The translations under genes and the position numbers were made by a program. Shown one piece after another: positions 1 through 64,000 of a DNA stretch of 64,000 nt. Positions within the stretch are counted from its first letter, which is position 1, and every line of letters begins with the position of its first letter. Source of the DNA: Gammaproteobacteria bacterium (GTDB lineage: Bacteria > Pseudomonadota > Gammaproteobacteria > JAKEHO01); NCBI GenBank assembly GCA_027296625.1, contig JAPUIX010000183.1, positions 61,329 to 125,328 of the forward strand. The letters run 5' to 3'. The notes under the pieces were generated by a model. That model did no database searches. It saw only the letters and a program-made list of their open reading frames with translations, and had not been told where the DNA came from.

Positions 1-99
1 TTGGGCCGCGCAGTCCTTAGCGGATCGAATACCCGCGCCCATGCATTCCTATCCCCATGTTGTTACACTCGCTGCCTCGATCGGCTTGCAGAATAAGAA

Positions 100-942
100 T
101 TGGATAATCTCACCATGAAGGCTGTCACGATCACCTTTATCGGTTGCGGCAACATGGGGCGTAGTCTCATTGGAGGACTTATTGCGAATGGTCATCCAGC
201 CACAAAGATCTGTGCTGCAGATATCGATGCGTCACAACTGGCACGCGTAGGGAAACTATTTTCAGTCAAGGTAAGTACTGATAATCGCGAGGCCGTCGCG
301 GCTGCGGATGTGATTGTCTTAGCCGTTAAGCCTCTGCTCATTGGGACCGTGGCACGCGATCTCGCTGGCTCGATACAGAAACGTACCGCCTTGGTGATAT
401 CCATCGCCGCGGGCGTCCCCATTACGGCGCTTGAGCGGTGGCTCGGCGAGGACACACCCATCGTTCGGGCTATGCCAAATACACCTGCGCAGGTGAATGC
501 CGGTGTCGCAGCCCTCTTCGCCAATCAGGCCGTTAGTGCCCCACAACGGGAAACCGCGGCGTCGATCATGCGCTCTGTCGGTCTGGCCCTTTGGTTGAGC
601 GATGAATCCCAGATGGATACCGTCACGGCCTTGTCTGGCAGCGGGCCGGCCTATTTTTTTCTCATCATGGAAGCCCTCGAGGATGCGGCTGTTAAACTTG
701 GCCTTTCCCGAGACGCTGCCCACCTGATGACGCTTCAGACGGCGTTTGGCGCTGCAAAGATGGCGTTAGAATGCGGCGAGGATACTGCGACGCTGCGCAT
801 GCAGGTCACCTCGCCTGGTGGGACCACGGAACAGGCACTCAAGGTACTTCTAGAGGGGGAGCTACCGGTTCTTTTTTTAGAAGCCCTTAAAGCAGCCCGC
901 GCACGCGCGCAAGAACTCGCTAGCTCCATTAGGGACCCATAA
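100..942 (+). CDS. proC: pyrroline-5-carboxylate reductase
   Basis: 280-aa ORF with N-terminal Rossmann motif FIGCGNMG and a P5CR-like C-terminal dimerisation region. It heads a proC-yggT-yggU-metXW block as in Pseudomonas. An internal Met (MKAVT) may be the true start. Confidence 0.9.
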   Translation: MDNLTMKAVTITFIGCGNMGRSLIGGLIANGHPATKICAADIDASQLARVGKLFSVKVSTDNREAVAAADVIVLAVKPLLIGTVARDLAGSIQKRTALVISIAAGVPITALERWLGEDTPIVRAMPNTPAQVNAGVAALFANQAVSAPQRETAASIMRSVGLALWLSDESQMDTVTALSGSGPAYFFLIMEALEDAAVKLGLSRDAAHLMTLQTAFGAAKMALECGEDTATLRMQVTSPGGTTEQALKVLLEGELPVLFLEALKAARARAQELASSIRDP

Positions 943-1520
943 TGACCGAGCCTTATCTCACCAATGCGGGGACCTTCCTTATCAGCACGCTATTCGGCCT
1001 GTACATACTCGCCGTCATGCTACGCTTCTTGTTACAGTGTGTTCGTGCGGACTCCTACAATCCGATCGCACAGTTCCTGATCACCATCACCAACCCACCA
1101 CTTCGCCCCCTGCGCCGGATCCTTCCCGGCTACGGCGGCATTGACTGGTCCTCCATCCTGCTGATGTTCGCGCTAAAAACCTTGGAGATTTCGCTACTTT
1201 TACTTCTAACCGCAGAGCGCTTCCCTCAAGTTTCCGGGCTTCTGGTGCTCTCGTTTGCTGATCTCATGTCCTTGCTTTTCTATGTATTTCTATTTGCGAT
1301 CATCATCCAAGTGATCATCAGCTGGGTAAATCCCGGGGCTCACAACCCTGCAACGGTGCTCCTCTATCAGTTAACAGAGCCGCTGCTTGCTCCCGCTAGA
1401 CGGATCGTGCCGCCGATGAGCGCGCTTGATTTCTCACCCCTGGTCGTCTTGATTGCCTTGCAACTGTTGATCATGCTCCTTATTGCCCCCCTGACCGATA
1501 TCGGACGCAGCCTCTTATGA
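942..1520 (+). CDS. yggT: YggT family inner-membrane protein
   Basis: 192-aa multi-TM ORF with a duplicated hydrophobic module. Its start codon overlaps the proC stop (ATGA), the conserved position downstream of proC. Confidence 0.8.
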   Translation: MTEPYLTNAGTFLISTLFGLYILAVMLRFLLQCVRADSYNPIAQFLITITNPPLRPLRRILPGYGGIDWSSILLMFALKTLEISLLLLLTAERFPQVSGLLVLSFADLMSLLFYVFLFAIIIQVIISWVNPGAHNPATVLLYQLTEPLLAPARRIVPPMSALDFSPLVVLIALQLLIMLLIAPLTDIGRSLL

Positions 1521-1813
1521 AACCAACTTGGTGTCATTGGGACGGAGATACCCTTGTACTCAAGGTCCACATACAACCCCGTGCTGCGAGGGACGAGATA
1601 GCCGGGGTACACGCAGACCATCTCAAATTACGGATAGCCGCTCCGCCGGTCAGCGGCAAGGCAAACACACAGCTCATTGGGTTTCTCGCAAGTGAATTCC
1701 GGGTGCCTCACTCCCAGATCAAACTCTTGAGTGGCGAACGTAGTCGCGATAAACGCATTGCCATACGTACCCCCAAGACACATCCCGACTGGATGTCTGG
1801 GTCGCAAGAATAA
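1517..1813 (+). CDS. yggU: DUF167 (YggU) family protein
   Basis: 98-aa ORF overlapping the yggT stop. The small conserved protein is in the typical yggT-yggU arrangement. Confidence 0.7.
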
Positions 1814-1902
1814 AACAGGAGAATAACATAGCACAGCCGCCACGCATCGGCTGCCTCCCGTGTTGCGCTCGAACCAGCCACTCTTTAGACTCATGCAGAA
1901 CC

Positions 1903-3075
1903 TTGATCACCCACCCAGTAGTTGAGATGCCGGAATCAATACCACATGATTCAGTGGGTCTTGTAACGCCAAAGTCCCATGTATTCAACGAACCGCTATC
2001 GCTGGACTGCGGTAGCGTATTAGACAGCTATCAACTCGTATTTGAAACCTACGGTACACTGAACCAAGCGCGTTCAAATGCCATTCTGATCTGTCATGCC
2101 TTAAGCGGCGATCACCACGTTGCGGGCTTCAACAGCATGGATGACAGAAAGCCTGGCTGGTGGGACAACTGTGTCGGGCCTGGTAAACCCATTGATACCG
2201 ACCATTTTTTCGTTGTGTGCCCTAACAATCTCGCGGGCTGCAATGGCTCGACGGGTCCAATGAGCATCAATCCTAAAACAGGCAAGCCCTACGGACCCGA
2301 CTTTCCGATCGTGACGGTGCACGATTGGGTTGAGAGTCAGGCGCGCTTGGCGGACCTATTAGAGATTGAGTGCTGGGCAGGAATCGTCGGGGGCAGCCTA
2401 GGCGCAATGCAAGCGTTGCAATGGGCCATCGACTTCCCTGATCGCATACGCCATGCCATTATCATTGCAGCGGCGCCAAAACTATCGACCCAGAACATCG
2501 CCTTCAACGAACTGGCTCGCCAGGCGATCATGTCGGATCAGGACTTCCATGAAGGGCGTTATTATGAGTACGGCGTAAAACCAAAACGAGGGCTGATGTT
2601 GGCACGCATGCTAGGACATATTACTTATCTATCGGACGATGTCCTCGATGCCAAATTTGGGCGCGAGCTGCGCGATGGTAAGATTAGCTTTGGATTTGAT
2701 GTGGAGTTTCAGGTGGAAAGTTATTTGCGCCATCAAGGAAGTTCCTTCGTCGATCGTTTTGATGCCAATACCTACCTTCTAATCACCAAGACATTGGATT
2801 ATTTCGACCCTGCAGCCAAATTTGGAAATAACCTTGCGGTCGCTGTATCGGGATCTAAAGCGAACTTCCTCGTGATCTCCTTTAAAAGTGATTGGCGCTT
2901 CGCGCCGCCTCGGTCAAGAGAGATCGTCCGGGCGCTGCTCGATGCTGACAAAAACGTCATTTATACCGAGATCGCGTCACAGCAAGGTCATGACTCGTTC
3001 CTTATGGCGATCCCCCAGTACCACGACGTGCTGCGCACCTACCTCCGACGCGTGGCCCATGAATTAAACCCATGA
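1903..3075 (+). CDS. metX: homoserine O-acyltransferase (MetX)
   Basis: 390-aa alpha/beta-hydrolase with the [13 protein letters not shown] nucleophile-elbow motif. metW follows with a 4-bp overlap. Confidence 0.9.
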
Positions 3076-3689
3076 AGTCGCTGCGTCCGGACCAGGCCCT
3101 GATTGCCGAATGGATCGCCGCGTCTTCCCGAGTCCTTGATCTTGGCTGCGGCGACGGGGCACTACTTGCCTACTTGCAAAACACTCGCAATGTCACTGGA
3201 TATGGACTTGAGATTGACGAAGATAATATCGTCAAATGCATCGCAGTAGGAGTAAACGTCATTCAGACTGATCTTGATGCGGGACTATCCGAGTTTGATG
3301 AGAACTCCTTTGACTATGTGCTAATGACCGATACCCTTCAGGCAGTACACTTTCCTGATAAGTTAATCAATGAGATGTTACGTGTCGGGCGCGAAGGCAT
3401 TATCACGTTTACCAATATTGGCCACTGGATTTGCCGACTGCAACTGGCCATCAAAGGTAAGATGCCAATATCCCGATCGCTACCCGATCAATGGTATGAA
3501 ACGCCTAACATTCATTTGTGTTCCATCGCAGATTTTGAAGGATTATGTAGATCACTTGATGTGGAGATCCTACAGCGAGCAACCGTCGATCATGCCCATC
3601 GGTCCAATTTGGGAATGCGGTTATTGCCGAATCTCCTAGGCGAAATTGCGCTCTATCGCTTCCGCCGCAAAACCCAATCACATACCTGA
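3072..3689 (+). CDS. metW: methionine biosynthesis protein MetW
   Basis: 205-aa methyltransferase-like ORF ([12 protein letters not shown]) immediately downstream of metX and overlapping it. Confidence 0.85.
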
Positions 3690-3772
3690 AGCAGGGATCC
3701 GTACTGTTCGGAGTGGTTGAAAACTTTCCGGCGCATGTCCATCGTTATAGTGTAGATAGAACGAATAAAACC

Positions 3773-4228
3773 ATGAACAATACGGCCGTGCGACGTCACA
3801 ACTTAATCCTTGGGATCCTGGTGATGCTGTTGCCCCTCGCGAGCCCCGCGGAGCAATCGCAGACTTTCGGTGACTACACCATACACTATAACGCCTTTAC
3901 GACGGACATCCTTGAACCGTCTGTTGCAAGGATCTACAAGATCCCTCGAAGCAAGAACCGCGTACTGCTTAACATCTCCGTACTAAAAAAGGTAATGGGC
4001 ACGACCGGCCAGCCGGTGAGCGCCAAAATACAGGCAACGGCAACGAATCTCAGTGCTCAGGTCAAGACTTTGGAGATGCGCGAGATACGCGACAAAGGCG
4101 CATTCTACTACATCGCCGAAACGCCAGTGAGCAATGAAGAAACCCTCATATTTACGCTGCACATCACCCCCGACGATGAGGCTATAACACATACCATCAC
4201 TTTTCAGGAACGATTCTTCACCGATTAG
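3773..4228 (+). CDS. secreted hypothetical protein (DUF4426-like, found after metW in pseudomonads)
   Basis: ORF 3713..4228. The likely start is the internal MNNTAVRRHNLILGILVMLLPLASPAEQ signal peptide at 3773. The product is a beta-rich periplasmic protein. Confidence 0.55.
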   Translation: MNNTAVRRHNLILGILVMLLPLASPAEQSQTFGDYTIHYNAFTTDILEPSVARIYKIPRSKNRVLLNISVLKKVMGTTGQPVSAKIQATATNLSAQVKTLEMREIRDKGAFYYIAETPVSNEETLIFTLHITPDDEAITHTITFQERFFTD

Positions 4229-4283
4229 CTACAATTTTAGCGGTACCGCCATCGCTGGCACATATCCTAACTGTGTGTCCAAT

Positions 4284-5057
4284 TTAGAATGGGATATCGT
4301 AATCCATGATCAGCGGGGCGTGGTCGGAAAAACGTTTTGCCTTGTAGATCTTGGCCAACCTGACCTTTCTTCTCAGTCCCGGTGTCACCACCTGATAATC
4401 GATTCGCCACCCAACATTCTTAGCCCACGCCTGACCCCGATTCGACCACCAAGTATATTGATCAGGCTCCGGGTTCACCACTCGGAAGGCATCCACCATA
4501 CCAACAGTTTTGAAGAGTCGATCCATCCACGCTCGCTCTTCGGGCAAAAACCCCGAATTTTTTTGATTGCCACGCCAGTTCTTCAAATCAATCTTCTTGT
4601 GAGCAATATTCCAATCACCACAAATGATGTAGTTCCCCCGATCGGCGCGCATTGCCTTCAGCGTTGGCATGATCTTTCCCATGAAATCATACTTCGCCGC
4701 CTGTCGCTCTTCACTAGACGAACCCGAAGGCAGATATAAAGACACGATACTAAGCCTGCCAAAATCGGCTCGGAGATAACGCCCCTCGTCGTCGAATTCC
4801 GGGCAACCAAAGCCCCCAATCACCCGATCAGGTTCCCGCCGGGAATAAAGGGCAACCCCACTATAGCCCTTTTTCTTCGCATCACGGAAATACGCATAAT
4901 AACGAAAAGGAGATGCCACCGCTGGCGGTAGCTGCTGTTGATGGGCCTTAGTCTCCTGGAGACAGACAACGTCGGCATGTTGTCTGGGAAGCCATTGAAA
5001 GAACCCTTTTTTATGTGCTGACCGGATACCATTGGCATTTAGCGTAATGATGCGCAC
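4284..5057 (-). CDS. xthA: exodeoxyribonuclease III
   Basis: 257-aa ORF with EEP-nuclease motifs (MRIITLNANGIR, LQETK, GDWNIAH, SDHAP). Confidence 0.9.
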   Translation of the reverse strand: MRIITLNANGIRSAHKKGFFQWLPRQHADVVCLQETKAHQQQLPPAVASPFRYYAYFRDAKKKGYSGVALYSRREPDRVIGGFGCPEFDDEGRYLRADFGRLSIVSLYLPSGSSSEERQAAKYDFMGKIMPTLKAMRADRGNYIICGDWNIAHKKIDLKNWRGNQKNSGFLPEERAWMDRLFKTVGMVDAFRVVNPEPDQYTWWSNRGQAWAKNVGWRIDYQVVTPGLRRKVRLAKIYKAKRFSDHAPLIMDYDIPF

Positions 5058-5158
5058 TAACCTGTCTCCCTAACGCGTAGCAATGTATGATAGCGAACCT
5101 GCCTGGTTGATGAACCAACATCAGCGACGAACGCAGCGCCTTCACTTGGCATCTAAAC

Positions 5159-5803
5159 ATGAAAAACTACCAACGCGAATTTATACGCTTCGCCATCGAC
5201 TGCAAAGTGCTCTGCTTCGGTAACTTTACTCTCAAATCGGGTCGGAGCAGCCCTTATTTTTTTAACTGCGGGTTATTCAATACCGGTGCAAGTCTTGTCC
5301 AACTCGGCCGCTATTACGCAACCGCCATACAGCACGCCGGTCTTGACTACGATATGCTATTTGGTCCGGCCTACAAAGGGATCCCCTTAGCGTCTGCCAC
5401 CGCCATCGCCCTTGCAGAACAAACCAATCGCGACGTGCCATACTGCTCTAACCGCAAGGAGGTGAAATACTATGGCGAAGGCGGTGTGACCTTTGGTGCG
5501 CCCCTATCGGGGAGAGTACTGATCATTGACGATGTGATTTCCGCGGGCACCACGATCAGTACCTCTGTCGATATCATTCGCGCTCGGGGGGCGGTCCCGG
5601 TTGGCGTCGTAATTGCGCTTGATCGGCAGGAGCGCGGCACCGGCAAACTATCCGCCGTTCACGAAGTCGAGGCCCGCCATCAAATGACCGTTACCAGCAT
5701 CATTACACTGGATGATCTCGTTGCATATCTTGAAGAGGAACCGGAAATGGGCGAAAGGCTCCAGCACGTTCGTGACTATAGGATGCAGTATGGCGCAGCG
5801 TAA
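5159..5803 (+). CDS. pyrE: orotate phosphoribosyltransferase
   Basis: 214-aa ORF with the PRPP-binding loop [13 protein letters not shown] and typical OPRTase N-terminus. Confidence 0.9.
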
Positions 5804-5948
5804 GCGATCGTAATTCCGCCCCTTCCAAGCCTTGGGCCCGGAATGGCCCGGCCTAGCCCGCAACAATTCGTTCACATACTATAATAATAACGATGTGCCG
5901 AGCCCGTCCAACCCGAGTATTTAATCAGTTGCTGAGCCACGCAGGCTA

Positions 5949-6584
5949 TTGATCATGAATGCCACTGTGATGCGCATTGCCTTGATCCTCGTTTTGGTAA
6001 CGGGCCTGTCCCCATCCCCTCCAGCGCACGCAAGGATCAAGTGCTGGACAAACAAAGATGACGTAAGGGAATGTGGTAATGTTGTTCCGCCAGAGTATTC
6101 ACAAAAAGGACATGAAGAACTCAGCGATCAGGGGATTGTCATTGACAGAAAAGAAAGGGCCAAAACTCCAGAGGAGCTGGAAGAGGAGCGACGGCTCGCG
6201 GCTATCCAGGCAGAGGAAGACCGTAAGGCCAGGAAGAAAGAGATCGCCGATCGGGTCTTGTTAGATACATTTGCGAGCGAGGACGATCTTGTTCTGGCCC
6301 AGGATGGCAAACTTGCTGCAATCGAACAAACCATTCATGTCACAGAAAGCCGCATTAAGAAGCTACAAAAGAGCCTAAATGAGATTATGAGCATGGCGGC
6401 CGAAATGGAACGTCGCGGCAAGCCGCCGGCCGATGGAACCCAAAACGAGATCGATGTGGTGCGTGCACAGATCGCAGAGAACCGCGCCTACATTAAGACC
6501 TTGCATAAGGAACAGGATGCGGTGCGCAACGCCTTTGAGTCTGATCTGACGCGCTTCAAAGAGTTAAAGGCCGCAGGAAGATAA
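5949..6584 (+). CDS. secreted coiled-coil protein (DUF4124-like N-terminal module)
   Basis: Signal peptide (ALILVLVTGLSPSPPAHA), then a W..D..G..PPEY module, then about 150 aa of charged heptad-like sequence (EELEEERRLAAIQAEEDRKARKK). GC is lower than in neighbouring genes. Confidence 0.5.
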   Translation: MIMNATVMRIALILVLVTGLSPSPPAHARIKCWTNKDDVRECGNVVPPEYSQKGHEELSDQGIVIDRKERAKTPEELEEERRLAAIQAEEDRKARKKEIADRVLLDTFASEDDLVLAQDGKLAAIEQTIHVTESRIKKLQKSLNEIMSMAAEMERRGKPPADGTQNEIDVVRAQIAENRAYIKTLHKEQDAVRNAFESDLTRFKELKAAGR

Positions 6585-6586
6585 GC

Positions 6587-7180
6587 TTAGCCAAACAAGC
6601 CCTGCGAGAGCGTCGCCCACTGCTCCTCCCAGAAACTGGTCGGAGAGGTATGAAAGCCGCTCTGTACATACTGCAGCATTTTCCCTTCCGCGTGCGCCAC
6701 GAGCAGGTTCGCTGTGACGGTCGGCGATCCCTTCGGCTGCAAGCCCGGGCTTAGAGTGCTTTCACGCAAGATCTGTTTCAATTGCATCTCAAAGCGATCG
6801 AAAAATTGTACGACACGCGTCCGAAGGCGCTCATTCTCGCCGACTAGCGCATCGCCGACAAGGATGCGTGTGATACCGGGATTTCGTTCAGAAAATCCCA
6901 AGAGCAACTTCAAGATACCCTGACAGCGCTTCACGACATCAGACTCATCCGACAGTATACGGTTTGTGAGACCAAATACTGAATCCTCCGCGAACCCGAT
7001 CAGATCCTCAAACATCTTCGCCTTGCTAGCAAAGTGCCGATAAAGTGCTGCCTCAGACACGCCGACGGCTGTGGCAAGCCTAGCCGTGGTGATTCGCGTA
7101 CCGGGCTGGTTCTCAAGCTCGCGGGCCAACGCTTCCAAAATCTGCTGCCGCCGACTCGGTTTCGCCTTAGCATCTTTCAT
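6587..7180 (-). CDS. slmA: nucleoid occlusion factor SlmA (TetR family)
   Basis: 197-aa TetR-fold ORF. Its N-terminal HTH (RITTARLATAVGVSEAALYRHFASKAKMF) and LLLGFSERNPGITRIL segment match SlmA closely. It lies downstream of argB/dut/coaBC as in Pseudomonas. Confidence 0.8.
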   Translation of the reverse strand: MKDAKAKPSRRQQILEALARELENQPGTRITTARLATAVGVSEAALYRHFASKAKMFEDLIGFAEDSVFGLTNRILSDESDVVKRCQGILKLLLGFSERNPGITRILVGDALVGENERLRTRVVQFFDRFEMQLKQILRESTLSPGLQPKGSPTVTANLLVAHAEGKMLQYVQSGFHTSPTSFWEEQWATLSQGLFG

Positions 7181-7208
7181 CTCACTTTGCCCCCTCCCAC
7201 CTCGCCAG

Positions 7209-8159
<951 letters not shown>

Positions 8160-8230
8160 TCACACGGGCACATTAATGCTGCCTGCCCACATCTACAGAA
8201 CTCCGGTCAAAAATCGGTGGCGGCAATGCC

Positions 8231-10732
8231 TTAGAATGGTAGCGGCAATTTTGGATCCAATTCCTGAAAAACACGACGAAACGCGTCTTGGATCCGATCT
8301 AAGGCCTGCTGATCATCCCCCTCAAAGCGCAGAATCAGGTACGGGGTTGTATTGGATGGCCGGATCAGCGCCCAACCATCCGGGAAGTCTACCCGCAGGC
8401 CATCAATTGTCGTGATCTTGGCTTCATCAAATACTGCACGTTCGCAAAAATCTTTCATAAAACTTGCATGCGATCGCTCGGGCATGCTCAGCCGCAATTC
8501 AGGTGTTGCAATGCCCCCGGGGAGCTCTGCAAATACCGCCTCTGGGGATTTTTTTGACTTTCCCAGTATCTCCAGGATGCGGGCTGCAGCATAGATTGCG
8601 TCATCAAAACCGTACCACCGTTCTTTAAAAAAAATATGCCCACTCAATTCCCCCGCTAAAGGTGCATTCTCTTCCTTCATCTTGTGCTTGATGAAGGAAT
8701 GCCCGGTTTTCCACATCACAGGTTTACCTCCGTGTTCCTCGATCACACGCCTTAGATGTCGGCTGCACTTCACGTCAAAAATGATCGGCGCGCCCTTGGC
8801 ACGAGAGAGAACATCGCGAGCAAAGAGCATCATCTGTCGATCAGGCCATATGATGTTGCCCGCGCCATCGATCACGCCGAGACGATCGCCATCACCATCG
8901 AATGCGAGACCTAAATCAGCCTTTTCCTGCTTGACCCGGTCAATGAGAACTCTGAGATTCTCAGGCTGACTGGGATCAGGTTGGTGATTAGGAAAATTGC
9001 CATCGACATCACAATAGAGTTCAACCACTTCGTGGCCAAGGGCACGGAGCACTTCCGGTGCCAATGTTCCAGCGACGCCATTGCCACAGTCGATAACCAG
9101 CTTAAATGCGTGATCGAGGGCGACTGGAATTTCTTCATTGACACGTCGCATATAGTCCCCCGTGATGTCTCTCGACTTGAGCTTTCCATTGCCAGTGACC
9201 AACTTGCGCCCCGTAACGCGATCCCGCAAGGCCATCACGGCGTTACCAGACAGGGTTTCTCCATCGAGCATGATCTTGAGACCGTTATAGTTTGGCGGGT
9301 TGTGGCTACCGGTAACCATCACGCCGCTGCCTGTATTCAGATGATGGGTCGCAAAATAAACCAAGGGCGTCGGGACCATCCCGATATCAATGACATCCCT
9401 GCCAGCAGCCCTAAGCCCCTTAATGAGCGCCTCGGCCAACTCTGGGCTTGACTTCCTGCCGTCACGACCGACCACGAGTTCCTGTTGCCCCCGTTCATGC
9501 GCCTCACTGCCGATGGCGCGTCCGATGGCATGGACCGAATCCGCCGTGAGTGTCTTTCCCGCCACTCCGCGGATGTCATAGGCGCGAAAGATGCTCTTTG
9601 CCAGCGGTACCTGCTCTTCTCGCACCACCGGCGTCGCCGACGACTCCGTAACAGCTTGGGCCCTTGCACCACGCGCTGCCAGCGACGAGGGCTGAGCCAC
9701 AGCTGTACCGCCCGCATAGTGAGCTGTTTTTGGAAGCCCCGGGACCAGTCGTTCCAGGCCAGGATGCGCCCCCAGCATGATCCCTTGCACTGCGCCGGCA
9801 TAGACCGCGGTCTCTGCCATCACCTGGGCGGCATTACGCCGCCCCCGCCGGAAGATCACATACACGCTGAGTGTGCCAAGAATCACCACGACAAGGATCA
9901 GTGACTCGACGCCAATGCCCCCCGTGAGTCCCCAGAAACCAGAGCCGCTTGAACCGGGCGCGCGGCCAGGGTCCGCCGCGGCCTGGTGCCAATAAGCTAA
10001 CCGCCACCCAGTGTTGGCCACGGGCAAGACCACGAGCGCTCCTCGCGCCTTCGCCGCGCCGTCGCCCTCGTGTGCCAGCACCAGCGTCTCGCCTTCATGC
10101 ACCACTTGGTGTAACTCCGCGTAGCCCTTGGACAGTGAAAGGCCCTGCATGGCCTCACCGAGGACGCCGACGTCGACACTCAAATGCAATACGCCCACGA
10201 GCTCCCCACCGCCGTTCGTGACCCGTCGAACCATCACGATGTGCTGAGAGGGACTGCCAAAAAACAAGACTTCGGCAGGGACGGGGTCCTCTGATGCCTC
10301 CGCCTTGCGCAGTAAGTCGAGCGATGCATAGCTCAAGGGCGGGAAGGTCGAAGTGTCAACCTCGTTGACGCCTGGTTTGAGCAGCCTGAGTTTCAAGGCC
10401 GACGGAAACTGGCCCGCAAGTTCATCCCCTTTGAGACTGAGCGCGGCCTCATCCGCGCTCACGAAAAGCGTAATCACCGCCTGTTGTGTGGCCAGGTCAT
10501 TGAGCACTCGCTGGGATGCGCCCAGCCGATCCGCCAGCTGGGCGGCGAACGCACTCGCCTCCTGCTGTACGGTTTCCAGTGCCTGTTCCTGTACCTTCTC
10601 GGCACGCTCCCGATAAAAGTAGCCGCCGGTCAGCGCCAGCGCCCCTAAGACGAGCACGCCCATGGAGGCAAGCAGTACATTACGCACCGTCCGCCTTTTA
10701 AACCGTCTGTGCTTAACAGGCCCTTCGACCAT
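8231..10732 (-). CDS. algC: phosphomannomutase/phosphoglucomutase (AlgC-type), ORF carrying a ~375-aa N-terminal membrane/periplasmic extension
   Basis: The C-terminal ~455 aa (about 8231..9606) align end-to-end with P. aeruginosa AlgC (SIFRAYDIRG, active-site TGSHNPP, DGDGDR, C-terminal LPLPF). The same frame is open for a further ~375 codons upstream. That stretch encodes two predicted TM helices flanking a ~235-aa domain. The true start is uncertain. Confidence 0.85.
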   Translation of the reverse strand: MVEGPVKHRRFKRRTVRNVLLASMGVLVLGALALTGGYFYRERAEKVQEQALETVQQEASAFAAQLADRLGASQRVLNDLATQQAVITLFVSADEAALSLKGDELAGQFPSALKLRLLKPGVNEVDTSTFPPLSYASLDLLRKAEASEDPVPAEVLFFGSPSQHIVMVRRVTNGGGELVGVLHLSVDVGVLGEAMQGLSLSKGYAELHQVVHEGETLVLAHEGDGAAKARGALVVLPVANTGWRLAYWHQAAADPGRAPGSSGSGFWGLTGGIGVESLILVVVILGTLSVYVIFRRGRRNAAQVMAETAVYAGAVQGIMLGAHPGLERLVPGLPKTAHYAGGTAVAQPSSLAARGARAQAVTESSATPVVREEQVPLAKSIFRAYDIRGVAGKTLTADSVHAIGRAIGSEAHERGQQELVVGRDGRKSSPELAEALIKGLRAAGRDVIDIGMVPTPLVYFATHHLNTGSGVMVTGSHNPPNYNGLKIMLDGETLSGNAVMALRDRVTGRKLVTGNGKLKSRDITGDYMRRVNEEIPVALDHAFKLVIDCGNGVAGTLAPEVLRALGHEVVELYCDVDGNFPNHQPDPSQPENLRVLIDRVKQEKADLGLAFDGDGDRLGVIDGAGNIIWPDRQMMLFARDVLSRAKGAPIIFDVKCSRHLRRVIEEHGGKPVMWKTGHSFIKHKMKEENAPLAGELSGHIFFKERWYGFDDAIYAAARILEILGKSKKSPEAVFAELPGGIATPELRLSMPERSHASFMKDFCERAVFDEAKITTIDGLRVDFPDGWALIRPSNTTPYLILRFEGDDQQALDRIQDAFRRVFQELDPKLPLPF

Positions 10733-10752
10733 CAGTTCCCGAAAGCCTCCCG

Positions 10753-11211
10753 CTACGACACGCGTCCGGTATGGCCAAAACCGCCGGCACCCCGCGTGCT
10801 CTCTTCAAACCTATCAACAATTTCAAAGGCCGCCCGCACCATCGGCACGAAAACCAGCTGTGCAATGCGCTCCCCCGGGTGGATGGTAAACGGCGCCTTA
10901 CCACGGTTCCAACACGAGACCAAGACCTCTCCTTGATAATCAGAGTCGATCAACCCGACGAGATTGCCTAACACTAGCCCATGTTTGTGGCCAAGCCCAG
11001 AACGGGGTAGCAGCACAGCCGCTAATTGGGGATCCGCAATGTGCACTGCAAAACCACTCGGGATCAATGCCGTTTCACCTGGGCCCAGGGTCAGCGGGTC
11101 ATCTAAACAGGCCCGCACATCCATACCTGCTGATCCGCTTGTTGCGTATTTTGGAAGAGGAAACTCAGTACCGACGCGCGGGTCAAGGACCTTGAGTTGT
11201 ATTCTTTTCAT
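10753..11211 (-). CDS. dut: dUTP diphosphatase
   Basis: 152-aa ORF with dUTPase motifs ([19 protein letters not shown]). Confidence 0.9.
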
Positions 11212-12313
11212 GATAGCGTTCAGCGATGACGGTGATCAGCTTTCGCGCGAGCTGATCTTTTGACGCCCGCGCAAGCGTGAGGCCCCCGCCCCGCCAGACT
11301 AACTCTAGCGCGTTTTCTTCACTCTCAAAACCCAGCTCCGGCCCACCAACCAGATTCGCAGCTACAATATCCAGCGCTTTGGATTCAAGTTTTATCCGGG
11401 CATTGTGCAAGAGATTCTCCGTTTCAGCCGCAAAGCCAATGGTGAACGGAGGATGCGCCTGGCTGGCTACCGCCGCCAGTATATCGGGTGTCCGCTCGAG
11501 AGTCAGCGTGATCCCTCCGTTCGACTTCTTAAGCTTGCGTTCATGCTGCGCCACACCCCGATAATCCGCTACCGCAGCAGCTGCAATAAAGATATCAGTG
11601 TCATCAACATCCGCCATCACCGCCTGGTACATCTGTTCGGCGCTGTAGACGGATTTAGAGCTGACACGCTCTGGCGGGTCGAGGTCAACGGGGCCCGTGA
11701 CCAATCTTACCTCGGCGCCCGCCTCGGCGGCCGCCCGGGCCACGGCGTAGCCCATGCGGCCGGAGCTTCGATTGCTAACGAAACGCACTGGGTCGATATC
11801 TTCGCGTGTCGGGCCGGCGGTCACCATCACGCGCCGATCACTGAGGCTGCCAGTTTCAAAGACGCCAGCCAAAGCCAAGACCAACGCCGCCGGCTCCAGC
11901 ATGCGGCCGGGGCCCGTCTCTCCACAGGCTTGTTCCCCTCGTGCTGGGCCCAGCACGAGGGGTGCGCTGGTGGCAAGACAAAGCGTGCTGAGCAAATCAT
12001 CCGCCATGCCAACGCTAAGTCGCGCCATGAAGTTAGCGCTCGCGGGTGCCACCAGCACCACGTCCGACCAGCGCGCCAGATCGATATGCCCCATACCCGA
12101 TTCCGTCCCCGCGTCCAGCAGTTCTGTGTGCACAGGATGCTCGGATAGGGCTTGCAGTGTCAGCGGCGTGATAAACGAACAGGCCCCTCGGGTCATGACC
12201 ACCCGTACCGCAGCCCCCGCCTCGCGGAGCCTGCGCACTAAATCGGCACTCTTATACGCGGCAATGCTGCCTGTTACACCGACAACGACACGTTTATTGG
12301 TCAGACTGCCCAT
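11183..12313 (-). CDS. coaBC: bifunctional phosphopantothenoylcysteine decarboxylase/synthetase
   Basis: 376-aa ORF with an N-terminal flavoprotein domain ([13 protein letters not shown]) and a C-terminal CoaB domain. Its 3' end overlaps the dut start. Confidence 0.9.
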
Positions 12314-12432
12314 AAGAATGCAAATTTTACCCTATGGAAACCGGCCCATGCACACTGAGATGCCGCCCTTAGATTTTTGACGGAACACCGCGTCCACGCT
12401 AAACTTACGTTCCTTTTTGGGACGAATCCACA

Positions 12433-12669
12433 ATGGCCAGAGTATGTCAGGTAACCGGTAAGCGGCCTGCATCGGGAAACAATGTCTCCCATGCAAATAA
12501 CAAGACGCGGCGGCGCTTTCTGCCGAATCTCCAGAAACACCGATTCTGGGTCGAAAGTGAGAAGCGCTGGGTGCGCCTGCGCGTCAGTGCGAAAGGCATC
12601 CGCATTATTGATAAGATGGGGATCGACCAGGTGCTGGTGAATCTCCGCAACCGCGGCGTGAAAGTTTAG
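12433..12669 (+). CDS. rpmB: 50S ribosomal protein L28
   Basis: 78-aa [15 protein letters not shown]...; a canonical L28 N-terminus. Confidence 0.9.
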
Positions 12670-12680
12670 AGACGAGCGTC

Positions 12681-12836
12681 ATGCGTGACAAAATCAAACT
12701 CGTATCCACTGCAGGGACCGGCCATTACTACACCACCACTAAGAACAAGCGCACCACGCCCAATAAGTTGGAAAAGAAAAAATACGACCCAGTGGTGCGC
12801 AAGCACGTCAAATACAAAGAAGCAAAAATCAAATAG
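12681..12836 (+). CDS. rpmG: 50S ribosomal protein L33
   Basis: 51-aa ORF hand-translated [51 protein letters not shown]. It is absent from the ORF track (<60 aa). It lies 11 bp after rpmB. Confidence 0.85.
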
Positions 12837-12856
12837 CTAGCATAACGAGGCGAAAA

Positions 12857-12884
12857 TAAAACCCGCCGCGCGGCGGGTTTTTTG
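12857..12884. terminator. rho-independent terminator (bidirectional candidate) between rpmG and the convergent desaturase gene
   Basis: aaaaCCCGCCGCGCGGCGGGtttttt: a GC-rich perfect stem with an A-tract on one side and a T-tract on the other. Confidence 0.7.
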
Positions 12885-12907
12885 TGTTATGCCCCTAAAT
12901 TATTTAC

Positions 12908-14122
12908 TTAGGCCGGTTGCATAGAATAGCCACGCAGCGCCTGGGCAAATTCCTGCAAGGCCTTGATGCCCGTCGCCTCTGCCTGCTTGCACCATTCTTG
13001 TAATGATTGCAAAAGACTCTCGCGCGTTGCAGTCCGCTCCATCCAGAGCGCCTGCAGACGCAACCGAAATTGATACACGACCTCTAGCGCCTGACTATGC
13101 TGTAGCACTGTCTCAAGTCGGTGCACTGCCTGCGCATCGAGTAGGGACTCCTCCCGCGTTAATAGGCCTCGAGCTCGCTTTAGAATGTGCCGATAGTAAT
13201 CATCCGCTTTGTTAAGCTCTTCCTGATAAACACTCGAGACGACATCCCTGGCATAGTGCGCCATTACATGGAAACGGTTTGTGACGATGGCGCTCACCGT
13301 ATCCAGGTCCAAACCAAGTTTTTTGGTATTCATAACGAGCTTTGGCGCTACCTTCTTTACCCGGGCAAGGCCTAGCATTTCCTGCAGGCGGATATAAAAC
13401 CAACCAATATCAAACTCCCACCACTTCGACGAGAATTTTGCCGAACTGACGAAAGCATGATGGTTGTTGTGCAGCTCCTCACCGCCAATGAGGATACCCC
13501 AAGGGACAATATTGCGAGAGGCATCTGCCACCTCATAATTGCGATAGCCCCACCAATGACCAATGCCGTTAATCACGCCTGCGGCAAAAAACGGGGTCCA
13601 CATCATCTGCACTGCCCAAATGGTGATGCCGACTACACCAAACAGCAGAAGATCAATCACCAGCATCAGCCCTAACCCAATGTTGTTCCGACCGTAGACA
13701 TTGCGCTCCCACCAATCATCAGGCGTCCCATGGCCGTACTTTTCTATCGTTTCCGCGATTCGTGTTTCCGACCGATAGAGATCAACCCCATCAAACAAGA
13801 CCTTACGGATCCCGACGATCTGAGGGCTATGGGGATCACCGACCTTGTCAGAGAAGGCGTGATGTTTCCGATGTATCGCAACCCATTCTCTCGTGATCAT
13901 CCCTGTAGTCAGCCATAACCAGCAACGGAAGAAGTGACTGGGTAGCGGATGCAAATCCAGGGCCCGGTGTGCTTGATGTCGATGTAGGAATATGGTTACA
14001 GCGGCGGCGGTGATCTGCGTAAGCGCTAGTATCACCGCAACGTAGCCCCATAAGGGCAGGGGCAACAATCCATAAAACATCCTATGCCTCCCTTTCGAAG
14101 ACAACCCTAACGTTGGGTTCAA
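12908..14122 (-). CDS. membrane fatty-acid desaturase (acyl-lipid/acyl-CoA delta-9 type)
   Basis: Histidine boxes HRHQAH, HRKHH and HNNHH in a multi-TM N-terminal half. The true start is probably the internal MFYGLLPLPLW. Confidence 0.8.
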   Translation of the reverse strand: MNPTLGLSSKGRHRMFYGLLPLPLWGYVAVILALTQITAAAVTIFLHRHQAHRALDLHPLPSHFFRCWLWLTTGMITREWVAIHRKHHAFSDKVGDPHSPQIVGIRKVLFDGVDLYRSETRIAETIEKYGHGTPDDWWERNVYGRNNIGLGLMLVIDLLLFGVVGITIWAVQMMWTPFFAAGVINGIGHWWGYRNYEVADASRNIVPWGILIGGEELHNNHHAFVSSAKFSSKWWEFDIGWFYIRLQEMLGLARVKKVAPKLVMNTKKLGLDLDTVSAIVTNRFHVMAHYARDVVSSVYQEELNKADDYYRHILKRARGLLTREESLLDAQAVHRLETVLQHSQALEVVYQFRLRLQALWMERTATRESLLQSLQEWCKQAEATGIKALQEFAQALRGYSMQPA

Positions 14123-14305
14123 ACACCATGGTAGTCCAGAATCGCTTCAGCGTCCACAGGCTCGGCGCTGGGCTTTGGCAGCGGACACCCTTTTTGAGAC
14201 AGGTGCCACAAAAACAATCCACGTTGCGCGCGATGTCGCCCCGGGATCCTTAAGGCGAAACCATTAAGCCAACCGGCATTCCCTCATGCTTACCACCATC
14301 GGCAC

Positions 14306-16276
14306 CTAAATCTCCCCATTCGTTGACAGGTGAAGATTGCCATAATCATCGACATGACTATTCCACGCAGGTGCAACAAATGTCGTCGCGGTAGTCTCGG
14401 CGATGATCGCCGGGCCGACGAGGCGTTGCCCGCCTACGAGGCACTCGCGGTGCCAGATCGGAACCGTGCCCGGCACACCATACACACGGGCCTCGCCACT
14501 GGCCGTGCGTTCGGCATGCGGGTGAAGCTTCGGTAGTGGCAATACCGGCGGTTCTGCACGGAGCCCCATGCGCACATTGATGAGTTCGACCGGCATCGCC
14601 AAGCGATGACCATAGCGGTGCGCGTGGGTTAGGTGAAAGGTCTCCGTGACACCCGACAGGGTCCCTTGCCAGGCAATGGTGAGGCAGTACGATTGGCCAC
14701 GGTAACAAAGGTCCAGGCATGGTTCCGTGGTAATCTCCGTGGGCTCAACACCTTGCGCTCGCAGCGCCGCCCGCCCACGCGCGGCGAGGTCATCCAATGC
14801 CTCATTCACAGTCGCCTCATCATACGATGCCAACAAACCACCGAGGGTCCGCGATAACTGCCGGGCCGGAGGTGCCACCAACATGCCAAGCGCAGATAGC
14901 ACGCCCGCCTGTACTGGCACCAATGCCCGACAGATCCCTAAGGCCTCGGCCAAGGCGCATACGTGCATGCCGCCCGCCCCACCAAAGGAAACCAGTACAA
15001 ATTCACGGGGATCAAAGCCTCGCTGTACGGAGATGACACGAAGTGCCTGGGCCATGTGTTCATTCGCGATGCACACGATGCCATCGGCCGCCTGCTCAGC
15101 CGAGGCCGCACCCAACTGATTTGCGATGCGGCTAACGGCCTTGCGCGCCGCCTCAATATCGAGTTGCAGGCTGCCCCCCAGGCGGGCGTCTACGGGGAGC
15201 CGACCAAGCACGAGATTGGCGTCGGTCACCGTGGCCTCGCGCCCTCCCCGCCCGTAGCAAGCGGGGCCGGGTTGGGCCCCCGCCGACTGGGGCCCAACCT
15301 GAAGCGCACCACCCGCATCCACCGTCGCAATCGACCCACCCCCGGCGCCGATGGTATGCATATCCACCATGGGCACGGCCAGCGGGTAAGGACCGATACG
15401 CCCCTCACTGGTGAGCTCCACCTCGCCGTCGATCAAAGCCACATCAGTGGAGGTGCCCCCCATATCCAGCGTCATAACGCGCGGCTGTCCTGCGGCCTCG
15501 GCGACGAAACGCGCGCCGACGAGCCCCGCGGCCGGACCCGACAATAAGAGGTGTACGGCCTGCCGGCCTGCCTGCTCGGCCCCCAAGGTACCGCCCGCGC
15601 TTTGCATGACGGCGAGCTTCCCCGGGGCAAGGTGTGCCGAGAGCCTTGCAAGATACCGCTCCACCAGCGGGCCGACATAGGCATTCAACCAGGTGGTCAT
15701 GCCCCGCTCGTATTCCCGGTATTCCGGCAACACCATCGACGAGCGCGAGACAAATAACCCCGTGGGCATTGCCGCCTCAATGGCCCGCTCAAAGCGGTCA
15801 TCAAGAAAGGAAAACAATAAGTTGATGGCCACTGCCTGGGGGGCCAGCCTTTCCACAGCGGCTCGGAGATCCTGCAGATCGTCCTCTGTGAGTGGCTCGA
15901 TGACGCTACCATCAGCGCCCAAGCGCCCGCCGGTCTCAAGACACAGCCCCCGCGGGACCGGCGGTGCAATCGCCTCGGGCTGCAAGTTGTAGAGCTCGCG
16001 CCGAGCTTGACGACCAATCGTGAGCATATCCCTGAGCCCCCGGTTGGTGATAAATGCCGTGCGCACGCCTTTGCCTTCCAACACGGCGTTCGTCGCCACG
16101 GTGGAGCCGTGCACAACCCGGAGATCCCGCGGCGCGAGCCCCATCTCTGCCATCCCTTGCAGAATGGCCTCCTCAGGCGCATGCGGCGTGGACAACACCT
16201 TATGGATTGCAATTCGCTTACCGTTGTAGAAAACGAAATCGGTAAACGTGCCTCCCGTGTCGATGCCAAGCAGCAT
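14306..16276 (-). CDS. hydantoinase/oxoprolinase A-family protein (HyuA-like, ATP-dependent)
   Basis: 656-aa ORF beginning MLLGIDTGGTFTDFV (ASKHA-fold phosphate-1 motif) with a second DMGGTSTDV motif. No HyuB partner is adjacent. Confidence 0.8.
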   Translation of the reverse strand: MLLGIDTGGTFTDFVFYNGKRIAIHKVLSTPHAPEEAILQGMAEMGLAPRDLRVVHGSTVATNAVLEGKGVRTAFITNRGLRDMLTIGRQARRELYNLQPEAIAPPVPRGLCLETGGRLGADGSVIEPLTEDDLQDLRAAVERLAPQAVAINLLFSFLDDRFERAIEAAMPTGLFVSRSSMVLPEYREYERGMTTWLNAYVGPLVERYLARLSAHLAPGKLAVMQSAGGTLGAEQAGRQAVHLLLSGPAAGLVGARFVAEAAGQPRVMTLDMGGTSTDVALIDGEVELTSEGRIGPYPLAVPMVDMHTIGAGGGSIATVDAGGALQVGPQSAGAQPGPACYGRGGREATVTDANLVLGRLPVDARLGGSLQLDIEAARKAVSRIANQLGAASAEQAADGIVCIANEHMAQALRVISVQRGFDPREFVLVSFGGAGGMHVCALAEALGICRALVPVQAGVLSALGMLVAPPARQLSRTLGGLLASYDEATVNEALDDLAARGRAALRAQGVEPTEITTEPCLDLCYRGQSYCLTIAWQGTLSGVTETFHLTHAHRYGHRLAMPVELINVRMGLRAEPPVLPLPKLHPHAERTASGEARVYGVPGTVPIWHRECLVGGQRLVGPAIIAETTATTFVAPAWNSHVDDYGNLHLSTNGEI

Positions 16277-16332
16277 GACCTTCGTTATTCTCCGCTTGCA
16301 TACGCTCGTATTATGACAATAATAGCTCCGCG

Positions 16333-17298
16333 ATGGCTGAGGAAACGCTCATCGCCGTAGAGCATCTCTTCCGCTACTACGGAATGCACCATGCGGTTCA
16401 CGATATCAGCTTTAATGTCAGCCGCGGGGAGGTGCTCGGATTCCTCGGACCCAATGGCGCCGGCAAAACTACGACCATGCAGATCATCAGTGGCGCTCTA
16501 GCGCCCAGTATGGGACGTGTAATGGTCGGTGGCATTGATATCCTCGATGCGCCTAAAAAGGCAAAAGCCTATATCGGCTACTTACCCGAACACCCGCCGC
16601 TGTACCGTGAACTCACCGTCGATGAGTACTTACGCTACTGCGCTCGATTGCATGGGATCAATCGCCAAGCCATTCCTCGCGCTTTAAACAGCTGCAAACA
16701 GCGCTGCGGGCTTGACGGCGCTGGTGATCGCCTCATCGACAATCTCTCGAAAGGTTACCAACAACGCGTCGGTATCGCCCAAGCGATCATCCACGCACCG
16801 GCCGTGGTGATCTTGGATGAACCTACCATCGGCCTCGACCCGATTCAGATCCGTGAAATCCGTAATCTGATTCGGGAACTTGGCAGCGACCACAGCGTGA
16901 TCCTCTCAACACATGTGTTACCCGAGGTACAAGCCGTCTGTGACCGCGTACTGATCATCCAACAGGGTCGCCTGGTGCTGAATGATCGCCTTGATAACCT
17001 GAAGCGGAACATCGGTGGCAACTACCTACGCGTTGCATTCAGGAATCCGCCCAATATCACGGAACTGAATAAGATCCCGGGTATAAAGCAAATCGATCAA
17101 CTCGACGGCACCCGCTTCCGTATTCAACATGACATAAATGCAAATGTACCGGAAGCTATCGCTGTGATGGCCGTTGAGTCGTATTGGGGGCTATCTGAAC
17201 TTGCGCCTGAGAGTCATTCACTGGAAGAGACCTTTATCCGACTGACATGCGGAGAAGATCTGGAGACGGACGGTTTCGTGGTTGAGGCGTCCGCATGA
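16333..17298 (+). CDS. ABC transporter ATP-binding protein (GldA-like)
   Basis: Walker A GPNGAGKTT, ABC signature LSKGYQQRV, Walker B VVILDEPTIGLD. Confidence 0.85.
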   Translation: MAEETLIAVEHLFRYYGMHHAVHDISFNVSRGEVLGFLGPNGAGKTTTMQIISGALAPSMGRVMVGGIDILDAPKKAKAYIGYLPEHPPLYRELTVDEYLRYCARLHGINRQAIPRALNSCKQRCGLDGAGDRLIDNLSKGYQQRVGIAQAIIHAPAVVILDEPTIGLDPIQIREIRNLIRELGSDHSVILSTHVLPEVQAVCDRVLIIQQGRLVLNDRLDNLKRNIGGNYLRVAFRNPPNITELNKIPGIKQIDQLDGTRFRIQHDINANVPEAIAVMAVESYWGLSELAPESHSLEETFIRLTCGEDLETDGFVVEASA

Positions 17299-18053
17299 GG
17301 ATTCATCATATCGCGGGACGTGAACTGCACAGCCTGTTTGTATTGCCGCTTGCCTGGATCATACTGGCAGCAGTGCAACTCATCCTCGCCGTGATCTTTT
17401 TTTACCGCTTGTATGTGTTCGTACAGTTCCAACCTCACTTGGCAGGCCTGGAAAGCCCACCAGGCCTGACCGATCTTGTCGTGGCGCCGCTCCTGGGCAC
17501 AGCTGGTAGTATTGTTTTACTGATCGCCCCACTTTTAACCATGCGCTTAATCAGCGAAGAACGCCGCGCGGGTACACTTCAGCTGCTGCTTTCCTCGCCG
17601 ATATCGATGACAGAAATCATCCTCGGGAAATATCTTGGGCTGCTAGGATTCTTCCTGATCATGATTGCCATGATTACGCTGATGCCACTGTCGTTGCTGC
17701 TTGGCGGTTACTTGGACATCGGGCAATTCCTCGCTGGCCTTTTGGGTCTAACATTGCTCGTTGCTACTTTTTGCGCCGTCGGTTTGTTTATGTCCACCCT
17801 GACGGCAATCCCCGTTGTTGCCGGGGTCAGCACCTTTGGTGTCCTGCTGCTCTTGTGGATCATCCACTGGGCGAGCCAGGCCGGATCCGACAAAATCAGC
17901 GCGGCATTATCTTATCTATCGATCTCCAGACACTTTGAACCCCTGTTGAGAGGCATCTTCAACGCAGAGGATGTCGTCTATTACATCATCATGATCACAA
18001 CCTTTGTCATCCTGAGTATCTGGCGACTTGACGCGGACCGGTTACACGATTGA
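17295..18053 (+). CDS. ABC-2 family permease (GldF-like)
   Basis: 252-aa protein with six hydrophobic segments. It overlaps the ATPase stop. Confidence 0.75.
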   Translation: MRIHHIAGRELHSLFVLPLAWIILAAVQLILAVIFFYRLYVFVQFQPHLAGLESPPGLTDLVVAPLLGTAGSIVLLIAPLLTMRLISEERRAGTLQLLLSSPISMTEIILGKYLGLLGFFLIMIAMITLMPLSLLLGGYLDIGQFLAGLLGLTLLVATFCAVGLFMSTLTAIPVVAGVSTFGVLLLLWIIHWASQAGSDKISAALSYLSISRHFEPLLRGIFNAEDVVYYIIMITTFVILSIWRLDADRLHD

Positions 18054-18086
18054 CTATCTCAACAGAGCGCTGCCTCAGTCGCGTAG

Positions 18087-19442
18087 ATGAAGCTCACCAA
18101 AAAATCACGACGGCTATCACGACTTAACAGCCGGATTTTTTTCATCCTGCTGATCACCATCGCCGCGATATTGGCGTGGCTCAGCACGCAGTACAACTAC
18201 CAGGCGGATTGGACCAGCAGTGGTCGACATACGCTCTCGGAAGCAAGCCAAACCTTATTGTCGCGCCTTGATGGCCCTGTGAACATCACGGCTTACGCTC
18301 GCGATGACAAACGGCTTCGAAAACGGATCACAAGGCTCATTGAGCGCTACCAACGCATTAAGCCAGACATCACCTTAAACTACATCAACCCCGACGTGGT
18401 CCCAGACAAGATTCGCGAGTTAGGAATCAGCGTGAATGGCGAACTCGTCATTCACTACGGGGACCGCTCTGAACACGTGCAATCCCACAGTGAAGACGAC
18501 CTGACTAATGCATTGCACCGACTGGTCCGTGGCGAACAACGCTGGCTTGCTTTTATCGAGGGACACGGCGAGCGAAAGCCATTTGGTCATGCAAATCACG
18601 ACCTAAGCGACTGGGTACGGCAACTGACCAAGCGCGGGTTGAAGGTGTATCCGCTTAAGCTCGCGACGATCGCGTCCATTTCGGACAACACAGCGGTGCT
18701 GGTGATCGCCGGTCCTGAAGTGGACCTGCTTCCCGGTGAAGTTGCCATGATTGTTGCTTACGTCGATGGGGGAGGTAACGTGTTATGGCTTGCAGATCCA
18801 GGCAGTACCCACGGCCTCACGCCGCTAGCTGAGCAACTTGGTGTCGCGTTCCAGCCAGGCACCATCGTCCACCCGACAACAGAGCTCTATGGTATCGAAC
18901 ACCCGACGATCATCTTAGTGACAACATACGGTCTTCATCCTGCGATCCAGGATTTTCCCTACCTCAGCGTGTTCCCAAAGACCGTTGGCATCGAACTCAA
19001 TGCGCCCGATGGGTGGCACGGCGAAGCCCTCTTGATAACGGCCGAGCATGCCTGGTCTGAGATTGGGGAACTCAATGGAGAGATTACATTTAACGAAGGC
19101 AGCGATATTGAAGGGCCGCTGGTGATCGGCGTGGCACTGTCTCGTCCAGTGCCACATAGCGATGGTGAAAAAGAGCAGCGCCTCGTGATTATTGGCGATG
19201 GCGATTTTCTCTCCAACGCCTATCTCGGCAACATTGGAAATCTGGATCTTGGTCTCAAGCTCATGAACTGGTTAGCGGCCGCTGATGATCTTATTGACAT
19301 ACCGGCGCGGACAGCGCCAGACCTCACCCTTGAACTCTCTTACACAACCTCCGCCGTTATCGGTTTTACCTTCCTGCTCGTTCTACCACTCGTCTTACTC
19401 TTGTGCGGTTTCATTATCTGGTGGCGCCGAAACAGCCGTTAA
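18087..19442 (+). CDS. GldG-like ABC-transporter-associated protein
   Basis: 451-aa ORF with an N-terminal TM anchor, a large extracytoplasmic domain and a C-terminal TM (FTFLLVLPLVLLLCGFIIWWRR). Confidence 0.6.
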   Translation: MKLTKKSRRLSRLNSRIFFILLITIAAILAWLSTQYNYQADWTSSGRHTLSEASQTLLSRLDGPVNITAYARDDKRLRKRITRLIERYQRIKPDITLNYINPDVVPDKIRELGISVNGELVIHYGDRSEHVQSHSEDDLTNALHRLVRGEQRWLAFIEGHGERKPFGHANHDLSDWVRQLTKRGLKVYPLKLATIASISDNTAVLVIAGPEVDLLPGEVAMIVAYVDGGGNVLWLADPGSTHGLTPLAEQLGVAFQPGTIVHPTTELYGIEHPTIILVTTYGLHPAIQDFPYLSVFPKTVGIELNAPDGWHGEALLITAEHAWSEIGELNGEITFNEGSDIEGPLVIGVALSRPVPHSDGEKEQRLVIIGDGDFLSNAYLGNIGNLDLGLKLMNWLAAADDLIDIPARTAPDLTLELSYTTSAVIGFTFLLVLPLVLLLCGFIIWWRRNSR

Positions 19443-19447
19443 GCGCC

Positions 19448-20290
19448 ATGCGATCGCGCCTGCTCCTGAATCTTGGGCTCTTGTGCCTGGTGCTGGTGCT
19501 AGTTCTCATCGCCGTCTACCAACCGGGTAGGCCACCCCCTGCCGAGCCAGCCCGACTGACGAAGGCGAGCGAAGAGTCAATCCAACTAATCCGTATTATC
19601 CGCAAGCACCAAGATGATATCGTGCTGCGTAAAGAGGGTCATCAATGGTGGATGGAGGAACCGATCACTGCGCGCGCGGACGACTACCGCGCATCTTCTA
19701 TCCTTGGCATCCTTGACGCGGAGAGCGAGGTGCGACTTGACGCCAATCAAACCGATCGCGCGCGTTTCAAGCTCGATGATCCGCGCATACAGCTGGCTCT
19801 AGGCGAGCTGATCTTTGCCTTCGGCAATGCCAATCCCTTAGGCCAGCAGCGCTATGTGCTGTTCAATGACACAATCTATTTAACAGACGATCGCATCTAC
19901 CACCATTTGATTGCCGATGCGGCCAACTTTGTCAGTCTACAACTCTTACCAATCGATGCGCGCCTGACTGCAATTCAACTACCCATCCATCAGTTGCAGT
20001 GGCTTGATGGAACCTGGTCCGTAACGCCTGAGGCCCCTGACATCAGCATGGACGCCGTTCTGCAACTAGTCGATGCCTGGCGCATGGCCAAGGCACTGTT
20101 CGTGCGACGCTATCAGGAGGATACACAGCTGGGTCCTGTTCGTCTCACGACTGAACAAGGCCAAAGCTTCAATTTTGCTATCATGGCAACGTCACCGACG
20201 CTAATCTTGGCCCGGCCAGAACTCGGGATTCAATACCATTTTTCCGAAGCAGCAACAAAGGATCTACTCGCGTTGGACGATGCGCCATGA
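19448..20290 (+). CDS. DUF4340-like protein partnered with the GldAFG-type ABC system
   Basis: ORF 19403..20290. The likely start is MRSRLLLNLGLLCLVLVLVLIAV, a signal anchor directly after the gldG-like stop. Confidence 0.5.
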   Translation: MRSRLLLNLGLLCLVLVLVLIAVYQPGRPPPAEPARLTKASEESIQLIRIIRKHQDDIVLRKEGHQWWMEEPITARADDYRASSILGILDAESEVRLDANQTDRARFKLDDPRIQLALGELIFAFGNANPLGQQRYVLFNDTIYLTDDRIYHHLIADAANFVSLQLLPIDARLTAIQLPIHQLQWLDGTWSVTPEAPDISMDAVLQLVDAWRMAKALFVRRYQEDTQLGPVRLTTEQGQSFNFAIMATSPTLILARPELGIQYHFSEAATKDLLALDDAP

Positions 20291-20361
20291 CGGGGCGCAT
20301 CTAGGTCTCCCCTTACCAGGTGCGGGCCTTACGCCCCATACCCTGCTATCTTTGCGTCACG

Positions 20362-21177
20362 ATGCCTGAGCTCCCGGAAGTTGAGACTGCCCTACGGGGC
20401 ATTCGCCCGTATGTCATCGGCGAGCCCGTGGCGCGGGTCGTGGTGCGGGATCCCCGTTTGCGCTGGCCGATTCCGAAAGCGCTAGGAGCAGAACTCCCAA
20501 CCCAGACCATCGTTTGCATCAAACGGCGGGGCAAATACCTTTTGCTGTACGGCCAGACTGGCTGCGCGATTCTCCATCTCGGCATGTCCGGGAGCCTGCG
20601 CATCTTCCCGGCAGAGACAGCCCCCGAAAAACACGATCACGTGGACATCGTCTTCACGAATGGAACCCTGCTCCGGTTACGGGACCCCCGCCGTTTCGGC
20701 GCCTTATTATGGACCCGCGGTGATCCCCTCGCCCACCCGTTACTGGCAAACCTTGGCCCGGAACCCTGGGATCCGGCCTTCAATGGGGCCTACCTCCATC
20801 AGCGTGCGCGTCACCGGCGGCTCCCCGTGAAATCATTCGTCATGGACTCGCGCACGGTGGCCGGGGTGGGCAACATCTACGCCAACGAGGCGCTACACCT
20901 AGCCGGCATTCACCCGGCGCGCCGTGCAGGACGCATTGCCCACCGCCGTTACGATGCGCTGGTGGGAGCAATCCGCACTGTCCTCGATGCAGCCATCGCC
21001 CAAGGCGGTACGACACTCCGCGACTTCGTTGACAGTGCCGGGCGCGCTGGCTATTTCAAACAACGGCTTCGCGTTTACCATCGGGCGGGCAAGCCTTGTC
21101 CGAGCTGCCATGCACCGATACGCCAACGCTCCATCGGGCAGCGCACCACGTTTTTCTGTTCATCCTGCCAACACTGA
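20362..21177 (+). CDS. mutM: formamidopyrimidine-DNA glycosylase
   Basis: Begins MPELPEVE (catalytic Pro2/Glu3) and ends with a zinc finger CPSC...CSSC. The ORF-track start at 20320 is an upstream in-frame Met. Confidence 0.9.
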   Translation: MPELPEVETALRGIRPYVIGEPVARVVVRDPRLRWPIPKALGAELPTQTIVCIKRRGKYLLLYGQTGCAILHLGMSGSLRIFPAETAPEKHDHVDIVFTNGTLLRLRDPRRFGALLWTRGDPLAHPLLANLGPEPWDPAFNGAYLHQRARHRRLPVKSFVMDSRTVAGVGNIYANEALHLAGIHPARRAGRIAHRRYDALVGAIRTVLDAAIAQGGTTLRDFVDSAGRAGYFKQRLRVYHRAGKPCPSCHAPIRQRSIGQRTTFFCSSCQH

Positions 21178-21241
21178 GCAACCCGGATCTCGCCAAGGCC
21201 CTTATGACCCGGCCCGCTGCGTCCTCCAGGCCGCGATTTTG

Positions 21242-21673
21242 TTAGTGTGCGTAGGCAAAGACGGCAACACGCACGCCCATCCAGATCATGCAAACGAGCT
21301 GGGCCGCATAGAGGCCGAAGCGAACGGCCACGGCCACATTGCTGGGTTGAAGGGCAATGTGTGTGATCGTCTGACCCACGCGAGCCACCAACAGCACAAG
21401 AGCGAGCACGGCAAGTGTGTGACTATGCACGCCGGTTGCGATGATCGCTACGACCACCGCTGCATAGATGGGCAGATCCTCAATACAGTTGGCGTGGGCG
21501 CGCATGGCGCGGGCGTACCAGTCACTCCCTGGCGTTGCCTCCGCCGGAAAGTCCATGAGCGCTGCCCTTGCCCGAAAGGACCCGCCCCAGCGGTACACTC
21601 CGACGCTTGCCAGCACACTGATGACGGTCCAAGCCGCAAATCCGAGGAGCACCCAAACGGGTATGGTCATCAC
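21242..21673 (-). CDS. MAPEG-family membrane protein (microsomal glutathione transferase-like)
   Basis: 143-aa ORF with four TM segments and a charged loop (RARAALMDFPAEATP...HANCIEDLPIY). Confidence 0.6.
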   Translation of the reverse strand: MMTIPVWVLLGFAAWTVISVLASVGVYRWGGSFRARAALMDFPAEATPGSDWYARAMRAHANCIEDLPIYAAVVVAIIATGVHSHTLAVLALVLLVARVGQTITHIALQPSNVAVAVRFGLYAAQLVCMIWMGVRVAVFAYAH

Positions 21674-21783
21674 AAGCTCCTATCTCAATTAGGATCGCGT
21701 ACGGTCAGCCACTCGCGCCGCAAATATGGCTAAACGATCCGCTCAAACCAACAGCCTGTATTGCCCGCTGCAGCCACCGCTGA

Positions 21784-23541
21784 CTAGTGTGTTCGTTGCA
21801 AGGCTTGACGTGTCGCCGACAAGACGACGCCCTGGCCCTCGCCCCGCGGGTCGCTTGCGGCCGTGATCGCTCCGGTCTTCGCATCCCATAGGATGGCCTG
21901 CATGTTACCGTAGGGACGGTTAAGTTCCCGAAGTGTATGGCCGCGCCGCGCAAGGCCAATCTGATCGAACTCATCCAGCGCGCCGGGTTCAAATTGCACT
22001 TCGTCGGGCAAGTACTGGTGATGATAGCGGGGAAGACCCACCCAAGATATGGGTCCTTTGCCTGCGGCAAACTCAAGGGCTGCCAGCAGCACCATGGTGA
22101 TGATACGTGAGCCACCGGGCGTGCCAAGGATGGCGATCCGGTCATTACGTTCGAGAAACGTGGGTGTCATACTGGACAAGGGCCTCTTGCCGGGGGCGAT
22201 GGCATTCGCCTCCCCACCCACAAGGCCATAGGCATTGGGTGTCCCCGGGCGCGCCGAAAAATCATCCATCTCATCATTCAGCAGCACGCCTGTGCCCGAC
22301 GGCATGAACGCAGAACCAAAAGGATAATTAATACTCAACGTGGCAGCGACCCGATTGCCTTCGAAGTCGATGATGGAAAAGTGCGTCGTCTGATGTCCCG
22401 AGCTGCGACGTGCTTCGACCTTGGACGATACGGCGCTCGGTGTGGCCTGATCCAGCTCGATGGTGGCGGCAAGCCCCTTGCCATAAGCAGGATCAGTAAG
22501 CCGTGCGACGGGGACCTCCACAAAATCGGGATCCCCTAAGGCGTTTGCCCGGTCGTGATACGCCCGGCGCATGGCTTCGATAATGACATGCTTTTGCGTC
22601 ACGGGATCCATTGCATCGAGATCAAAACCACTGAGGATATTTAGCATCTCGACAAGCGCCACACCCCCCGAGGACGGCGGTGCGGCTGAGACCACACGCG
22701 TGCCCGCGTACTCTCCAATGACCGGAGCGCGTACCATCACGTCATAAGCGGCGAGGTCCGTCAGCGTCCAGATCCCACCGCCCGCCCGCACGCCAGCGAC
22801 AAGACGTCTCGCGATCGGGCCGTGGTAGAATCCGGCCCGCCCAGCAACCGCGATCCGCTCCAGCGTCGTGGCAAGCGCCGGCTGCCTCACCATGTAGCCT
22901 ATCGGTGGCACCTCACCAACGAGGAGAAAAACCTCGGTAGCTGCAGGGGAAGCCCGTAATGCGTCAAGGCGAAATGCAGCCATGCGCCGATACCGCTCGC
23001 TCACGGGAAAACCGGTGCGCGCATGCCGGATGGCCGGTGCCAGGCTCACCGCCAACGGCAGAGCGCCATAGTGTGTAGCAAGATAATCGAGCCCCGCCGC
23101 AACGCCCGGGATGCCCGCGGCCAGCGCGCCGTCCAAGGAAGCGCGCGGGATCAGCTCACCAGCCCCATCCAGGTACATATCCTGATGCGCCGCCGAAGGG
23201 GCGGTCTCGCGACCGTCCAGTAGGCTGTAGCGCTCATCGCGGGCGCGGAATAGTAACCAAAAACCCCCGCCCCCAAGCCCCGAACTGTAGGGTTCCACCA
23301 CCGCCAGTGTCGCCGTCACCGCCACTGCGGCATCAAATGCATTGCCCCCCGCCTCCAGGATCTCGAGCCCTGCCCGCACTGCAAGGGGATGGGCGGCCGC
23401 AATAGCCGCCTGTGGCGGGCGCTCAGCGCAACCGCCCAGGATCCCGAAAGCGAGTACCAAAAAAGCAAGCCCCCGCACTTTAGATACGATCGGCACAGGC
23501 TCCCCATCCACTGAAGTGCCTACCCCGCGCGCCAACTGCAA
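21784..23541 (-). CDS. ggt: gamma-glutamyltranspeptidase
   Basis: 585-aa Ntn-hydrolase with the autoprocessing/nucleophile threonine context (SGHQTTHFSIID) and small-subunit motifs (GTPGGSRI). A lipoprotein-like signal (LAFGILGGC) is present. Confidence 0.85.
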   Translation of the reverse strand: MQLARGVGTSVDGEPVPIVSKVRGLAFLVLAFGILGGCAERPPQAAIAAAHPLAVRAGLEILEAGGNAFDAAVAVTATLAVVEPYSSGLGGGGFWLLFRARDERYSLLDGRETAPSAAHQDMYLDGAGELIPRASLDGALAAGIPGVAAGLDYLATHYGALPLAVSLAPAIRHARTGFPVSERYRRMAAFRLDALRASPAATEVFLLVGEVPPIGYMVRQPALATTLERIAVAGRAGFYHGPIARRLVAGVRAGGGIWTLTDLAAYDVMVRAPVIGEYAGTRVVSAAPPSSGGVALVEMLNILSGFDLDAMDPVTQKHVIIEAMRRAYHDRANALGDPDFVEVPVARLTDPAYGKGLAATIELDQATPSAVSSKVEARRSSGHQTTHFSIIDFEGNRVAATLSINYPFGSAFMPSGTGVLLNDEMDDFSARPGTPNAYGLVGGEANAIAPGKRPLSSMTPTFLERNDRIAILGTPGGSRIITMVLLAALEFAAGKGPISWVGLPRYHHQYLPDEVQFEPGALDEFDQIGLARRGHTLRELNRPYGNMQAILWDAKTGAITAASDPRGEGQGVVLSATRQALQRTH

Positions 23542-23655
23542 TCGGCAGCCACAACTTTGAACCGATGATGATGCGAGAAAAAAGGCCCTTGTTTAGACCT
23601 TTATTGTGAACCCACCGAAACGCGGAGCCTCTAGACACGGGTAACCCCGTGCACG

Positions 23656-24734
<1,079 letters not shown>

Positions 24735-24779
24735 GTGATCCCCTAAACCAAGGTCTGGCTTTGCCGGGGGATCCCCCGT

Positions 24780-26102
24780 CTAGGGAGCCGGATCGACGAC
24801 GGCCGTTGCTGGCTCGCCGCCGACGCGTACCGTGATCATCCGATCCGGTGACAGATGCTTCCTGAACGCCTCGCGTATATCCGCTTGCGTCACCGCTTCA
24901 ACCCGCCCATTGAAAGTATCCAAATAATCAAGCGGCAAGCCATAGAATCCGATCATCGCAAGGTATCCCACTATCTTACGGTTGCTGTCGATGCGTAAGG
25001 GAAACCCGCCGGTAATATTCTGTTTCGATGCCCTAAGCTCCTCGGCGGTGGGACCCTCTGCGACGTACTCGGCGAGATTCGCTTGGAGTAATGCGAGGGC
25101 TTCGTCAGCCTGGTCATTACGCGTCTGAAGCCCAGCGGTGAAAGGCCCGCGCCTGCGCATGGGCAAGAAATAACTTGAAACGCTATAGGACAAACCCCGC
25201 TTTTCCCGGATCTCTTCGGACAGACGGGACACTAAGCCGCCGCCGCCTAATGCGTGGTTGCCTACGTATAGCGTGATCACGTCCGGATCGCTGCGGGCAA
25301 CGCCCGCTTGTCCCACAAGGATATGGGTCTGGGCCGACGGGTGGGCAACACGCACCTCCTTGGGACCGGTCAAGGCAGGCACCGGGGGTAGCGCCGCGGC
25401 CCGCCCCCCTTCAGGAAGCCCCGCGAGGGCGGCCTCAGCCAGCGCCTTGGCCTCTCGGCTGCTGAGATCACCGACGATGGCCACCACCGCATTGCGGGCT
25501 GTGTAGTAACGGGCGTAAAAGGCACTGACATCGTCCCGCGACAGCGCCTGCACACTCTCCGCCGTGCCCTCTGAGGGGTGGGCATAGGGGTGTTCCCCAT
25601 ACACCGCTCGGTAAAAGGCATCTTGCGCAAGGTCACTTGGAGACTGTTGTTTATAACGAAGTGCGACAAGTAATCGACTTCGCTCCCGATCGAGCACATC
25701 GGCCGGAAAATCCGGGCGGCTCAGCACCCGTGACAGGTTCGCCACCGCCGGCTCAAGCTTTTCGGGATCCGTCAGACTCCTTAAGCTCACCCAGGCCATA
25801 TCCCTAAGGGCCCCGGCCTCGAAAATCGCGCCGTTGGCCTCAAAGTTATCACTGATTTCATCGGCGGAAAGGCCGTCCGCGCCTTCTGCAAGCAATCCAT
25901 TGGTGAGCACCGCGACACCGGCATGGCCCCCATCCCGGGCACTCCCCCCATCGAAGATCACGCGAACATCTACCATCGGCAGTTCATGGGCCTCGACAAA
26001 ATAGACTTGCGCCCCATTGGCTGTCTGCCAGTGTTGAATGTCCGGCGTCCCATGAGCTAAGGGCGCAACTAGCCCCAACACAAGCAACAGGCTATTGCGC
26101 AT
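24780..26102 (-). CDS. M16-family zinc peptidase subunit (PqqL/PqqF-like, non-catalytic half)
   Basis: The ORF extends to 26168, but the signal peptide MRNSLLLVLGLVAPLAHG marks the probable start. It has an M16 fold without the HxxEH motif. Confidence 0.75.
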   Translation of the reverse strand: MRNSLLLVLGLVAPLAHGTPDIQHWQTANGAQVYFVEAHELPMVDVRVIFDGGSARDGGHAGVAVLTNGLLAEGADGLSADEISDNFEANGAIFEAGALRDMAWVSLRSLTDPEKLEPAVANLSRVLSRPDFPADVLDRERSRLLVALRYKQQSPSDLAQDAFYRAVYGEHPYAHPSEGTAESVQALSRDDVSAFYARYYTARNAVVAIVGDLSSREAKALAEAALAGLPEGGRAAALPPVPALTGPKEVRVAHPSAQTHILVGQAGVARSDPDVITLYVGNHALGGGGLVSRLSEEIREKRGLSYSVSSYFLPMRRRGPFTAGLQTRNDQADEALALLQANLAEYVAEGPTAEELRASKQNITGGFPLRIDSNRKIVGYLAMIGFYGLPLDYLDTFNGRVEAVTQADIREAFRKHLSPDRMITVRVGGEPATAVVDPAP

Positions 26103-27510
26103 GGCCAGCTCTTTCGGCGGATCCTGCGCGCGCAACGCCCTCAAGCGGTTGCGGGTCCAGCTCGGCAACAGTGAGGCGCTCGTCCGTCAAATATTTCCGC
26201 GCAACCGTCTGTACCTGCTCGGCGGTTACGGCCGAGATCCGCTCGACGTATTCATCCATCACGGGCCAGCCGAGCCCCACGGACTCCAGAATGCCGATTT
26301 GCATGGCCTGGAAGAAGATGGAGTCCCGATCGTAGACGTTCCCTGCAACCACTTGAGCCTTCACACGTGCGAGTTCGCTTGCCGCCACCGGATTCGTCTG
26401 AAGGTCAGTGATCTCATCGCGCAATACCCTTTCAAGATCATCTACCGAATGTCCCTCAGCTGGCGTGCCCGCTATGACAACCACACTCTCCATGCGCGCG
26501 TACAGATTGTAGTGCAGCCCAACACTCGCGGCGATTTGCTTGTCCCGGACAAGCCGCCGGCTGAACCGCGCACTGTTACCCCCGTCGAGGATCCCGGCAA
26601 GCACTTCAAGCGCGTAGGGCTCCCAGTCGGCGAACCGCTCCGGCTGATCCAGGGCCATCTTCAGCACCGGCGCCTTGTAGGCCATCAACAGGTAGGGCAC
26701 CGTCGCGGGAACCTTCACAGTCATGCGTTTCATACCGTCCTGCGCGACCTCCGGCCGGAGCACGGGCAGCACCGGCTTGCCCGGCGGCAGTGGACCGAAG
26801 TATTTGTCTGCAAGCTCCCGCACCGCTTTCGCGTCGACATCACCCACCACAACTACTATCGCATTATTGGGGGCATACCAAGCCTCGTACCAGGCGCGAA
26901 GATCCTCCACCGTTAAGGCCTCAAGATCCGCCATCCAGCCAATCGTCGGGTGGCGGTAGGAACTGGTCTGGAACGCAACTGACATCGCCCGTTCGTGGGT
27001 TAGTGCCGTCGGCTTATCCTCCGTACGAAGACGCCGCTCCTCCATCACGACCCGGATCTCCTTGGCAAACGCTTCCACGGTGAGCACAAGGTGACGCATC
27101 CGATCGGCCTCCAACTCAAAACTAATGCGCAACCGGGATCGCTCGAGTTGTTGGAAATAGGCCGTGTAGTCTGCACTCGTGAAGGCATTCTCCCGCCCGC
27201 CGTTGGCAGCGATGATGCGCGAGAACTCTCCAGGGGGATGCGTGTCCGTGCCTTTGAACATCATGTGCTCGAGGGCGTGGGAAATCCCGGTAATGCCATC
27301 GTGTTCATAACTTGCACCCACCTTGTACCAAACCTGAGACACGACAACGGGTGCACGGTGCTCCTCCTTGACCATGAGCTTCAGCCCATTGTCAAGAACG
27401 TACTCGTGAACCTGTTCTGCTTGCAAACAGAGCGGCATAAGCCCAAGACAATAAACAGCGCATTGGATCAGTTTCACCGGCATGCATAACCTCGTTAGGT
27501 TCAAGTTCAA
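26092..27510 (-). CDS. M16-family zinc peptidase (catalytic subunit)
   Basis: Inverted zinc motif HALEHMMFKG (HxxEH) and a signal peptide (CAVYCLGLMPLCLQA). It is paired with a second M16 gene. Confidence 0.8.
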   Translation of the reverse strand: MNLNLTRLCMPVKLIQCAVYCLGLMPLCLQAEQVHEYVLDNGLKLMVKEEHRAPVVVSQVWYKVGASYEHDGITGISHALEHMMFKGTDTHPPGEFSRIIAANGGRENAFTSADYTAYFQQLERSRLRISFELEADRMRHLVLTVEAFAKEIRVVMEERRLRTEDKPTALTHERAMSVAFQTSSYRHPTIGWMADLEALTVEDLRAWYEAWYAPNNAIVVVVGDVDAKAVRELADKYFGPLPPGKPVLPVLRPEVAQDGMKRMTVKVPATVPYLLMAYKAPVLKMALDQPERFADWEPYALEVLAGILDGGNSARFSRRLVRDKQIAASVGLHYNLYARMESVVVIAGTPAEGHSVDDLERVLRDEITDLQTNPVAASELARVKAQVVAGNVYDRDSIFFQAMQIGILESVGLGWPVMDEYVERISAVTAEQVQTVARKYLTDERLTVAELDPQPLEGVARAGSAERAGHAQ

Positions 27511-27593
27511 ATTAGCGTTCGATCGGGCTTGGTAGTTCGTGGCAGGAAGATGGTAGGATACCGGAACTTAAGCGTAAGGCCTACGTACCATCT

Positions 27594-28571
27594 ATGTTCG
27601 GATTAAAGACGGACGCATCTTTCCCCCGTGCGGCCACGGACCGGCCGAGCCTACGCAATCCGTTCATTCAGGGCCTTCGCCGCACACGCGAAGGGATCCT
27701 CAGCGGCGTAGCCGATCGCCTGCTTGGCAGATGCGCCATCAATGACGAATTACTCGAAGACCTTGAAGCCCGATTGCTGACAGCCGACCTCGGGGTCGAG
27801 GCCACTAACGATATCATCTCGCAGCTGAAAACGCGCCTGGCCCGCAAGCAGCTCGCCGACCATAACGCGCTTTACGGGGCACTCCGGGAGGAGATGCTTG
27901 CCAACCTTTTGCCCGTCAGCCGCCCCTTAGTTCTGCCAAACGATCAAGCACGCCCCTTTGTATTACTCGTGCTCGGCACAAACGGCGCGGGAAAAACGAC
28001 CACTATCGGCAAACTCGCACAACGATTTCATGAGGAAGGGCGACGTGTCCTGCTGGCGGCTGGCGACACACATCGCGCAGCCGCAATCGAGCAACTTCAG
28101 GCATGGGGGGCACGTCACCATCTCCCGGTCATTGCCCAGCACAAGGGCGCTGATGCCGCTGCTGTCATCTTTGACGCTCTGCAAGCGGCAAAAGCGCAGC
28201 ATTGTGATGTACTCATCGCCGACACGGCTGGGCGCCTTCATACGCAAGGCGACCTGATGAAAGAACTGACGAAGATCTATCAGGTCGTCACTCAGCCAAA
28301 ACTCGGGTTACCCTGCGAGGCCATGCTGGTCATCGACGCAAGCACCGGGCAAAACGCCTTGACCCAAGCGAGGGCCTTTCAGGCAGCCCTGCCGGTTTCC
28401 GGGATCACGCTAACGAAGCTCGATGGCACAGCCAAAGGTGGAATCATCTTTGCGATCGCCAAAACACTCAAGATCCCAATACGTTTCGTTGGCGTTGGCG
28501 AGCAGCAAGACGATCTCCGGGTATTTGATGCTCAGGCCTTCGTAGAAGCCTTGTTAGCCGGAGGGCGGTGA
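27594..28571 (+). CDS. ftsY: signal recognition particle receptor FtsY (NG domain only)
   Basis: SRP GTPase motifs LVLGTNGAGKTTT, DTAGR and TKLDG, followed by ftsE-ftsX. Confidence 0.9.
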   Translation: MFGLKTDASFPRAATDRPSLRNPFIQGLRRTREGILSGVADRLLGRCAINDELLEDLEARLLTADLGVEATNDIISQLKTRLARKQLADHNALYGALREEMLANLLPVSRPLVLPNDQARPFVLLVLGTNGAGKTTTIGKLAQRFHEEGRRVLLAAGDTHRAAAIEQLQAWGARHHLPVIAQHKGADAAAVIFDALQAAKAQHCDVLIADTAGRLHTQGDLMKELTKIYQVVTQPKLGLPCEAMLVIDASTGQNALTQARAFQAALPVSGITLTKLDGTAKGGIIFAIAKTLKIPIRFVGVGEQQDDLRVFDAQAFVEALLAGGR

Positions 28572-28590
28572 TCCCCGACTCCGGCCCAGG

Positions 28591-29265
28591 ATGATCCGCT
28601 GCACCCGCGTCAGCATGCAATATCCCGGCAGGCAGCAGGCGTTAAAACAAGTCAGCCTGCACGTCGCCCATGGGGAAATGGCGTTTGTGACCGGACACTC
28701 AGGCGCTGGCAAGAGCACGCTGTTGAGGCTGGTTGCATTGATCGAACGTCAGAGTCGCGGCCAAATCATCATCAATGGACAAAACCTCGAGCGCATTAAA
28801 GGCGCTCGGATTCAACTATTCCGTCGCCAGATTGGATCGATTTTCCAGGACTACCGCCTGCTCCACGATCGGACCGTGTTCGACAATGTCGCTTTACCCC
28901 TCGCCATTGTTGGATATAGTCCTCAGGAGATCGGCCGACGGGTGCGCGCGGCATTGGATAAGGTGGCCCTATTACACAAGGCAAGGGCCTATCCCATCAC
29001 GCTTTCCGGTGGCGAACAGCAACGCGTTGGCATCGCACGCGCCGTGGTTAACCGGCCGCCTTTGTTGCTAGCAGATGAGCCAACGGGCAACCTTGACCCG
29101 GACCTGTCCTGGGACATCATGAAGCTATTCACACAATTCAACCAAGTCGGCTTAACCGTATTGATCGCCACACACGATCTCAGTCTGATCAGGCGGATGA
29201 ATTACCGCATTATCACCTTAAGAGAAGGCCGTCTGGTAACAGACAATCGAGAAGTTGTCCATTGA
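28591..29265 (+). CDS. ftsE: cell division ATP-binding protein FtsE
   Basis: Walker [10 protein letters not shown], signature LSGGEQQRV, Walker [13 protein letters not shown]. Confidence 0.9.
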
Positions 29266-30239
29266 TGCGCCCGCAAGGCGCAACAGCGCGCACGTACCAA
29301 CCAACACCTACGCTCACAAAGCGACTAAGTGCATGGAGGTTACATCACTTTCAGGTTTGTATGCAGAGCTTGGGTCAGCTCGTTCGCTCTCCCTTCGCCA
29401 GCTTGATGACTGCGGCCGTTATCGGCATCTCACTGGCCCTGCCAACGGGAATGTTTTTGTTGCTCGAGAATGCACAACGCATAAGCCTCGGATTGGACGG
29501 CGCCATTCAGTTAGTGCTTTTCCTGAAGCTAAGTGTCGACGATAAAGACGCCGAAGCCCTTGCGCAGCAGTTCCGGGCCGATCCTGACATTGGGAAGGTC
29601 ACGCTCATCAAGCGCGAGGAAGCGCTCGCAGAATACCGAGAGCTGTCCGGTTTTGGCGATGCATTGCAAGCCTTGGACGAGAATCCCCTGCCCGCTGTGC
29701 TCATGGTTGCACCGGCGACGCGTTTCACGAATGCAGACGCTACCGAAGCGCTCCTCACGCGCCTCGCTAAGCTGCCCCAAGTTGACATCGCTGAGTTCGA
29801 TCTGGAATGGGTGAGGCGTCTCCAAGCCATCATTGCCTTGGTCAAACGCGCCGTGCAGCTCCTGGCAGCGGTTTTGGGGCTAGCCGTTTTGCTCATCGTG
29901 GGCAACACCATTCGCCTCGCGATCCACAACCGTCGTAATGAGATCGAGATCGCGAAACTGTTTGGCGCTACCAACGCCTTTATTCGCCGGCCATTCCTTT
30001 ACACCGGCCTGTGGTATGGATTAAGTGGTAGTTTGATCGCTTGGGCCGTAGTAGGCGTCTCGTTCTGGCTTTTAGCCGCGCCCGCCCGTGAGCTGGCCGG
30101 ACTCTACCATAGTGATTTTGAACTCTTGGCCTTGTCAGGAGGTTGGATCCTGGCCTTGCTGGCGAGTGGCGCGCTCTTGGGCCTGGGTGGCGCGTGGGTC
30201 GCAGTGACCCGTCACCTTCAGGTCATCGAGCCCCGCTGA
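29262..30239 (+). CDS. ftsX: cell division permease FtsX
   Basis: 325-aa ORF with an N-terminal TM, periplasmic domain and three C-terminal TMs. It overlaps the ftsE stop. Confidence 0.85.
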   Translation: MMRPQGATARTYQPTPTLTKRLSAWRLHHFQVCMQSLGQLVRSPFASLMTAAVIGISLALPTGMFLLLENAQRISLGLDGAIQLVLFLKLSVDDKDAEALAQQFRADPDIGKVTLIKREEALAEYRELSGFGDALQALDENPLPAVLMVAPATRFTNADATEALLTRLAKLPQVDIAEFDLEWVRRLQAIIALVKRAVQLLAAVLGLAVLLIVGNTIRLAIHNRRNEIEIAKLFGATNAFIRRPFLYTGLWYGLSGSLIAWAVVGVSFWLLAAPARELAGLYHSDFELLALSGGWILALLASGALLGLGGAWVAVTRHLQVIEPR

Positions 30240-30280
30240 GTCGGCCCTAGGCGCCTGTTTTGGTGGAACTTTTCTGATTA

Positions 30281-30307
30281 TTAGCACTCTTACTAACTGA
30301 GTGCTAA
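30281..30307. promoter_or_regulatory. perfect 9-9-9 inverted repeat TTAGCACTC-n9-GAGTGCTAA in the ftsX-rpoH spacer
   Basis: Read directly from the sequence. It is followed by AAAATATTTT. It may be a partial terminator/attenuator after ftsX or an operator in front of rpoH. Confidence 0.4.
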
Positions 30308-30345
30308 AATATTTTAGTCGATCCATTATTGGGGGTAATCTTCGA

Positions 30346-31203
30346 ATGAACCATGCGATGATCGCGCAACTGGCCGTTCCGACGGGATCGTCGGACGCCT
30401 ATATTCAGGCGATCAACCGCATCCCGAAGTTAAGCGCCGACGAAGAGAAGGCGCTCGCGGAGCGTTTTCGCCAAGAGAACGACCTCGACGCGGCGCGGGC
30501 GCTCGTGATGTCGAACGTGCGCTACGTCGTCCAGATCGCACGAGGTTATCGTGGCTATGGCCTGCCCCTTGGCGATCTGATCCAAGAAGGCAACATCGGC
30601 CTGATGAAGGCTGTGAAACGCTTCGACCCGTCCATCGGTGTTCGGCTCATCTCCTTCGCCGTGCACTGGATCCGGGCAGAGATCCATGAATTTGTTTTGC
30701 GCAACTGGCGCATCGTCAAGGTGGCCACCACCAAGGCCCAGCGCAAACTGTTCTTTAACCTCCGGGGCGCCAAAAAGCGCCTGGGCTGGCTCAACACTGA
30801 AGAGGTCAATGACGTTGCGGCCGAACTTGGGGTGAGCCCACGGGATGTCATGCAGATGGAAGAGCGCCTGAGCGCCTTTGATCCCACCTTTGATGGCTCC
30901 CCGATGATCGATGAGGATGATGCAGCGATTGCGCCAGCCGGCTATCTTGAGGACCTGCGCTACGAGCCGGAAAGCCAGGTAGAGACGAAAGAGCTTGAGG
31001 GAAAAAATCACGAGTTACTGCAAGAGGCCTTGGGGTCGCTGGACAAACGCAGCCAAGACATTATTGCCAAACGGTGGCTCGATGAAGACAAGGTAACGCT
31101 GCAAGAGCTCGCGAAGCAGTATAAGGTGTCAGCGGAGCGGATCAGGCAGTTGGAAGCGAATGCGATGAAACGTCTCAAGCTCGCGATGCAGGTAACCGCT
31201 TAA
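30346..31203 (+). CDS. rpoH: RNA polymerase sigma-32 factor
   Basis: Near-identity to the E. coli RpoH core ([13 protein letters not shown], RpoH box [19 protein letters not shown]). The start is assigned to [11 protein letters not shown] inside ORF 30301..31203. Confidence 0.9.
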
Positions 31204-31245
31204 CGCCAAGCCGCGGCCTGCGGTTCTGCACCCGTGGGCAGCGTT

Positions 31246-31280
31246 AAAAAAACGGCCACCCAACTCGGTGGCCGTTTTTG
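31246..31280. terminator. rho-independent terminator after rpoH (convergent with ctaB)
   Basis: aaaaaaACGGCCACCcaactcGGTGGCCGTttttt. Confidence 0.7.
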
Positions 31281-31355
31281 TACCCGATACAACAATCGCG
31301 CGCGCACCGCCGGGGCTTCTAGATAAACTCGCGAAGTTTCAGACGCGACAGGCCC

Positions 31356-32267
31356 CTACGACAGAAGCATCGTCATCATGGCCGGCACATAATGATCCAC
31401 GAGCAAGAACGTGAAAAGCCCGATGAGATACAAAATGGAATAGGAAAATGTCTTCAGGGCGAGCCGCTCATCATGATCCCACTGCATCCGAAGCGCATAC
31501 GAGAGGAACCCCACACCGAGCAACAGCGCCCCGATTAAATAGAGAGGGCCGCTCATATAGGTGATAAACGGCAGGAGGCTTACAACAAACAGAATGACTG
31601 TGTAGAGCATTATTTGTAACCGCGTAAACGCAACACCGTGGGTCACCGGCAACATCGGGATACCCACATCGGCATACTCAGCACGCCTGTAGATTGCGAG
31701 CGCCCAAAAATGCGGCGGCGTCCAGGCAAAGATGATCAAGAACAGGAGCAACGCATTGGGATCCACCGCACCTGTAACGGCCGTCCAACCAAGCACCGGC
31801 GGCGCAGCCCCCGCCGCTCCGCCAATGACAATATTCTGTGGCGTCGCGCGTTTTAGATACCACGAATAGACAAATGCATACCCAATCAGTGACACAAGCG
31901 TGAGCACGGCCGTCAGGGCATTTACAAAGACAACAAGGATCACCATGGATACCGCGCCCAAAAGAAACGCAAACAAAATAGCGCTCGCGGTACTGACCTG
32001 GCCCCTTGGCAAGGGACGGTGTTTGGTACGCCCCATCTGCGCATCAACCTTCTGATCAACGATGTGGTTGACGGCGGCAGCAGAGGCAGCCGCTAGGCCA
32101 ATACCTAAGGTTGCAAAGATCACCACCGACAACGACGGGAGCCCGGGTGCCAGAAACATACCGACGATTGCCGTGAACACGATCGCAGACACAATCCTCA
32201 GCTTGCAGAGTGCCAGGTATTCCCGCCAGCGCACCAGCTTGCCTGATGTCAGAGTGTAAGGATTCAA
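31356..32267 (-). CDS. cyoE: protoheme IX farnesyltransferase (heme O synthase)
   Basis: 303-aa UbiA-family prenyltransferase with nine TM segments. Confidence 0.85.
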
Positions 32268-32275
32268 TTACCCCC

Positions 32276-33292
32276 TCAGGTCTTCGGATAGGGTTTAACC
32301 AAGTGCAACAAGGTCGCTAGTGTAAGCAACAAGAGCGCGGCGACGCCATTGTGGGCGACGGCAACCGGTAACGGCAAAGCCAACACCACATTGGCGATAC
32401 CTAGGGCGACCTGCAAGGCCAAGATAGCAAAGAGCGTCGCCCCCAAGCGCGCCAGCCCCCTATTCTCTTGAAACACGGCCCAGAACGCCAGCGCGCCCAC
32501 CACGCACACGGTAAGCGCCGCGCCCAATCGATGCATCATCTGGACGGTAACCAACGCATCCAATGAGAGCACGCCCGGGATATCGCCTCCTTCTACCGCC
32601 CGCCACGGGGTGAACGCCTCGCTGAACGCCATGGGCGGCCACCAGTGGCCCCGACAAGTGGGAAAATCAGGACAGACTAGCGCCGCATAGTTGGCACTCG
32701 TCCAGCCGCCCAAGGCAAGCTGCAGCAAGGTGACGACGAGCCCAACCGCTACCCAAGGAACGATCTTCCCGGCCTGTGCCGCGTCTGCCGTCGAATGTTC
32801 TACGAAGAGTTGGCCTTGTCTCAGCACCACCCACCACAACAACACCAAGATCGCCACGCCACCCAAGAGGTGCGCCACCACCACCAGGGGCTGAAGCAAC
32901 AAGGTCACAGTCCACATGCCCAACAGGGCCTGAACGATGACGACGGCCACGGCAAAGATTGGAATCGCGAACTGCTGCCTGGGGTCTTGCCGGTCGCGCC
33001 ACGCAATCACCGCGAGTAACGCAATCAAAAGGCCCAAGAGCCCGGCAGCATAGCGATGGATCATCTCAATCCACGCCTTGCCATGCTCGAGCGGTCGCTC
33101 GGGATATATCAGCGCGGCCGCTTCAGCGCCACCCTCGCCCTGCGGCACGATGATCTCACCGTAACAGCCAGGCCAATCCGGGCAGCTGAGTCCCGCCCCC
33201 GCAAGCCGCACCGTGGCACCGAGCACCACAACACCATAGGCCAGGACAGTAGCCACGAGGGCCAAGCGAAGAAATACGCCGGCGCCCATCAT
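32276..33292 (-). CDS. ctaA: heme A synthase (COX15/CtaA)
   Basis: 338-aa polytopic protein with the CPDWPGC motif, encoded upstream of cyoE. Confidence 0.8.
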   Translation of the reverse strand: MMGAGVFLRLALVATVLAYGVVVLGATVRLAGAGLSCPDWPGCYGEIIVPQGEGGAEAAALIYPERPLEHGKAWIEMIHRYAAGLLGLLIALLAVIAWRDRQDPRQQFAIPIFAVAVVIVQALLGMWTVTLLLQPLVVVAHLLGGVAILVLLWWVVLRQGQLFVEHSTADAAQAGKIVPWVAVGLVVTLLQLALGGWTSANYAALVCPDFPTCRGHWWPPMAFSEAFTPWRAVEGGDIPGVLSLDALVTVQMMHRLGAALTVCVVGALAFWAVFQENRGLARLGATLFAILALQVALGIANVVLALPLPVAVAHNGVAALLLLTLATLLHLVKPYPKT

Positions 33293-33295
33293 CGG

Positions 33296-33919
33296 TTAAC
33301 CCACCCTTGAAGCACGCAATAGTCTTTTCAAGTCCTTTAATAGGCCACTTGGGTCGGCCTCCGGCGTATAGCGCATCATGAGATTCCCCAAGGGATCCAC
33401 AATCGCGAGTCCACCATCGTAAATGCCCTCACCCCCATCGGACGACGCAAACTGCCGACGAAAGGCGTGCAACGCCTCGGGCCCCCCGGTGATGATGAGA
33501 AGGCCGGGGTATTTCATCAGGACCGTCCGCAACGCCGGAGTGGGATCCGGGCTTTGGGTAATATAGACGCGCTGCACCCGTGCCATATTCTTCCCCATTG
33601 CGAGTCGTACCTGGCGCATGGCATAGAGCGCGGCCTCACAATCTGCTTCACAGGTCGCCTCACCCACATAGACCAAGTTCCACTTGCCGAGGAACCGATC
33701 AAGGCCTATCGAGTTGCCCTCGAGATCGACCAGGGCCGCATCCTTGAGCGATAGGGGCGGTATCACGAGATCCCCATGATTGACCCTGCCCGCAGGCCGC
33801 CACTCGCCCGGCCCCATGACCAAGACCCAGGCAATGACGAGTGGTGCTGCGACCAGGGCAACGATCAGAATCAGGGTGGTCCGTGGTCCCACGATGGCCT
33901 TAGTCTTTCTCGAGTCCAT
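33296..33919 (-). CDS. SCO1/SenC-like thioredoxin-fold protein
   Basis: TM anchor, then GKWNLVYVGEATCEADC (a CxxxC motif aligning with the Sco GKWxLVYFGFTHCPDIC motif) and IVDPLGN (cf. Sco's IDPDG motif). The usual copper-ligand His is not evident. Confidence 0.6.
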   Translation of the reverse strand: MDSRKTKAIVGPRTTLILIVALVAAPLVIAWVLVMGPGEWRPAGRVNHGDLVIPPLSLKDAALVDLEGNSIGLDRFLGKWNLVYVGEATCEADCEAALYAMRQVRLAMGKNMARVQRVYITQSPDPTPALRTVLMKYPGLLIITGGPEALHAFRRQFASSDGGEGIYDGGLAIVDPLGNLMMRYTPEADPSGLLKDLKRLLRASRVG

Positions 33920-33930
33920 CCTGTGTTATC

Positions 33931-34674
33931 TCAGGGCGTGGGCCTTGCCCGTTTTAAGTTTACGAACACGTAAATCAAAAACAGCGTAACGGCGAGCGCA
34001 AACCATTGGAATGCGTATCCCAAGTGGCGTGCTTCCCCTGTGCCGGGCACACGCCATTCGCGCAGAAATCCATCCGCCATGGCGGGGTCAAGACGCACCA
34101 CATAGGGCAACAGATCGCGCCCCATCTGGTCGGAAAGCCAGACTCGATCGATCAACGGCGCCCGGTAGGTTCCCGGGGCTAAGGCCTCCAGCATAGGCTC
34201 ACCGAGGACAAGGCCTATCTCCGGTGGGGGTTTCGCGACACCACGGAGCGTTACAACGCCATTTGGCACCAGCACTTCGGGGACTACCCGCCGATCAGGT
34301 CCTGCTGCGACCCAGCCCCGGTTGACGAGTACCCAAGCATCCTCGCCCTCAAATCGAAAAGGAGTGAAGACAAAATACCCTGCGGTCCCAGCTACCACCT
34401 GATTATCGAGTAGGATTTGAAACGCGCCGTCGTAGGATCCGGTTGCTTCCACTCTCCGCCAGGCCATCGCCTCCTCACGCGTCCTGGGCCCCTGGGCACG
34501 ATTGAGCACAACGGGCGACAGAGCGGCGCGCTCCGCGTACAGCGCTCCGAGGGATCTTTTCTGGGCTGCCCGATCCAGCTGCCAAAACCCAAGCCAGCAG
34601 AGCAGCGCCACCAGCGCAAAGGTGGCGAGACTTGCCCACCAAAGCGGTCGAAATTGAAGGTTCCGAACGCGCAT
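33931..34674 (-). CDS. SURF1-family cytochrome oxidase assembly protein
   Basis: N-terminal TM with GFWQLDRAAQKRSL, a C-terminal TM, and a periplasmic middle. Confidence 0.8.
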   Translation of the reverse strand: MRVRNLQFRPLWWASLATFALVALLCWLGFWQLDRAAQKRSLGALYAERAALSPVVLNRAQGPRTREEAMAWRRVEATGSYDGAFQILLDNQVVAGTAGYFVFTPFRFEGEDAWVLVNRGWVAAGPDRRVVPEVLVPNGVVTLRGVAKPPPEIGLVLGEPMLEALAPGTYRAPLIDRVWLSDQMGRDLLPYVVRLDPAMADGFLREWRVPGTGEARHLGYAFQWFALAVTLFLIYVFVNLKRARPTP

Positions 34675-34820
34675 CTCACGATAAACCGTTCAAAACTTCC
34701 TCTCGAACCCGAACTGAGGCTAAACGCATGGGAAGCGCACGCAATGGCCCTGTTTGTCCTTTAGGCCCCATAGCAAGGGGAGGTATACTCAGGCGTCATT
34801 TTCCTTGTCGCGATTGCCCA

Positions 34821-35036
34821 ATGCTCACCACCTGGATCGTTAAGGGGTTCATTGTCCTCGTTCTGCTGGTCATCATCACCAGCCTGACCGTTGCGATGAT
34901 CGCGCTAGTTCGCGACAAGGGTCAATCAAACAAAACCTTAAAGGCCCTCACCGTGCGCATCTCGTTGTCCATTGCGCTTTTCATCTTCGTGATGATCGCC
35001 ATCGCACTGGGCCTTATCACACCACACGGCATGTAA
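34821..35036 (+). CDS. twin-TM small membrane protein (DUF2909-like)
   Basis: 71-aa ORF MLTTWIVKGFIVLVLLVIITSLTVAMIALV...; two TM helices. It lies inside the cox cluster but on the opposite strand. Confidence 0.5.
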   Translation: MLTTWIVKGFIVLVLLVIITSLTVAMIALVRDKGQSNKTLKALTVRISLSIALFIFVMIAIALGLITPHGM

Positions 35037-35050
35037 CTTGCCTATACGTA

Positions 35051-35080
35051 AAAAGGCGCTGCCTCGGCAGCGCCTTTTCG
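35051..35080. terminator. bidirectional rho-independent terminator between the DUF2909 ORF and coxC
   Basis: aaaAGGCGCTGCCtcgGGCAGCGCCTtttt. Confidence 0.7.
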
Positions 35081-35099
35081 CCGTCGATCTGCGCATCCG

Positions 35100-35975
35100 C
35101 TACAACACATAAACAAACATAAAGAGGCAGATCCAGACCACATCAACAAAGTGCCAGTACCATGCGACGGCCTCAAACGCAAAGTGATGGGTCGGCGTGA
35201 AGTGTCCCTTGATGGAACGGATCAGGATCACGGTCAACATGATGGCGCCGATGGTGACATGGGCGCCGTGGAACCCGGTTAACATAAAAAACGTCGTGCC
35301 GTAGATGCCGGACGAGACCTTCAAATCCATTGCAGTGTAGCCGTGCCAATATTCATAGGCCTGGAAACCTAGAAACGTGAAGCCCAGGGCAATCGTCAAG
35401 ATGAGGCCGGTGATGAGTTGTCTACGGTTCCCCATCTTCAATCCCCAATGGGCCCAGGTGACGGTTGCGCCACTGGAAAGCAGGATCGCGGTGTTGATGG
35501 CCGGGATCCACACGGGGGCCATTGCTTCTTTGGCCACCGTGAAGTGTGTCGGATCCGGCAGCTGTAAGAGCGGCCAGGCCGCCTGAAACTTCGGCCACAA
35601 GAGCTCATGGGTCGAAAACCCCGAGCCTTCACCGGCCAGCCAAGGGACTGAGTAGACCCGGGCGTAGAACAGCGCGCCGAAGAAGGCGCCAAAAAACATG
35701 ACCTCGGTGAAGATGAACCACGCCATCCCCCAACGGAAGGAGACGTCGACCTGGCGGTTATAAATGCCGCCTTCGCTCTCCCCAATCACCGCGCCGAACC
35801 AACCAAACATCATGAAGATCACGATCGAAACCCCGATCCCCATGACAAAGCTCCCAACCCCTGATCCATTCAGCAACATGGCAAAGCCACCGAATGTAGC
35901 GAAAAGCCCAACCGCGCCCACGATTGGCCAGTGGCTCGGTTCAGGCAGATAGTACCCGGCGTGTGCTTCTGACAT
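35100..35975 (-). CDS. coxC: cytochrome c oxidase subunit III
   Basis: 291-aa seven-TM protein with a conserved COX3 C-terminus (HFVDVVWICLF). Confidence 0.9.
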   Translation of the reverse strand: MSEAHAGYYLPEPSHWPIVGAVGLFATFGGFAMLLNGSGVGSFVMGIGVSIVIFMMFGWFGAVIGESEGGIYNRQVDVSFRWGMAWFIFTEVMFFGAFFGALFYARVYSVPWLAGEGSGFSTHELLWPKFQAAWPLLQLPDPTHFTVAKEAMAPVWIPAINTAILLSSGATVTWAHWGLKMGNRRQLITGLILTIALGFTFLGFQAYEYWHGYTAMDLKVSSGIYGTTFFMLTGFHGAHVTIGAIMLTVILIRSIKGHFTPTHHFAFEAVAWYWHFVDVVWICLFMFVYVL

Positions 35976-36008
35976 CGCTACCCCTCTCTCAACTTGTTTG
36001 TTTTTCCC

Positions 36009-36581
36009 CTACACCGGACCCGGTGGGCCTGCGCGAGCGACGGCCTTCTCTGGCACTTCAAAAAACGTATAGGACAACGTCATGGTGGTGACCTCGCTCG
36101 GCAGGTCTGGATCCACTACGAAACGAACCAACATGCGCTTCGTTTCGCCCGGCGCCAGCATCTGCTGGGTGAAGCAGAAACACTCGGTCTTATTAAAGTA
36201 GAGCGACGCCACCCCCGGTGCCACGCTCGGTACTGCCTGTCCGATGATCGTGCGCGGGGTGCGGTTCGTGGCGACATAGGCCGCCTCTCCCATCGCGCCC
36301 GGATGGATACGCACTTTTTTGACCTCGGGTCTGAAGTCCCAGGACAGGGTGCTGTTCACATTCGCAACGAACTCGACGGTCACCCAGCGCGCCTCGTCCA
36401 CTTCCGTTGTCAAGGCCTCCGCCAGCGCAATGCGCCCCGTCTTACCGTTCAAACCGGTAATATCGCAAAAGACGTTATAGAGCGGCACCAAGGCAAAACC
36501 AAATCCAAACATGCCGACGGCAATAAACAATAAACGCCGAGCAAGGCGTCTATTGGCTACTTGAACTTCTGGGTTCTGCAT
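36009..36581 (-). CDS. ctaG: cytochrome c oxidase assembly protein CtaG/Cox11
   Basis: N-terminal TM plus a Cox11 domain with the copper-binding CFCF motif (KTECFCFTQQ). Confidence 0.85.
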   Translation of the reverse strand: MQNPEVQVANRRLARRLLFIAVGMFGFGFALVPLYNVFCDITGLNGKTGRIALAEALTTEVDEARWVTVEFVANVNSTLSWDFRPEVKKVRIHPGAMGEAAYVATNRTPRTIIGQAVPSVAPGVASLYFNKTECFCFTQQMLAPGETKRMLVRFVVDPDLPSEVTTMTLSYTFFEVPEKAVARAGPPGPV

Positions 36582-36583
36582 CG

Positions 36584-36697
36584 CTATCCATTCATCAGAA
36601 TAAAGCCAACATAGACGGCCAGCGCAAGTAACGCGAGCACGACAGCAATCCGCACATTGGCGGTGCGCAATCGTTGACTTTTTTCAAGATCACCCAT
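36584..36697 (-). CDS. 37-aa single-TM small ORF between coxA and ctaG
   Basis: Hand-translated MGDLEKSQRLRTANVRIAVVLALLALAVYVGFILMNG. Its stop lies 3 nt before the ctaG start codon. It is not in the ORF track (<60 aa). Confidence 0.35.
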   Translation of the reverse strand: MGDLEKSQRLRTANVRIAVVLALLALAVYVGFILMNG

Positions 36698-36749
36698 GGC
36701 CCTCATTACCTCTACGGACCCCCTCAACTGCCGCCTTGATGAAGCCAGA

Positions 36750-38324
36750 CTACTTCACCTCTGGCGCTGTGGTAAATGTATGGTAAGGCGGTGGCGATGC
36801 GAGGGTCCACTCCAACCCCTTGGCCCCTTCCCAGACATTTTCGCTCGCCTGGACGCCACCGCGTATCGTCTTAAAGATGATATAGAGAAACAGCAGCTGG
36901 GTCAGACCAAAGGCGAATCCGCCGATGCTGGAGATCTGGTTAAACTCGGTGAACTGAACCGAATAGTCAGGTATCCGCCGCGGCATCCCCGCCAGCCCGA
37001 GGAAATGCTGCGGGAAGAACAGGACATTTACGGAGACGACCGACAACCAGAAATGCCATTTGCCCAACGTCTCGTCATACATATGCCCGGTCCATTTCGG
37101 CAACCAGAAATACACCGCCGCCATGATGGCGAATAACGAGCCGGTCACCAACACATAATGGAAATGGGCCACCACAAAGTAGGTATCGTGATATTGGAAA
37201 TCAGCGGGCACCATCGCCAACATCAGCCCGGAAAACCCTCCAATCGTAAACAAAATAATAAAGGAGACCGCAAATAGCATGGGGGTCTCGAAGGTCATCG
37301 CCCCCTTCCACATGGTCGTTACCCAGTTGAAGACCTTCACCCCCGTGGGAACTGCGATCAGCATCGTCGTGTACATGAAGAACAGCTGGCCACCCAGCGG
37401 CATACCCACCGTAAACATATGGTGTGCCCAAACAACGAACGAGAGAAAGGCGATGGATGCCGTCGCATAGACCATGGACTCGTAACCGAACAACGGCTTG
37501 CGGGCAAACGTCGGCACGATCTGCGAGATGATTCCAAAGGCCGGCAGGATCAAAATGTAGACCTCGGGGTGCCCAAAGAACCAGAAGATGTGCTGGAACA
37601 TCACCGGGTCACCGCCGCCTGCGGCCGAGAAAAAGGCCGCATCGAAGTACTTATCCATCAAGAGCATCGTTACCGCACCGGCCAGCACCGGCATCGCGGC
37701 AAGCAGCAGGAAGGCCGTGATCAGCCAGGTCCAGACAAACAGCGGCATCTTCATAAACGTCATCCCCGGCGCGCGCATATTGAAAATGGTGGCAATGATA
37801 TTGATGGCGCCCAGGACGGACGACATTCCCAGCAGGTGAATCGCAAAGATCAGAAAGGGGAAGCCGACACCATATTGCAGGATCAAGGGGGCATAGAGGG
37901 TCCAGCCGGCATTCGGCGCGCCTCCGGGCATCAAAAAGGGCGACAACAAAAACGTGAAGGCGAACGGTAGGATCCAGAAGCTCCAGTTATTGAGACGCGG
38001 TAGGGCCATGTCTGGTGCGCCGATCATCATGGGCACCATCCAGTTCGCGAGCCCCACAAAAGCCGGCATGATGACCCCGAAGATCATGATGAGCGCGTGC
38101 ATGGTGGTCATGGAATTGAAAAAGAGCGGGTCCACAAACTGAAGTCCCGGCTGGAACAGCTCCAGGCGGATGACCATGGCCATGGAGCCGCCGACAAAGA
38201 ACATCAGCAAAGCGAAAAACAGGTAAAGCGTACCGATGTCTTTGTGGTTGGTGGTAAAGAGCCAACGGGTAATGCCGCTGGGATGGTGTTCGTGATGTGC
38301 CTCGTGGACCACTGCTGCACTCAT
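36750..38324 (-). CDS. coxA: cytochrome c oxidase subunit I
   Basis: 524-aa twelve-TM protein with WFFGHPEVY and heme/CuB histidine ligands. Confidence 0.95.
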   Translation of the reverse strand: MSAAVVHEAHHEHHPSGITRWLFTTNHKDIGTLYLFFALLMFFVGGSMAMVIRLELFQPGLQFVDPLFFNSMTTMHALIMIFGVIMPAFVGLANWMVPMMIGAPDMALPRLNNWSFWILPFAFTFLLSPFLMPGGAPNAGWTLYAPLILQYGVGFPFLIFAIHLLGMSSVLGAINIIATIFNMRAPGMTFMKMPLFVWTWLITAFLLLAAMPVLAGAVTMLLMDKYFDAAFFSAAGGGDPVMFQHIFWFFGHPEVYILILPAFGIISQIVPTFARKPLFGYESMVYATASIAFLSFVVWAHHMFTVGMPLGGQLFFMYTTMLIAVPTGVKVFNWVTTMWKGAMTFETPMLFAVSFIILFTIGGFSGLMLAMVPADFQYHDTYFVVAHFHYVLVTGSLFAIMAAVYFWLPKWTGHMYDETLGKWHFWLSVVSVNVLFFPQHFLGLAGMPRRIPDYSVQFTEFNQISSIGGFAFGLTQLLFLYIIFKTIRGGVQASENVWEGAKGLEWTLASPPPYHTFTTAPEVK

Positions 38325-38364
38325 TTAATTTTCCTCCGCGTCCTTAATACGCTAGGGCCTCATT

Positions 38365-39507
38365 TCAACGTGCCGCTTTCACCTCTGAGGGCTGCACGAC
38401 ATCGCCCGTGTCGTTGCCCCAGGCGTTACGCTCATAGGTAATCACGGCAGCGAGATCAACGTCACTCAATTGCGCGCCAAAGGCCGCCATGGCGGTCCCC
38501 GCCTTACCGTTCAATACGATGTTGATGTGATCTTTAATGGGGCCCGTGGCAATGGGGCTACCTTTAAGGGCTGCAAACACACCCGGGATCCCCTCGCCAT
38601 TGGCTTGGTGGCAGGCAACGCAATTCGTGCCATAGACCGCCTCGCCTTTGCCCATGAGGTCGGCCTTACTCCAAGTCTTACTCGCCCCCGCACTCTCCGC
38701 GGCCTGGGCCGCCTTCATCTCGGCAACCCATTGCTTGTATTCTGACTCTTCCTTGGCCACCAGCACAATGGGCATGTACGCATGCCCCTTGCCGCAGAGC
38801 TCCGCACACTGCCCGCGGTAGGTGCCCGGTTCCTCAATGAGCGCCCAGGTTTCATTGATGAAGCCCGGGATGGCATCCTTCTTGTAGCCCAGGGCGGGTA
38901 CCCACCAGGCGTGGATGACGTCAGCGGCGGTCATCAAAAAACGGATCTTTCGGTTGACCGGAACGACAACCGGCTTGTCAACGTCCCTGAGATAGTGCGG
39001 GACGTCCCAGGGGTCGATCCCGGAATCGAGTGGGGCCGCTTCCCTGCTGGATTGCGCCAGGTTACTAAAGAAACTGATGTCTTCGTTCAAATACTCATAT
39101 TGCCACTTCCACTGATAACCCGTGACCTTGATAAGAACATCGGCATCCCCCGTCTGCTCCATCGCGATCAAGGTCTTCGTCGCCGGATAGGCCATGGCCA
39201 CGAGGATTAAGGCAGGAATCACCGTCCAGACAATCTCGATGGTGGTGTTGTGATGAAACTGGACGGCATCGGCGCCTTTGGCTTTACGATGATGAAGGAT
39301 CGACCAGAACATCGCGCCGAAAACGACAATGCCAATAACCACACAGATCCACAGGACCAGCATGTGCAGGTCATAGACAATGTGGCTAAGTGGCGTCACG
39401 CCCTTGGTCATGTTGAGCCCATATTCTGCCTTGACCTCGTGCGCCAAAATCAGAAAGAGCAGTGGCACGATTACCAAAAGCCAACGTTTTACGTTATTGA
39501 GAGACAT
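38365..39507 (-). CDS. coxB: cytochrome c oxidase subunit II with fused C-terminal cytochrome c domain
   Basis: Two TMs, CuA centre H...CAELCGKGHAYM, and a C-terminal CVACH heme-c motif. Confidence 0.9.
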   Translation of the reverse strand: MSLNNVKRWLLVIVPLLFLILAHEVKAEYGLNMTKGVTPLSHIVYDLHMLVLWICVVIGIVVFGAMFWSILHHRKAKGADAVQFHHNTTIEIVWTVIPALILVAMAYPATKTLIAMEQTGDADVLIKVTGYQWKWQYEYLNEDISFFSNLAQSSREAAPLDSGIDPWDVPHYLRDVDKPVVVPVNRKIRFLMTAADVIHAWWVPALGYKKDAIPGFINETWALIEEPGTYRGQCAELCGKGHAYMPIVLVAKEESEYKQWVAEMKAAQAAESAGASKTWSKADLMGKGEAVYGTNCVACHQANGEGIPGVFAALKGSPIATGPIKDHINIVLNGKAGTAMAAFGAQLSDVDLAAVITYERNAWGNDTGDVVQPSEVKAAR

Positions 39508-39573
39508 GCCGAGTTCCTCAGCTTGGGCAGTTGATCCTCATTATTCTCGTTCGACTACGATGATTCGGTTTTC

Positions 39574-40104
39574 TTAGTTCGGCTTCAATGCCTTGGCGAG
39601 CGCTCTCGCCAGCCCCCGCCGTTCTTGTTCATTAAGGAACGCCCCCACCTCAACTTCCCTCCCATGGGAACGAATCAGCAATCGGGTTGGATACCAACTT
39701 GTGCGTGAACCCTGTAGTACAACCTGTACCCAGCCTCGCTGAAACTCATGCCGCTCGGCCGGGCGTCGGCGCCCCTTTTCGACAGCCACGCGTTGCTCGT
39801 CAATAGAGATGACTTCGCGCATCTCCCCGCGCCAGGCACAGACATAAAGCGCTGCACCTAACGCTAACATCTCCAGACCCGAAAAGGGCAGGACCATCCA
39901 CAGGCCCGTCGCATAAAACGCCAGCGCAATCGTCATCGAGAAGGCCACAATGCCCACATAAAAGAGCACAAGCCCTCGCCAGGACAGAGACTGATTGGGC
40001 CGAATTATGAAGGAAAAACTCGACCTACCTAGATCGCCCACGCTTGAAACCAAACGCGCGGCCTCCTTTATTTTAATGCGCGCGCCGGGTGATATTACGC
40101 ACAC
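39574..40104 (-). CDS. DUF2244-like integral membrane protein (cytochrome oxidase associated)
   Basis: 176-aa ORF with two TMs (LVLFYVGIVAFSMTIALAFYATGLWMVLPF), directly upstream of coxB. The start is uncertain. Confidence 0.5.
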   Translation of the reverse strand: MCVISPGARIKIKEAARLVSSVGDLGRSSFSFIIRPNQSLSWRGLVLFYVGIVAFSMTIALAFYATGLWMVLPFSGLEMLALGAALYVCAWRGEMREVISIDEQRVAVEKGRRRPAERHEFQRGWVQVVLQGSRTSWYPTRLLIRSHGREVEVGAFLNEQERRGLARALAKALKPN

Positions 40105-40169
40105 AAAAACAGCTCGCGATACTAACCCACTCGAGAGTTAATATGCAACAAAGGCACACGATGTTGCAA

Positions 40170-40197
40170 GGGTTCTGCCGCGGGGGCGGCAGAACCC
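40170..40197. terminator. GC-rich 12-bp stem hairpin downstream of bioD (no U-tract)
   Basis: GGGTTCTGCCGCggggGCGGCAGAACCC read directly. It lies at the 3' end of the bio operon on the minus strand. Confidence 0.35.
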
Positions 40198-40230
40198 CGT
40201 GACAACGCTAAAACACCAATGATCCCCTAA

Positions 40231-40920
40231 TCAACATAGCCGCTCGGCCGCCTCACGTAAGCGCGTTGCGAGGGCTGACACATCCAAGGATTCGATCCAT
40301 GGGAGTTGCCCTAACAAAGGGGCCGGAAGCCTGCGGCGTAGCGTTTCCACCGTCTCACTCGATCGTTCATAGGCGGGATCCAGTTGATTCGCAATCCACC
40401 CGGCCAGCACCACGCCGTCGGCAGCAATCGTCTCCGCCGTCATTAAGGCGTGGCTGATACACCCGAGCCGGAGACCCACGACCAGCAACACCGGGTGAGC
40501 GAGGCACCGCGCGAGGTCCGCGATCCCTTGGTGATCGTTCAACGGCACACGCCAGCCACCAACGCCCTCCACGACGATGAAGTCCGCGCCGGCCACGAGA
40601 TTCTGGTGGGCTGCGAGAATACGGGACAGCTCGATTGCCCCGCCCGCATCCCCGGCCGCAATATGCGGCGCAATCGCAGGGGCATACGCATAGGGGTTCA
40701 CCATCTCATAGGGAAAGGCCTGACTGGCCTCCTTGCCGATCAACTCGGCATCCGGATTTCTAAGCCCCGCGGGCGTCGTCCGGCAGCCGCTGGCGACGGG
40801 CTTCATCCCGGCAACCGTCAAACCCCGCGCCTTCAGTGCGCACATCAAGCCCAAGGTCGCCCAGGTCTTGCCCACCCCGGTATCCGTGCCGGTGACGAAG
40901 TAGCCCTGCGCCGTCGCCAT
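40231..40920 (-). CDS. bioD: dethiobiotin synthetase
   Basis: P-loop GTDTGVGKT. It is the last gene of the bioBFHCD operon. Confidence 0.85.
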   Translation of the reverse strand: MATAQGYFVTGTDTGVGKTWATLGLMCALKARGLTVAGMKPVASGCRTTPAGLRNPDAELIGKEASQAFPYEMVNPYAYAPAIAPHIAAGDAGGAIELSRILAAHQNLVAGADFIVVEGVGGWRVPLNDHQGIADLARCLAHPVLLVVGLRLGCISHALMTAETIAADGVVLAGWIANQLDPAYERSSETVETLRRRLPAPLLGQLPWIESLDVSALATRLREAAERLC

Positions 40921-41834
40921 TATCGCCTCTCCGGCCTGCCTGTGCGCCGGCGCTTCAGCTCGGCGATAGGGAAGGTCGCAACACCAGGCGGCGCCTCATT
41001 GGGCTCATGCCCTGGTGCTGGTGCCCAGGCATGCCCATAGATGACCTCGTGGGTTGCAGGTATGGAGTGGCCTTGCCGGTGGGCCTCGTAGGCATCGATC
41101 ATGCGTTTCAGCCGCCCTTTGCCAGTCAGGCTATGGCGCCGGCCGGTGGCCACGTTGTGGGATCCCAAGGTCTTCAGCTCCCGCATCAAGCGATAGACAT
41201 CGGCGTAGGTGAGCGTGAAGTACTCCACGTCCATGACCGGCTCGGCAAGTCCCGCCCGGATCAGGCCATCACCAATGTCGTGCATATCCACAAAGGCACT
41301 CACATGAATACATTCATCGCTAGCCCGCCAGCTTTCCCGTAACTCTTTTAGCGTATCCGGGCCGAAGGTCGTGAACATCAAGAGGCCACTGGGCCGCAGG
41401 ACCCGGCGAAACTCACCGAACACTTGGTCTAGGTTGTTACACCATTGCAGTATCAGGTTCGCATAGACCATATCGACCGAACGACTGGGAATCGGCAGGA
41501 TCTCGGCATCCCCCTGCACAAAATGCTGCCTTGAAAAGAAACGCGGTGCATAGCGTTTGCCAACGCGGAGCATATGCCAAGCGATATCCAGTTGGATTAT
41601 CCGGGCACCACGGTAGCGTTTCGCCAGCAGCCGCGCACCGGTGCCTGTACCGGCACCCACGTCCAGTATCCACACAGGATTGATCTTGACTAACGCGAGG
41701 CGCTCCACCATAGACTGTGCTACCGTGCGCTGTAGCACCGCTTCGTCCTCATAGCGCTCGGCCGCCCTATTAAAGGCCGCCATGACTTTGCCCTTCTCCA
41801 AGTGGTACGGCCCCAAATCAGCGCAATCCATCAA
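40920..41834 (-). CDS. bioC: malonyl-ACP O-methyltransferase
   Basis: Class I SAM-MTase motif VLDVGAGTGTG in a bio operon context. Confidence 0.8.
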   Translation of the reverse strand: MMDCADLGPYHLEKGKVMAAFNRAAERYEDEAVLQRTVAQSMVERLALVKINPVWILDVGAGTGTGARLLAKRYRGARIIQLDIAWHMLRVGKRYAPRFFSRQHFVQGDAEILPIPSRSVDMVYANLILQWCNNLDQVFGEFRRVLRPSGLLMFTTFGPDTLKELRESWRASDECIHVSAFVDMHDIGDGLIRAGLAEPVMDVEYFTLTYADVYRLMRELKTLGSHNVATGRRHSLTGKGRLKRMIDAYEAHRQGHSIPATHEVIYGHAWAPAPGHEPNEAPPGVATFPIAELKRRRTGRPERR

Positions 41835-42597
41835 GAAACCTCTTAAGTACGCTCAGCGTTTGTTTCGGGTGGGAGATAAACGGCGCGTGAGCCGCCCCTG
41901 GGATCACCTCAGTGACGAGGGCAGGGTGAAGGGTCCGGGTGGCGAGCCCTGCGTTGTGGTGAAGCAACTCGTCGGCCGCCCCCAGAACCTGCAGTGCTGG
42001 ACAATTGATGCGCACGAAACTACTGCGCAGATCGGCCTCCTCGAGTTGCTTTAGCCCCGCGAGCAAGGTCCCGCGATCCGGCAAGTCATCGCCGAGTCGC
42101 GCCCTAAGGTAACGGACAACGAACCGGGCCCTGGCCCCTCCCTGCGCCACCCGTCGGACAAAACGCTCAAGGGTGGCCAGCCTATCCTCCCGCAGTGCCT
42201 TGGCAAATGCGCGAAGGGCGGGCGTGGCCATGCCACAGCCCCAGCCCGGGGCCTCCGAAAAGCGGGGGGCGCTTGCAATCAGCACCAGGCCCCTGACACG
42301 CTCGGGGTAGCGGCACGCCACATGGCTTGCCACAAGCCCCCCGAGCGACCACCCTACCCACACCGCGTCCTTCGGCAACGCCTCCGCCAGCGCTTCTGCC
42401 ATAGGATTCAGGGACGTGGCGCCGGCATTCCACGGGCTCCGCCCATACCCTGGCAAATCGACGGTTACCACCCGCCATCCATCTGCGAGTTTGCCCCGAA
42501 ATGTATCCCAGACACGGCTATCGAGACCCCAGCCGTGCACCAACACAACGTACCGGCCGGAACCCCGCTGCTTGACATGGAGCCGCAAGGCACTCAC
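41818..42597 (-). CDS. bioH: pimeloyl-ACP methyl ester esterase
   Basis: Alpha/beta hydrolase (VLVHGWG, nucleophile elbow GWSLGG) between bioF and bioC. Confidence 0.75.
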   Translation of the reverse strand: MSALRLHVKQRGSGRYVVLVHGWGLDSRVWDTFRGKLADGWRVVTVDLPGYGRSPWNAGATSLNPMAEALAEALPKDAVWVGWSLGGLVASHVACRYPERVRGLVLIASAPRFSEAPGWGCGMATPALRAFAKALREDRLATLERFVRRVAQGGARARFVVRYLRARLGDDLPDRGTLLAGLKQLEEADLRSSFVRINCPALQVLGAADELLHHNAGLATRTLHPALVTEVIPGAAHAPFISHPKQTLSVLKRFLDGLR

Positions 42598-43757
42598 AGC
42601 ACCGCAGCCAAGGCATCAACCAGATGATCAACCTGGTCCTCGCTGTGCGCTGCGGAGAGTGTCACCCGCAAGCGTGCGGTCCCTTTCGGGACGCTCGGCG
42701 GGCGGATGGGGACAATGAGGATGCCACGCGCCTTGAGCGCCTCGCTTACCGCAACGGCCTTGCTTGGCTCGCCGAGAATAAGCGGTTGGATCGGCGTATC
42801 AGAACCGGTAAGCGGCAGGCCGCGTTCAGCCGCCTTCGTGGTGAAACGGCCAATCAAGGCCGAAAGGTGTTTCCGGCGTTCCGAGCCGGCACGCACCAGG
42901 CGGAGGCTCACTCGAATGGTCTCAGCCAACGCCGGCGGCAGGGCGGTGGTATAGACATAAGATCTCGCCGCCTGAATGAGGCTCTCAATCAGGACATGGG
43001 AGCCCGCGACGAAGGCCCCGAACACGCCAAATGCCTTGCCAAACGTCCCCATCAAGATCGGCACCGCCTCCATCCCGAGACCTACCACCTCGAGGCTGCC
43101 GGCACCAGTCTTCCCAAGCACACCCATGCCGTGGGCATCATCCACCATCAGCCACGCCCCATGGCGGGCACAGATGCGTGCAATCGCCGCTAGAGGGGCG
43201 CGGTCCCCATCCATACTGAACACCCCGTCAGTAAGTACTAACTTATTCTGTGAGGCGCTTTGCGCAAGGATCCTTTCAAGAGCTGCCACATCAACATGGG
43301 GATAACGCCGGAGCCGAGCCCGGGACAGGATAGCGGCATCGATGAGCGAAGCGTGGTTCAAGCGGTCCTCGACCACCCAATCCCCGCGCCCCGCAAGCGT
43401 CGAGACAACGCCAAGGTTTGCCATGTAGCCTGTTGAGAACACCAGGGCGCGCTCTCGGCCCGTAAAGGTCGCTAGCTCCGCTTCAAGTGCCTGATGGGAG
43501 CTGTTGTGACCACAGACAAGAGGCGACGCCCCGCTGCCAACACCGAACCGCGCCGCCCCGTCCGAGAGCGCTCGCTTCAGCGCCGGATCCCGGGCTAGGC
43601 CCAGGTAATCATTGCTACAAAAATTGACATAGCGGCGCCCTGCGATCGTGAGCTCGGCGCCCTGTGGGCCATCGTAGACTTGCCGGACACGCAGCAATCG
43701 CTGTTTTTTCCGCACCTTGAGTGCAGCACCCAAGGTATTGTCCAATGACGCAGACAC
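42594..43757 (-). CDS. bioF: 8-amino-7-oxononanoate synthase
   Basis: PLP-dependent class II aminotransferase fold (FSTGYMAN, DDAHGMGVLG, lysine in TFGKAFG). Confidence 0.9.
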   Translation of the reverse strand: MSASLDNTLGAALKVRKKQRLLRVRQVYDGPQGAELTIAGRRYVNFCSNDYLGLARDPALKRALSDGAARFGVGSGASPLVCGHNSSHQALEAELATFTGRERALVFSTGYMANLGVVSTLAGRGDWVVEDRLNHASLIDAAILSRARLRRYPHVDVAALERILAQSASQNKLVLTDGVFSMDGDRAPLAAIARICARHGAWLMVDDAHGMGVLGKTGAGSLEVVGLGMEAVPILMGTFGKAFGVFGAFVAGSHVLIESLIQAARSYVYTTALPPALAETIRVSLRLVRAGSERRKHLSALIGRFTTKAAERGLPLTGSDTPIQPLILGEPSKAVAVSEALKARGILIVPIRPPSVPKGTARLRVTLSAAHSEDQVDHLVDALAAVL

Positions 43758-43798
43758 CTCCGCCCACCTTCACGAGGATCGGGCGCAACGCGCATATG

Positions 43799-44857
43799 TC
43801 ACGGTAACGCCCTGAGTCCGAGGCGCTGAAACAGCAGCTGATCGCGCGCCACTTCCGGATTATCGGTCGTCAAGAGCTTGTCGCCGTAGAAGATGGAGTT
43901 TGCGCCGGCATAGAAACACAATGCCTGGGCCTCATCCGAGAGCTCCCTGCGCCCAGCAGAGAGGCGCACAACCGAGGCCGGCATCAGGGATCGGGCAACA
44001 GCAATCGTCCGCACAAGATCGAGCGGGTCCGTCAGACCGGTCGCCGCCAACGGGGTTCCCTCGACCCGTACCAGCAGATTGATCGGCACGCTTTCCGGAT
44101 GGCTGGGCAGATTAGCCAGCGTTGCCAAGAGGCCTGCCCGATCGTGCACGTCCTCGCCCATGCCAATAATGCCGCCACAACAGACGCGGATCCCGGCTTC
44201 ACGCACATGTTCAAGGGTCTTGAGCCTGTCCCCATAGGTCCGGGTAGTGATGATCGTCTCGTAGAACGTTGCTGAACTGTCAAGATTGTGATTATAAAAA
44301 TCGAGCCCGGCTGATTTGAGCCGTTTGGCTTGGTCTCGGCTAAGCATGCCCAGGGTTACACAGGTCTCAAGGCCCAGCGCCTTGACCGCCGCTACCATCG
44401 CTGACACCTGATCGAGATCCCGGTTCTTTGGACTGCGCCAGGCAGCCCCCATACAGAAGCGCGTCGCACCCTGGGCCTTGGCCCGCCTGGCGGCAGTCAG
44501 AACCTCGCTTAGGCCCATCAGGGGTGTGCCCTCAAGGCCCGTCCGGTAACGGATACTTTGCGGGCAATAGGCGCAGTCTTCGGGGCAGCCGCCGCTTTTA
44601 ATGTTCAAAAGGGTGCTCAATTGAATCGTATTGGGGTCAAAATGACGCCGGTGCAGCATCTGCGCATCAAAAAGGAGGTCGTTGAGGGGCCTTTGAAACA
44701 GCCGCAGGACCTCATCAAGGCCCCAATCGTGGCGTATTTCCCCCCAGTTCTCGCTGTTTTGGGCGCTCTGGCTCACATTCGGTGATTGACTTTGTTCCCA
44801 CTTCACAGCGTATCCGCCCGCCCCCGTCCTGCCCCACTTGCAGCACCCAAGTTCCAA
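43799..44857 (-). CDS. bioB: biotin synthase
   Basis: Radical-SAM [11 protein letters not shown] motif and the BioB C-terminal domain. The ORF has an about 40-aa N-terminal extension with no alternative ATG, so the true start may be GTG/TTG. Confidence 0.9.
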
Positions 44858-44931
44858 GGCTATCGTGTCTTAGGGCACGCTAGTGCCATGATAGCCAAGC
44901 CCCACGCTCTGTCAACCAGTCGACACGCTAT

Positions 44932-45636
44932 ATGGTTAACATCTGGCTCCGCCGCGCGGCCCGACATGTCCTGCCGCGACTGTGCCTCTTATGCGGGGCA
45001 CCGACTAACGGCCCCATGGGCTTTTGTCCTGGCTGCGTTGCCGATCTCCCTTTTGTGGGCACCGCGTGTCCACGATGTGCCCTGCCCTTGCCTGTGCCCG
45101 TGGCGTGCCCCAAGTGCACCAAGCGGCCGCCCCCCTTTCACGCCTGTTTCGCCCTTTTTTGTTATGCCTACCCCATCGATAGGCTGATCCAGCGCATGAA
45201 GTTCAAGGGACATTTGGCCATTGCCCGTGAATTTGGCGCACTCTTGGCCCATGGGGTGTCTACCCATCAAGCGTTAACACCCCAGTGCCTTGTGCCGGTC
45301 CCGCTGCACCGGGCACGTTTGACAGCGCGTGGCTTCAATCAGGCATTGGAAATCGCACGGCCCGTCGCCAAAGCCTTGTCGATACCACTGGACTTCACTT
45401 CTTGTATCCGCGCCCGCAATACGGCTGCGCAGACGGTCCTCCCGGCGAAGCAACGTGCCCGTAATGTCCGTGGGGCGTTTCGGGTGCGTAAACCGCTACC
45501 GTTCAAGCACGTGGCGATTGTCGATGACGTCATCACCACCGGGCACACCGCCGCGGCCCTGGCACGGGCATTACGTCGAACCGGGATTAAACAGGTTGAT
45601 TTATGGGTCTGCGCTCGCACGGTGCGCGACGCCTGA
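44932..45636 (+). CDS. comF: ComF-family phosphoribosyltransferase-domain protein
   Basis: N-terminal Cys-rich zinc ribbon (CLLCG...CPGC...CPRC...CPKC) and a C-terminal PRTase motif VAIVDDVITTGHT. Confidence 0.7.
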   Translation: MVNIWLRRAARHVLPRLCLLCGAPTNGPMGFCPGCVADLPFVGTACPRCALPLPVPVACPKCTKRPPPFHACFALFCYAYPIDRLIQRMKFKGHLAIAREFGALLAHGVSTHQALTPQCLVPVPLHRARLTARGFNQALEIARPVAKALSIPLDFTSCIRARNTAAQTVLPAKQRARNVRGAFRVRKPLPFKHVAIVDDVITTGHTAAALARALRRTGIKQVDLWVCARTVRDA

Positions 45637-45670
45637 GCGGGCCATACGCCCTTCATTGGCGGCTTAGATC

Positions 45671-48217
<2,547 letters not shown>

Positions 48218-48337
48218 CTACGACGGCCACCACGTTGTTGCCTCAATCTGGAGCCGCTCGCCCCGATGCGCCATTGGACCTTGCAAGGGACACCGTTGGA
48301 AACGGGGATACCGACGATGGCGACGGCCAGGACCCCG

Positions 48338-49438
48338 CTATAAACGCATGGGCATCACGACATATTGGCAGCTTGTGGAATCCTCCGGCAGGATGAGACA
48401 GCTGCTGTTGGGATCCGATACGGACAGACGTACCTTAGCGGTTTTGATCGCCGCAAGCGCATCCAGCAAATACGACACGTTAAAGCCAATTTCCATCTCC
48501 TCTCCGCCGTACTCCACCTCCATCTCCTCCTCCGCTTCTTCCTGCTCGGGATTATGCGCCAAGGCCCGCATGCTATTTGCCTGCAACAGCAACCGGATAC
48601 CACGGTACTTCTCATTGGATAAGATGGAGGCGCGTGTCAGGCCTTGACGCAAGACCGTCCGATCCCCCATGAGCACCTCATCCTGTAGCGCGGGTAACAC
48701 CCGCTGATAATCAGGGAAACGCCCGTCAATAAGCTTGGCCGTATAGCGTAGCTCAGCAAAGGTAATCTGAATATGGTTGCGTCCCACTGCCACAGCCACC
48801 TCCGTGTCACGGTCGTCTAACAAGCGCGCGAGTTCCAGTACGCCCTTGCGCGGGACGATGACCTGGAGCGGCTCCCCCACATCCACTCCAACGGGCGTAT
48901 CGCACAGCGCCAACCGGTGGCCATCCGTCGCCACGCCCCGGACTTGTCCGCTGCTTATCTCTAGCATCAGCCCATTGAGAAAATAACGAACGTCTTGATG
49001 CGCCATCGCAAAATGGGTGCTGCTGATGAGTTCCTTGAGGACATTCTGCGCAATCGTAAAGTGCACAATGGGCTCCTGAACCTCGGTTGCGGGAAATTCT
49101 TCCGCCGGCAAGGTAGCCAGCGTAAATCGACTCTTCCCTGATTGGATCACAGCGCGCCCCGTCACCACTTCAAATGCCACGGTTGCCTCATCCGGCAGCG
49201 CTCGACAGATATCGAGTAACTTGCGGGCTGGAACCGTAATCTCCCCTGGTGACTCAACCGGATGCTCAACCGTAGCAACCAACTCCACCTCCATATCGGT
49301 CGCTGTTAGCGATAGCGCATTATCTTGAGCAACCAACAACAGATTAGACAGAATGGGTAATGTCTGGCGACGTTCTACGACCCCATTTACCGTCTGCACT
49401 GGCGCGAATAGTTTTTCCCTTGGGATCGTAAATTTCAT
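48338..49438 (-). CDS. dnaN: DNA polymerase III beta sliding clamp
   Basis: Start assigned to MKFTIPREKLF (canonical DnaN N-terminus); the ORF-track start 49510 is an upstream in-frame Met inside AT-rich DNA. The C-terminus RLSVSDP...MPMRL is typical. Confidence 0.9.
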   Translation of the reverse strand: MKFTIPREKLFAPVQTVNGVVERRQTLPILSNLLLVAQDNALSLTATDMEVELVATVEHPVESPGEITVPARKLLDICRALPDEATVAFEVVTGRAVIQSGKSRFTLATLPAEEFPATEVQEPIVHFTIAQNVLKELISSTHFAMAHQDVRYFLNGLMLEISSGQVRGVATDGHRLALCDTPVGVDVGEPLQVIVPRKGVLELARLLDDRDTEVAVAVGRNHIQITFAELRYTAKLIDGRFPDYQRVLPALQDEVLMGDRTVLRQGLTRASILSNEKYRGIRLLLQANSMRALAHNPEQEEAEEEMEVEYGGEEMEIGFNVSYLLDALAAIKTAKVRLSVSDPNSSCLILPEDSTSCQYVVMPMRL

Positions 49439-49647
49439 TATTACTAGATCTATTTTATATAAGTTGAATATACTGTTGTTAGTTGCATTAATAATAAAGA
49501 TTACATACAAATTATCTTATAAAACAAATACATGACCTGTGGAAGATCTCGTGTGTTTCCCTGTGATCTGGGCCAAGAATCCTGTGGAAAAGTGGACAAT
49601 ACGCTAACCTTTTTATAAATAAAGTATTTATCCACAGAAAATCCACG
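49439..49647. other. candidate replication origin (DnaA-box cluster plus AT-rich unwinding element) in the dnaA-dnaN spacer
   Basis: The spacer is about 70% AT within a ~58% GC genome. It carries perfect TTATCCACA at 49628..49636 and TGTGGAAAA (1 mismatch, opposite orientation) at 49584..49592. TGTGGAAGA (2 mismatches) lies at 49548..49556. GATC sites are at 49447, 49555 and 49565. A long A/T tract (49452..49540) adjoins the dnaN start. Confidence 0.5.
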
Positions 49648-50994
49648 TTAAGCTGTGAGTATTCTACCCAAATTAACGTAGTCTTCATTGATGCGTTGTT
49701 CTGTGGTTCTCAGATCAGCAATCTTTCGGCAGGCATGCAGGACGGTTGTATGGTCTCGTCCCCCAAAGGCGTCCCCAATCTCGGGCAAACTGTGCGAGGT
49801 GAGTTCCTTGGAGAGCGCCATGGCCACCTGACGCGGACGGGCCACTGAACGGCTGCGGCGTTTCGACAAAAGCTCGGCAACTCGGATCTTGTAATACTCC
49901 GCCACGGTCTTCTGAATATTTTCAATCGTGACCTGCTTTTCTTGCAGGACCAACAGATCCCGGAGGGCCTCGTTGGCAAACTCCAATGTGAAGGGCTTGC
50001 CCGTTAGCCGAGCATTGGCGACGACTCTGTTTAATGCACCTTCAAGCTCGCGGACGTTAGAGCGAAAGCGTTTCGCGATGAAAAAGGCCACTTCATCAGG
50101 CAGCGCGATATGGGCCTGGCTGGCCTTGCTCTTCAAGATGGCCACCCGTGTTTCCAGCTCCGGCGGCTCGATTGCCACAGTCAATCCCCATCCCAAGCGG
50201 GATTTCAATCGCTCTTCAAGGCCCGATACCTCTTTAGGGTATCGATCGCAGGTCAAAATGATCTGATGTTGACCCTCGAGTAGTGCGTTAAAGGTATGAA
50301 AAAACTCTTCCTGCGAGCGTTCCTTGCCCGCGAAAAATTGAATGTCATCAATCAACAAGGCATCAACGGACCGGTAATAGCGCTTGAACTTATTCATCGC
50401 ATTGTGCTGAAGCGCCCTGACCATGTCTGCAACGAAGCGTTCCGAGTGTAAGTACGTGACCGTAGCACTTCCGTTACGCTGCATGATCACACTGCCGATG
50501 GCGTGCATGAGATGTGTCTTGCCTAAACCGACCCCACCATAGATGAATAATGGGTTATAGGCGTCCCCAGGATTTTCAGCAACTTGGAGCGAGGCAGCTC
50601 GCGCGAGCTGATTGGACTTTCCTTCGACAAAATTTTCAAAGGTGAAATGACGATTCAGGCCTGTGACGTTTCGTCGTTCATTACGCCTTTTGAGCTCAGT
50701 CGTTGTCGTGAGCGAGGGGTCGGCCTGATATACTCGTGGCGCTTTCGGTGTCCGGCTGCCGACCTCGATGCGTACGTTATAACCGCCGCCGTCTTGTGTC
50801 TGGCCGAGAAGCTCTTTGATTCGTGAAAAATATTGTTCATTGACCCAGTCTAAAACGAAGCGATTGGGAGCCAATAGGCGTAAAACGCCACCGTCGTCAA
50901 TGGCGTGGAGTGGACGAATCCAGGTATTAAATTGTTGTGGCGAGAGTTCTCCTTCCAAGCGTTCGAGACATTGCTGCCACAATGAGACCCCCAC
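49648..50994 (-). CDS. dnaA: chromosomal replication initiator protein DnaA
   Basis: N-terminus [20 protein letters not shown]+ Walker [11 protein letters not shown], and the C-terminal DnaA-box-binding domain. Confidence 0.95.
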
Positions 50995-51059
50995 AATTTA
51001 ACCCCCTGGATTGAAAGGACGCCGGAAGAGTGGGAGAAGTTTATACCCGATGCGGCCAC

Positions 51060-51068
51060 TTATCCACA
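51060..51068 (+). promoter_or_regulatory. consensus DnaA box TTATCCACA in the rpmH-dnaA divergent promoter region
   Basis: Perfect 9-mer. A TTGACA hexamer at 51101..51106 is a candidate rpmH -35 element. Confidence 0.5.
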
Positions 51069-51181
51069 CCCAGTTTTCGATTTTTCTCACAGCCGGAATG
51101 TTGACAATTGATTTTAATGACGATTAACATTCACTGCTTTTATTTCTGGTTATTTTCATTCGACCATATCAGTCTTTAGCC

Positions 51182-51316
51182 ATGAAGCGGACCTTCCAGC
51201 CGAGCAGAATCAAGCGAAAACGTCGACATGGTTTTCGTGCAAGAATGAGCACGAAAGCTGGCCGACTGGTCCTCAAAGCGCGCAGAGCTAAGGGACGGAA
51301 GAGGCTTAGCGCGTAG
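51182..51316 (+). CDS. rpmH: 50S ribosomal protein L34
   Basis: Hand-translated [44 protein letters not shown] (44 aa); a canonical L34. It is not in the ORF track. Confidence 0.9.
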
Positions 51317-51327
51317 AATATCCCGTT

Positions 51328-51690
51328 GTGGATCGGAGAGTTCGATGCTTTGGGAAGGAGGCAAGACTTTCTCGCCCAAAGGACTATCAACGCGTCTTTG
51401 AATCAGCTTGTCGTTCGGTTGATGGATGTCTCATTGTGTTGGCCAGGGAAAATGGCCTTGATCATGCGCGTCTGGGCTTTGCCATTTCTCGAAGCCATAT
51501 CAAAACGGCAGTAAACCGTAACCGCATCAAACGTCTTGTGCGGGAGAGTTTCCGCAATCACCAGGCTGAGTTGCGTGGACTGGATGTTGTAGTTATTGCG
51601 CGTAAGTCGACAGCGGGGTTTACTAAACAGTCACTGTTATCATCCCTGTCACATCACTGGCAAAGGCTAGTTCCATGCAAAGATTCCTGA
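51328..51690 (+). CDS. rnpA: ribonuclease P protein component
   Basis: 120-aa basic protein with the RNR motif ([11 protein letters not shown]) immediately after rpmH. Confidence 0.85.
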
Positions 51691-51917
51691 TCGGCCTCAT
51701 TCGGCTGTATTCGTATTCTCTAAGTCCCTTTCTTGGCGCGCGTTGTCGCTTCTATCCTACCTGCTCGTCGTATGCGAGAGTGGCGATCGAACAACATGGG
51801 CCCTTAGGGGGAGCATGGCTTGCTATCCGCCGGTTGTGTGCATGCCATCCTTTTCATCCCGGTGGTTATGATCCGGTACCAACAACAGCGGTCAATCACC
51901 TCGATGGACACCACTAG
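51675..51917 (+). CDS. yidD: membrane protein insertion efficiency factor YidD
   Basis: YidD motif [10 protein letters not shown]. It overlaps rnpA and yidC. Confidence 0.8.
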
Positions 51918-53553
51918 GTTAATTCTCGTTGTTTCCTTAGGACTTGTCTCGCTGTTGATCTGGCAGGCTTGGCAGCAAGAGTATGGAATAGCTCCCTCGG
52001 GACGCGAAGCGCCAGTCGCGAGCCCGGAGGCGGTCGAAGGACCAGCCGATGTGCCAACCGTGGTTTCAGAGGAGCAACCGGAGAGTCCTGAAGCGCTCCA
52101 GGAAACCGTTCAAAGTCCACTTGAAAGTGCTCAGCGTATTTATGTTCACACCGACGTTCTGGACGTAGAGATCGATACCCGAGGGGGGGATATCCGCACC
52201 GCAAAACTCTTGAAGTACCCCGTCTCGGTGAAACAGCCTGATGAACCGTTCCAATTGTTGAACGATACGCCCCCAATGATCTTTCTCGTGCAGGGCGGGT
52301 TTCGTACCCATGATCCAGCTCCCACCCATCACGCTGTCTATCAGGTGGCTGAGACAGAGTATCGTCTTGAAGAAGGCAGCGACGAGATACGTATCCCTCT
52401 GACCTGGCATTCCGAAAATGGCCTGTCGGTTACAAAGGTGTATACCTTTCAGCGTGGCAGTTACTTGATTGATATGTCCTATGAGGTGGATAACCGTACA
52501 CAGAAACCATGGAGAGGCCACCTCTACGGCCAGCTGCAACGCAATGAAAGCGATAATGGTAATTCAAGATTCATCTACACATACACAGGCGCGGCCATCT
52601 CAAGTCCAGACAACCGCTACGAAAAGATCAAATTTAAGGCAATGGAGGAGCAGAACTTAAGTCGTAATATCAAAGATGGCTGGATTGCCATGTTGCAACA
52701 TTATTTTGTCGCCGCCCTGATACCAGATCCTGGTAGAGAATACCATTATTACACTTTGGCACTTGGGGACGGTCGCTACATTGCGGGATTGTATGGTCCT
52801 GAACAAGCGATTGCACCCAACGGGCGAGGAACTTTTCAGCTTAGGGTATATGTAGGGCCTAAGATTCAGAAAACGCTTGCGGCGATCGCTCCCGATTTGG
52901 ATTTGACGGTCGACTATGGTTGGTTGTGGTTTATTGGTCAGCTGTTGTTTTGGTTATTGGAAAAGCTGTTTGTAATTACTGGCAACTGGGGTTGGGCGAT
53001 TGTGCTCGTTACGATCGTCATAAAAGCACTATTTTTCCCGCTTTCCGCGGCAAGTTATCGTTCCATGGCAAATATGCGACGGGTCCAACCACGGATGATG
53101 GCGGTAAGGGAACGCTTTGGGAATGACCGAGCGCGCATGAATCAGGCGATGATGGAATTGTATAAGGAGGAAAAGATCAATCCACTCGGCGGATGTTTGC
53201 CAATCGTCGTGCAGATTCCAGTGTTTATTGCACTATATTGGGTGTTACTCGAAAGTGTGGAGCTGCGCCAGGCTGACTTCATGTTATGGATTCATGACTT
53301 ATCAACGCGTGATCCGTACTTTGTGTTGCCGCTCTTGATGGGTGTCAGCATGTTTTTGCAACAGAAGCTTAATCCTGCTCCGATCGATCCTGTGCAAGCG
53401 AAAGTAATGCAGTTGATGCCAGTCATCTTCACGTTTTTTTTCGCGTTTTTTCCCGCCGGATTGGTCCTTTACTGGCTGGTTAATAACATTCTATCGATCG
53501 CCCAGCAGTGGCTGATTACACGGAGGATTGCGCAAGTGGGCCAACATGCTTAG
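51904..53553 (+). CDS. yidC: membrane protein insertase YidC
   Basis: Start assigned to [14 protein letters not shown] (TM1). It has a large periplasmic domain and a conserved C-terminal five-TM core. Confidence 0.9.
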
Positions 53554-53584
53554 CTGCACACGATCACCGATCGCCTCGTCAAAC

Positions 53585-54937
53585 ATGGCCCTAGCTCCTG
53601 ACACGATTGCGGCAGTGGCGACGCCACCGGGCCGAGGCGGGATTGGGATTGTACGGGTCTCTGGGCCGCTGGTTGCAACGATTGCACGCTCGCTCGTTGG
53701 GTGCGAAATCGTACCTCGGCAGGCCGCGTTCTGTGCATTTAAGGATGGTCAGGGGGAGGTGATCGACCGTGGCATCGCGCTGTTCTTCCCCGGGCCAAAA
53801 TCCTTTACTGGGGAAGACACCCTGGAGGTGCAGGGACATGGGGGTCCTGTGGTGATGGATATGTTGCTGCAGCGGACGCTGGAGCTCGGTGCCCGAGTGG
53901 CCCGTCCAGGTGAGTTCTCGGAACGGGCGTTCCTCAATGGTAAAGTGGATTTGACGCAAGCCGAAGCGATCGCTGATCTCATTGACAGTGCCTCTCAGCA
54001 GGCTGCTCGATGTGCAATGCGTTCACTTGAAGGTGGATTTTCAAGTAAGACGAAAGAGTTAGTTAATTTGTTGGTGGACTTGCGCACGTATATCGAAGGC
54101 GCATTGGACTTTCCTGAAGAAGAGATCGATTTTCTTGAAGATTCGCAGATCCAAAAACGTTTGCGTTCATTTATAAGCCGGGCCGATCGCCTCTACAGGG
54201 AGGCCGAGCAGGGTTGCCTACTTCGGGAAGGGATGCGGATTGCCATCATCGGCCGACCAAACGTGGGCAAGTCAAGCTTGTTAAATCGTCTTGCCGATCG
54301 GGACTCTGCCATCGTCACCCCAGTGCCTGGCACAACGCGGGACATCATCTCCGAGGAAATTCTGATTGACGGATTGCCGATCCGTGTCGCGGATACGGCA
54401 GGATTGCGCGTGGCGAGAGACGTGGTGGAAGAGGAAGGAATACGGCGCACCTGGCAAGCCGTGGAGCGCGCCGATCGTATTCTGTTTGTCGTGCAATCAG
54501 GGAACGGGATAGAAGGGGAAGATCAGAAACTCCTTCATCGCTTCCAGAAAAGTGGCGGCGTTACAATCGTGCACAACAAGATCGATCTGACAGAAGCACA
54601 ACCCGGGGTCGAGGAACGCAATCAAGTTTTAAATGTCTATGTCTCGGCGAAAACCGGCGAAGGCATCGACTTATTACGGGGGCACCTCAAGGCCTGTGTG
54701 GGCTACAAGCCTGTGAGCGAAGGGGGTTTTATGGCGCGGCGGCGCCATTTAGAGGCGCTGGGCCGAGCGCGGGCGCTTGTTCAAAGGGGTCTCGATCAGC
54801 TAACGGCACATCGTGCAGGCGAGCTGCTCGCGGAAGATCTCCGTCTTGCACAGCAGGCGTTTGGGGAAATCACCGGGGAGGTGACGTCGGACGATCTGCT
54901 GGGGGCGATCTTTTCCCGCTTTTGCGTTGGCAAGTAG
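53585..54937 (+). CDS. mnmE: tRNA modification GTPase MnmE
   Basis: Start assigned to MALAPDTIAAVATPPG. G-domain motifs GRPNVGKSS and DTAGLR, and the C-terminal CVGK tetrapeptide. Confidence 0.9.
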   Translation: MALAPDTIAAVATPPGRGGIGIVRVSGPLVATIARSLVGCEIVPRQAAFCAFKDGQGEVIDRGIALFFPGPKSFTGEDTLEVQGHGGPVVMDMLLQRTLELGARVARPGEFSERAFLNGKVDLTQAEAIADLIDSASQQAARCAMRSLEGGFSSKTKELVNLLVDLRTYIEGALDFPEEEIDFLEDSQIQKRLRSFISRADRLYREAEQGCLLREGMRIAIIGRPNVGKSSLLNRLADRDSAIVTPVPGTTRDIISEEILIDGLPIRVADTAGLRVARDVVEEEGIRRTWQAVERADRILFVVQSGNGIEGEDQKLLHRFQKSGGVTIVHNKIDLTEAQPGVEERNQVLNVYVSAKTGEGIDLLRGHLKACVGYKPVSEGGFMARRRHLEALGRARALVQRGLDQLTAHRAGELLAEDLRLAQQAFGEITGEVTSDDLLGAIFSRFCVGK

Positions 54938-54981
54938 GCGAGCACGCGGGGTCGTGGAAGGTCGTTAGGGGCGGAATCGTT

Positions 54982-56016
54982 TCAATTTGTGTCATCCAGC
55001 GCGTCAAGCACCTGGGTAGGCGTGAGATCACGGAGGCATTTCAAGTGGCCAAGGGGACAAATGCGCTCAAAACAAGGGCTGCATTCCACTGCGAGATACA
55101 GTATTTTGGCATCTGAATGAAGCGGTGGTGTGTAACGGGGTGTGGAGGAGCCGAAGATCGCGACGACCTTGCGGCCAAGGCTCGCGGCGATATGCATGAG
55201 CCCCGTATCGTTGGTGACCACCGCATCGGTGAGTGACATCAGATCGATGGACTCGGCAAGGGTTGTGCGGCCGGTTAAGTCCAGGCATCGATCACGCGTC
55301 AGCGCCTGGATCTCCCCCGCGATGGCCGTGTCTTTGTTGGAGCCGAACAGCCAGACTTGCCACCCTGCTTTGAGCTTGGCGTTGGCAACGTCCGCAAAAT
55401 AGGGGGCGGGCCAACGCTTTGCGGGGCCATATTCCGCCCCTGGGCATAGGCCGAGGGCCGGCGAAGCGGGGATCGCAAGCCCCAGGCGGGCCAATGCAGC
55501 TCGGGCGGCCTCTGGAGATGCTGCAAGGCGTGGATAGGGGATTGTGGCGGGCAGCGTCTCCCCCGGATCGAGCCCCAAGGCGACATAGCGGTCGACGGTT
55601 CGGGGCAGGGCGTGTGGGGCGAGGGTTCGAATGTCGTTCAAAAGCCCGTAGCGCATCTCCCCCAGGAACCCAGTCCGCTGCTGTGCCCGGGCGGCGAAGG
55701 GGACCAGGGCGGATTTAAAGGTGCGCGACAGAATGATGGCACGTGCGTAACGACGTGGACGCAGCGCCCGGCCAAGTCGCCAGCGTGTTGCCCATCCGAT
55801 CTCCCCGTGATCAAGCGGCAGCAAAAGGGCTTCGTTGACCTCCGGCATCCGCGCAAGCAAGGGTTCTGTCCAAGCGGGGGCAACCACATCAATGAATACG
55901 TGGTCACGGCGCTGCTTTAAGAGCTTGAACAGGCTCTGGGCCATCACCATATCGCCGATCCACGCTGGGCCGACGACCAAAATCTTGTAGGGTTTTGCTT
56001 CGTTTTTTGGGTTCAT
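54982..56016 (-). CDS. waaF: ADP-heptose:LPS heptosyltransferase II
   Basis: GT9 family (KILVVGPAWIGDMVMAQ, NDTGLMHIAASLG). The start is taken at MNPKNEAKPYKIL. Confidence 0.8.
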   Translation of the reverse strand: MNPKNEAKPYKILVVGPAWIGDMVMAQSLFKLLKQRRDHVFIDVVAPAWTEPLLARMPEVNEALLLPLDHGEIGWATRWRLGRALRPRRYARAIILSRTFKSALVPFAARAQQRTGFLGEMRYGLLNDIRTLAPHALPRTVDRYVALGLDPGETLPATIPYPRLAASPEAARAALARLGLAIPASPALGLCPGAEYGPAKRWPAPYFADVANAKLKAGWQVWLFGSNKDTAIAGEIQALTRDRCLDLTGRTTLAESIDLMSLTDAVVTNDTGLMHIAASLGRKVVAIFGSSTPRYTPPLHSDAKILYLAVECSPCFERICPLGHLKCLRDLTPTQVLDALDDTN

Positions 56017-56194
56017 GGGCCTGTAGGAAATGATGCCCAGCACCGCCGGACTTTAATATGTAACCGGGAGGGACGCCAGTGCAGTCCGCGGTAGGGTTAT
56101 ATTGCCAAACGTGGATCAGATCCTAGACTACGCTGAGCATCATCCGGCCCTTGGACGTTTTGGTGGTTAGTCGTACTCGCTTGAGATGACGTCC

Positions 56195-56443
56195 TCACCC
56201 TTCGTCGCTCAGGAGGAAATCGGCACCGCAATAGGGACATTTGGCTCGCCCGGTTGCCTCGATGGGCAGGTAGACACGCGGGTGTGAGTTCCACAAGCTC
56301 ATGGTGGGCAGCGGGCAGTGCAAGGGAAGGTCTTGTCGAGTGACTTCGTAACAGCGTTTGTCATTTGGGACGCCCTCTTGGAGAGGCGGGTTTGCGGGCA
56401 CTTTTGACATGGCAACGTTGTGTCGTGGTGCCTTATCGGTCAA
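56195..56443 (-). CDS. zinc-finger (zf-CHCC-like) small protein
   Basis: 82-aa ORF with LHCPLP...KCPYCG Cys/His ligands. It overlaps the ilvE stop by 11 nt. Confidence 0.45.
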   Translation of the reverse strand: MTDKAPRHNVAMSKVPANPPLQEGVPNDKRCYEVTRQDLPLHCPLPTMSLWNSHPRVYLPIEATGRAKCPYCGADFLLSDEG

Positions 56444-57359
56444 CGTAGGTCAGCCATTCGGGGTATTTATCGCGCCGACCATGAACTTGATCGAAGTATA
56501 TCCCCTGCAATTTTTCGCTAATGGGACCGCGCCCCCCATCTCCGATGGTCCGGCCATCGAGTTCTCGGATCGGTGTTACTTCGGCCGCGGTGCCGGTGAA
56601 AAAGGCCTCATCGGCTATATAGACCTCATCGCGCGTGATGCGTTTCTCTGACACCGTTAGACCGATTTCCTCGGCAAGCTTGATAACGGTATCGCGTGTG
56701 ATGCCTTCAAGGGCCGAGGTCGGGTCCGGCGTGATAATTCGCCCGTTGCGAACAATGAAGATGTTCTCGCCGCTACCTTCAGACACATAGCCTTCGGCAT
56801 CCAAGAGCAGCGCCTCGTCGTACCCACAATCGAGTGCTTCCTGCAGCGCAAGCATGGAGTTCATGTAGTTGCCAGTGGCCTTGGCCCTCCACATGGTGCT
56901 ATTCACGTGATGGCGGACATAGGAGGAGGTCTTGATGCGAATGCCGTTCTCGAGTCCATCCGCGCCGAGATAAGCCGCCCATGGCCAGGCCGCTACCATC
57001 ACATGGACCTTGAGATTGTCAGTGCGGATCCCCATGCTTTCGGAGCCGTAGAAACACATGGTGCGAATGTAGCCTGTATCGAGTTTATTCTCGCGCACAG
57101 CGTCATAACATGCGCGATTGATAGTCTCACGATCGAAGGGGATCGCGATCCGTAAGATGTGAGCCGATCGAAACAGCCGTTCTGTGTGGTCTTGAAGGCG
57201 GAAGATGGCAGTGCCTTTGTCCCCTTGGTAGACACGTATTCCCTCAAGCACCCCCATACCGTAATGGAGGGTATGCGTTAGCACGTGGATCTTGGCCTCG
57301 CGCCAAGGAACCATCTCCCCATCCAGCCAGATGACGCCGTCGCGGTCAGCCATCCCCAT
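56433..57359 (-). CDS. ilvE: branched-chain amino acid aminotransferase
   Basis: 308-aa PLP fold-type IV enzyme (GIRVYQGDKGTAIFRL, EGSGENIF). Confidence 0.9.
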   Translation of the reverse strand: MGMADRDGVIWLDGEMVPWREAKIHVLTHTLHYGMGVLEGIRVYQGDKGTAIFRLQDHTERLFRSAHILRIAIPFDRETINRACYDAVRENKLDTGYIRTMCFYGSESMGIRTDNLKVHVMVAAWPWAAYLGADGLENGIRIKTSSYVRHHVNSTMWRAKATGNYMNSMLALQEALDCGYDEALLLDAEGYVSEGSGENIFIVRNGRIITPDPTSALEGITRDTVIKLAEEIGLTVSEKRITRDEVYIADEAFFTGTAAEVTPIRELDGRTIGDGGRGPISEKLQGIYFDQVHGRRDKYPEWLTYVDR

Positions 57360-57431
57360 GTGATGTTCTCCTCGACTCGTTATTCGAATAATCTCTGCCG
57401 GGGGCGCAAGCGGCAGAGTGGTTAGGCGGGG

Positions 57432-57502
57432 CCAGGCAAGTCGCCCCGCCCCTGTTCACGGAAATTTAAGCTGTGGCGAGACTCACCCCCAGGCAAGTCG
57501 CC
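57432..57502. repeat. two direct copies of CCAGGCAAGTCGCC spaced 57 bp apart in the ilvE upstream region
   Basis: Copies are at 57432..57445 and 57489..57502, read directly. A perfect 8-bp-stem hairpin CTCTGCCGggggcgcaagCGGCAGAG lies adjacent at 57393..57418. Confidence 0.5.
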
Positions 57503-57762
57503 TCAAAGCGCCCTATTCCACCATAAATTGCTGGCTCGTGATACCTCCCACCGAATCAACAAGACGGCACAGGCGATCGTTTGCGCTGTAAGCTGAAAGA
57601 ATTTCGCGGTGGAAGAATGAGGCGACAGCGATGGGGGTTCGACGCAATGCGCGCGGTGCAGGAACTAAGTCTGGTTAGCCATTGTGAAAATTCATTCGAT
57701 CTGCCTTGCTGGGACCTTGCGGCCGGGGTTAATAGACTTCAAATATGATTGAATCTTGCTAT

Positions 57763-58575
57763 TTAATCGAACTCGGCTTCGTCCAGCCCCGTAGCGCTGT
57801 CGAGGCCAGTGATTGAATCCTTGCCTTGGATCCCTATAAAGATCGCTTCGTGCAACTTAGCCCCGGCGAGATTCGCGCCACTCAAATTAGCTCCGGTGAA
57901 GTCAGCTTTCCTGAGGTCGCAGTTGGAGAGATCCGCATTGCTGAGATTGGCATTCGTCAACGAGGCAAACTTCATTTCACAACCGGAAAGATCAGCATCA
58001 GTGAGATCCGCCCCTGTCAGATTTGCCTTGACCAGAAAGATCCGCAGCTTACCCATCGGCTGATTCTTCATGTTGGCCCCTGCTCGCGCCTTGACGAGCT
58101 TTGCCCCTTCGAGGTTCGCGCGCTCGACGTTTGCGATGATCCGGGCACCGGATAGATCCGCCCCCTTGAGGTTGGCATCGCCCAGTACCACACCGAAGAG
58201 GCTGGCGTTACGCAAGTTCGCCCCTTCCAGATCGGCGCCACGCATTATCGTGATGTCCATGTTGGAATTCTCGAAGTTCGAGCCCTTAAGTGAGACGTTT
58301 TTCATGTGGGTCCCAAAGAGGTTTGCGCCCTTAAAATCAATCCCGGACATATCCTGGCCTCGAAAATCCTTATTTTGCAGATCCGGGACTTCCCCTGAGG
58401 GAGTGTTGGCGATGATCTCGAGGACTTCCTCACGGGTAATCGGTTGCCAGTCTGTTTCGGTCGCGAAAGTGGCCGGGGATGGCACCACGATTGTCACTAT
58501 CAGGGCAAAGGCCCCGGCGAGGGCGATCTCGCGAAGGACGTCGGGCCCTCGAAAGACAGGTTGACGCTTCATCAT
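57763..58575 (-). CDS. secreted pentapeptide-repeat protein
   Basis: Signal peptide (ALAGAFALIVTIVVPSPATFA) followed by more than 30 tandem A(D/N)LxG-type pentapeptides. Its start codon overlaps the ArsR-family gene stop (ATGA). Confidence 0.8.
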   Translation of the reverse strand: MMKRQPVFRGPDVLREIALAGAFALIVTIVVPSPATFATETDWQPITREEVLEIIANTPSGEVPDLQNKDFRGQDMSGIDFKGANLFGTHMKNVSLKGSNFENSNMDITIMRGADLEGANLRNASLFGVVLGDANLKGADLSGARIIANVERANLEGAKLVKARAGANMKNQPMGKLRIFLVKANLTGADLTDADLSGCEMKFASLTNANLSNADLSNCDLRKADFTGANLSGANLAGAKLHEAIFIGIQGKDSITGLDSATGLDEAEFD

Positions 58576-58934
58576 CGTACGCCTCCTTCATTATCGTTAC
58601 ATTGCTGCTGATATCGACCGCGCACACAGTCGATGATTCCTTTTAATTGCGGCTTCCGAACCGAGTAATAGACGGCTCGGCCCCTGTGTTCACTTTGAAG
58701 CAGGCCCTTTCCCTCCATAAGGCGGAGGTGGCCGCTCGTGGCAGGTTGGGCAAGTCCACACAGGCTTGCAATCTCATCCACGGTGTACTCGCCATGGAAC
58801 AGGATTTCGATCATGCGAAGGCGATTGGGATGGGCTACGCATTTGAGGCATTCGGTGGCCTCTCTCAGAAAATCAAGAGGCAGTAACGCCGTGTCCAGTG
58901 TTTTATTTGTTCCGCGTTTCGCAACCAATGCCAT
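58572..58934 (-). CDS. ArsR/SmtB-family metalloregulatory transcriptional repressor
   Basis: Winged-helix HTH (PNRLRMIEILFHGEYTVDEIASLCGLAQPATSGHLRLM) with an N-terminal CLKC cysteine pair. Confidence 0.8.
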   Translation of the reverse strand: MALVAKRGTNKTLDTALLPLDFLREATECLKCVAHPNRLRMIEILFHGEYTVDEIASLCGLAQPATSGHLRLMEGKGLLQSEHRGRAVYYSVRKPQLKGIIDCVRGRYQQQCNDNEGGVR

Positions 58935-59091
58935 CGAGTGGCCTCCAGTTAATCTCTGTAGGCGGGGGACTTATTTAACTGTCAACATATATCATACATT
59001 CTATATTATGGTAAATCGCAGCAATCCATTGCCTAATAGGCACCCGTTACGGTTATCTGCAAATAGGTTGTTCGATTCGGATCGTGTTTGG

Positions 59092-59793
59092 ATGAGACTC
59101 TTCCGTTTCATGTTGATTGCAAGTGTCGCAGCGAGTCTCCAGGGATGTGAGCGTTCTGATGCAGACTATTTTCCGTTGAATGAAGGACGCTGGTGGCAAT
59201 ATCGGGTGATGGTGAAGACAAAGGATGAACAAAAACAATATAAATATATGGTCGCTAATCTCCCAAGCCACGATTTAGACGGTACTAAGACATTTGTACG
59301 CAGGACCCATGACGGAAGCCTTTTTTTCTATCAAGAAGGGGATGAAGGGATCAATCGTGTTGCTGTGAAGCGGCGGACAGATAGGGAGATCAAACGAGAA
59401 GCGTCAAAGCATTTGATTATTCCCTATCCAACGGAGATTGGCAGCGCATGGGAGTTGGAGACAACAACAACGATTCTGGATAGAAACATTCGGGCGTTTG
59501 AGAGGAAACAATTTACGCTGGTTGTGCCCGTTATGCTGCAGTATACAGTGGAAAGTTTGGATGATACCGTCAGCGTACCCGCCGGTCGATTCGCTCGCTG
59601 TCTGCGTATTCGAGGAATTGGGCATACGCGTGTTAACCCAAACGTAAGTGTGGGTGTGACCGATATTGAGATTGAGATCATTGACTGGTATGCGCCCGGG
59701 GTTGGGCTGGTTAGGACGATTCGCAAGGAAGAGGCAAGCACAGCAGTGCTCGATTCGGGGGAATATTTATTTGAACTCGAGTCACTGAACTAA
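59092..59793 (+). CDS. hypothetical lipoprotein
   Basis: The signal peptide plus lipobox (MRLFRFMLIASVAASLQGC) sets the start inside ORF 58738..59793. GC is about 45%, well below the window average. Confidence 0.55.
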   Translation: MRLFRFMLIASVAASLQGCERSDADYFPLNEGRWWQYRVMVKTKDEQKQYKYMVANLPSHDLDGTKTFVRRTHDGSLFFYQEGDEGINRVAVKRRTDREIKREASKHLIIPYPTEIGSAWELETTTTILDRNIRAFERKQFTLVVPVMLQYTVESLDDTVSVPAGRFARCLRIRGIGHTRVNPNVSVGVTDIEIEIIDWYAPGVGLVRTIRKEEASTAVLDSGEYLFELESLN

Positions 59794-59821
59794 AGTGTGA
59801 TCAAATGGAGCGAGCCAAGCG

Positions 59822-61975
59822 ATGAGTATCAAAAAAGTCTTGCTCGTCACTGCACTTGTTGTTTTGGTATTTAGTGTTTTTGCCTTCGACCTCGGGCAGT
59901 ATTTCAATCTCGAATACTTCAAGTCGAAACAGGTGGCAGTCGACACCTACTACCAGGTCCAACCCGTCAAAACGGCATTCATCTTTTTCTGCGTTTACAT
60001 CGCGGTGACCGGCCTGTCACTACCGGGCGCAGCATTAATGACCCTCGTCGGAGGGGCGATATTTGGTTTGCTGTGGGGGACGGTCATCGTTTCATTTGCC
60101 AGTACCATTGGCGCGACTGTGGCATTCCTTGTGTCGCGTTTCTTGCTGCGTGATGTGGTGCAGAATAAATTTGGCAATCGTTTGAAGACCGTCAACAAGG
60201 AGATCCAGAAAGACGGCGCTTTTTATCTGTTTGCCCTCCGGCTCGTGCCAGCATTTCCGTTTTTTATTATTAATCTGGTTATGGGGCTCACTCCCATGCG
60301 CACGCTTACGTTTTTCATCGTCAGCCAAGCGGGCATGTTGGCTGGCACCATTGTCTACGTGAATGCGGGTACGCAAATTGCGAAAATTGAAACGCTGGTG
60401 GGCGTCCTGTCCCCGGAGCTTGTTGGCTCGTTTGTTTTGTTAGGCATCTTCCCACTCATCGCAAAAAAAACAGTCGAAATTATAAGAGCACGCAGAGTAT
60501 TGCGGCGCTATCAGAAGCCGAAAGCATTCGGTCGCAACATGGTTGTGATCGGCGCAGGGTCGGCGGGTCTTGTGGCCGCCTACATTGGGGCTGCGGTCAA
60601 GGCCAAGGTGACGCTTGTTGAAAAGGACAAAATGGGGGGGGAATGTCTGTATACCGGTTGCGTTCCCTCGAAGGCGCTGATCCGCTCGGCTAAATTCATC
60701 GCCCAAGCGAAGAGGGCCGAGCAGTTTGGATTTAAGGCGGTGAGTGCTGAGTTCGAATTTGCGCGGGTGATGGAGCGTGTTCAGCGGGTCATCAAGACCA
60801 TAGAGCCCCACGACTCAGTGGAGCGCTACACCGAGTTGGGTGTTGAATGTATCCACGGCGAGGCCAAGATCACCTCGCCCTATACGGTGGAAGTGAATGG
60901 CGAGACATTAACGACGCGCAGTATCGTCATTGCCACCGGTGGACAGCCGATTGTGCCACCCATCCCGGGGATCCAGGATGTCGGGTTCCTCACCTCGGAT
61001 ACGGTGTGGGGGATCCGTGAATTGCCGAAACGGCTCGTGGTATTAGGAGGCGGATCGGTTGGTGCTGAATTGACACAAGCCTTTGCGCGTTTCGGCAGCC
61101 AAGTCACGCAAGTTGAGATGGCACCGCGGATCTTGATGCGGGAAGATCCGGAATTCTCGGGGCTGATCGCGGAATGCTTCCGTGGTGAGGGGATCGATGT
61201 GCGTGTTGATTGTCGGGCCAAGGAATGTCGAATTGAAAGCGGCCAGAAAGTGCTGGTGTGTGAATACCAAGGCAAGGATGTCAGTATCGAATTTGACGAA
61301 TTGCTGGTTGCTGTTGGCCGCACAGCAAGTACCCGCGGCTTTGGGCTCGAGGATCTCGGGATCGGGAGCGGTCCTGACGGCACTGTGGACGTGAATGAGT
61401 ATTTGCAAACCATCTATCCGAATATCTATGCGTGTGGTGATGTGGCGGGCCCCTATCAATTTACCCACGTGGCCGCCCATCAGGCGTGGTACGCCGCCAT
61501 CAATGCGTTATTTGGCGGCATCAAGAAATTCAGAGTGAACTACTCGGCGATCCCTTGGGCGACGTTTACGGATCCGGAGATTGCGCGCGTTGGCCTCAAT
61601 GAAGAGGAAGCAAAGGAAAAAGCAATTAATTATGAGGTGAGTACCTACGGCATCGACGACCTGGACCGCGCCATTGCGGATGAAGAGCCGCGCGGTTTGA
61701 TCAAGGTGCTGACCGTGCCGAAAAAGGACAAGATCTTGGGGGTTACGATCGCTTGTGATCATGCGGGTGAGGTGATTGCTGAATATGTGGCGGCCATGCG
61801 TCACGGGATCGGCCTAAACAAGATCCTGGGCACGATCCACGTTTATCCAACCATGGCCGAGGCCAACAAGTATGTGGCTGGCGAGTGGCGACGTGCCCAT
61901 GCGCCGCAGTGTCTGCTGCGTTGGATTGCACGCTACCATGCCTGGCGGCGAAGTGAGTCATTTGCCAGATCTTGA
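59822..61975 (+). CDS. fusion protein: N-terminal DedA/TVP38 (SNARE-associated) membrane domain plus C-terminal class-I FAD/NAD(P)H pyridine-nucleotide-disulfide oxidoreductase
   Basis: Residues 1..~215 are a multi-TM DedA-like module (GLSLPGAALMTLVGGAIFGLLWG). Residues ~240..717 have an FAD GxGxxG (VVIGAGSAGLVAA), the redox-active disulfide GGECLYTGCVPSK and an NAD(P) GxGxxG (VVLGGGSVGAEL). The C-terminal interface His-Glu (HVYPTMAE) is present; there is no C-terminal Cys pair and no NmerA domain. GC is lowered. Confidence 0.8.
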   Translation: MSIKKVLLVTALVVLVFSVFAFDLGQYFNLEYFKSKQVAVDTYYQVQPVKTAFIFFCVYIAVTGLSLPGAALMTLVGGAIFGLLWGTVIVSFASTIGATVAFLVSRFLLRDVVQNKFGNRLKTVNKEIQKDGAFYLFALRLVPAFPFFIINLVMGLTPMRTLTFFIVSQAGMLAGTIVYVNAGTQIAKIETLVGVLSPELVGSFVLLGIFPLIAKKTVEIIRARRVLRRYQKPKAFGRNMVVIGAGSAGLVAAYIGAAVKAKVTLVEKDKMGGECLYTGCVPSKALIRSAKFIAQAKRAEQFGFKAVSAEFEFARVMERVQRVIKTIEPHDSVERYTELGVECIHGEAKITSPYTVEVNGETLTTRSIVIATGGQPIVPPIPGIQDVGFLTSDTVWGIRELPKRLVVLGGGSVGAELTQAFARFGSQVTQVEMAPRILMREDPEFSGLIAECFRGEGIDVRVDCRAKECRIESGQKVLVCEYQGKDVSIEFDELLVAVGRTASTRGFGLEDLGIGSGPDGTVDVNEYLQTIYPNIYACGDVAGPYQFTHVAAHQAWYAAINALFGGIKKFRVNYSAIPWATFTDPEIARVGLNEEEAKEKAINYEVSTYGIDDLDRAIADEEPRGLIKVLTVPKKDKILGVTIACDHAGEVIAEYVAAMRHGIGLNKILGTIHVYPTMAEANKYVAGEWRRAHAPQCLLRWIARYHAWRRSESFARS

Positions 61976-62107
61976 TAGGCCTAATGTGATAGGGATCGCC
62001 GCGCCACGCACGCTTCGAGGAAGTCATGATCTGCTGGGGATTAGCCGTTGCCGGGATCTAAAGTCCGGTGCCTTGCGAGGGCAGGGCGTCTTCGCTATTC
62101 TGCAGTG

Positions 62108-62644
62108 ATGCGTTTGGCATTGTTTTTGATTGGCCTCGCGGTCGTTGTTTTTGTATCGGCCGAGGTGTACGAGTCAGTTGATGCAGAAGGGAATGCCACG
62201 TACTCCGATGAGCCATCGCCGGGCGCGACGCAGATCGATGTGCCAGACGTGCAGACAGTTGCGCCCGATGCGCCAGCGCCACCGCCCCCCACGATAAAGC
62301 CGCTCTCCCCGGCGGAAACGAAAGCCTTTGCGGGTTACCGAGAAGTGAGTCTGGTGATCGCATCGGGTGAAGATCCGACAAGCGTATGGTTAGAAACGGG
62401 TGGCTTGCCAGTGAGTGTTGCGCTAGTGCCAAAACTCCAAGCTCAGCTCGGACATACCCTTGAGTTACTTGTCAACGGCAGAGCCGTCTCCCCACCTGGG
62501 ACCGCCACTACGTTCAAGGTCACTGATCTGGATCCCGGCGCGTACAGCCTCCAGGCGGTGGTACTCAATTCGCATGGTAACGAAATTGCCAGGTCTGCAA
62601 CTGATACCGTGTATGTTCACCACCACAGGCGCCATCATCGTTAG
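62108..62644 (+). CDS. DUF4124 domain protein
   Basis: Signal anchor MRLALFLIGLAVVVFVSA, then the characteristic VYESVDAEGNATYSDEP module and a Pro/Ala linker. Confidence 0.6.
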   Translation: MRLALFLIGLAVVVFVSAEVYESVDAEGNATYSDEPSPGATQIDVPDVQTVAPDAPAPPPPTIKPLSPAETKAFAGYREVSLVIASGEDPTSVWLETGGLPVSVALVPKLQAQLGHTLELLVNGRAVSPPGTATTFKVTDLDPGAYSLQAVVLNSHGNEIARSATDTVYVHHHRRHHR

Positions 62645-62792
62645 CGTCACACCGAGCGCCTCAGCTCAATAAGCAATATCAAGTTTTTAGTTTAACGTCC
62701 TGCTGTGCCCGTGACTGCCTTTCTCCCTTCATCGGTTCGTTTCCGTTTGGCCAAACAGAGCACCGTCGCAAGGGCTATGCTTTCAATCAGCC

Positions 62793-63962
62793 TCATCGCC
62801 TTCTGAGCTGTGCGGCTATGTCGCGGAGAAGGGTCTTGACGGCGAGCTCGGCCCGCTTTCTCACGGCCTCAGCTTTTTCCTTGATGCGCTGCATCTGTGC
62901 TTTTTGTCGTTCCAGGAGCTCGGGCGGAAATTGAATGGCTTCCATTTTGTCATGCTCACGTCGCCACTCCTGTACCTCTCGTTCTAACTGCTTGCGCAAT
63001 TTTTCCTGGTATTTTTGTTGCCTTAATATTTGCTCCTTGCTTGCCTTCTTGGCCGCTTGAGCCTCCTTTTGGATCTGTCTGGCTGCTTCGAGTTGTTTGC
63101 CGGCCTGACTAACCTCGGCTTCCCTCGCATCCATCTCGGCGTGTAGGCGCTTTTCAGCGGCGCGTTGGCGTACGGGATCAGCGGAAAGGCTTTTTCCGCG
63201 TACCCGTGCTGCTTGCTTTTCTGCCTCACGCCATGCGGTCTCTGCCTCTTCTTTAGCGCGCCGTGCCTTTTCTAAAGCATCCTGTATCCTCTGTGCCTCC
63301 AATTTTTGTCTTTCGCGTTCAGCCTGAAGTTTGGCTTTCTCTTCAGCGCGCCTTTGCTCAAGCGCTTCCTTATATTCAGCAATGATCTTTTCAGATTCTT
63401 CTGCTGCGGCTCGGCGTGCGGCTTCGGTGGCATGTTTCTCTTGTCGCGCCTGTTCTAACTCCTGCGTGTGTCGCGCGAACGCGGCCTCAAGCTTTCGGCG
63501 TTCTTCAGTGATATTGATCTTGATCTCCTCGCGAAGCCTTTTTTCAATTGTGAGTTGTTCAAGGTGTTTTCTTTCCAGCTCCTCCCTAATGCTCTGGATC
63601 TTGCCTAGCTCCTCTGCGTTGTGCGCATAGGTAGCCTCTAACTGTGATTTTTCTTCACGTAGCTTTTGCTCCGCTTCTTGCTTAAGCTGTTGTATCTTTT
63701 CTGCTTCTTCCTTGTGCCTTTTGGCGGCATCGGCTTCTGCCTTCCGTTTGGCCTCCTCTATCCCTAATCTAAGGCGCTGTGCTTCCTTGAGGGCTTGGCT
63801 TGCGTGGACGGCCTCTGATTCAATTTTGTTCCGTTCTGAACGAAGTTGGTCGGCTGCACTTTTTTGCGCCATCTGTTTGGCCACTTCGGCTTCGGATTTC
63901 AGTCTCAGGGCTTCTTCAAGTTGCATGGTGGCCTTCGCGAGGTCTGCCTTCAGAGCGGACAC
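62793..63962 (-). CDS. E/K/R/Q/A-rich coiled-coil protein (probably 5'-truncated by the window end)
   Basis: 389 aa of nearly uninterrupted charged heptad-like repeats (AEAAKKAAEEAEKQAA-like). No globular domain was recognised. Confidence 0.5.
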   Translation of the reverse strand: MSALKADLAKATMQLEEALRLKSEAEVAKQMAQKSAADQLRSERNKIESEAVHASQALKEAQRLRLGIEEAKRKAEADAAKRHKEEAEKIQQLKQEAEQKLREEKSQLEATYAHNAEELGKIQSIREELERKHLEQLTIEKRLREEIKINITEERRKLEAAFARHTQELEQARQEKHATEAARRAAAEESEKIIAEYKEALEQRRAEEKAKLQAERERQKLEAQRIQDALEKARRAKEEAETAWREAEKQAARVRGKSLSADPVRQRAAEKRLHAEMDAREAEVSQAGKQLEAARQIQKEAQAAKKASKEQILRQQKYQEKLRKQLEREVQEWRREHDKMEAIQFPPELLERQKAQMQRIKEKAEAVRKRAELAVKTLLRDIAAQLRRR

Positions 63963-64000
63963 GCGAATGTCTGCCTCAAGGGTATCGGGCGTAGGGTTTT

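What the first reader, a model, noticed from the sequence alone, without database searches (positions are those of the whole stretch)
8231..10732. algC ORF with a ~375-codon in-frame N-terminal extension encoding two TM helices around a ~235-aa domain
The AlgC-type phosphomannomutase/phosphoglucomutase core (from about SIFRAYDIRG to LPLPF) needs only ~455 codons. The reading frame stays open for ~375 more codons upstream to a Met at 10732. This is not featureless high-GC read-through. It has a hydrophobic helix (VRNVLLASMGVLVLGALALTGGYFY) and a ~235-aa region predicted to be extracytoplasmic. A second helix (VESLILVVVILGTLSVYVIFRRGRR) follows with a positive-inside flank, and an Ala/Gly-rich linker then leads into the catalytic domain. 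This is the layout of a membrane-anchored sensor fused to an enzyme. Either a sensor domain is fused to a key enzyme of alginate, LPS and rhamnolipid precursor synthesis, or an upstream membrane-protein gene has lost its stop codon. Long algC ORFs have also been annotated in pseudomonads, although the characterised enzyme is the short form.
Basis: partly seen in the sequence, partly recalled or inferred. Interest (0 to 1): 0.55.

Follow-up and report, generated by a model that had tools for sequence, protein, structure and literature searches.

The report
Membrane-anchored sensor-fused AlgC phosphomannomutase (known type)
This gene really does encode a sugar-phosphate mutase (AlgC) fused to a membrane-anchored periplasmic sensor domain, but this "long AlgC" was already described in gammaproteobacteria in 2019, so it is another member of a known and still poorly understood family.

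Summary
Window 8231..10732 (minus strand) is one 833-codon ORF. It has a basic N-terminus, TM1, a ~230-aa periplasmic domain, TM2 with a positive-inside flank, a conserved juxtamembrane motif, a disordered Ala/Pro-rich linker, and a complete AlgC-type PMM/PGM with all catalytic motifs. The periplasmic part folds with high confidence as a double-PDC/dCache sensor; its nearest solved structure is the B. subtilis KinD sensor domain. The fusion is not a lost stop codon. More than 100 full-length homologues (807-942 aa; the closest are 94%, 69% and ~54% identical) keep both parts in one frame, in the same coaBC-dut-algC-argB-slmA neighbourhood. The sensor half is under purifying selection (dN/dS about 0.3). 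This architecture, its synteny and its KinD/dCache relationship were published by Qian, Fei and Galperin (2019), who also showed that the full-length protein is made in Lysobacter. The ligand and the coupling mechanism remain unknown. Three side observations go beyond that paper's main text. The same sensor module occurs on GGDEF diguanylate cyclases. It occurs as sensor-only proteins in dut-X-argB loci. It also occurs as split sensor/PMM gene pairs.

The parts
8231..10732 (-). Complete long-form algC ORF (833 aa plus stop): sensor, membrane anchor, linker and PMM/PGM in one polypeptide
   Evidence: ORF list. Full-length homologues of 807-942 aa cover 100% of the query. The full-length AF2 model has mean pLDDT 84.
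10733..10752 (-). 20-nt dut-algC spacer containing a GGGAGG Shine-Dalgarno-like element 13 nt upstream of the ATG. No terminator or sigma-70-like promoter was found here, so the gene is probably co-transcribed with coaBC-dut.
   Evidence: Sequence read; promoter and terminator scan. Co-transcription is an inference.
10682..10732 (-). Cytoplasmic basic N-terminus (aa 1-17, MVEGPVKHRRFKRRTVR), conserved in homologues
   Evidence: Alignments (M1, G4, P5, R9, R13 and R17 are nearly invariant).
10613..10678 (-). Transmembrane helix 1 (aa 19-40)
   Evidence: Hydropathy peak of 2.08. The AF2 model has a continuous helix over aa 13-81.
9914..10612 (-). Periplasmic dCache/double-PDC sensor domain (aa 41-273; folded core about aa 45-250)
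   Evidence: AF2 pLDDT is above 95. Foldseek against the PDB: KinD 4jgp E 6e-8, target TM 0.65-0.70, then DctB, PctA/B/C, Tlp3, Mlp24, CqsR and LuxQ. Pfam dCache_1 gives only a sub-threshold hit (E 1e-3). dN/dS is 0.30 against L021.
9851..9910 (-). Transmembrane helix 2 (aa 275-294), followed by the positive-inside RRGRR (aa 295-299, 9836-9850)
   Evidence: Hydropathy peak of 2.44; AF2 helix.
9731..9808 (-). Conserved cytoplasmic juxtamembrane motif AVYAGAVQGIMLGAHPGLERLVPGLP (aa 309-334). In more distant relatives a different two-helix segment occupies this position.
   Evidence: Y311, G313, A314, I318, G321, H323, G325, E327, P331, L333 and P334 are invariant or nearly so in 110 sequences.
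9599..9727 (-). Low-complexity Ala/Pro/Gly/Ser-rich flexible linker (aa 336-378)
   Evidence: pLDDT is 29-39 in the full-length model. Length varies only by in-frame indels (a 19-aa difference from the 94%-identical L019). It has the highest dN/dS of the regions (0.55).
8234..9598 (-). AlgC-type phosphomannomutase/phosphoglucomutase catalytic domain (aa 379-833), with TGSHNP (9296-9313), DGDGDR (8882-8899), GELSGH (8636-8653) and RPSNTTP (8342-8362)
   Evidence: Pfam PGM_PMM I-IV. It aligns end to end with P. aeruginosa PMM/PGM structures 1K35/2FKF, E 1e-172. Motif coordinates are. dN/dS is 0.07.
10753..12313 (-). Upstream conserved neighbours dut (10753-11211) and coaBC (11183-12313)
   Evidence: Pfam dUTPase; Flavoprotein plus DFP. 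The same order occurs in L001, L018, L019, L021 and L022.
6587..8126 (-). Downstream conserved neighbours argB (7209-8126) and a slmA-like TetR regulator (6587-7180)
   Evidence: Pfam AA_kinase; TetR_N plus SlmA-like_C. The same order occurs in related loci.

Best explanation
This is a genuine long-form AlgC: one 833-aa inner-membrane protein. Its N-terminus is cytoplasmic. TM1 leads into a periplasmic dCache (double-PDC) sensor domain, and TM2 returns to the cytoplasm. A short conserved juxtamembrane motif and a disordered linker of about 45 residues then tether a complete, catalytically competent phosphomannomutase/phosphoglucomutase. Shown here: the architecture, the fold, conservation of the fusion, purifying selection on both halves, synteny, and intact catalytic motifs. 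Inferred: the dCache domain binds a small periplasmic ligand, still unknown. Occupancy would change the TM2/juxtamembrane dimer state, and this would modulate the tethered mutase. The mutase supplies mannose-1-P and glucose-1-P for exopolysaccharide, LPS and related envelope glycans. Modulation could act on its activity, its oligomeric state or its access to membrane partners. Because the linker is disordered, I expect coupling through proximity or dimerisation, possibly inhibitory, rather than through a rigid helical transmission as in histidine kinases. In this organism the long form is probably the main or only product, because no ATG and no good Shine-Dalgarno site precede the catalytic domain.
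For: ORF and topology. PMM domains and catalytic motifs, with an end-to-end match to P. aeruginosa PMM/PGM structures at E 1e-172. dCache fold: AF2 pLDDT 85.9 and top PDB hits KinD, DctB, PctA and Tlp3. Conservation of the fusion: 11 of 15 genome loci have one continuous open frame, and a 12th is continuous apart from one internal frameshift. More than 100 full-length homologues exist, including ones 94%, 69% and ~54% identical. The exhaustive profile search found 547 clusters. Selection: dN/dS against L021 is 0.30 for the sensor, 0.25 for TM2 plus motif, 0.55 for the linker and 0.07 for the PMM, and all indels are in frame. Fused orthologues have no Met in the roughly 40 aa before FRAYDIRG, whereas the two split loci have an ATG with a Shine-Dalgarno site. 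The only in-frame candidates here are GTG369/370, with a GGAG 15 nt upstream. The same sensor module sits in front of GGDEF output domains, which shows it is used as a signalling input. Synteny coaBC-dut-algC-argB-slmA. Literature: Qian, Fei and Galperin 2019 describe the same architecture, synteny and KinD/dCache assignment, and report a Western blot of the full-length Lysobacter protein.
Against: No expression data exist for this organism. The ligand is unknown, and Pfam dCache_1 matches only below threshold. The full-length AF2 model gives pLDDT 29-54 for residues 295-371, and the conserved juxtamembrane motif does not dock on the PMM domain, so no physical coupling route is visible. AlgC-type PMMs are reported to act as monomers, which fits poorly with dimerisation-based dCache signalling (Qian et al.). 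Against the very close L019, dN/dS for the sensor is about 0.9; this rests on only about 15 substitutions, so it is compatible with relaxed constraint but not conclusive. Split and sensor-only relatives show that covalent fusion is not obligatory.
Confidence: 0.9

Rival explanations
1. Two products from one gene. Besides the 833-aa membrane form, a soluble short AlgC of about 465 aa would be made from an internal promoter or internal start in the linker, as is suspected for P. aeruginosa, where the cloned 463-aa enzyme starts at Met392 of the 868-aa ORF. The short form would carry most of the housekeeping flux.
For: In P. aeruginosa a transcription start and AlgR-binding sites map inside what is now the long ORF. 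RNA-seq often shows more reads over the catalytic half (Qian et al.). In the window, in-frame GTG codons at residues 369/370 lie 10-11 residues before SIFRAYDIRG, the same position as the P. aeruginosa short start.
Against: There is no ATG between residue 319 and the catalytic domain. The only Shine-Dalgarno-like GGAG lies 15 nt from the GTG. No sigma-70-like promoter was found inside the ORF, though this is a weak test. Fused orthologues as a class lack a Met near the junction, whereas the split loci have acquired an ATG plus Shine-Dalgarno site.
Confidence: 0.25
2. Anchor rather than sensor. The dCache-like domain and the two TM helices would serve mainly to hold PMM/PGM at the inner membrane, next to alginate, LPS, pilus-glycan or exopolysaccharide assembly machinery. 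The domain would provide substrate channelling or localisation, with no ligand-dependent regulation.
For: The long disordered linker and the lack of a structured transmission element argue for tethering. PMMs are monomeric. Constraint on the sensor is relaxed relative to the enzyme (dN/dS 0.30 against 0.07).
Against: A bare anchor needs one TM helix, not a conserved 230-aa folded periplasmic domain. Polar residues are invariant or nearly so across 110 sequences (R116, H164, H183, E206, Q209, W243, W248). The same module precedes GGDEF cyclases, whose activity normally depends on sensor-controlled dimerisation. The juxtamembrane motif is strongly conserved.
Confidence: 0.2
3. Annotation or assembly artefact. 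An independent upstream membrane-protein gene would have been joined to algC by loss of a stop codon or by a frameshift in this assembly.
For: Related loci L001/L006 and L012 carry the two parts as separate, overlapping genes. The window also carries two unusual in-frame deletions relative to its nearest relative.
Against: The fused state is the majority state at every divergence level sampled (94%, 69%, ~54%, and 35-40% in the sensor), in independent assemblies and sources. All linker indels are multiples of three. The fusion is documented experimentally in Lysobacter.
Confidence: 0.02

Closest known systems
Long (membrane-bound) AlgC / Le2152 family of Qian, Fei and Galperin 2019 (L. enzymogenes Le2152, 772 aa; P. 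aeruginosa PA5322/PA14_70270, 868 aa; Xanthomonas, Stenotrophomonas, Xylella, Methylococcus and others)
   Same: The domain order is identical: TM, ~200-aa periplasmic dCache, TM, flexible linker, PGM_PMM I-IV. The coaBC-dut-algC-argB neighbourhood is the same. The nearest solved structures are the same (KinD 4JGP, DctB). Both are gammaproteobacterial.
   Different: The window is from an uncultured gammaproteobacterial lineage and its exact protein is not in the 15-billion-protein collection. Its clade has the juxtamembrane motif YxGAVxAIMxGAHPGxExLxPxLP, where more distant long AlgCs have a different two-helix segment.
P. aeruginosa PMM/PGM (AlgC short form, 463 aa; PDB 1K35, 1P5D, 2FKF)
   Same: The catalytic domain aligns end to end (E 1e-172). 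The phosphoserine loop TGSHNP, the metal loop DGDGDR, the sugar loop GE(L/M)SGH and the phosphate-binding loop R(P/A)SNTTP are all present.
   Different: All structural and enzymological work used the soluble fragment. The window protein carries 378 extra N-terminal residues and has no Met at the position of the short-form start.
dCache/double-PDC extracellular sensor domains of histidine kinases, chemoreceptors and diguanylate cyclases (B. subtilis KinD, DctB, PctA/B/C, Tlp3, Mlp24, LuxQ, CqsR, A. caviae DGC 7K5N)
   Same: The fold and topology match: a long N-terminal helix continuous with TM1, then two PAS-like alpha/beta modules returning to TM2.
   Different: Sequence identity is 11-17%. 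The domain is compact (~210 aa, KinD-sized). No Pfam Cache model reaches its threshold. The output is a metabolic enzyme joined by a disordered linker, not a kinase, MCP or GGDEF domain joined by a continuous helix or HAMP.
GGDEF proteins carrying the same sensor family (P0063, P0087, P0098, P0108, P0117, P0118, P0132; 491-542 aa)
   Same: They were retrieved by a 3-sequence profile of the AlgC sensor at E 1e-24 to 1e-32 over the whole periplasmic domain. They have the same TM-sensor-TM layout and a juxtamembrane two-helix segment like that of distant long AlgCs.
   Different: The output is a diguanylate cyclase domain placed immediately after the juxtamembrane segment, with no long disordered linker. 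Their genomic context was not examined.

Membership tests
Long membrane-bound AlgC (Qian, Fei and Galperin 2019) | C-terminal AlgC-type alpha-D-phosphohexomutase domain (PGM_PMM I-IV) with intact catalytic motifs | tested here: met
   Pfam domains I-IV at E 1e-14 to 1e-38. 1K35/2FKF match at E 1e-172 over the full length. TGSHNP, DGDGDR, GELSGH and RPSNTTP were located.
Long membrane-bound AlgC (Qian, Fei and Galperin 2019) | N-terminal periplasmic domain of ~200 aa anchored by two transmembrane segments, in the same polypeptide | tested here: met
   Exactly two hydrophobic segments (aa 19-40 and 275-294) with positive-inside flanks, within a single ORF. Topology is predicted, not measured.
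Long membrane-bound AlgC (Qian, Fei and Galperin 2019) | The periplasmic domain belongs to the dCache/double-PDC superfamily, nearest to KinD and DctB | tested here: met
   AF2 pLDDT above 95 in the domain. Foldseek top hits are 4jgp/4jgq/4jgo (KinD), then 3e4o/2zbb (DctB). Pfam dCache_1 is only sub-threshold, as the paper also notes for this family.
Long membrane-bound AlgC (Qian, Fei and Galperin 2019) | Flexible low-complexity cytoplasmic linker between TM2 and the enzyme | tested here: met
   pLDDT 29-54 for aa 295-371. In-frame length variation. Ala/Pro/Lys-rich linkers in orthologues.
Long membrane-bound AlgC (Qian, Fei and Galperin 2019) | Located in the conserved coaBC-dut-algC(-argB) cluster | tested here: met
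   Pfam scan of the window neighbours. The same order occurs in related loci.
Long membrane-bound AlgC (Qian, Fei and Galperin 2019) | Direct sequence homology of the N-terminal domain to Le2152 (ROU09072.2) or PA5322 (AAG08707.1) | not testable with these tools
   Those sequences are not in any searchable collection here. The supplement alignment is illegible and afdb50 is unavailable. Indirect support: the sensor profile retrieves 547 clusters, including 46 PMM-fused proteins among the top 150.
Long membrane-bound AlgC (Qian, Fei and Galperin 2019) | The full-length protein is expressed | not testable with these tools
   No transcript or protein data exist for this organism. Supported only by conservation of the start Met and N-terminal motif and by selection on the sensor.
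Pfam dCache_1 (PF02743) | Score at or above the gathering threshold (45 bits) | tested here: not met
   16.6-19.2 bits, E 1e-3 to 6e-3. It is a dCache-superfamily fold but not a member of this Pfam family.
HAMP-coupled transmembrane receptors | A recognisable HAMP domain after TM2 | tested here: not met
   No HAMP hit in the window protein, the GGDEF relatives or the sensor-only relatives. The juxtamembrane segment only resembles a two-helix element by eye.

The most novel reading that the evidence does not exclude
The dCache-TM-juxtamembrane module may be an autonomous signalling protein, with the AlgC fusion acting as a 'Rosetta stone' for an interaction. Sensor-only proteins (405-419 aa) sit in dut-X-argB loci without any PMM domain. 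Split sensor/PMM gene pairs have overlapping stop and start codons. The same module also occurs on GGDEF cyclases. Together these suggest that the module can regulate a soluble PMM/PGM, or another partner, in trans through its conserved cytoplasmic tail motifs. One periplasmic signal would then be linked to both sugar-nucleotide precursor supply and c-di-GMP output.
Probability: 0.2. Interest if true: 0.55.

Novelty: already known. Interest (0 to 1): 0.27.

Why it matters
AlgC sits at the branch point that supplies mannose-1-P and glucose-1-P for alginate, Psl/Pel-type exopolysaccharides, LPS core and rhamnolipids. A periplasmic sensor wired directly to this enzyme would give post-translational, environment-dependent control of envelope and biofilm precursor supply. 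That idea is already published but is unresolved experimentally: the ligand is unknown, the coupling mechanism is unknown, and almost all biochemistry was done on the truncated enzyme. This window adds only a further member. It is a clean case, because the long form seems to be the only plausible product. It also led to sensor-only, split and GGDEF-linked relatives, which could help to design experiments on how the module works.

Tried and rejected
The word-index protein searches with the N-terminal region alone or with a 44-sequence profile returned only 2 and 7 hits, because low-complexity words swamp the candidate list. The exhaustive HMM search and the full-length query were needed. Many 'sensor without PMM' representatives proved to be contig-end fragments (for example P0007), so the raw count of 104 of 150 without PMM is not evidence against the fusion. 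The 'split' locus L016 proved to be a single frameshift inside the sensor domain, with the remainder in frame with the PMM. Rfam, tRNA and tandem-repeat scans of the window found nothing. The promoter and terminator scan gave nothing above shuffled expectation in 8000-11300. The full-length AF2 run was meant to test whether the conserved juxtamembrane motif docks on the PMM domain; it stayed at low confidence, so this gives no support. afdb50 was unavailable, PMC6773520 is not held, and the dCache alignment in the preprint supplement is illegible, so no direct comparison with the Le2152 or PA5322 N-domains was possible. Cluster look-ups gave no cultured-organism names. I considered calling the juxtamembrane segment a HAMP domain and rejected it, because Pfam finds no HAMP.
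Full report
**Observation.** The ORF at 8231..10732 on the minus strand is real: 833 codons starting from an ATG. Pfam finds the four PGM_PMM domains at residues 380-820. The first ~378 codons are therefore an extension. The extension has no stops in its own frame, against 13 and 10 in the other two sense frames. None of 20000 shuffles of its 1126 nt left the frame open. A Kyte-Doolittle scan finds exactly two hydrophobic segments in the whole protein: aa 19-40 and aa 275-294. The first follows KHRRFKRRTVR and the second is followed by RRGRR. This gives an N-in topology with residues 41-273 outside the membrane. The extension is more GC-rich than the enzyme half (63%; GC3 0.70 against 0.56). 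Everything below shows it is nevertheless coding sequence.

**Is the extension a protein?** A word-index search with the extension found only two homologues. An exhaustive HMM search with a 3-sequence profile found much more:
- 547 clusters at E <= 1e-3, and 76 at E <= 1e-30.
- Among the top 150 representatives, 29 are full-length fusions with a PMM domain (796-900 aa) and 17 are truncated fusions.
- Many of the remaining 104 are contig-end fragments; P0007 is one example.

A search with the whole 833-aa protein returned more than 100 proteins of 807-942 aa that cover 100% of the query. The closest are 94% (837 aa), 69% (824 aa) and about 54% identical.

In a scan of one genome per species, 15 loci encode the sensor:
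- 11 have one continuous frame through sensor and PMM.
- One (L016) has a single frameshift inside the sensor, with the rest in frame with the PMM.
- One is cut by the contig end.
- Two (L006, which is the same locus as L001, and L012) are truly split.

The N-terminal motif MVxGPVxxRRFxRR, and hence the start codon at 10732, is conserved. The 94%-identical locus L019 has the same upstream codons, although its gene caller chose a later GTG.

Nei-Gojobori estimates of dN/dS against the 69%-identical L021:

| Region | dN/dS |
|---|---|
| Periplasmic domain | 0.30 |
| TM2 plus juxtamembrane motif | 0.25 |
| Linker | 0.55 |
| PMM domain | 0.07 |

All length differences are in frame, including a 19-aa linker indel against L019. 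Against the near-identical L019 the sensor ratio is about 0.9. That figure rests on only about 15 substitutions and is not informative.

**What the extension is.** AlphaFold2, run with a 44-sequence alignment, gave mean pLDDT 85.9, and above 95 over residues ~45-250. The model has a long helix continuous with TM1, followed by two alpha/beta modules that lead back to TM2. Foldseek against the PDB puts the B. subtilis KinD sensor domain first (4jgp/4jgq/4jgo; E 6e-8; target-normalised TM 0.65-0.70). The next hits are DctB, PctA/B/C, Tlp3, Mlp24, CqsR, LuxQ and a dCache diguanylate cyclase. The domain is therefore a compact double-PDC/dCache sensor fold. Pfam dCache_1 matches only below its threshold.

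After TM2 comes a strongly conserved motif, YxGAVxAIMxGAHPGxExLxPxLP (aa 309-334). It is followed by a low-complexity linker. In a full-length AF2 model built from 110 sequences, both globular halves exceed pLDDT 90. Residues 295-371 stay at 29-54, and the motif does not gain confidence. The two halves therefore behave as beads on a flexible tether.

**The enzyme half.** It aligns end to end with the P. aeruginosa PMM/PGM crystal structures (1K35, 2FKF and others; E 1e-172). It keeps TGSHNP, DGDGDR, GELSGH and RPSNTTP. No second PMM or sensor gene lies in the window.

**Context.** Reading along the minus strand, the gene order is coaBC, dut, algC, argB and a slmA-like regulator, with rpmB divergent upstream. 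The same order occurs in L001, L018, L019 and L021. Only 20 nt separate the dut stop from the algC ATG, and this spacer contains a GGGAGG element. No terminator or sigma-70-like promoter was detected there or inside the ORF; this is a weak test.

**One product or two?** In P. aeruginosa the classical 463-aa enzyme starts at Met392 of an 868-aa ORF, and a transcription start with AlgR sites lies inside the long ORF. Here there is no ATG between residue 319 and the catalytic domain. The only in-frame candidates are GTG369/370, with a GGAG 15 nt upstream. Fused orthologues as a class lack a Met in the ~40 residues before FRAYDIRG. The two split loci, by contrast, have an ATG with a proper Shine-Dalgarno site that overlaps the sensor gene's stop codon. 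I therefore think the long form is the main product in this organism. A minor short form cannot be excluded.

**Comparison with the literature.** Qian, Fei and Galperin (bioRxiv 10.1101/589796, 2019; published in Environ Microbiol 21:3969-3978, as cited) describe exactly this architecture. Their findings include:
- Long AlgC proteins have a ~200-aa periplasmic dCache domain between two TM segments, then a flexible linker and the PMM domain.
- The genes lie in coaBC-dut-algC(-argB) clusters in at least eight gammaproteobacterial orders.
- KinD (4JGP) and DctB are the nearest structures.
- A Western blot shows the full-length Lysobacter protein.
- RNA-seq supports transcription of the sensor region in several species.
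- They propose that an unknown ligand modulates, and perhaps inhibits, PMM activity.

I read these. My results reproduce theirs independently. A search of the library found no later work that identifies the ligand or the mechanism. The finding is therefore a correct re-discovery of a known but little-studied family.

**Mechanism.** The architecture is shown; the coupling is inferred. The same sensor family sits in front of GGDEF domains (P0063, P0087, P0098, P0108, P0117, P0118, P0132). These were retrieved at E 1e-24 to 1e-32 by a profile that contained no GGDEF protein. This argues that the module is a real signal input and not merely an anchor. The invariant polar residues of the periplasmic domain argue the same way (R116, H183, Q209 and W248 invariant; H164, E206 and W243 nearly invariant). 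The disordered linker and the monomeric nature of PMMs argue against rigid helical transmission. My best guess is ligand-dependent change in dimer or tether geometry that alters the activity or accessibility of the mutase. An anchor-only role remains a live rival.

**Beyond the paper's main text.**
- The GGDEF paralogues described above.
- A class of sensor-only proteins (405-419 aa; P0036, P0042, P0045, P0054, P0055, P0065, P0071, P0072, P0093, P0096, P0139). They have a two-helix juxtamembrane segment and an acidic tail motif (LMFMDKDSVxVEEL). They lie in coaBC-dut-X-argB(-slmA) loci and have no PMM domain. This is the mirror image of the P. fluorescens/P. putida case, where the sensor was lost and the PMM kept.
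- Split sensor/PMM gene pairs with overlapping stop and start codons.

Together these allow, but do not prove, that the module can act in trans.

**Verdict.** The lost-stop alternative is rejected. In novelty terms this is already known. Interest is modest.

Noticed in passing
window about 11955 (within coaBC, 11183..12313, minus strand): The window's coaBC is 376 aa, against 405 aa in its relatives. An exact 87-bp in-frame deletion relative to L019 (98.4% nt identity) and L021 removes VLAPAMNQQMWQALPTQENRCVLKRRGVA. This is the PAMNxxMW motif region of the flavoprotein (PPC decarboxylase) half. A 4-bp TGCT microhomology lies at both edges. It could be a strain variant, a defective allele or an assembly artefact.
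   Followed up: partly
window 9599..9727 (algC linker), compared with L019 4001-6514: The window lacks 19 aa (57 bp, RASPAPAAPGGAEQAPAST) that are present in the linker of the 94%-identical L019 protein. This is a second in-frame deletion within 2.5 kb of the coaBC one.
   Followed up: partly
L022 1282-2541, L023 18-1277, L024 280-1524: Sensor-only relatives (414-419 aa) have TM, dCache, TM, a two-helix juxtamembrane segment and an acidic tail, with no PMM and no Pfam output domain. They sit between dut and argB in the conserved locus, so the PMM half was lost or moved while the sensor stayed.
   Followed up: partly
proteins P0063, P0087, P0098, P0108, P0117, P0118, P0132 (no window coordinates): The same dCache family is fused to GGDEF diguanylate cyclase domains in proteins of 491-542 aa. 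They share a juxtamembrane pattern (L+QD...L..L..D.R.G.L...YP.+L.EF) with distant long AlgCs. Their genomic context was not examined.
   Followed up: partly
L001 5001-7630 (= L006) and L012 3830-6386: In these gene-fission variants the sensor gene ends in the linker and the PMM gene starts with its own ATG and Shine-Dalgarno site, overlapping the sensor gene's stop codon (ATGA in L001). Both come from long-read MAG assemblies with UUID isolate names, so an indel error in the low-complexity linker cannot be fully excluded.
   Followed up: partly
L016 4001-6569: There is a single frameshift inside the sensor domain of an otherwise fused long algC in a 2.75-Mb MAG chromosome. It is either a pseudogenised sensor or an assembly indel.
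   Followed up: no
L002 1053-2321 (protein P0001): A sensor homologue of 422 aa has a tail after the linker with a weak DUF2958 match instead of a PMM domain. It lies on a 2.4-kb short-read contig and may be a chimeric assembly.
   Followed up: no
window 9607..10732 compared with 8234..9606: Composition steps within one gene. The sensor half has GC 63% and GC3 0.70. The enzyme half has GC3 0.56, and the neighbouring genes 0.55-0.64. The cause was not established; Ala/Gly/Arg-rich composition, different codon constraint or a different evolutionary origin are all possible.
   Followed up: no
alignment A3, linker columns (no equivalent in window 9599..9727): Most close homologues carry a conserved SQGxxGDDxTMI motif in the linker. 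The window protein and its 94% and 69% relatives lack it.
   Followed up: no

Follow-up and report, generated by a model that had tools for sequence, protein, structure and literature searches.

Where on its chromosome does an uncultured gammaproteobacterium begin replication when dnaA is flanked by two intergenic spacers, each of which carries a perfect DnaA box? The window, i.e., the whole 64,000-nucleotide stretch of MAG sequence analysed here, contains both the dnaA–dnaN and the rpmH–dnaA spacer, only 1.35 kb apart (Table 1). An earlier note on this DNA had placed the origin and its unwinding element in the dnaA–dnaN spacer rather than upstream of dnaA, and GC skew, predicted melting, box orientation and homology agree with this placement. 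We assign a probability of roughly 0.8 to the reading that the 209-bp dnaA–dnaN spacer is the chromosomal oriC, of the single-part dnaA–dnaN type.

Table 1. Coordinates of genes, spacers and sequence elements in the dnaN–dnaA–rpmH region (window positions)
Feature	Position	Strand	Remarks
dnaN	48338..49438	minus	366 aa; from translation; Pfam DNA_pol3_beta domains 1-3
Predicted DNA unwinding element (DUE)	49430..49533		core 49460-49515, opening probability >0.95
dnaA–dnaN spacer, predicted single-part oriC	49439..49647		209 bp; between dnaN start and dnaA stop codons
AGATCT hexamer	49446..49451		dnaN edge of AT tract
E. coli-style 13-mer match GATCTATTTTAT(A)	49447..49458	plus	dnaN end of AT tract
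GATC sites	49447, 49545, 49565
Alternative trio-like block TTATTATTAATGCAACTAACAACAG	49473..49497	minus	A at every third base in 7/8 triplets; contains TAACAACAG
Candidate DnaA-trio run	49520..49531	plus	CAT AAA CAA AAT read 3'-to-5' from box; 6 nt from the 49538 box
DnaA box TCTTCCACA, 2 mismatches	49538-49546	minus	plus strand TGTGGAAGA; nearest the unwinding element
AGATCT, second copy	49544-49549		overlaps the DnaA box at 49538-49546
DnaA box TGTGGAAAA / TTTTCCACA, 1 mismatch	49583-49591	minus	points toward dnaN and AT tract
DnaA box TTGTCCACT, 2 mismatches	49591-49599	minus	same orientation as 49583-49591 box, 1-base overlap
DnaA box, perfect TTATCCACA	49628-49636	plus	11 bp from dnaA stop; reverse relative to the dnaA-to-dnaN direction
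Weak DnaA-box-like AAATCCACG, 3 mismatches	49639-49647	plus	tandem with perfect box
dnaA	49648..50994	minus	448 aa, GTG start; from translation
dnaA Pfam domains			DnaA_N, Bac_DnaA, Bac_DnaA_C, on the identical called gene
rpmH–dnaA spacer	50995..51181		187 bp
Perfect DnaA box	51060..51068	plus	single perfect box in rpmH–dnaA spacer; 66 nt upstream of dnaA start
rpmH sigma-70-like promoter match	within 51080..51130	plus	TTGACA at 51101 with TAACAT
dnaA sigma-70-like promoter match	within 51080..51130	minus	TTGTCA at 51107 with AAAAAT
DnaA box, 2 mismatches	51099-51107		rpmH–dnaA spacer
rpmH	51182..51316	plus

The dnaA–dnaN spacer is 69% AT, against 44% in the whole window, and ranks first for AT content at the 100-, 209- and 300-bp scales, in agreement with the length and the ranking given in the earlier note. 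Its AT content reaches 83% at 49439-49530, and no 100-bp stretch of the window is less stable than 49431-49530, whose nearest-neighbour dG of −102 lies about 5.9 sd from the mean of −148 (sd 7.8). A stress-induced melting calculation, for which we used our own single-bubble approximation at superhelical densities of −0.05 to −0.06 in 5- and 10-kb domains, returned 49430-49533 as the sole opening site, i.e., a superhelically destabilised stretch. The A/T tract beside dnaN, noted earlier as about 90 bp long and as a possible unwinding element, is a 100-bp, 83% AT tract, and it is the part predicted to melt. This tract runs directly up to the dnaN start codon, where there is no Shine–Dalgarno sequence. 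The promoter or leader of dnaN has to lie in it as well, and this alone would favour AT richness. Transcription of dnaN is directed away from the spacer (minus strand, from 49438 down to 48338). No consensus matches were found in the spacer by a promoter and terminator scan, and an Rfam search of the spacer returned no RNA family; the sole Rfam match, AsdA, lies inside dnaA and was rejected as sub-threshold (E = 0.085). The spacer is invariant among four contigs with identical DnaN (L081-L084), which differ from the window at no more than 5 positions where aligned in register (L083 is out of register past locus position 6800), and no selection signal is readable from these strain variants.

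The remainder of the spacer carries an array of DnaA boxes, four with at most 2 mismatches and one with 3 mismatches, all within 110 bp. The perfect and 1-mismatch boxes in opposite orientation were already recognised in the earlier note, and these stand; the single weaker third box that it listed is in fact two 2-mismatch boxes. In the dnaA-to-dnaN direction, the order is reverse, forward, forward, forward, and the three forward boxes (49538, 49583 and 49591) are all directed into the AT tract. The box at 49538-49546, while still 2 mismatches away from TTATCCACA, fits the R1-type motif TGTGNAWAA at 8 of 9 positions and lies about 22 bp from the edge (~49515) of the core that opens with a probability of more than 0.95. 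The oriC criteria in section 2.2.12 of 10.1101/2025.08.05.668638 include an unwinding element destabilised by superhelical stress, such an R1-type box in reverse orientation about two helical turns downstream of it, transcription of the adjoining gene away from the origin, and a position at the GC-skew switch, a pattern that the spacer follows. An extended motif, CCTGTGGAA, is common to the boxes at 49538 and 49583 (repeat D2). The four boxes with at most 2 mismatches constitute the highest density among the window's 209-bp stretches (0.43 expected), with P = 0.026 when the spacer alone is shuffled and P = 0.002 when only its 117 bp beyond the AT tract are considered. Shuffling the whole window, however, produced four boxes somewhere in 30 of 60 cases, and the cluster is not significant window-wide. 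The box cluster is convincing only through its location, not by itself.

The smaller motifs within the spacer were examined in the same way. The basal unwinding system rule (PMC8287927) calls for a box that deviates at no more than 2 positions, followed by 0–16 nt of spacer and at least three NAN trios, on the strand where the box reads TGTGGATAA. The run at 49520-49531, which in 3'-to-5' notation reads AGAAGGTGT, CCAGTA, then CAT AAA CAA AAT, fits this formal rule of Pelliciari et al. 2021, as do 28% of AT-tract shuffles (P = 0.28). The periodicity of the alternative block at 49473-49497 is likewise not significant (P = 0.18), although its TAACAACAG motif recurs in relatives. Neither of these two DnaA-trio candidates is distinguishable from base composition. 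As for E. coli-style 13-mers, the spacer contains a single match; GATCTNTTNWWW matches the window only twice, once at 49447-49458, with weak significance. The hexamer AGATCT, which has been termed the 'ATP-DnaA box' (PMC10225481), is locally enriched, with two copies flanking the AT tract vs. about 0.05 expected per 209 bp (16 copies per 64 kb), and shows no conservation in the relatives' spacers. No perfect match to an IHF (integration host factor) site was found, and two 1-mismatch matches are at chance level. The three GATC sites that the earlier note had pointed out do exist; however, they are at chance level (1.6 expected at the window's 7.8 per kb) and GATC is depleted in the relatives' homologous spacers, so that they carry no weight and a Dam/SeqA logic for the spacer was rejected.

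The GC skew, which the earlier note had proposed as a check, does switch at the dnaA region. The cumulative GC-skew minimum, at 50538, sits on a plateau that is flat between 49250 and 51250; a two-segment fit places the breakpoint at 50200. The skew is negative over 1–50 kb and positive over 51–62 kb, and on an overlapping contig the net positive skew persists for 8 kb past the window (about 21 kb in total on the right), so that about 72 kb of the replicon entered the computation. The minus-strand genes at 55–57 kb keep the positive skew, so that the switch is not only a gene-orientation effect. The plateau spans both spacers, and we therefore rejected the skew as a means of discriminating between them.

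A survey of 115 gammaproteobacterial dnaA loci shows a clean split into two spacer-length classes. In one class (56 of 115), the dnaA–dnaN spacer is at least 150 bp long (median 222 bp) and the rpmH–dnaA spacer has a median of 212 bp; in the other (58 of 115), the dnaA–dnaN spacer is below 100 bp (median 33 bp) and the rpmH–dnaA spacer has a median of 566 bp and more boxes. The window, with 209 and 187 bp, falls in the long dnaA–dnaN class, the Xanthomonas-type layout of which pairs a boxed dnaA–dnaN spacer of about 180–280 bp with a short rpmH–dnaA spacer of 0–1 box. Of 29 relatives with a DnaA identity of 66% or higher, 19 are in this class too, as are the Xanthomonadales and the Chromatiales (Chromatiaceae). 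Of 58 long spacers with at least two boxes, 52 begin with a reverse box and 54 end with a forward one, which is also the order in the window. The earlier note had set the arrangement against those of E. coli and Pseudomonas; among Gammaproteobacteria it is nevertheless not unusual, as 56 of 115 sampled loci share it. The layout is ordinary, being already known from Xanthomonas and present in about half of the sampled related genomes.

The correspondence with relatives extends to individual boxes, the window's first four boxes aligning with theirs. The perfect box at 49628-49636 is the counterpart of the reverse box that relatives conserve next to dnaA, where relatives usually have a tandem reverse pair, TGTGGATAAnnTGTGGAnAA, in the place of the window's weak AAATCCACG, and the forward boxes at 49583-49599 match the conserved forward pair, of which 49591-49599 is the first. 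On the dnaN side, relatives have an IHF-like site, YAANNNNTTGATW, at a distance of about 21 nt from the last box, then a GC-rich stretch of about 12 nt and a triplet repeat, a module that we defined in this analysis rather than from a published definition, and which the window lacks. The window's TAACAACAG triplet block lies about 40 nt from its last box with AT-rich DNA between, vs. the ~12 nt of GC-rich DNA in relatives. The last box itself, the proximal one with 2 mismatches, is displaced by about 30 bp, being closer to dnaA than the relatives' last box, and the homology of the unwinding-element half is thus loose. In DnaA scans of genome and metagenome collections, full-length identity did not exceed about 71%, which makes fine-scale footprinting impossible.

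The closest known case is, judged by analogy of layout, the single-part dnaA–dnaN oriC of Xanthomonas campestris rather than the two-part origin of Bacillus or Helicobacter. In X. campestris pv. campestris 17, oriC reportedly lies in the 200–280 bp dnaA–dnaN region, with about three consensus-like DnaA boxes plus AT clusters, and the minimal Xanthomonas oriC is said to be the dnaA–dnaN region alone. X. campestris shares with the window the gammaproteobacterial order rnpA-rpmH-dnaA-dnaN-gyrB and a short rpmH–dnaA spacer, and the Xanthomonadales spacers L066 and L071-L080 show the window's succession of reverse box, forward box, forward box and AT-rich tract. However, the X. campestris spacer is longer (273 bp vs. 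209 bp), the window's AT tract is much longer and purer than its counterpart, and the window lacks the Xanthomonadales module of last box, GC-rich spacer and CTA/CCA triplet repeat. In contrast to Xanthomonas, recF is also absent between dnaN and gyrB in the window, and the DnaA proteins are only 55–60% identical. A passage in PMC8453159, citing Yen et al. 2002, describes a Xanthomonas oriC with three conserved DnaA boxes between dnaA and dnaN. In Thioalkalivibrio sulfidiphilus HL-EbGr7, oriC has been predicted in the 251-bp dnaA–dnaN spacer, next to an rpmH–dnaA spacer of 193 bp (10.1101/2025.08.05.668638), vs. 209 and 187 bp in the window. The two loci, both of them predictions compared by layout, share an outward dnaN, an unwinding element, reverse-oriented R1-type boxes and dnaA.

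More distant origins resemble the window in part. In B. subtilis, where incA/B lies upstream of dnaA and incC between dnaA and dnaN, the unwinding element is likewise between dnaA and dnaN, the proximal boxes face it, and the formal arrangement of box, spacer and (NAN)n is present; however, incA/B holds several upstream boxes vs. one in the window, the trios of the window do not stand out statistically, and the phyla are far apart. The orientation of the window's proximal boxes is that of E. coli R1 and of B. subtilis boxes 6 and 7, which face the unwinding element as listed in Table S1 of Pelliciari 2021 (PMC8287927). Pseudomonas oriC1 (rpmH–dnaA) and E. coli oriC (mnmG–mioC) follow the same box consensus and R1-facing rule. 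Genomes of these types have a dnaA–dnaN spacer of 1–90 bp with no boxes and an rpmH–dnaA spacer above 400 bp, the opposite of the window, which, in contrast to an E. coli-type oriC, also shows no meaningful GATC enrichment and no IHF site.

Three other explanations have to be weighed, two of which turn on the rpmH–dnaA spacer. That spacer could itself be the origin, of the Pseudomonas oriC1 type, with the dnaA–dnaN spacer incidental: it lies on the GC-skew plateau, holds a perfect box and ranks third in instability among the window's 100-bp stretches, but an oriC1 of this type combines more than 400 bp, several boxes and an unwinding element, and here we find 187 bp (vs. the 566-bp median of the short dnaA–dnaN class), one perfect box (vs. 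4–5 in the Pseudomonas loci L034, L046 and L059) and an opening probability of about 2e-6 in the single-bubble calculation. Most of its length is occupied by the two divergent promoter matches, the only promoter-like matches in 48000-51400, and an origin confined to it appears very improbable. Alternatively, the boxes of the two spacers could cooperate by DNA looping in a two-part origin, as in B. subtilis or H. pylori (oriC1/oriC2), with both parts needed. The perfect box at 51060-51068 lies 1.4 kb away and is conserved in many relatives. For any predicted oriC below about 250 bp, the rules of 10.1101/2025.08.05.668638 require that a two-part origin be considered, and in B. subtilis the distal box acts by looping, whatever its orientation and over a range of distances (PMC6669920). 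However, a two-part origin has several boxes beyond dnaA, whereas the upstream spacer offers one perfect and one 2-mismatch box and no array, and relatives have 0–1. Of the 25 related short rpmH–dnaA spacers examined, six were counted as having no box of 1 mismatch or fewer at this place (L093, L094, L100, L101, L005 and L117, the box of L117 being present but 152 nt from dnaA), and L032, L067, L068, L072, L074, L075, L077, L103 and L104 also have none, so that the upstream box is dispensable in the family. The minimal Xanthomonas oriC, as noted above, also reportedly needs no such partner region. The earlier note's likeness to the Bacillus/Helicobacter arrangement was abandoned, the single-part layouts of Xanthomonas and T. 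sulfidiphilus being nearer, and we consider a two-part origin improbable.

The upstream box is better read as probably a site of dnaA autoregulation. Ten of 25 relatives examined have a reverse perfect box at 56–74 nt from the dnaA start; a conserved TATAGACT-like element follows the relatives' box about 13 nt downstream, and its counterpart in the window is TATAAACT at 51038-51045. This fixed distance from the dnaA start, among promoter-like elements, points to autoregulation. The earlier note, which had counted one perfect box here and suggested this role for it, was exact in the count, to which one 2-mismatch box is added, and its suggestion fits both the divergent promoter matches and the position conserved in relatives. 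We thus propose that the rpmH–dnaA spacer is not part of the origin and holds divergent promoters plus an autoregulatory box. The third explanation takes the dnaA–dnaN spacer as only regulatory, a dnaN promoter or leader with boxes tuning dnaN and the dnaA operon, and puts the origin elsewhere, e.g., beside mnmG, the location known from E. coli, Vibrio and the oriC2 of Pseudomonas. The need of dnaN for a promoter or leader, the AT tract abutting its start codon and the lack of window-wide significance of the box cluster all suit this view, as does a weak pair, TCCACA and TATAAG at 16 nt, which overlaps the 49538 box and was seen by eye rather than in the promoter scan. In addition, mnmG was not found in the window or the 8 kb beyond it, and an origin at that gene, or a second one, would lie outside the 72 kb examined. 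What weighs against such a purely regulatory spacer is that the GC skew switches here and is then of constant sign over 50 kb to the left and ~21 kb to the right, that genomes with the origin known or predicted elsewhere have dnaA–dnaN spacers of 1–90 bp without boxes, and that the window's long-spacer class includes the Xanthomonadales, with the Xanthomonas origin reported at dnaA–dnaN; we consider this explanation improbable.

With the dnaA–dnaN spacer as a single-part oriC, we infer DnaA binding, unwinding and origin firing there from the anatomy, the predicted melting, the GC-skew switch and the conservation of layout. DnaA would bind the perfect reverse box beside the dnaA stop with its weak partner at 49639-49647, and also the tandem forward pair at 49583-49599 and the forward box at 49538-49546. 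Starting at these boxes, ATP-DnaA would form oligomers along one strand of the 100-bp, 83% AT tract, possibly via the DnaA-trio-like triplets at 49520-49531. Melting of 49460-49515 would thereby be stabilised, the helicase would be loaded, and bidirectional replication would follow.

A further idea concerns the differences between the window and its relatives. The lineage may have remodelled the family origin, given that the conserved IHF/R1/GC-rich/triplet module is gone and that a displaced 2-mismatch box and an unusually long (about 100 bp) and pure AT tract, which is bracketed by an AGATCT pair and runs into the dnaN start, are found in its place; we consider this speculative and unlikely, and a single upstream box that makes the origin functionally two-part is a less likely alternative to it. 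If the remodelling were true, melting would be physically coupled to dnaN expression, and unwinding would be IHF-independent. The finding leaves the knowledge of replication initiation unchanged, and its practical value is modest, in that origin and replichore orientation are fixed for an uncultured gammaproteobacterial MAG. For the Gammaproteobacteria, the survey yields a simple rule: a Xanthomonas-type origin is predicted where the dnaA–dnaN spacer measures 150 bp or more and the rpmH–dnaA spacer about 200 bp, and the reverse spacer lengths predict an origin at rpmH–dnaA or elsewhere.

Nearly all 1-kb bins between 1 and 50 kb had a negative GC skew, and the skew was positive over 51–62 kb; its cumulative minimum lies at 50538 on a flat plateau (49250–51250), and the best two-segment breakpoint is at 50200. 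L165, a contig overlapping the right end of the window, adds 8 kb to the right arm, where the net skew is also positive. The skew remains positive across the minus-strand genes at 55–57 kb, so the switch is related to replication and not to gene orientation alone. GC skew thus maps the origin to the dnaA locus, and the plateau spans both the dnaA-dnaN and the rpmH-dnaA spacers, between which, at 1.35 kb apart, GC skew is unable to pick. An earlier note had assigned the probable origin and its unwinding element to the dnaA-dnaN spacer. The skew switch, the predicted melting, the box polarity and the conserved layout support this assignment, and we consider this spacer to be the replication origin with a confidence of about 0.8.

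The 209-bp dnaA-dnaN spacer extends exactly over 49439–49647. Contigs of the MAG GCA_036447815.1 and several Logan assemblies carry a gene for a DnaN identical to that of the window; the closest DnaA proteins in the genome and metagenome collections are only ~71% identical, from Gammaproteobacteria MAGs and an Alkalilimnicola MAG. We note that recF is missing between dnaN and gyrB (canonical order dnaA-dnaN-recF-gyrB). The 249-bp dnaN-gyrB spacer (48089–48337) contains a perfect 14-bp inverted repeat (GTTCCACGTGAAAC, 48144–48157; GTTTCACGTGGAAC, 48174–48187) with a 16-nt loop and a CACGTG palindrome inside each arm; as an RNA fold its stability is unexceptional (z = −1.8). Inside dnaA, a weak Rfam match (50463–50541, plus strand) to AsdA, an antisense RNA of dnaA mRNA, reaches 24 bits, the gathering score being 52 (E = 0.085), and is probably due to chance. 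Farther right, 59822–61975 (plus strand) encodes a 717-aa protein with an N-terminal VTT/DedA membrane domain fused to a pyridine nucleotide-disulphide oxidoreductase with a dimerisation domain. AT skew is very strongly negative (−0.34 to −0.52) at 63001–64000 and at 6001–8000 of L165, a composition unusual for coding DNA, in a minus-strand gene whose 804-aa product has cNMP-binding and rhodanese domains.

Genes of the dnaA locus and DnaA boxes of the dnaA-dnaN spacer (strand for genes; orientation relative to the dnaA-to-dnaN direction for boxes)
Feature	Position	Strand or orientation	Sequence	Mismatches to consensus
gyrB	about 45671–48088	−		
dnaN	48338–49438	−		
dnaA	49648–50994	−		
rpmH	51182–51316	+		
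rnpA, yidD, yidC		+		
mnmE	53528–54937	+		
DnaA box-like	49639–49647	reverse	CGTGGATTT	3
DnaA box	49628–49636	reverse	TGTGGATAA	0
DnaA box	49591–49599	forward	TTGTCCACT	2
DnaA box	49583–49591	forward	TTTTCCACA	1
DnaA box	49538–49546	forward	TCTTCCACA	2

The dnaA-dnaN spacer is 69% AT, versus 44% for the window, and ranks first among 100-, 209- and 300-bp stretches, as had been claimed from the sequence, reaching 83% AT at 49439–49530. The ~100 bp between the last box and the dnaN ATG are AT-rich, and nearest-neighbour energies make 49431–49530 the window's least stable 100 bp (dG −102 vs. a mean of −148, sd 7.8). We implemented Benham's stress-induced duplex destabilisation model for a single bubble and applied it at superhelical densities of −0.05 to −0.06 in 5-kb and 10-kb domains. 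The sole opening region was 49430–49533, with a probability above 0.95 over 49460–49515; that of the rpmH-dnaA spacer was about 2e-6. Candidate DnaA-trios at 49520–49531 (P = 0.28) and 49473–49497 (P = 0.18) do not exceed the base-composition expectation. Upstream of dnaN (49439–49460, ending in AAAATAGATCTAGTAATA-ATG), the AT tract reaches the start codon (ATG at 49438) with no Shine-Dalgarno-like purine run; at the matching position, AGGTGGA or AAGGA is present in several relatives. The hexamer AGATCT, named the "ATP-DnaA box" in PMC10225481 and present in 16 copies in the 64 kb, exactly flanks the AT tract (49446–49451 and 49544–49549), one copy overlapping the proximal DnaA box. A single copy stands in the corresponding half in three near relatives (L001, L002 and L028), and the family as a whole shows no enrichment.

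The four boxes with at most two mismatches give the spacer the highest box density in the window (local P = 0.026; 0.002 when the AT tract is left out). The same count is reached somewhere in half of whole-window shuffles, so that the cluster counts only jointly with its position. What the earlier note had observed is confirmed, except for GATC: its three sites exist, but they are at chance level (1.6 expected) and homologous spacers are depleted in them.

DISCRIMINATING between the two spacers turned on five points: melting, box polarity, plus-strand layout, promoter matches and the upstream box. All three forward boxes aim into the AT tract, the same polarity toward the unwinding region as E. 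coli R1 and B. subtilis boxes 6 and 7 (Table S1 of Pelliciari et al. 2021, PMC8287927). The plus-strand order, i.e., dnaN (transcribed away), unwinding element, ~22 bp, TGTGGAAGA, box array and dnaA, corresponds to criteria 1–4 of the prediction scheme in 10.1101/2025.08.05.668638. The 187-bp rpmH-dnaA spacer does hold the single perfect box noted earlier (51060–51068), together with one 2-mismatch box, and the only sigma-70-like promoter matches in 48.0–51.4 kb are a divergent pair in this spacer. The perfect box lies 66 nt upstream of the dnaA start, and in relatives a perfect reverse box recurs 56–74 nt from it. In both, a strongly conserved TATAGACT-like element (TATAAACT, 51038–51045 in the window) follows ~13 nt downstream of the lone box, ~45–55 nt upstream of the dnaA start. 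It is probably the −10 region of dnaA, in which case the DnaA box would cover the −35 position. The conserved position and this element fit the proposed role of the box in dnaA autoregulation, and little room is left for an origin in this spacer. The suggested likeness to the two-part Bacillus/Helicobacter arrangement is not needed, since the upstream spacer lacks a box array and is devoid of boxes in many relatives.

Both spacers were measured in 115 gammaproteobacterial dnaA loci, counting boxes with at most one mismatch, and the loci split cleanly into two classes. The long class (dnaA-dnaN at least 150 bp; 56 loci) has medians of 222 bp and 2 boxes for dnaA-dnaN and 212 bp and 1 box for rpmH-dnaA, and includes Xanthomonadales/Lysobacterales, Chromatiaceae, Sedimenticolaceae and 19 of the 29 relatives with at least 66% DnaA identity. 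The short class (below 100 bp; 58 loci), which includes Pseudomonas, Halomonadaceae, Shewanella, Vibrio and enterics, has medians of 33 bp and 0 boxes, and 566 bp and 3 boxes, respectively. The window, with 209 and 187 bp, belongs to the long class, in which box order is conserved: of the 58 spacers that have two or more good boxes, 52 start with a reverse box and 54 end with a forward one.

In a MAFFT alignment with 12 relatives, the reverse and forward pairs of the window align with theirs. Beyond the forward pair, the relatives show an IHF-like YAANNNNTTGATW site, the last forward box GTTATCCACAGG, ~12 nt of GC-rich DNA, a triplet repeat (TAATAATAACAACAG or CTACTAC) and a final AT-rich stretch. 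The last box of the window is ~30 bp nearer dnaA than in relatives, no IHF site was found in its dnaA-dnaN spacer, and its TAACAACAG-containing triplet block (49473–49497) occupies the centre of the AT tract, at a distance of ~40 nt from the box. The reverse-oriented IHF-consensus site precedes the last forward box in, e.g., the dnaA-dnaN spacers of loci L004 (5178–5364), L019, L063 and L139; in L004, 21 nt separate its conserved G from that box, matching the 21-bp R1-to-IHF spacing described for other gammaproteobacterial origins. The dnaA-dnaN spacers of six Xanthomonadales-type loci (L066, L072, L074, L075, L076 and L080) carry a clear 3-nt CTA/CCA/CAA repeat, e.g., GCTACCACCACCACC and CCTACAACAACCAC, after the last forward box and a short GC-rich spacer. 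On the trio strand it reads 3′-GAT/GGT/GTT-5′, the middle base often not being A, and it could be the "deviant DnaA-trios" suspected by Pelliciari et al. 2021, whose program chose other sites in Xanthomonas and Stenotrophomonas (PMC8287927).

In the proposed mechanism, DnaA would bind the perfect box and the three forward boxes, and ATP-DnaA would oligomerise from the latter toward the AT tract, capturing one strand; the analogy with E. coli and B. subtilis points to the window's plus strand. The oligomer would stabilise melting of about 49460–49515, after which the helicase would be loaded. What the analysis shows are the sequence features, the predicted melting, the skew and the conservation; DnaA binding and firing are inferred. 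In Xanthomonas, the 273-bp dnaA-dnaN region was reportedly found by Yen et al. in 2002 to be the minimal autonomously replicating oriC. According to PMC8453159 (citing da Silva 2002, Yen 2002 and Qian 2005), the oriC of Xanthomonas is located in the dnaA-dnaN interval and has three conserved DnaA boxes. A 2025 preprint (10.1101/2025.08.05.668638) predicts the oriC of Thioalkalivibrio sulfidiphilus in its 251-bp dnaA-dnaN spacer (rpmH-dnaA spacer 193 bp) and lists dnaA-dnaN origins known experimentally in B. subtilis, C. difficile, C. jejuni and S. coelicolor. The predicted origin of the window is one more case of this known and common type.

Follow-up and report, generated by a model that had tools for sequence, protein, structure and literature searches.

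The TVP38/VTT class of DedA proteins (COG0398) includes E. coli YdjX and YdjZ as well as TMEM41B and VMP1. According to a 2023 mBio paper, the DedA-reductase type is the commonest of the COG0398 DedA fusions, and the corresponding domain architecture (PF09335+PF07992+PF02852) has been noted in PMC10127716. That remark on architecture is the sole mention found in the searched literature, which yielded neither a functional study of the fusion nor biochemical or genetic data on any family member. The existence of fusions between DedA domains and lipid enzymes has served as an argument that the DedA domain flips the corresponding lipid (PMC10193950). The DedA-reductase type shares the logic of the DedA-MprF, DedA-CDP-OH phosphatidyltransferase and DedA-phospholipase D proteins described there, a DedA domain joined to an enzyme acting on the transported lipid, but its partner enzyme is a redox flavoprotein and not a lipid synthase. 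The likeness extends to gene context, the family being co-operonic with CDP-alcohol phosphatidyltransferase in several genomes. The question addressed here is what COG0398/TVP38-class DedA proteins transport and what purpose their commonest fusion partner serves.

The window analysed, a 64-kb stretch of DNA, harbors one gene of this type:

59822..61975, forward strand: complete coding sequence of a DedA-reductase fusion, ATG start, 717 amino acids plus stop, identical to NCBI MCZ6719861.1

Pfam analysis places PF09335 (VTT_dom/DedA) at residues 68-184 (76.6 bits against a cut-off of 33.9), followed on the same polypeptide by Pyr_redox_2 (PF07992) at residues 239-555 (209.3 bits, E 1e-61) and Pyr_redox_dim (PF02852) at residues 577-683 (101.2 bits, E 5e-29), the latter two above their gathering scores. 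This confirms the fusion of a DedA/TVP38 domain to a class-I disulfide reductase proposed in a sequence-only reading of this DNA. The novelty implied by that reading is overstated, since a standard RefSeq name exists, [quoted passage not shown], in addition to the published architecture (PMC10127716). Within this family the window gene is unexceptional and had been catalogued before: it is 53-59% identical, over 95-96% of the query, to proteins bearing the RefSeq name, and shows the same three-domain order, CxxxxC motif, Tyr-Glu pair and tail, with no structural difference. The PGAP family name is carried by 20+ plasmid records. What is new here is a hypothesis on function, drawn from the active site, the orientation and the operon partners.

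The open reading frame is uninterrupted, as the sequence-only reading had stated, and has collinear homologues in independent assemblies. The possibility that an assembly error or a frameshift has fused two separate genes is negligible. Nothing was found in its favor, and a collinear architecture of 700-750 amino acids runs throughout the best 120 of more than 8000 matches. The fused form occurs in at least 325 species genomes and in 92 plasmid records, finished isolates among them, and 23 near-identical sequences come from independent samples. The junction at residues 209-238 (nucleotides ~60446-60535), where a sequencing error had been envisaged, is itself collinear and conserved in independent assemblies; F210, P211, L212, P233 and F236 are invariant among the homologues compared, and the linker is conserved as well. 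Given how numerous and widespread these collinear fused homologues are, an artefact is ruled out.

Three neighboring genes frame the fusion:

59092..59793, forward strand: lipoprotein of 233 amino acids with lipobox LQGC and a weak DUF3108-like match, ending 28 nucleotides upstream of the fusion gene
62108..62644, forward strand: DUF4124 protein of 178 amino acids with a signal-anchor and a His-rich C-terminus, the downstream neighbor
58572..58934, reverse strand: ArsR/SmtB-family regulator of 120 amino acids, divergently transcribed

The lipoprotein and the DUF4124 protein had been assigned to the same transcription unit as the fusion, which agrees with their common strand, the gaps of 28 and 132 nucleotides and the lack of a predicted terminator. 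A conserved functional module comprising them is rejected: the pairing is shared with only one relative, GCA_022614965.1, 79% identical, and is for this reason a lineage-specific synteny. The ArsR/SmtB-family protein is a possible regulator of the fusion operon. In NCBIfam only the generic NF033788 passes for it; BigR, CmtR and others score well short of their cut-offs, so a metal- or persulfide-sensing subtype is not assigned.

The membrane moiety and the linker that follows it are organized as follows:

59822..60463, forward strand: TVP38/VTT-type DedA membrane domain, residues 1-214, delineated by Pfam, hydropathy and analogy with TMEM41B
residues 5-22: N-terminal transmembrane helix (TMH)
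turn at P68-G69: re-entrant loop 1
residues 82-103: TMH, followed by a predicted basic cytoplasmic loop
turn at P143/P146 (PAFPF): re-entrant loop 2
residues 162-181: TMH
residues ~199-214: C-terminal TMH
60464..60535, forward strand: basic linker KKTVEIIRARRVLRRYQKPKAFGR, residues 215-238, conserved in homologues

At the sequence level, the two re-entrant loops turning at Pro/Gly and flanked by TMHs place the domain in the TVP38/VTT (COG0398) class. PF09335 above threshold, the PG and PxxP turns, and the four TMHs with two re-entrant loops are common to the fusion and to YdjX/YdjZ and TMEM41B/VMP1. The core is 31% identical to a stand-alone “TVP38/TMEM64 family protein”; when the N-terminal 235 residues were compared by themselves with NCBIfam, no family was assigned. 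Unlike these proteins, the fusion adds a 500-residue, predictedly cytoplasmic flavoenzyme at its C-terminus, and its scramblase or transport activity is putative.

Seven K/R residues are present in the loop 104-135 and ten in the linker segment 214-240, and the pattern of hydropathy and charge fits a predicted arrangement of four TMHs and two re-entrant loops with both termini inside (N-in/C-in). An enzyme using FAD and NADH must be cytoplasmic. Together with the basic linker and the N-in/C-in pattern, this leads to the prediction that the reductase domain lies on the cytoplasmic face of the membrane. A topology of the N-in/C-in type has been demonstrated experimentally (SCAM) for the VTT protein TMEM41B (bioRxiv 10.1101/2020.12.18.423352). 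The periplasmic orientation suggested earlier is thus at odds with the positive-inside pattern, the TMEM41B-like layout and the cofactors. AlphaFold2 prediction on a 32-sequence alignment returned a mean pLDDT of 69.8 with most of the DedA domain below 50 (residues 102-196), and the coupling and geometry between domains are not readable from the model on account of this low-confidence part.

The C-terminal moiety comprises the following elements:

60536..61870, forward strand: class-I flavoprotein disulfide reductase, residues 239-683 (FAD, NAD and dimerisation domains)
60551..60568, forward strand: FAD-binding GxGxxG motif, GAGSAG, residues 244-249
60644..60661, forward strand: redox-active CxxxxC, C275-LYTG-C280, located by motif and homologue alignments
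60806..60829, forward strand: family-specific PHDSVERY, residues 329-336, aligning with the Y194 region of Tn501 MerA
61046..61117, forward strand: NAD(P)H-binding segment from GGGSVG (residues 409-414, 61046-61063) through Glu432 at the end of β2
61844..61861, forward strand: Y675-PTMA-E680, a MerA-like Tyr-Glu pair replacing the His-Glu dyad
61871..61972, forward strand: basic/aromatic C-terminal tail with two predicted helices, loosely conserved

Both GxGxxG folds, the CxxxxC in the FAD domain and the C-terminal dimerisation domain are those of a class-I reductase, and the sequence-only reading had recognized the two dinucleotide folds and the CLYTGC disulfide correctly. C275 and C280 are invariant across 32 close homologues and present in 46 of 49 diverse fused ones; the loss of catalytic cysteines that it had raised as an objection is not the rule among these homologues. 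It did err on the dimer-interface His-Glu pair. HMMER alignments to solved structures put Tyr675 (Y-PTMAE) in the column of the catalytic His (H-PTLSE in lipoamide dehydrogenase, LipDH) and opposite the MerA Tyr of Y-LTMVE/YLTMAE, so that the pair is Tyr675-Glu680, as in MerA, and the HPxxxE acid-base dyad of class-I reductases is absent. His673, two residues upstream of Tyr675 in these alignments, is not the catalytic base. Tyr675 is retained in 46/49 fused homologues and 52/55 stand-alone relatives, and both CxxxxC and Tyr675/Glu680 are kept among homologues at 34-97% identity. Many soluble relatives exist as stand-alone proteins with this Tyr-Glu site, and the C-terminal tail is present in stand-alone relatives too.

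Mercuric reductases (Tn501, PDB 1zk7; Lysinibacillus, PDB 5x1y) share with the fusion the class-I fold, the CxxxxC and the replacement of the catalytic His by a Tyr, Y535 in Tn501 MerA, within YLTMVE/YLTMAE instead of YPTMAE. The reductase might then act on a metal ion, Hg(II) or a soft metal such as Cu(II), Au(III) or Cr(VI), with the DedA domain replacing delivery by MerT/MerP. This is improbable, even if the top solved-structure match is MerA 5x1y (268 bits), the regulator transcribed divergently belongs to the ArsR/SmtB metalloregulator family, and some homologues reside on plasmids with ECF/NrsF-type sigma systems. The score of 392 against TIGR02053, considerable as it is, falls below the MerA equivalog cut-off of 454.45. 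The C-terminal vicinal Cys pair is lacking, the tail having one Cys (Cys697) that is not conserved, and a Pfam search of the fusion protein found no HMA/NmerA domain. The second MerA Tyr, Y194, has no counterpart either, V333/S332 of PHDSVERY occupying its column, and Glu432, of the NADH type, differs from the NADPH site of MerA, which has no Glu there. No merR, merT or merP was found near the fusion gene in the window or the 10 kb beyond, and mer genes are absent from every homologous locus examined. The earlier suspicion that a MerA label would be wrong, based on the missing Cys pair and NmerA, is therefore upheld.

In NADH-dependent lipoamide dehydrogenase the residue aligned with Glu432 is likewise a Glu, and LipDH (E3, e.g. 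Thermus 2eq6) has the same fold, Rossmann motifs, CxxxxC and β2-end Glu of the NAD domain. In the AlphaFold2 model the fold is equally close to MerA and LipDH (Foldseek, TM 0.83-0.88), and the Foldseek search re-found these two and nothing further. A membrane-tethered E3 or glutathione-type disulfide reductase is nevertheless very improbable: the TIGR01350 score of 380.2, like the E3 label that JGI gives to homologues, speaks for it but lies below the cut-off of 408.8, the catalytic His is a Tyr in essentially all family members, and neither E1 nor E2 genes, nor any other 2-oxoacid dehydrogenase context, adjoin. The description as “lipoamide-dehydrogenase-like” is apt for the fold and, probably, for the NADH site; it is not apt for the active-site chemistry. 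From its sequence features the reductase is neither a true MerA nor a lipoamide dehydrogenase, and each NCBIfam equivalog tried (MerA, LipDH, GR, RclA, SthA and similar) scores below its own cut-off.

The gene context of homologues was counted at 80 species-level genome loci, with partner genes sought within 5 kb of the fusion. At least one recurrent partner occurs in 53/80 loci and none in 27/80. The partners are ArsS (22 loci), TIGR04283 (22), DUF547 (21), TIGR04282 (20), DUF3047 (20), the TIGR03169 oxidoreductase (19) and an ArsM-like protein (10). Identities were checked for ArsS (458 bits, cut-off 300), TIGR04283 (255, cut-off 182) and TIGR04282 (212, cut-off 134); the “arsenosugar” labels on the latter two, both transferases, are NCBI family names and denote putative functions. 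ArsS adenosylates DMAs(III) (PMC13598754). Tight operons assemble ArsS, the two transferases, the ArsM-like methyltransferase, DUF547 and DUF3047, together with CDP-alcohol phosphatidyltransferase and ABC/TonB importers. On an Acinetobacter plasmid (PGAP annotation) the order is arsS-fusion-DUF547-TIGR04283-TIGR04282-methyltransferase-phosphate transporter with overlapping stops and starts, and the locus also contains mtnP and a sterol-desaturase-family gene. Alteromonadales display a TonB receptor-fusion-DUF547-ABC importer-CDP-alcohol phosphatidyltransferase-sterol desaturase arrangement, and plasmids of Klebsiella and Burkholderia have related arrangements. Hosts of the complete operon include Burkholderia thailandensis, Pseudoalteromonas, Marinomonas polaris, Limnobacter litoralis and Acinetobacter portensis pJNE5-X3. 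Loci with partners are dispersed through the entire family tree, clades adjoining that of the window included, and come from Gamma- and Betaproteobacteria and Desulfuromonadaceae. A neighbor cluster (“c3”) was set aside, its members being judged spurious antisense ORFs of high-GC loci. The searchable literature contained no report of a link between the fusion and arsenosugar genes.

The window copy stands apart from most family members examined in not lying beside ArsS, DUF547, transferase or CDP-alcohol phosphatidyltransferase genes. Searches by tblastn found no match to ArsS, either transferase, the ArsM-like protein, DUF547, DUF3047, TIGR03169 or the other recurrent neighbors in the 64-kb window, and no arsenosugar-cluster partner occurs in the 10 kb beyond; the ArsS/TIGR04283/TIGR04282/DUF547 cluster is thus not where this copy lies. 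In the family tree its subclade (the window copy with L001, L003 and L005) displays no partner association.

It is possible, if rather unlikely, that the fusion is unconnected with arsenic and serves general redox maintenance close to the membrane. It would use NADH to reduce an oxidant associated with the membrane, for example a quinone, a disulfide or persulfide soluble in lipid, or a reactive species of chlorine or thiocyanate, and the DedA domain would serve mainly as an anchor or phospholipid scramblase. The surroundings of the window gene, a housekeeping region with dnaA about 9 kb away and no pathway partners, would suit such a role, as would the 27 partnerless loci, the abundance of the soluble Tyr-Glu relatives, and some plasmid contexts in which ECF sigma/anti-sigma, AhpD-like, peroxiredoxin-like, thioredoxin and DoxX genes occur, as is usual in stress regulons. 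It also fits the reported restriction of COG0398 DedA proteins to aerobic lineages and the tie between COG0398, its reductase fusions and aerobic metabolism (PMC10127716). However, it leaves unexplained the tight, translationally coupled position between arsS and the DUF547/transferase genes in many lineages, and the loss of the catalytic His speaks against ordinary disulfide exchange.

The best explanation, to which we give a probability of about 0.45, is that the fusion family is accessory to a pathway for metalloid-containing phospholipids, most likely of the arsenosugar type. Electrons would pass from NADH, bound at a Glu432-type site, to FAD and on to the C275/C280 dithiol. The substrate would be a thiol-binding metal(loid) or another electrophile and not an ordinary disulfide, since Tyr675 stands where the acid-base His would be, a substitution shared with MerA. 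Because class-I reductases are obligate homodimers, the fusion homodimer would hold two DedA domains together. The pathway itself is suggested by gene context in other genomes, where ArsS, the two transferases, the ArsM-like methyltransferase, MTA phosphorylase, CDP-alcohol phosphatidyltransferase, importers, DUF547 and DUF3047 would be the partners. At the membrane, the reductase domain would maintain an arsenic (or selenium) intermediate, or a Cys/Sec motif in a partner, in the reduced state, while transfer of the lipid-linked product to the other side of the inner membrane would fall to the DedA domain.

Several points weigh against this explanation. The window locus and its subclade have no partner genes; uncoupled from them, the window copy may perform the same reaction with unlinked genes or play a more general role. 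Instead of arsenic the element might be selenium, or a different pathway might be involved, as several cluster proteins are selenoprotein-linked (a YHS (seleno)protein and TIGR03169, “N-terminal to SelD”). Trivalent arsenicals classically inhibit reduced dithiol flavoenzymes, which makes a direct arsenic-reductase role chemically uncertain. A more specific version of the metalloid-lipid explanation is doubtful. In it the family would supply the membrane step that is missing from the bacterial synthesis of arsenosugar phospholipids (or other organo-metalloid lipids). Its MerA-like dithiol domain would maintain dimethylarsenic, a selenium species or the ArsS Cys/Sec motif in the reduced state on the inner side of the membrane, its COG0398 DedA domain would flip the phospholipid so formed, and the window copy would be an unlinked member. 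If true, a COG0398 DedA protein would for the first time have a defined substrate.

The analysis adds a testable hypothesis, namely that the family makes and translocates a metalloid-containing phospholipid. It is founded on the MerA-like Tyr-Glu site, the predicted cytoplasmic orientation and the repeated occurrence in operons together with ArsS, the “arsenosugar” transferases, DUF547 and CDP-alcohol phosphatidyltransferase. The family is carried on clinical NDM plasmids of Klebsiella, Providencia, Citrobacter and Acinetobacter, and a role in metalloid or stress tolerance, if true, would be of practical interest.

The gene at 59822-61975 on the forward strand is an uninterrupted ORF encoding 717 residues. 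The sequence-only reading had described it as one continuous frame joining a DedA module to a complete disulfide oxidoreductase with both dinucleotide folds and a CLYTGC disulfide, and the Pfam matches and the translation of the exact coordinates bear this out.

Domains and motifs of the fusion protein
Residues 68-184: VTT/DedA domain (Pfam, 76.6 bits against a cut-off of 33.9)
Residues 239-555: Pyr_redox_2 (Pfam, E 1e-61)
Residues 577-683: Pyr_redox_dim (Pfam, E 5e-29)
60551-60568, forward strand: GAGSAG
60644-60661, forward strand: CLYTGC
61046-61063, forward strand: GGGSVG

The exact protein is deposited at NCBI as MCZ6719861.1, [quoted passage not shown]. The frameshift that had been feared at the junction is absent: 31 homologues drawn from independent assemblies conserve residues 209-238 position by position. 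The 700-750-residue architecture is found in the best 120 of more than 8000 database matches and in at least 325 species-level genomes, the DedA-reductase arrangement recurs in 92 plasmid records, and 23 near-identical sequences come from different samples. The conserved junction and this very wide distribution rule out an artefact, a chance that we put close to nil, and identify a genuine gene fusion. The feature is real, and its earlier interpretation is partly supported.

HMMER alignments against solved structures pair the segment tihvYPTMAE with tvhpHPTLSE of Thermus lipoamide dehydrogenase and with lfpYLTMVE (Tn501) and lapYLTMAE (Lysinibacillus) of MerA. Since Tyr675 aligns with the lipoamide dehydrogenase His and the MerA Tyr, the catalytic base position, as read from these alignments, is Tyr675, with Glu680 five residues on. 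His673 is rejected for this role and is less conserved than Tyr675. The dimer-interface His-Glu claimed earlier is thus replaced by Tyr675-Glu680, the Tyr being present in 46 of 49 diverse fused homologues (34-61% identity) and in 52 of 55 stand-alone relatives. Some soluble stand-alone relatives (P0214, P0222, P0245, P0250 and others) carry a conserved N-terminal extension of ~35 residues ("...HPxDWxNPxP...Y") and no DedA domain, while relative P0184 has a single N-terminal transmembrane helix where the DedA domain would be.

A MerA-like metal reductase using the DedA domain as a delivery route would share this Tyr. Conversely, the fusion scores below the MerA cut-off (TIGR02053, 392 bits against 454), its sole tail cysteine, C697, is unconserved in homologue alignments, leaving no C-terminal Cys pair, and no NmerA domain was found by Pfam scan. 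The earlier doubt about a MerA label is borne out: the protein is not MerA, and the metal-reductase reading is improbable. Lipoamide dehydrogenase is likewise rejected (TIGR01350, 380 against 408.8; catalytic His absent), and a tethered E3/GR is highly improbable, even if Foldseek places the reductase equally near MerA and lipoamide dehydrogenase (AlphaFold modelled the reductase well and the DedA part poorly). The top NCBIfam match, NF004991 "FAD-containing oxidoreductase", also falls below its cut-off (491 against 620). A family-specific motif, P-H-D-S-x-E-R-Y (residues 329-336), occupies the region of the second Hg-ligand Tyr of MerA. The second Rossmann strand closes with Glu432, which the alignment matches to a Glu of NADH-dependent lipoamide dehydrogenase; MerA has no Glu in this column, and this suggests an NADH preference. 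What the sequence shows is a protein anchored in the membrane that carries a complete FAD/NAD(P)H dithiol reductase, whose Tyr-Glu site is of the MerA type. Electrons would pass from NADH through FAD to C275/C280, an obligate reductase homodimer would pair two DedA domains, and the substrate would be a metal(loid) species that binds thiols, not a simple disulfide.

Predicted membrane topology (hydropathy and charge)
Residues 5-22: transmembrane helix
P68-G69: turn of re-entrant loop 1
Residues 82-103: transmembrane helix
Between this helix and re-entrant loop 2: loop with 7 K/R
P143/P146: turn of re-entrant loop 2
Residues 162-181: transmembrane helix
Residues ~199-214: transmembrane helix
After this helix: linker with 10 K/R

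This layout matches that of the VTT protein TMEM41B, for which cysteine accessibility established four transmembrane helices and two re-entrant loops, N-in/C-in (bioRxiv 10.1101/2020.12.18.423352). Because of this likeness, and because an FAD/NADH enzyme has to be cytoplasmic, the reductase is predicted to lie on the cytoplasmic face, contrary to the periplasmic orientation first thought possible.

ORFs were called and clustered in 80 genome loci, and recurrent clusters were named by NCBIfam and Pfam and re-counted by tblastn. At least one of seven recurrent neighbours lies within 5 kb of the fusion in 53 of the 80, mostly on the same strand and with small gaps.

Recurrent neighbours (loci of 80)
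ArsS radical-SAM: 22 (458 bits, cut-off 300)
TIGR04283 transferase: 22 (255 bits, cut-off 182)
TIGR04282/DUF2064 transferase: 20 (212 bits, cut-off 134)
DUF547: 21 (Pfam)
DUF3047: 20 (Pfam)
TIGR03169 oxidoreductase: 19 (NCBIfam)
ArsM-like methyltransferase: 10 (score below cut-off)

The association occurs in several classes and throughout the family tree, clades next to that of the window among them. A Polaromonas MAG (L044) has the order ArsS-GT-GT-ArsM-FUSION-DUF547-DUF3047, followed at 8401-9715 by two YHS-domain "(seleno)protein" genes and an ATP-grasp gene. Candidatus Propionivibrio aalborgensis (L007, 2782-7142) carries tandem fusion copies (740 and 713 residues) directly downstream of ArsS. 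In some loci ArsS is replaced by a second radical-SAM family, a distant relative with a Cys-rich C-terminus (L023, L070, L075, L008, L072, L079; 56 bits to TIGR04167, top match the Rv1681 family at 91 bits).

PGAP-annotated plasmids independently repeat the pattern. In Acinetobacter portensis pJNE5-X3_NDM-1, arsS-FUSION-DUF547-TIGR04283-TIGR04282-methyltransferase-phosphate transporter have overlapping stops and starts, adjoined by MTA phosphorylase and sterol-desaturase-family genes. Catenovulum (L089) and Pseudoalteromonas (L091) chromids conserve TonB-dependent receptor-FUSION-DUF547-ABC importer (substrate-binding protein, ~580-residue permease, ATPase)-CDP-alcohol phosphatidyltransferase-sterol-desaturase-family, an order suggestive of a system that takes up a head-group precursor and then synthesises an unusual phospholipid. 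Plasmids of K. pneumoniae NDM-5 (L086) and B. thailandensis (L088) share DUF2282-DUF692-DNA-binding-DoxX-FUSION. They additionally encode a second FAD oxidoreductase and an ABC transporter, either a CDP-alcohol phosphatidyltransferase or the TIGR04283 and TIGR04282 transferases, and ECF sigma systems. Their fusion lies near ECF sigma/anti-sigma (NrsF, zf-HC2), AhpD-like and HAD genes, and the same island is present on Klebsiella, Providencia and Citrobacter plasmids with NDM carbapenemase genes.

Arsenosugar synthesis begins with ArsS adenosylating DMAs(III) (PMC13598754), and fusions of DedA domains to lipid enzymes have been read as evidence that DedA flips the matching lipid (PMC10193950). 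From gene context, the family would serve a pathway for making a modified phospholipid, probably one that contains arsenic; the part of the reductase would be to maintain a metalloid intermediate, or the Cys/Sec motif of a partner, in the reduced state, and that of the DedA domain to move the product across the membrane. Selenium rather than arsenic is possible, because of the YHS "(seleno)protein" genes in the Polaromonas locus and the TIGR03169 "N-terminal to SelD" oxidoreductase neighbours. COG0398 reductase fusions are loosely tied to aerobic metabolism (PMC10127716); set beside the recurrent operons, general membrane redox maintenance by the fusion protein is somewhat unlikely. The layered explanation of architecture, orientation and metalloid-lipid role is given a probability of about 0.45 overall: architecture and predicted orientation are near-certain, the metalloid-lipid role roughly one in three.

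The window gene belongs to the chromosomal origin region, with dnaA ~9 kb away.

Genes around the fusion
45671-48211, reverse strand: gyrB
48338-49510, reverse strand: dnaN
49648-50994, reverse strand: dnaA
51820-53553, forward strand: yidC
53528-54937, forward strand: mnmE
57763-58934, reverse strand: ArsR/SmtB regulator and pentapeptide-repeat gene pair, divergent from the lipoprotein and fusion genes
59092-59793, forward strand: lipoprotein gene (233 residues), stopping 28 nt upstream of the fusion
62108-62644, forward strand: DUF4124 gene, beginning 132 nt downstream of the fusion

The ~800-nt dnaA-yidC gap (about 51000-51800) is a candidate oriC/rpmH-rnpA region. Co-transcription of the lipoprotein, fusion and DUF4124 genes, as first proposed, is plausible, since no terminator-like site separates them and a promoter-like site precedes the lipoprotein gene (58979-59009); the trio is otherwise shared only with one 79%-identical relative. 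The lipoprotein has a weak, below-threshold DUF3108-like match; GC is 0.45-0.48 across its gene and the fusion 5' end (59000-60000) against 0.53-0.63 in the flanks, and the gene could have been inserted recently. At its C-terminus the DUF4124 protein has a tail rich in His and Arg (HHHRRHHR), a possible metal-binding motif. The ArsR/SmtB-family regulator (120 residues; Cys at 29, 32, 59, 103 and 111) overlaps by 4 nt the gene of the 270-residue pentapeptide-repeat protein, which has an N-terminal signal-like segment. Among the NCBIfam models for such regulators only the generic NF033788 passes its cut-off; BigR, CmtR and others score far too low to give a sensor subtype. A Glu/Lys/Arg/Ala-rich ORF without Pfam match (62793-63962, reverse strand) is the C-terminal coiled-coil part of an 804-residue protein running off the window (6259-8673 in the extended sequence L085) that contains a cNMP-binding and a rhodanese domain; ~8 kb farther on is another rhodanese gene. 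Pathway partners are absent from the 64 kb, from the next 10 kb and from the neighbourhoods of the window's own subclade, so for this gene the pathway link is no more than a family-level inference.

The architecture was previously known and named: homologues of 53-59% identity are called [quoted passage not shown] in RefSeq, and PF07992 and PF02852 are the commonest domain fusions of COG0398 DedA proteins (PMC10127716). The searchable literature yielded no functional work on any member, and the family, of which the window gene is an ordinary representative, is uncharacterised. The operon association, likewise absent from that literature, makes the function of the family experimentally approachable.
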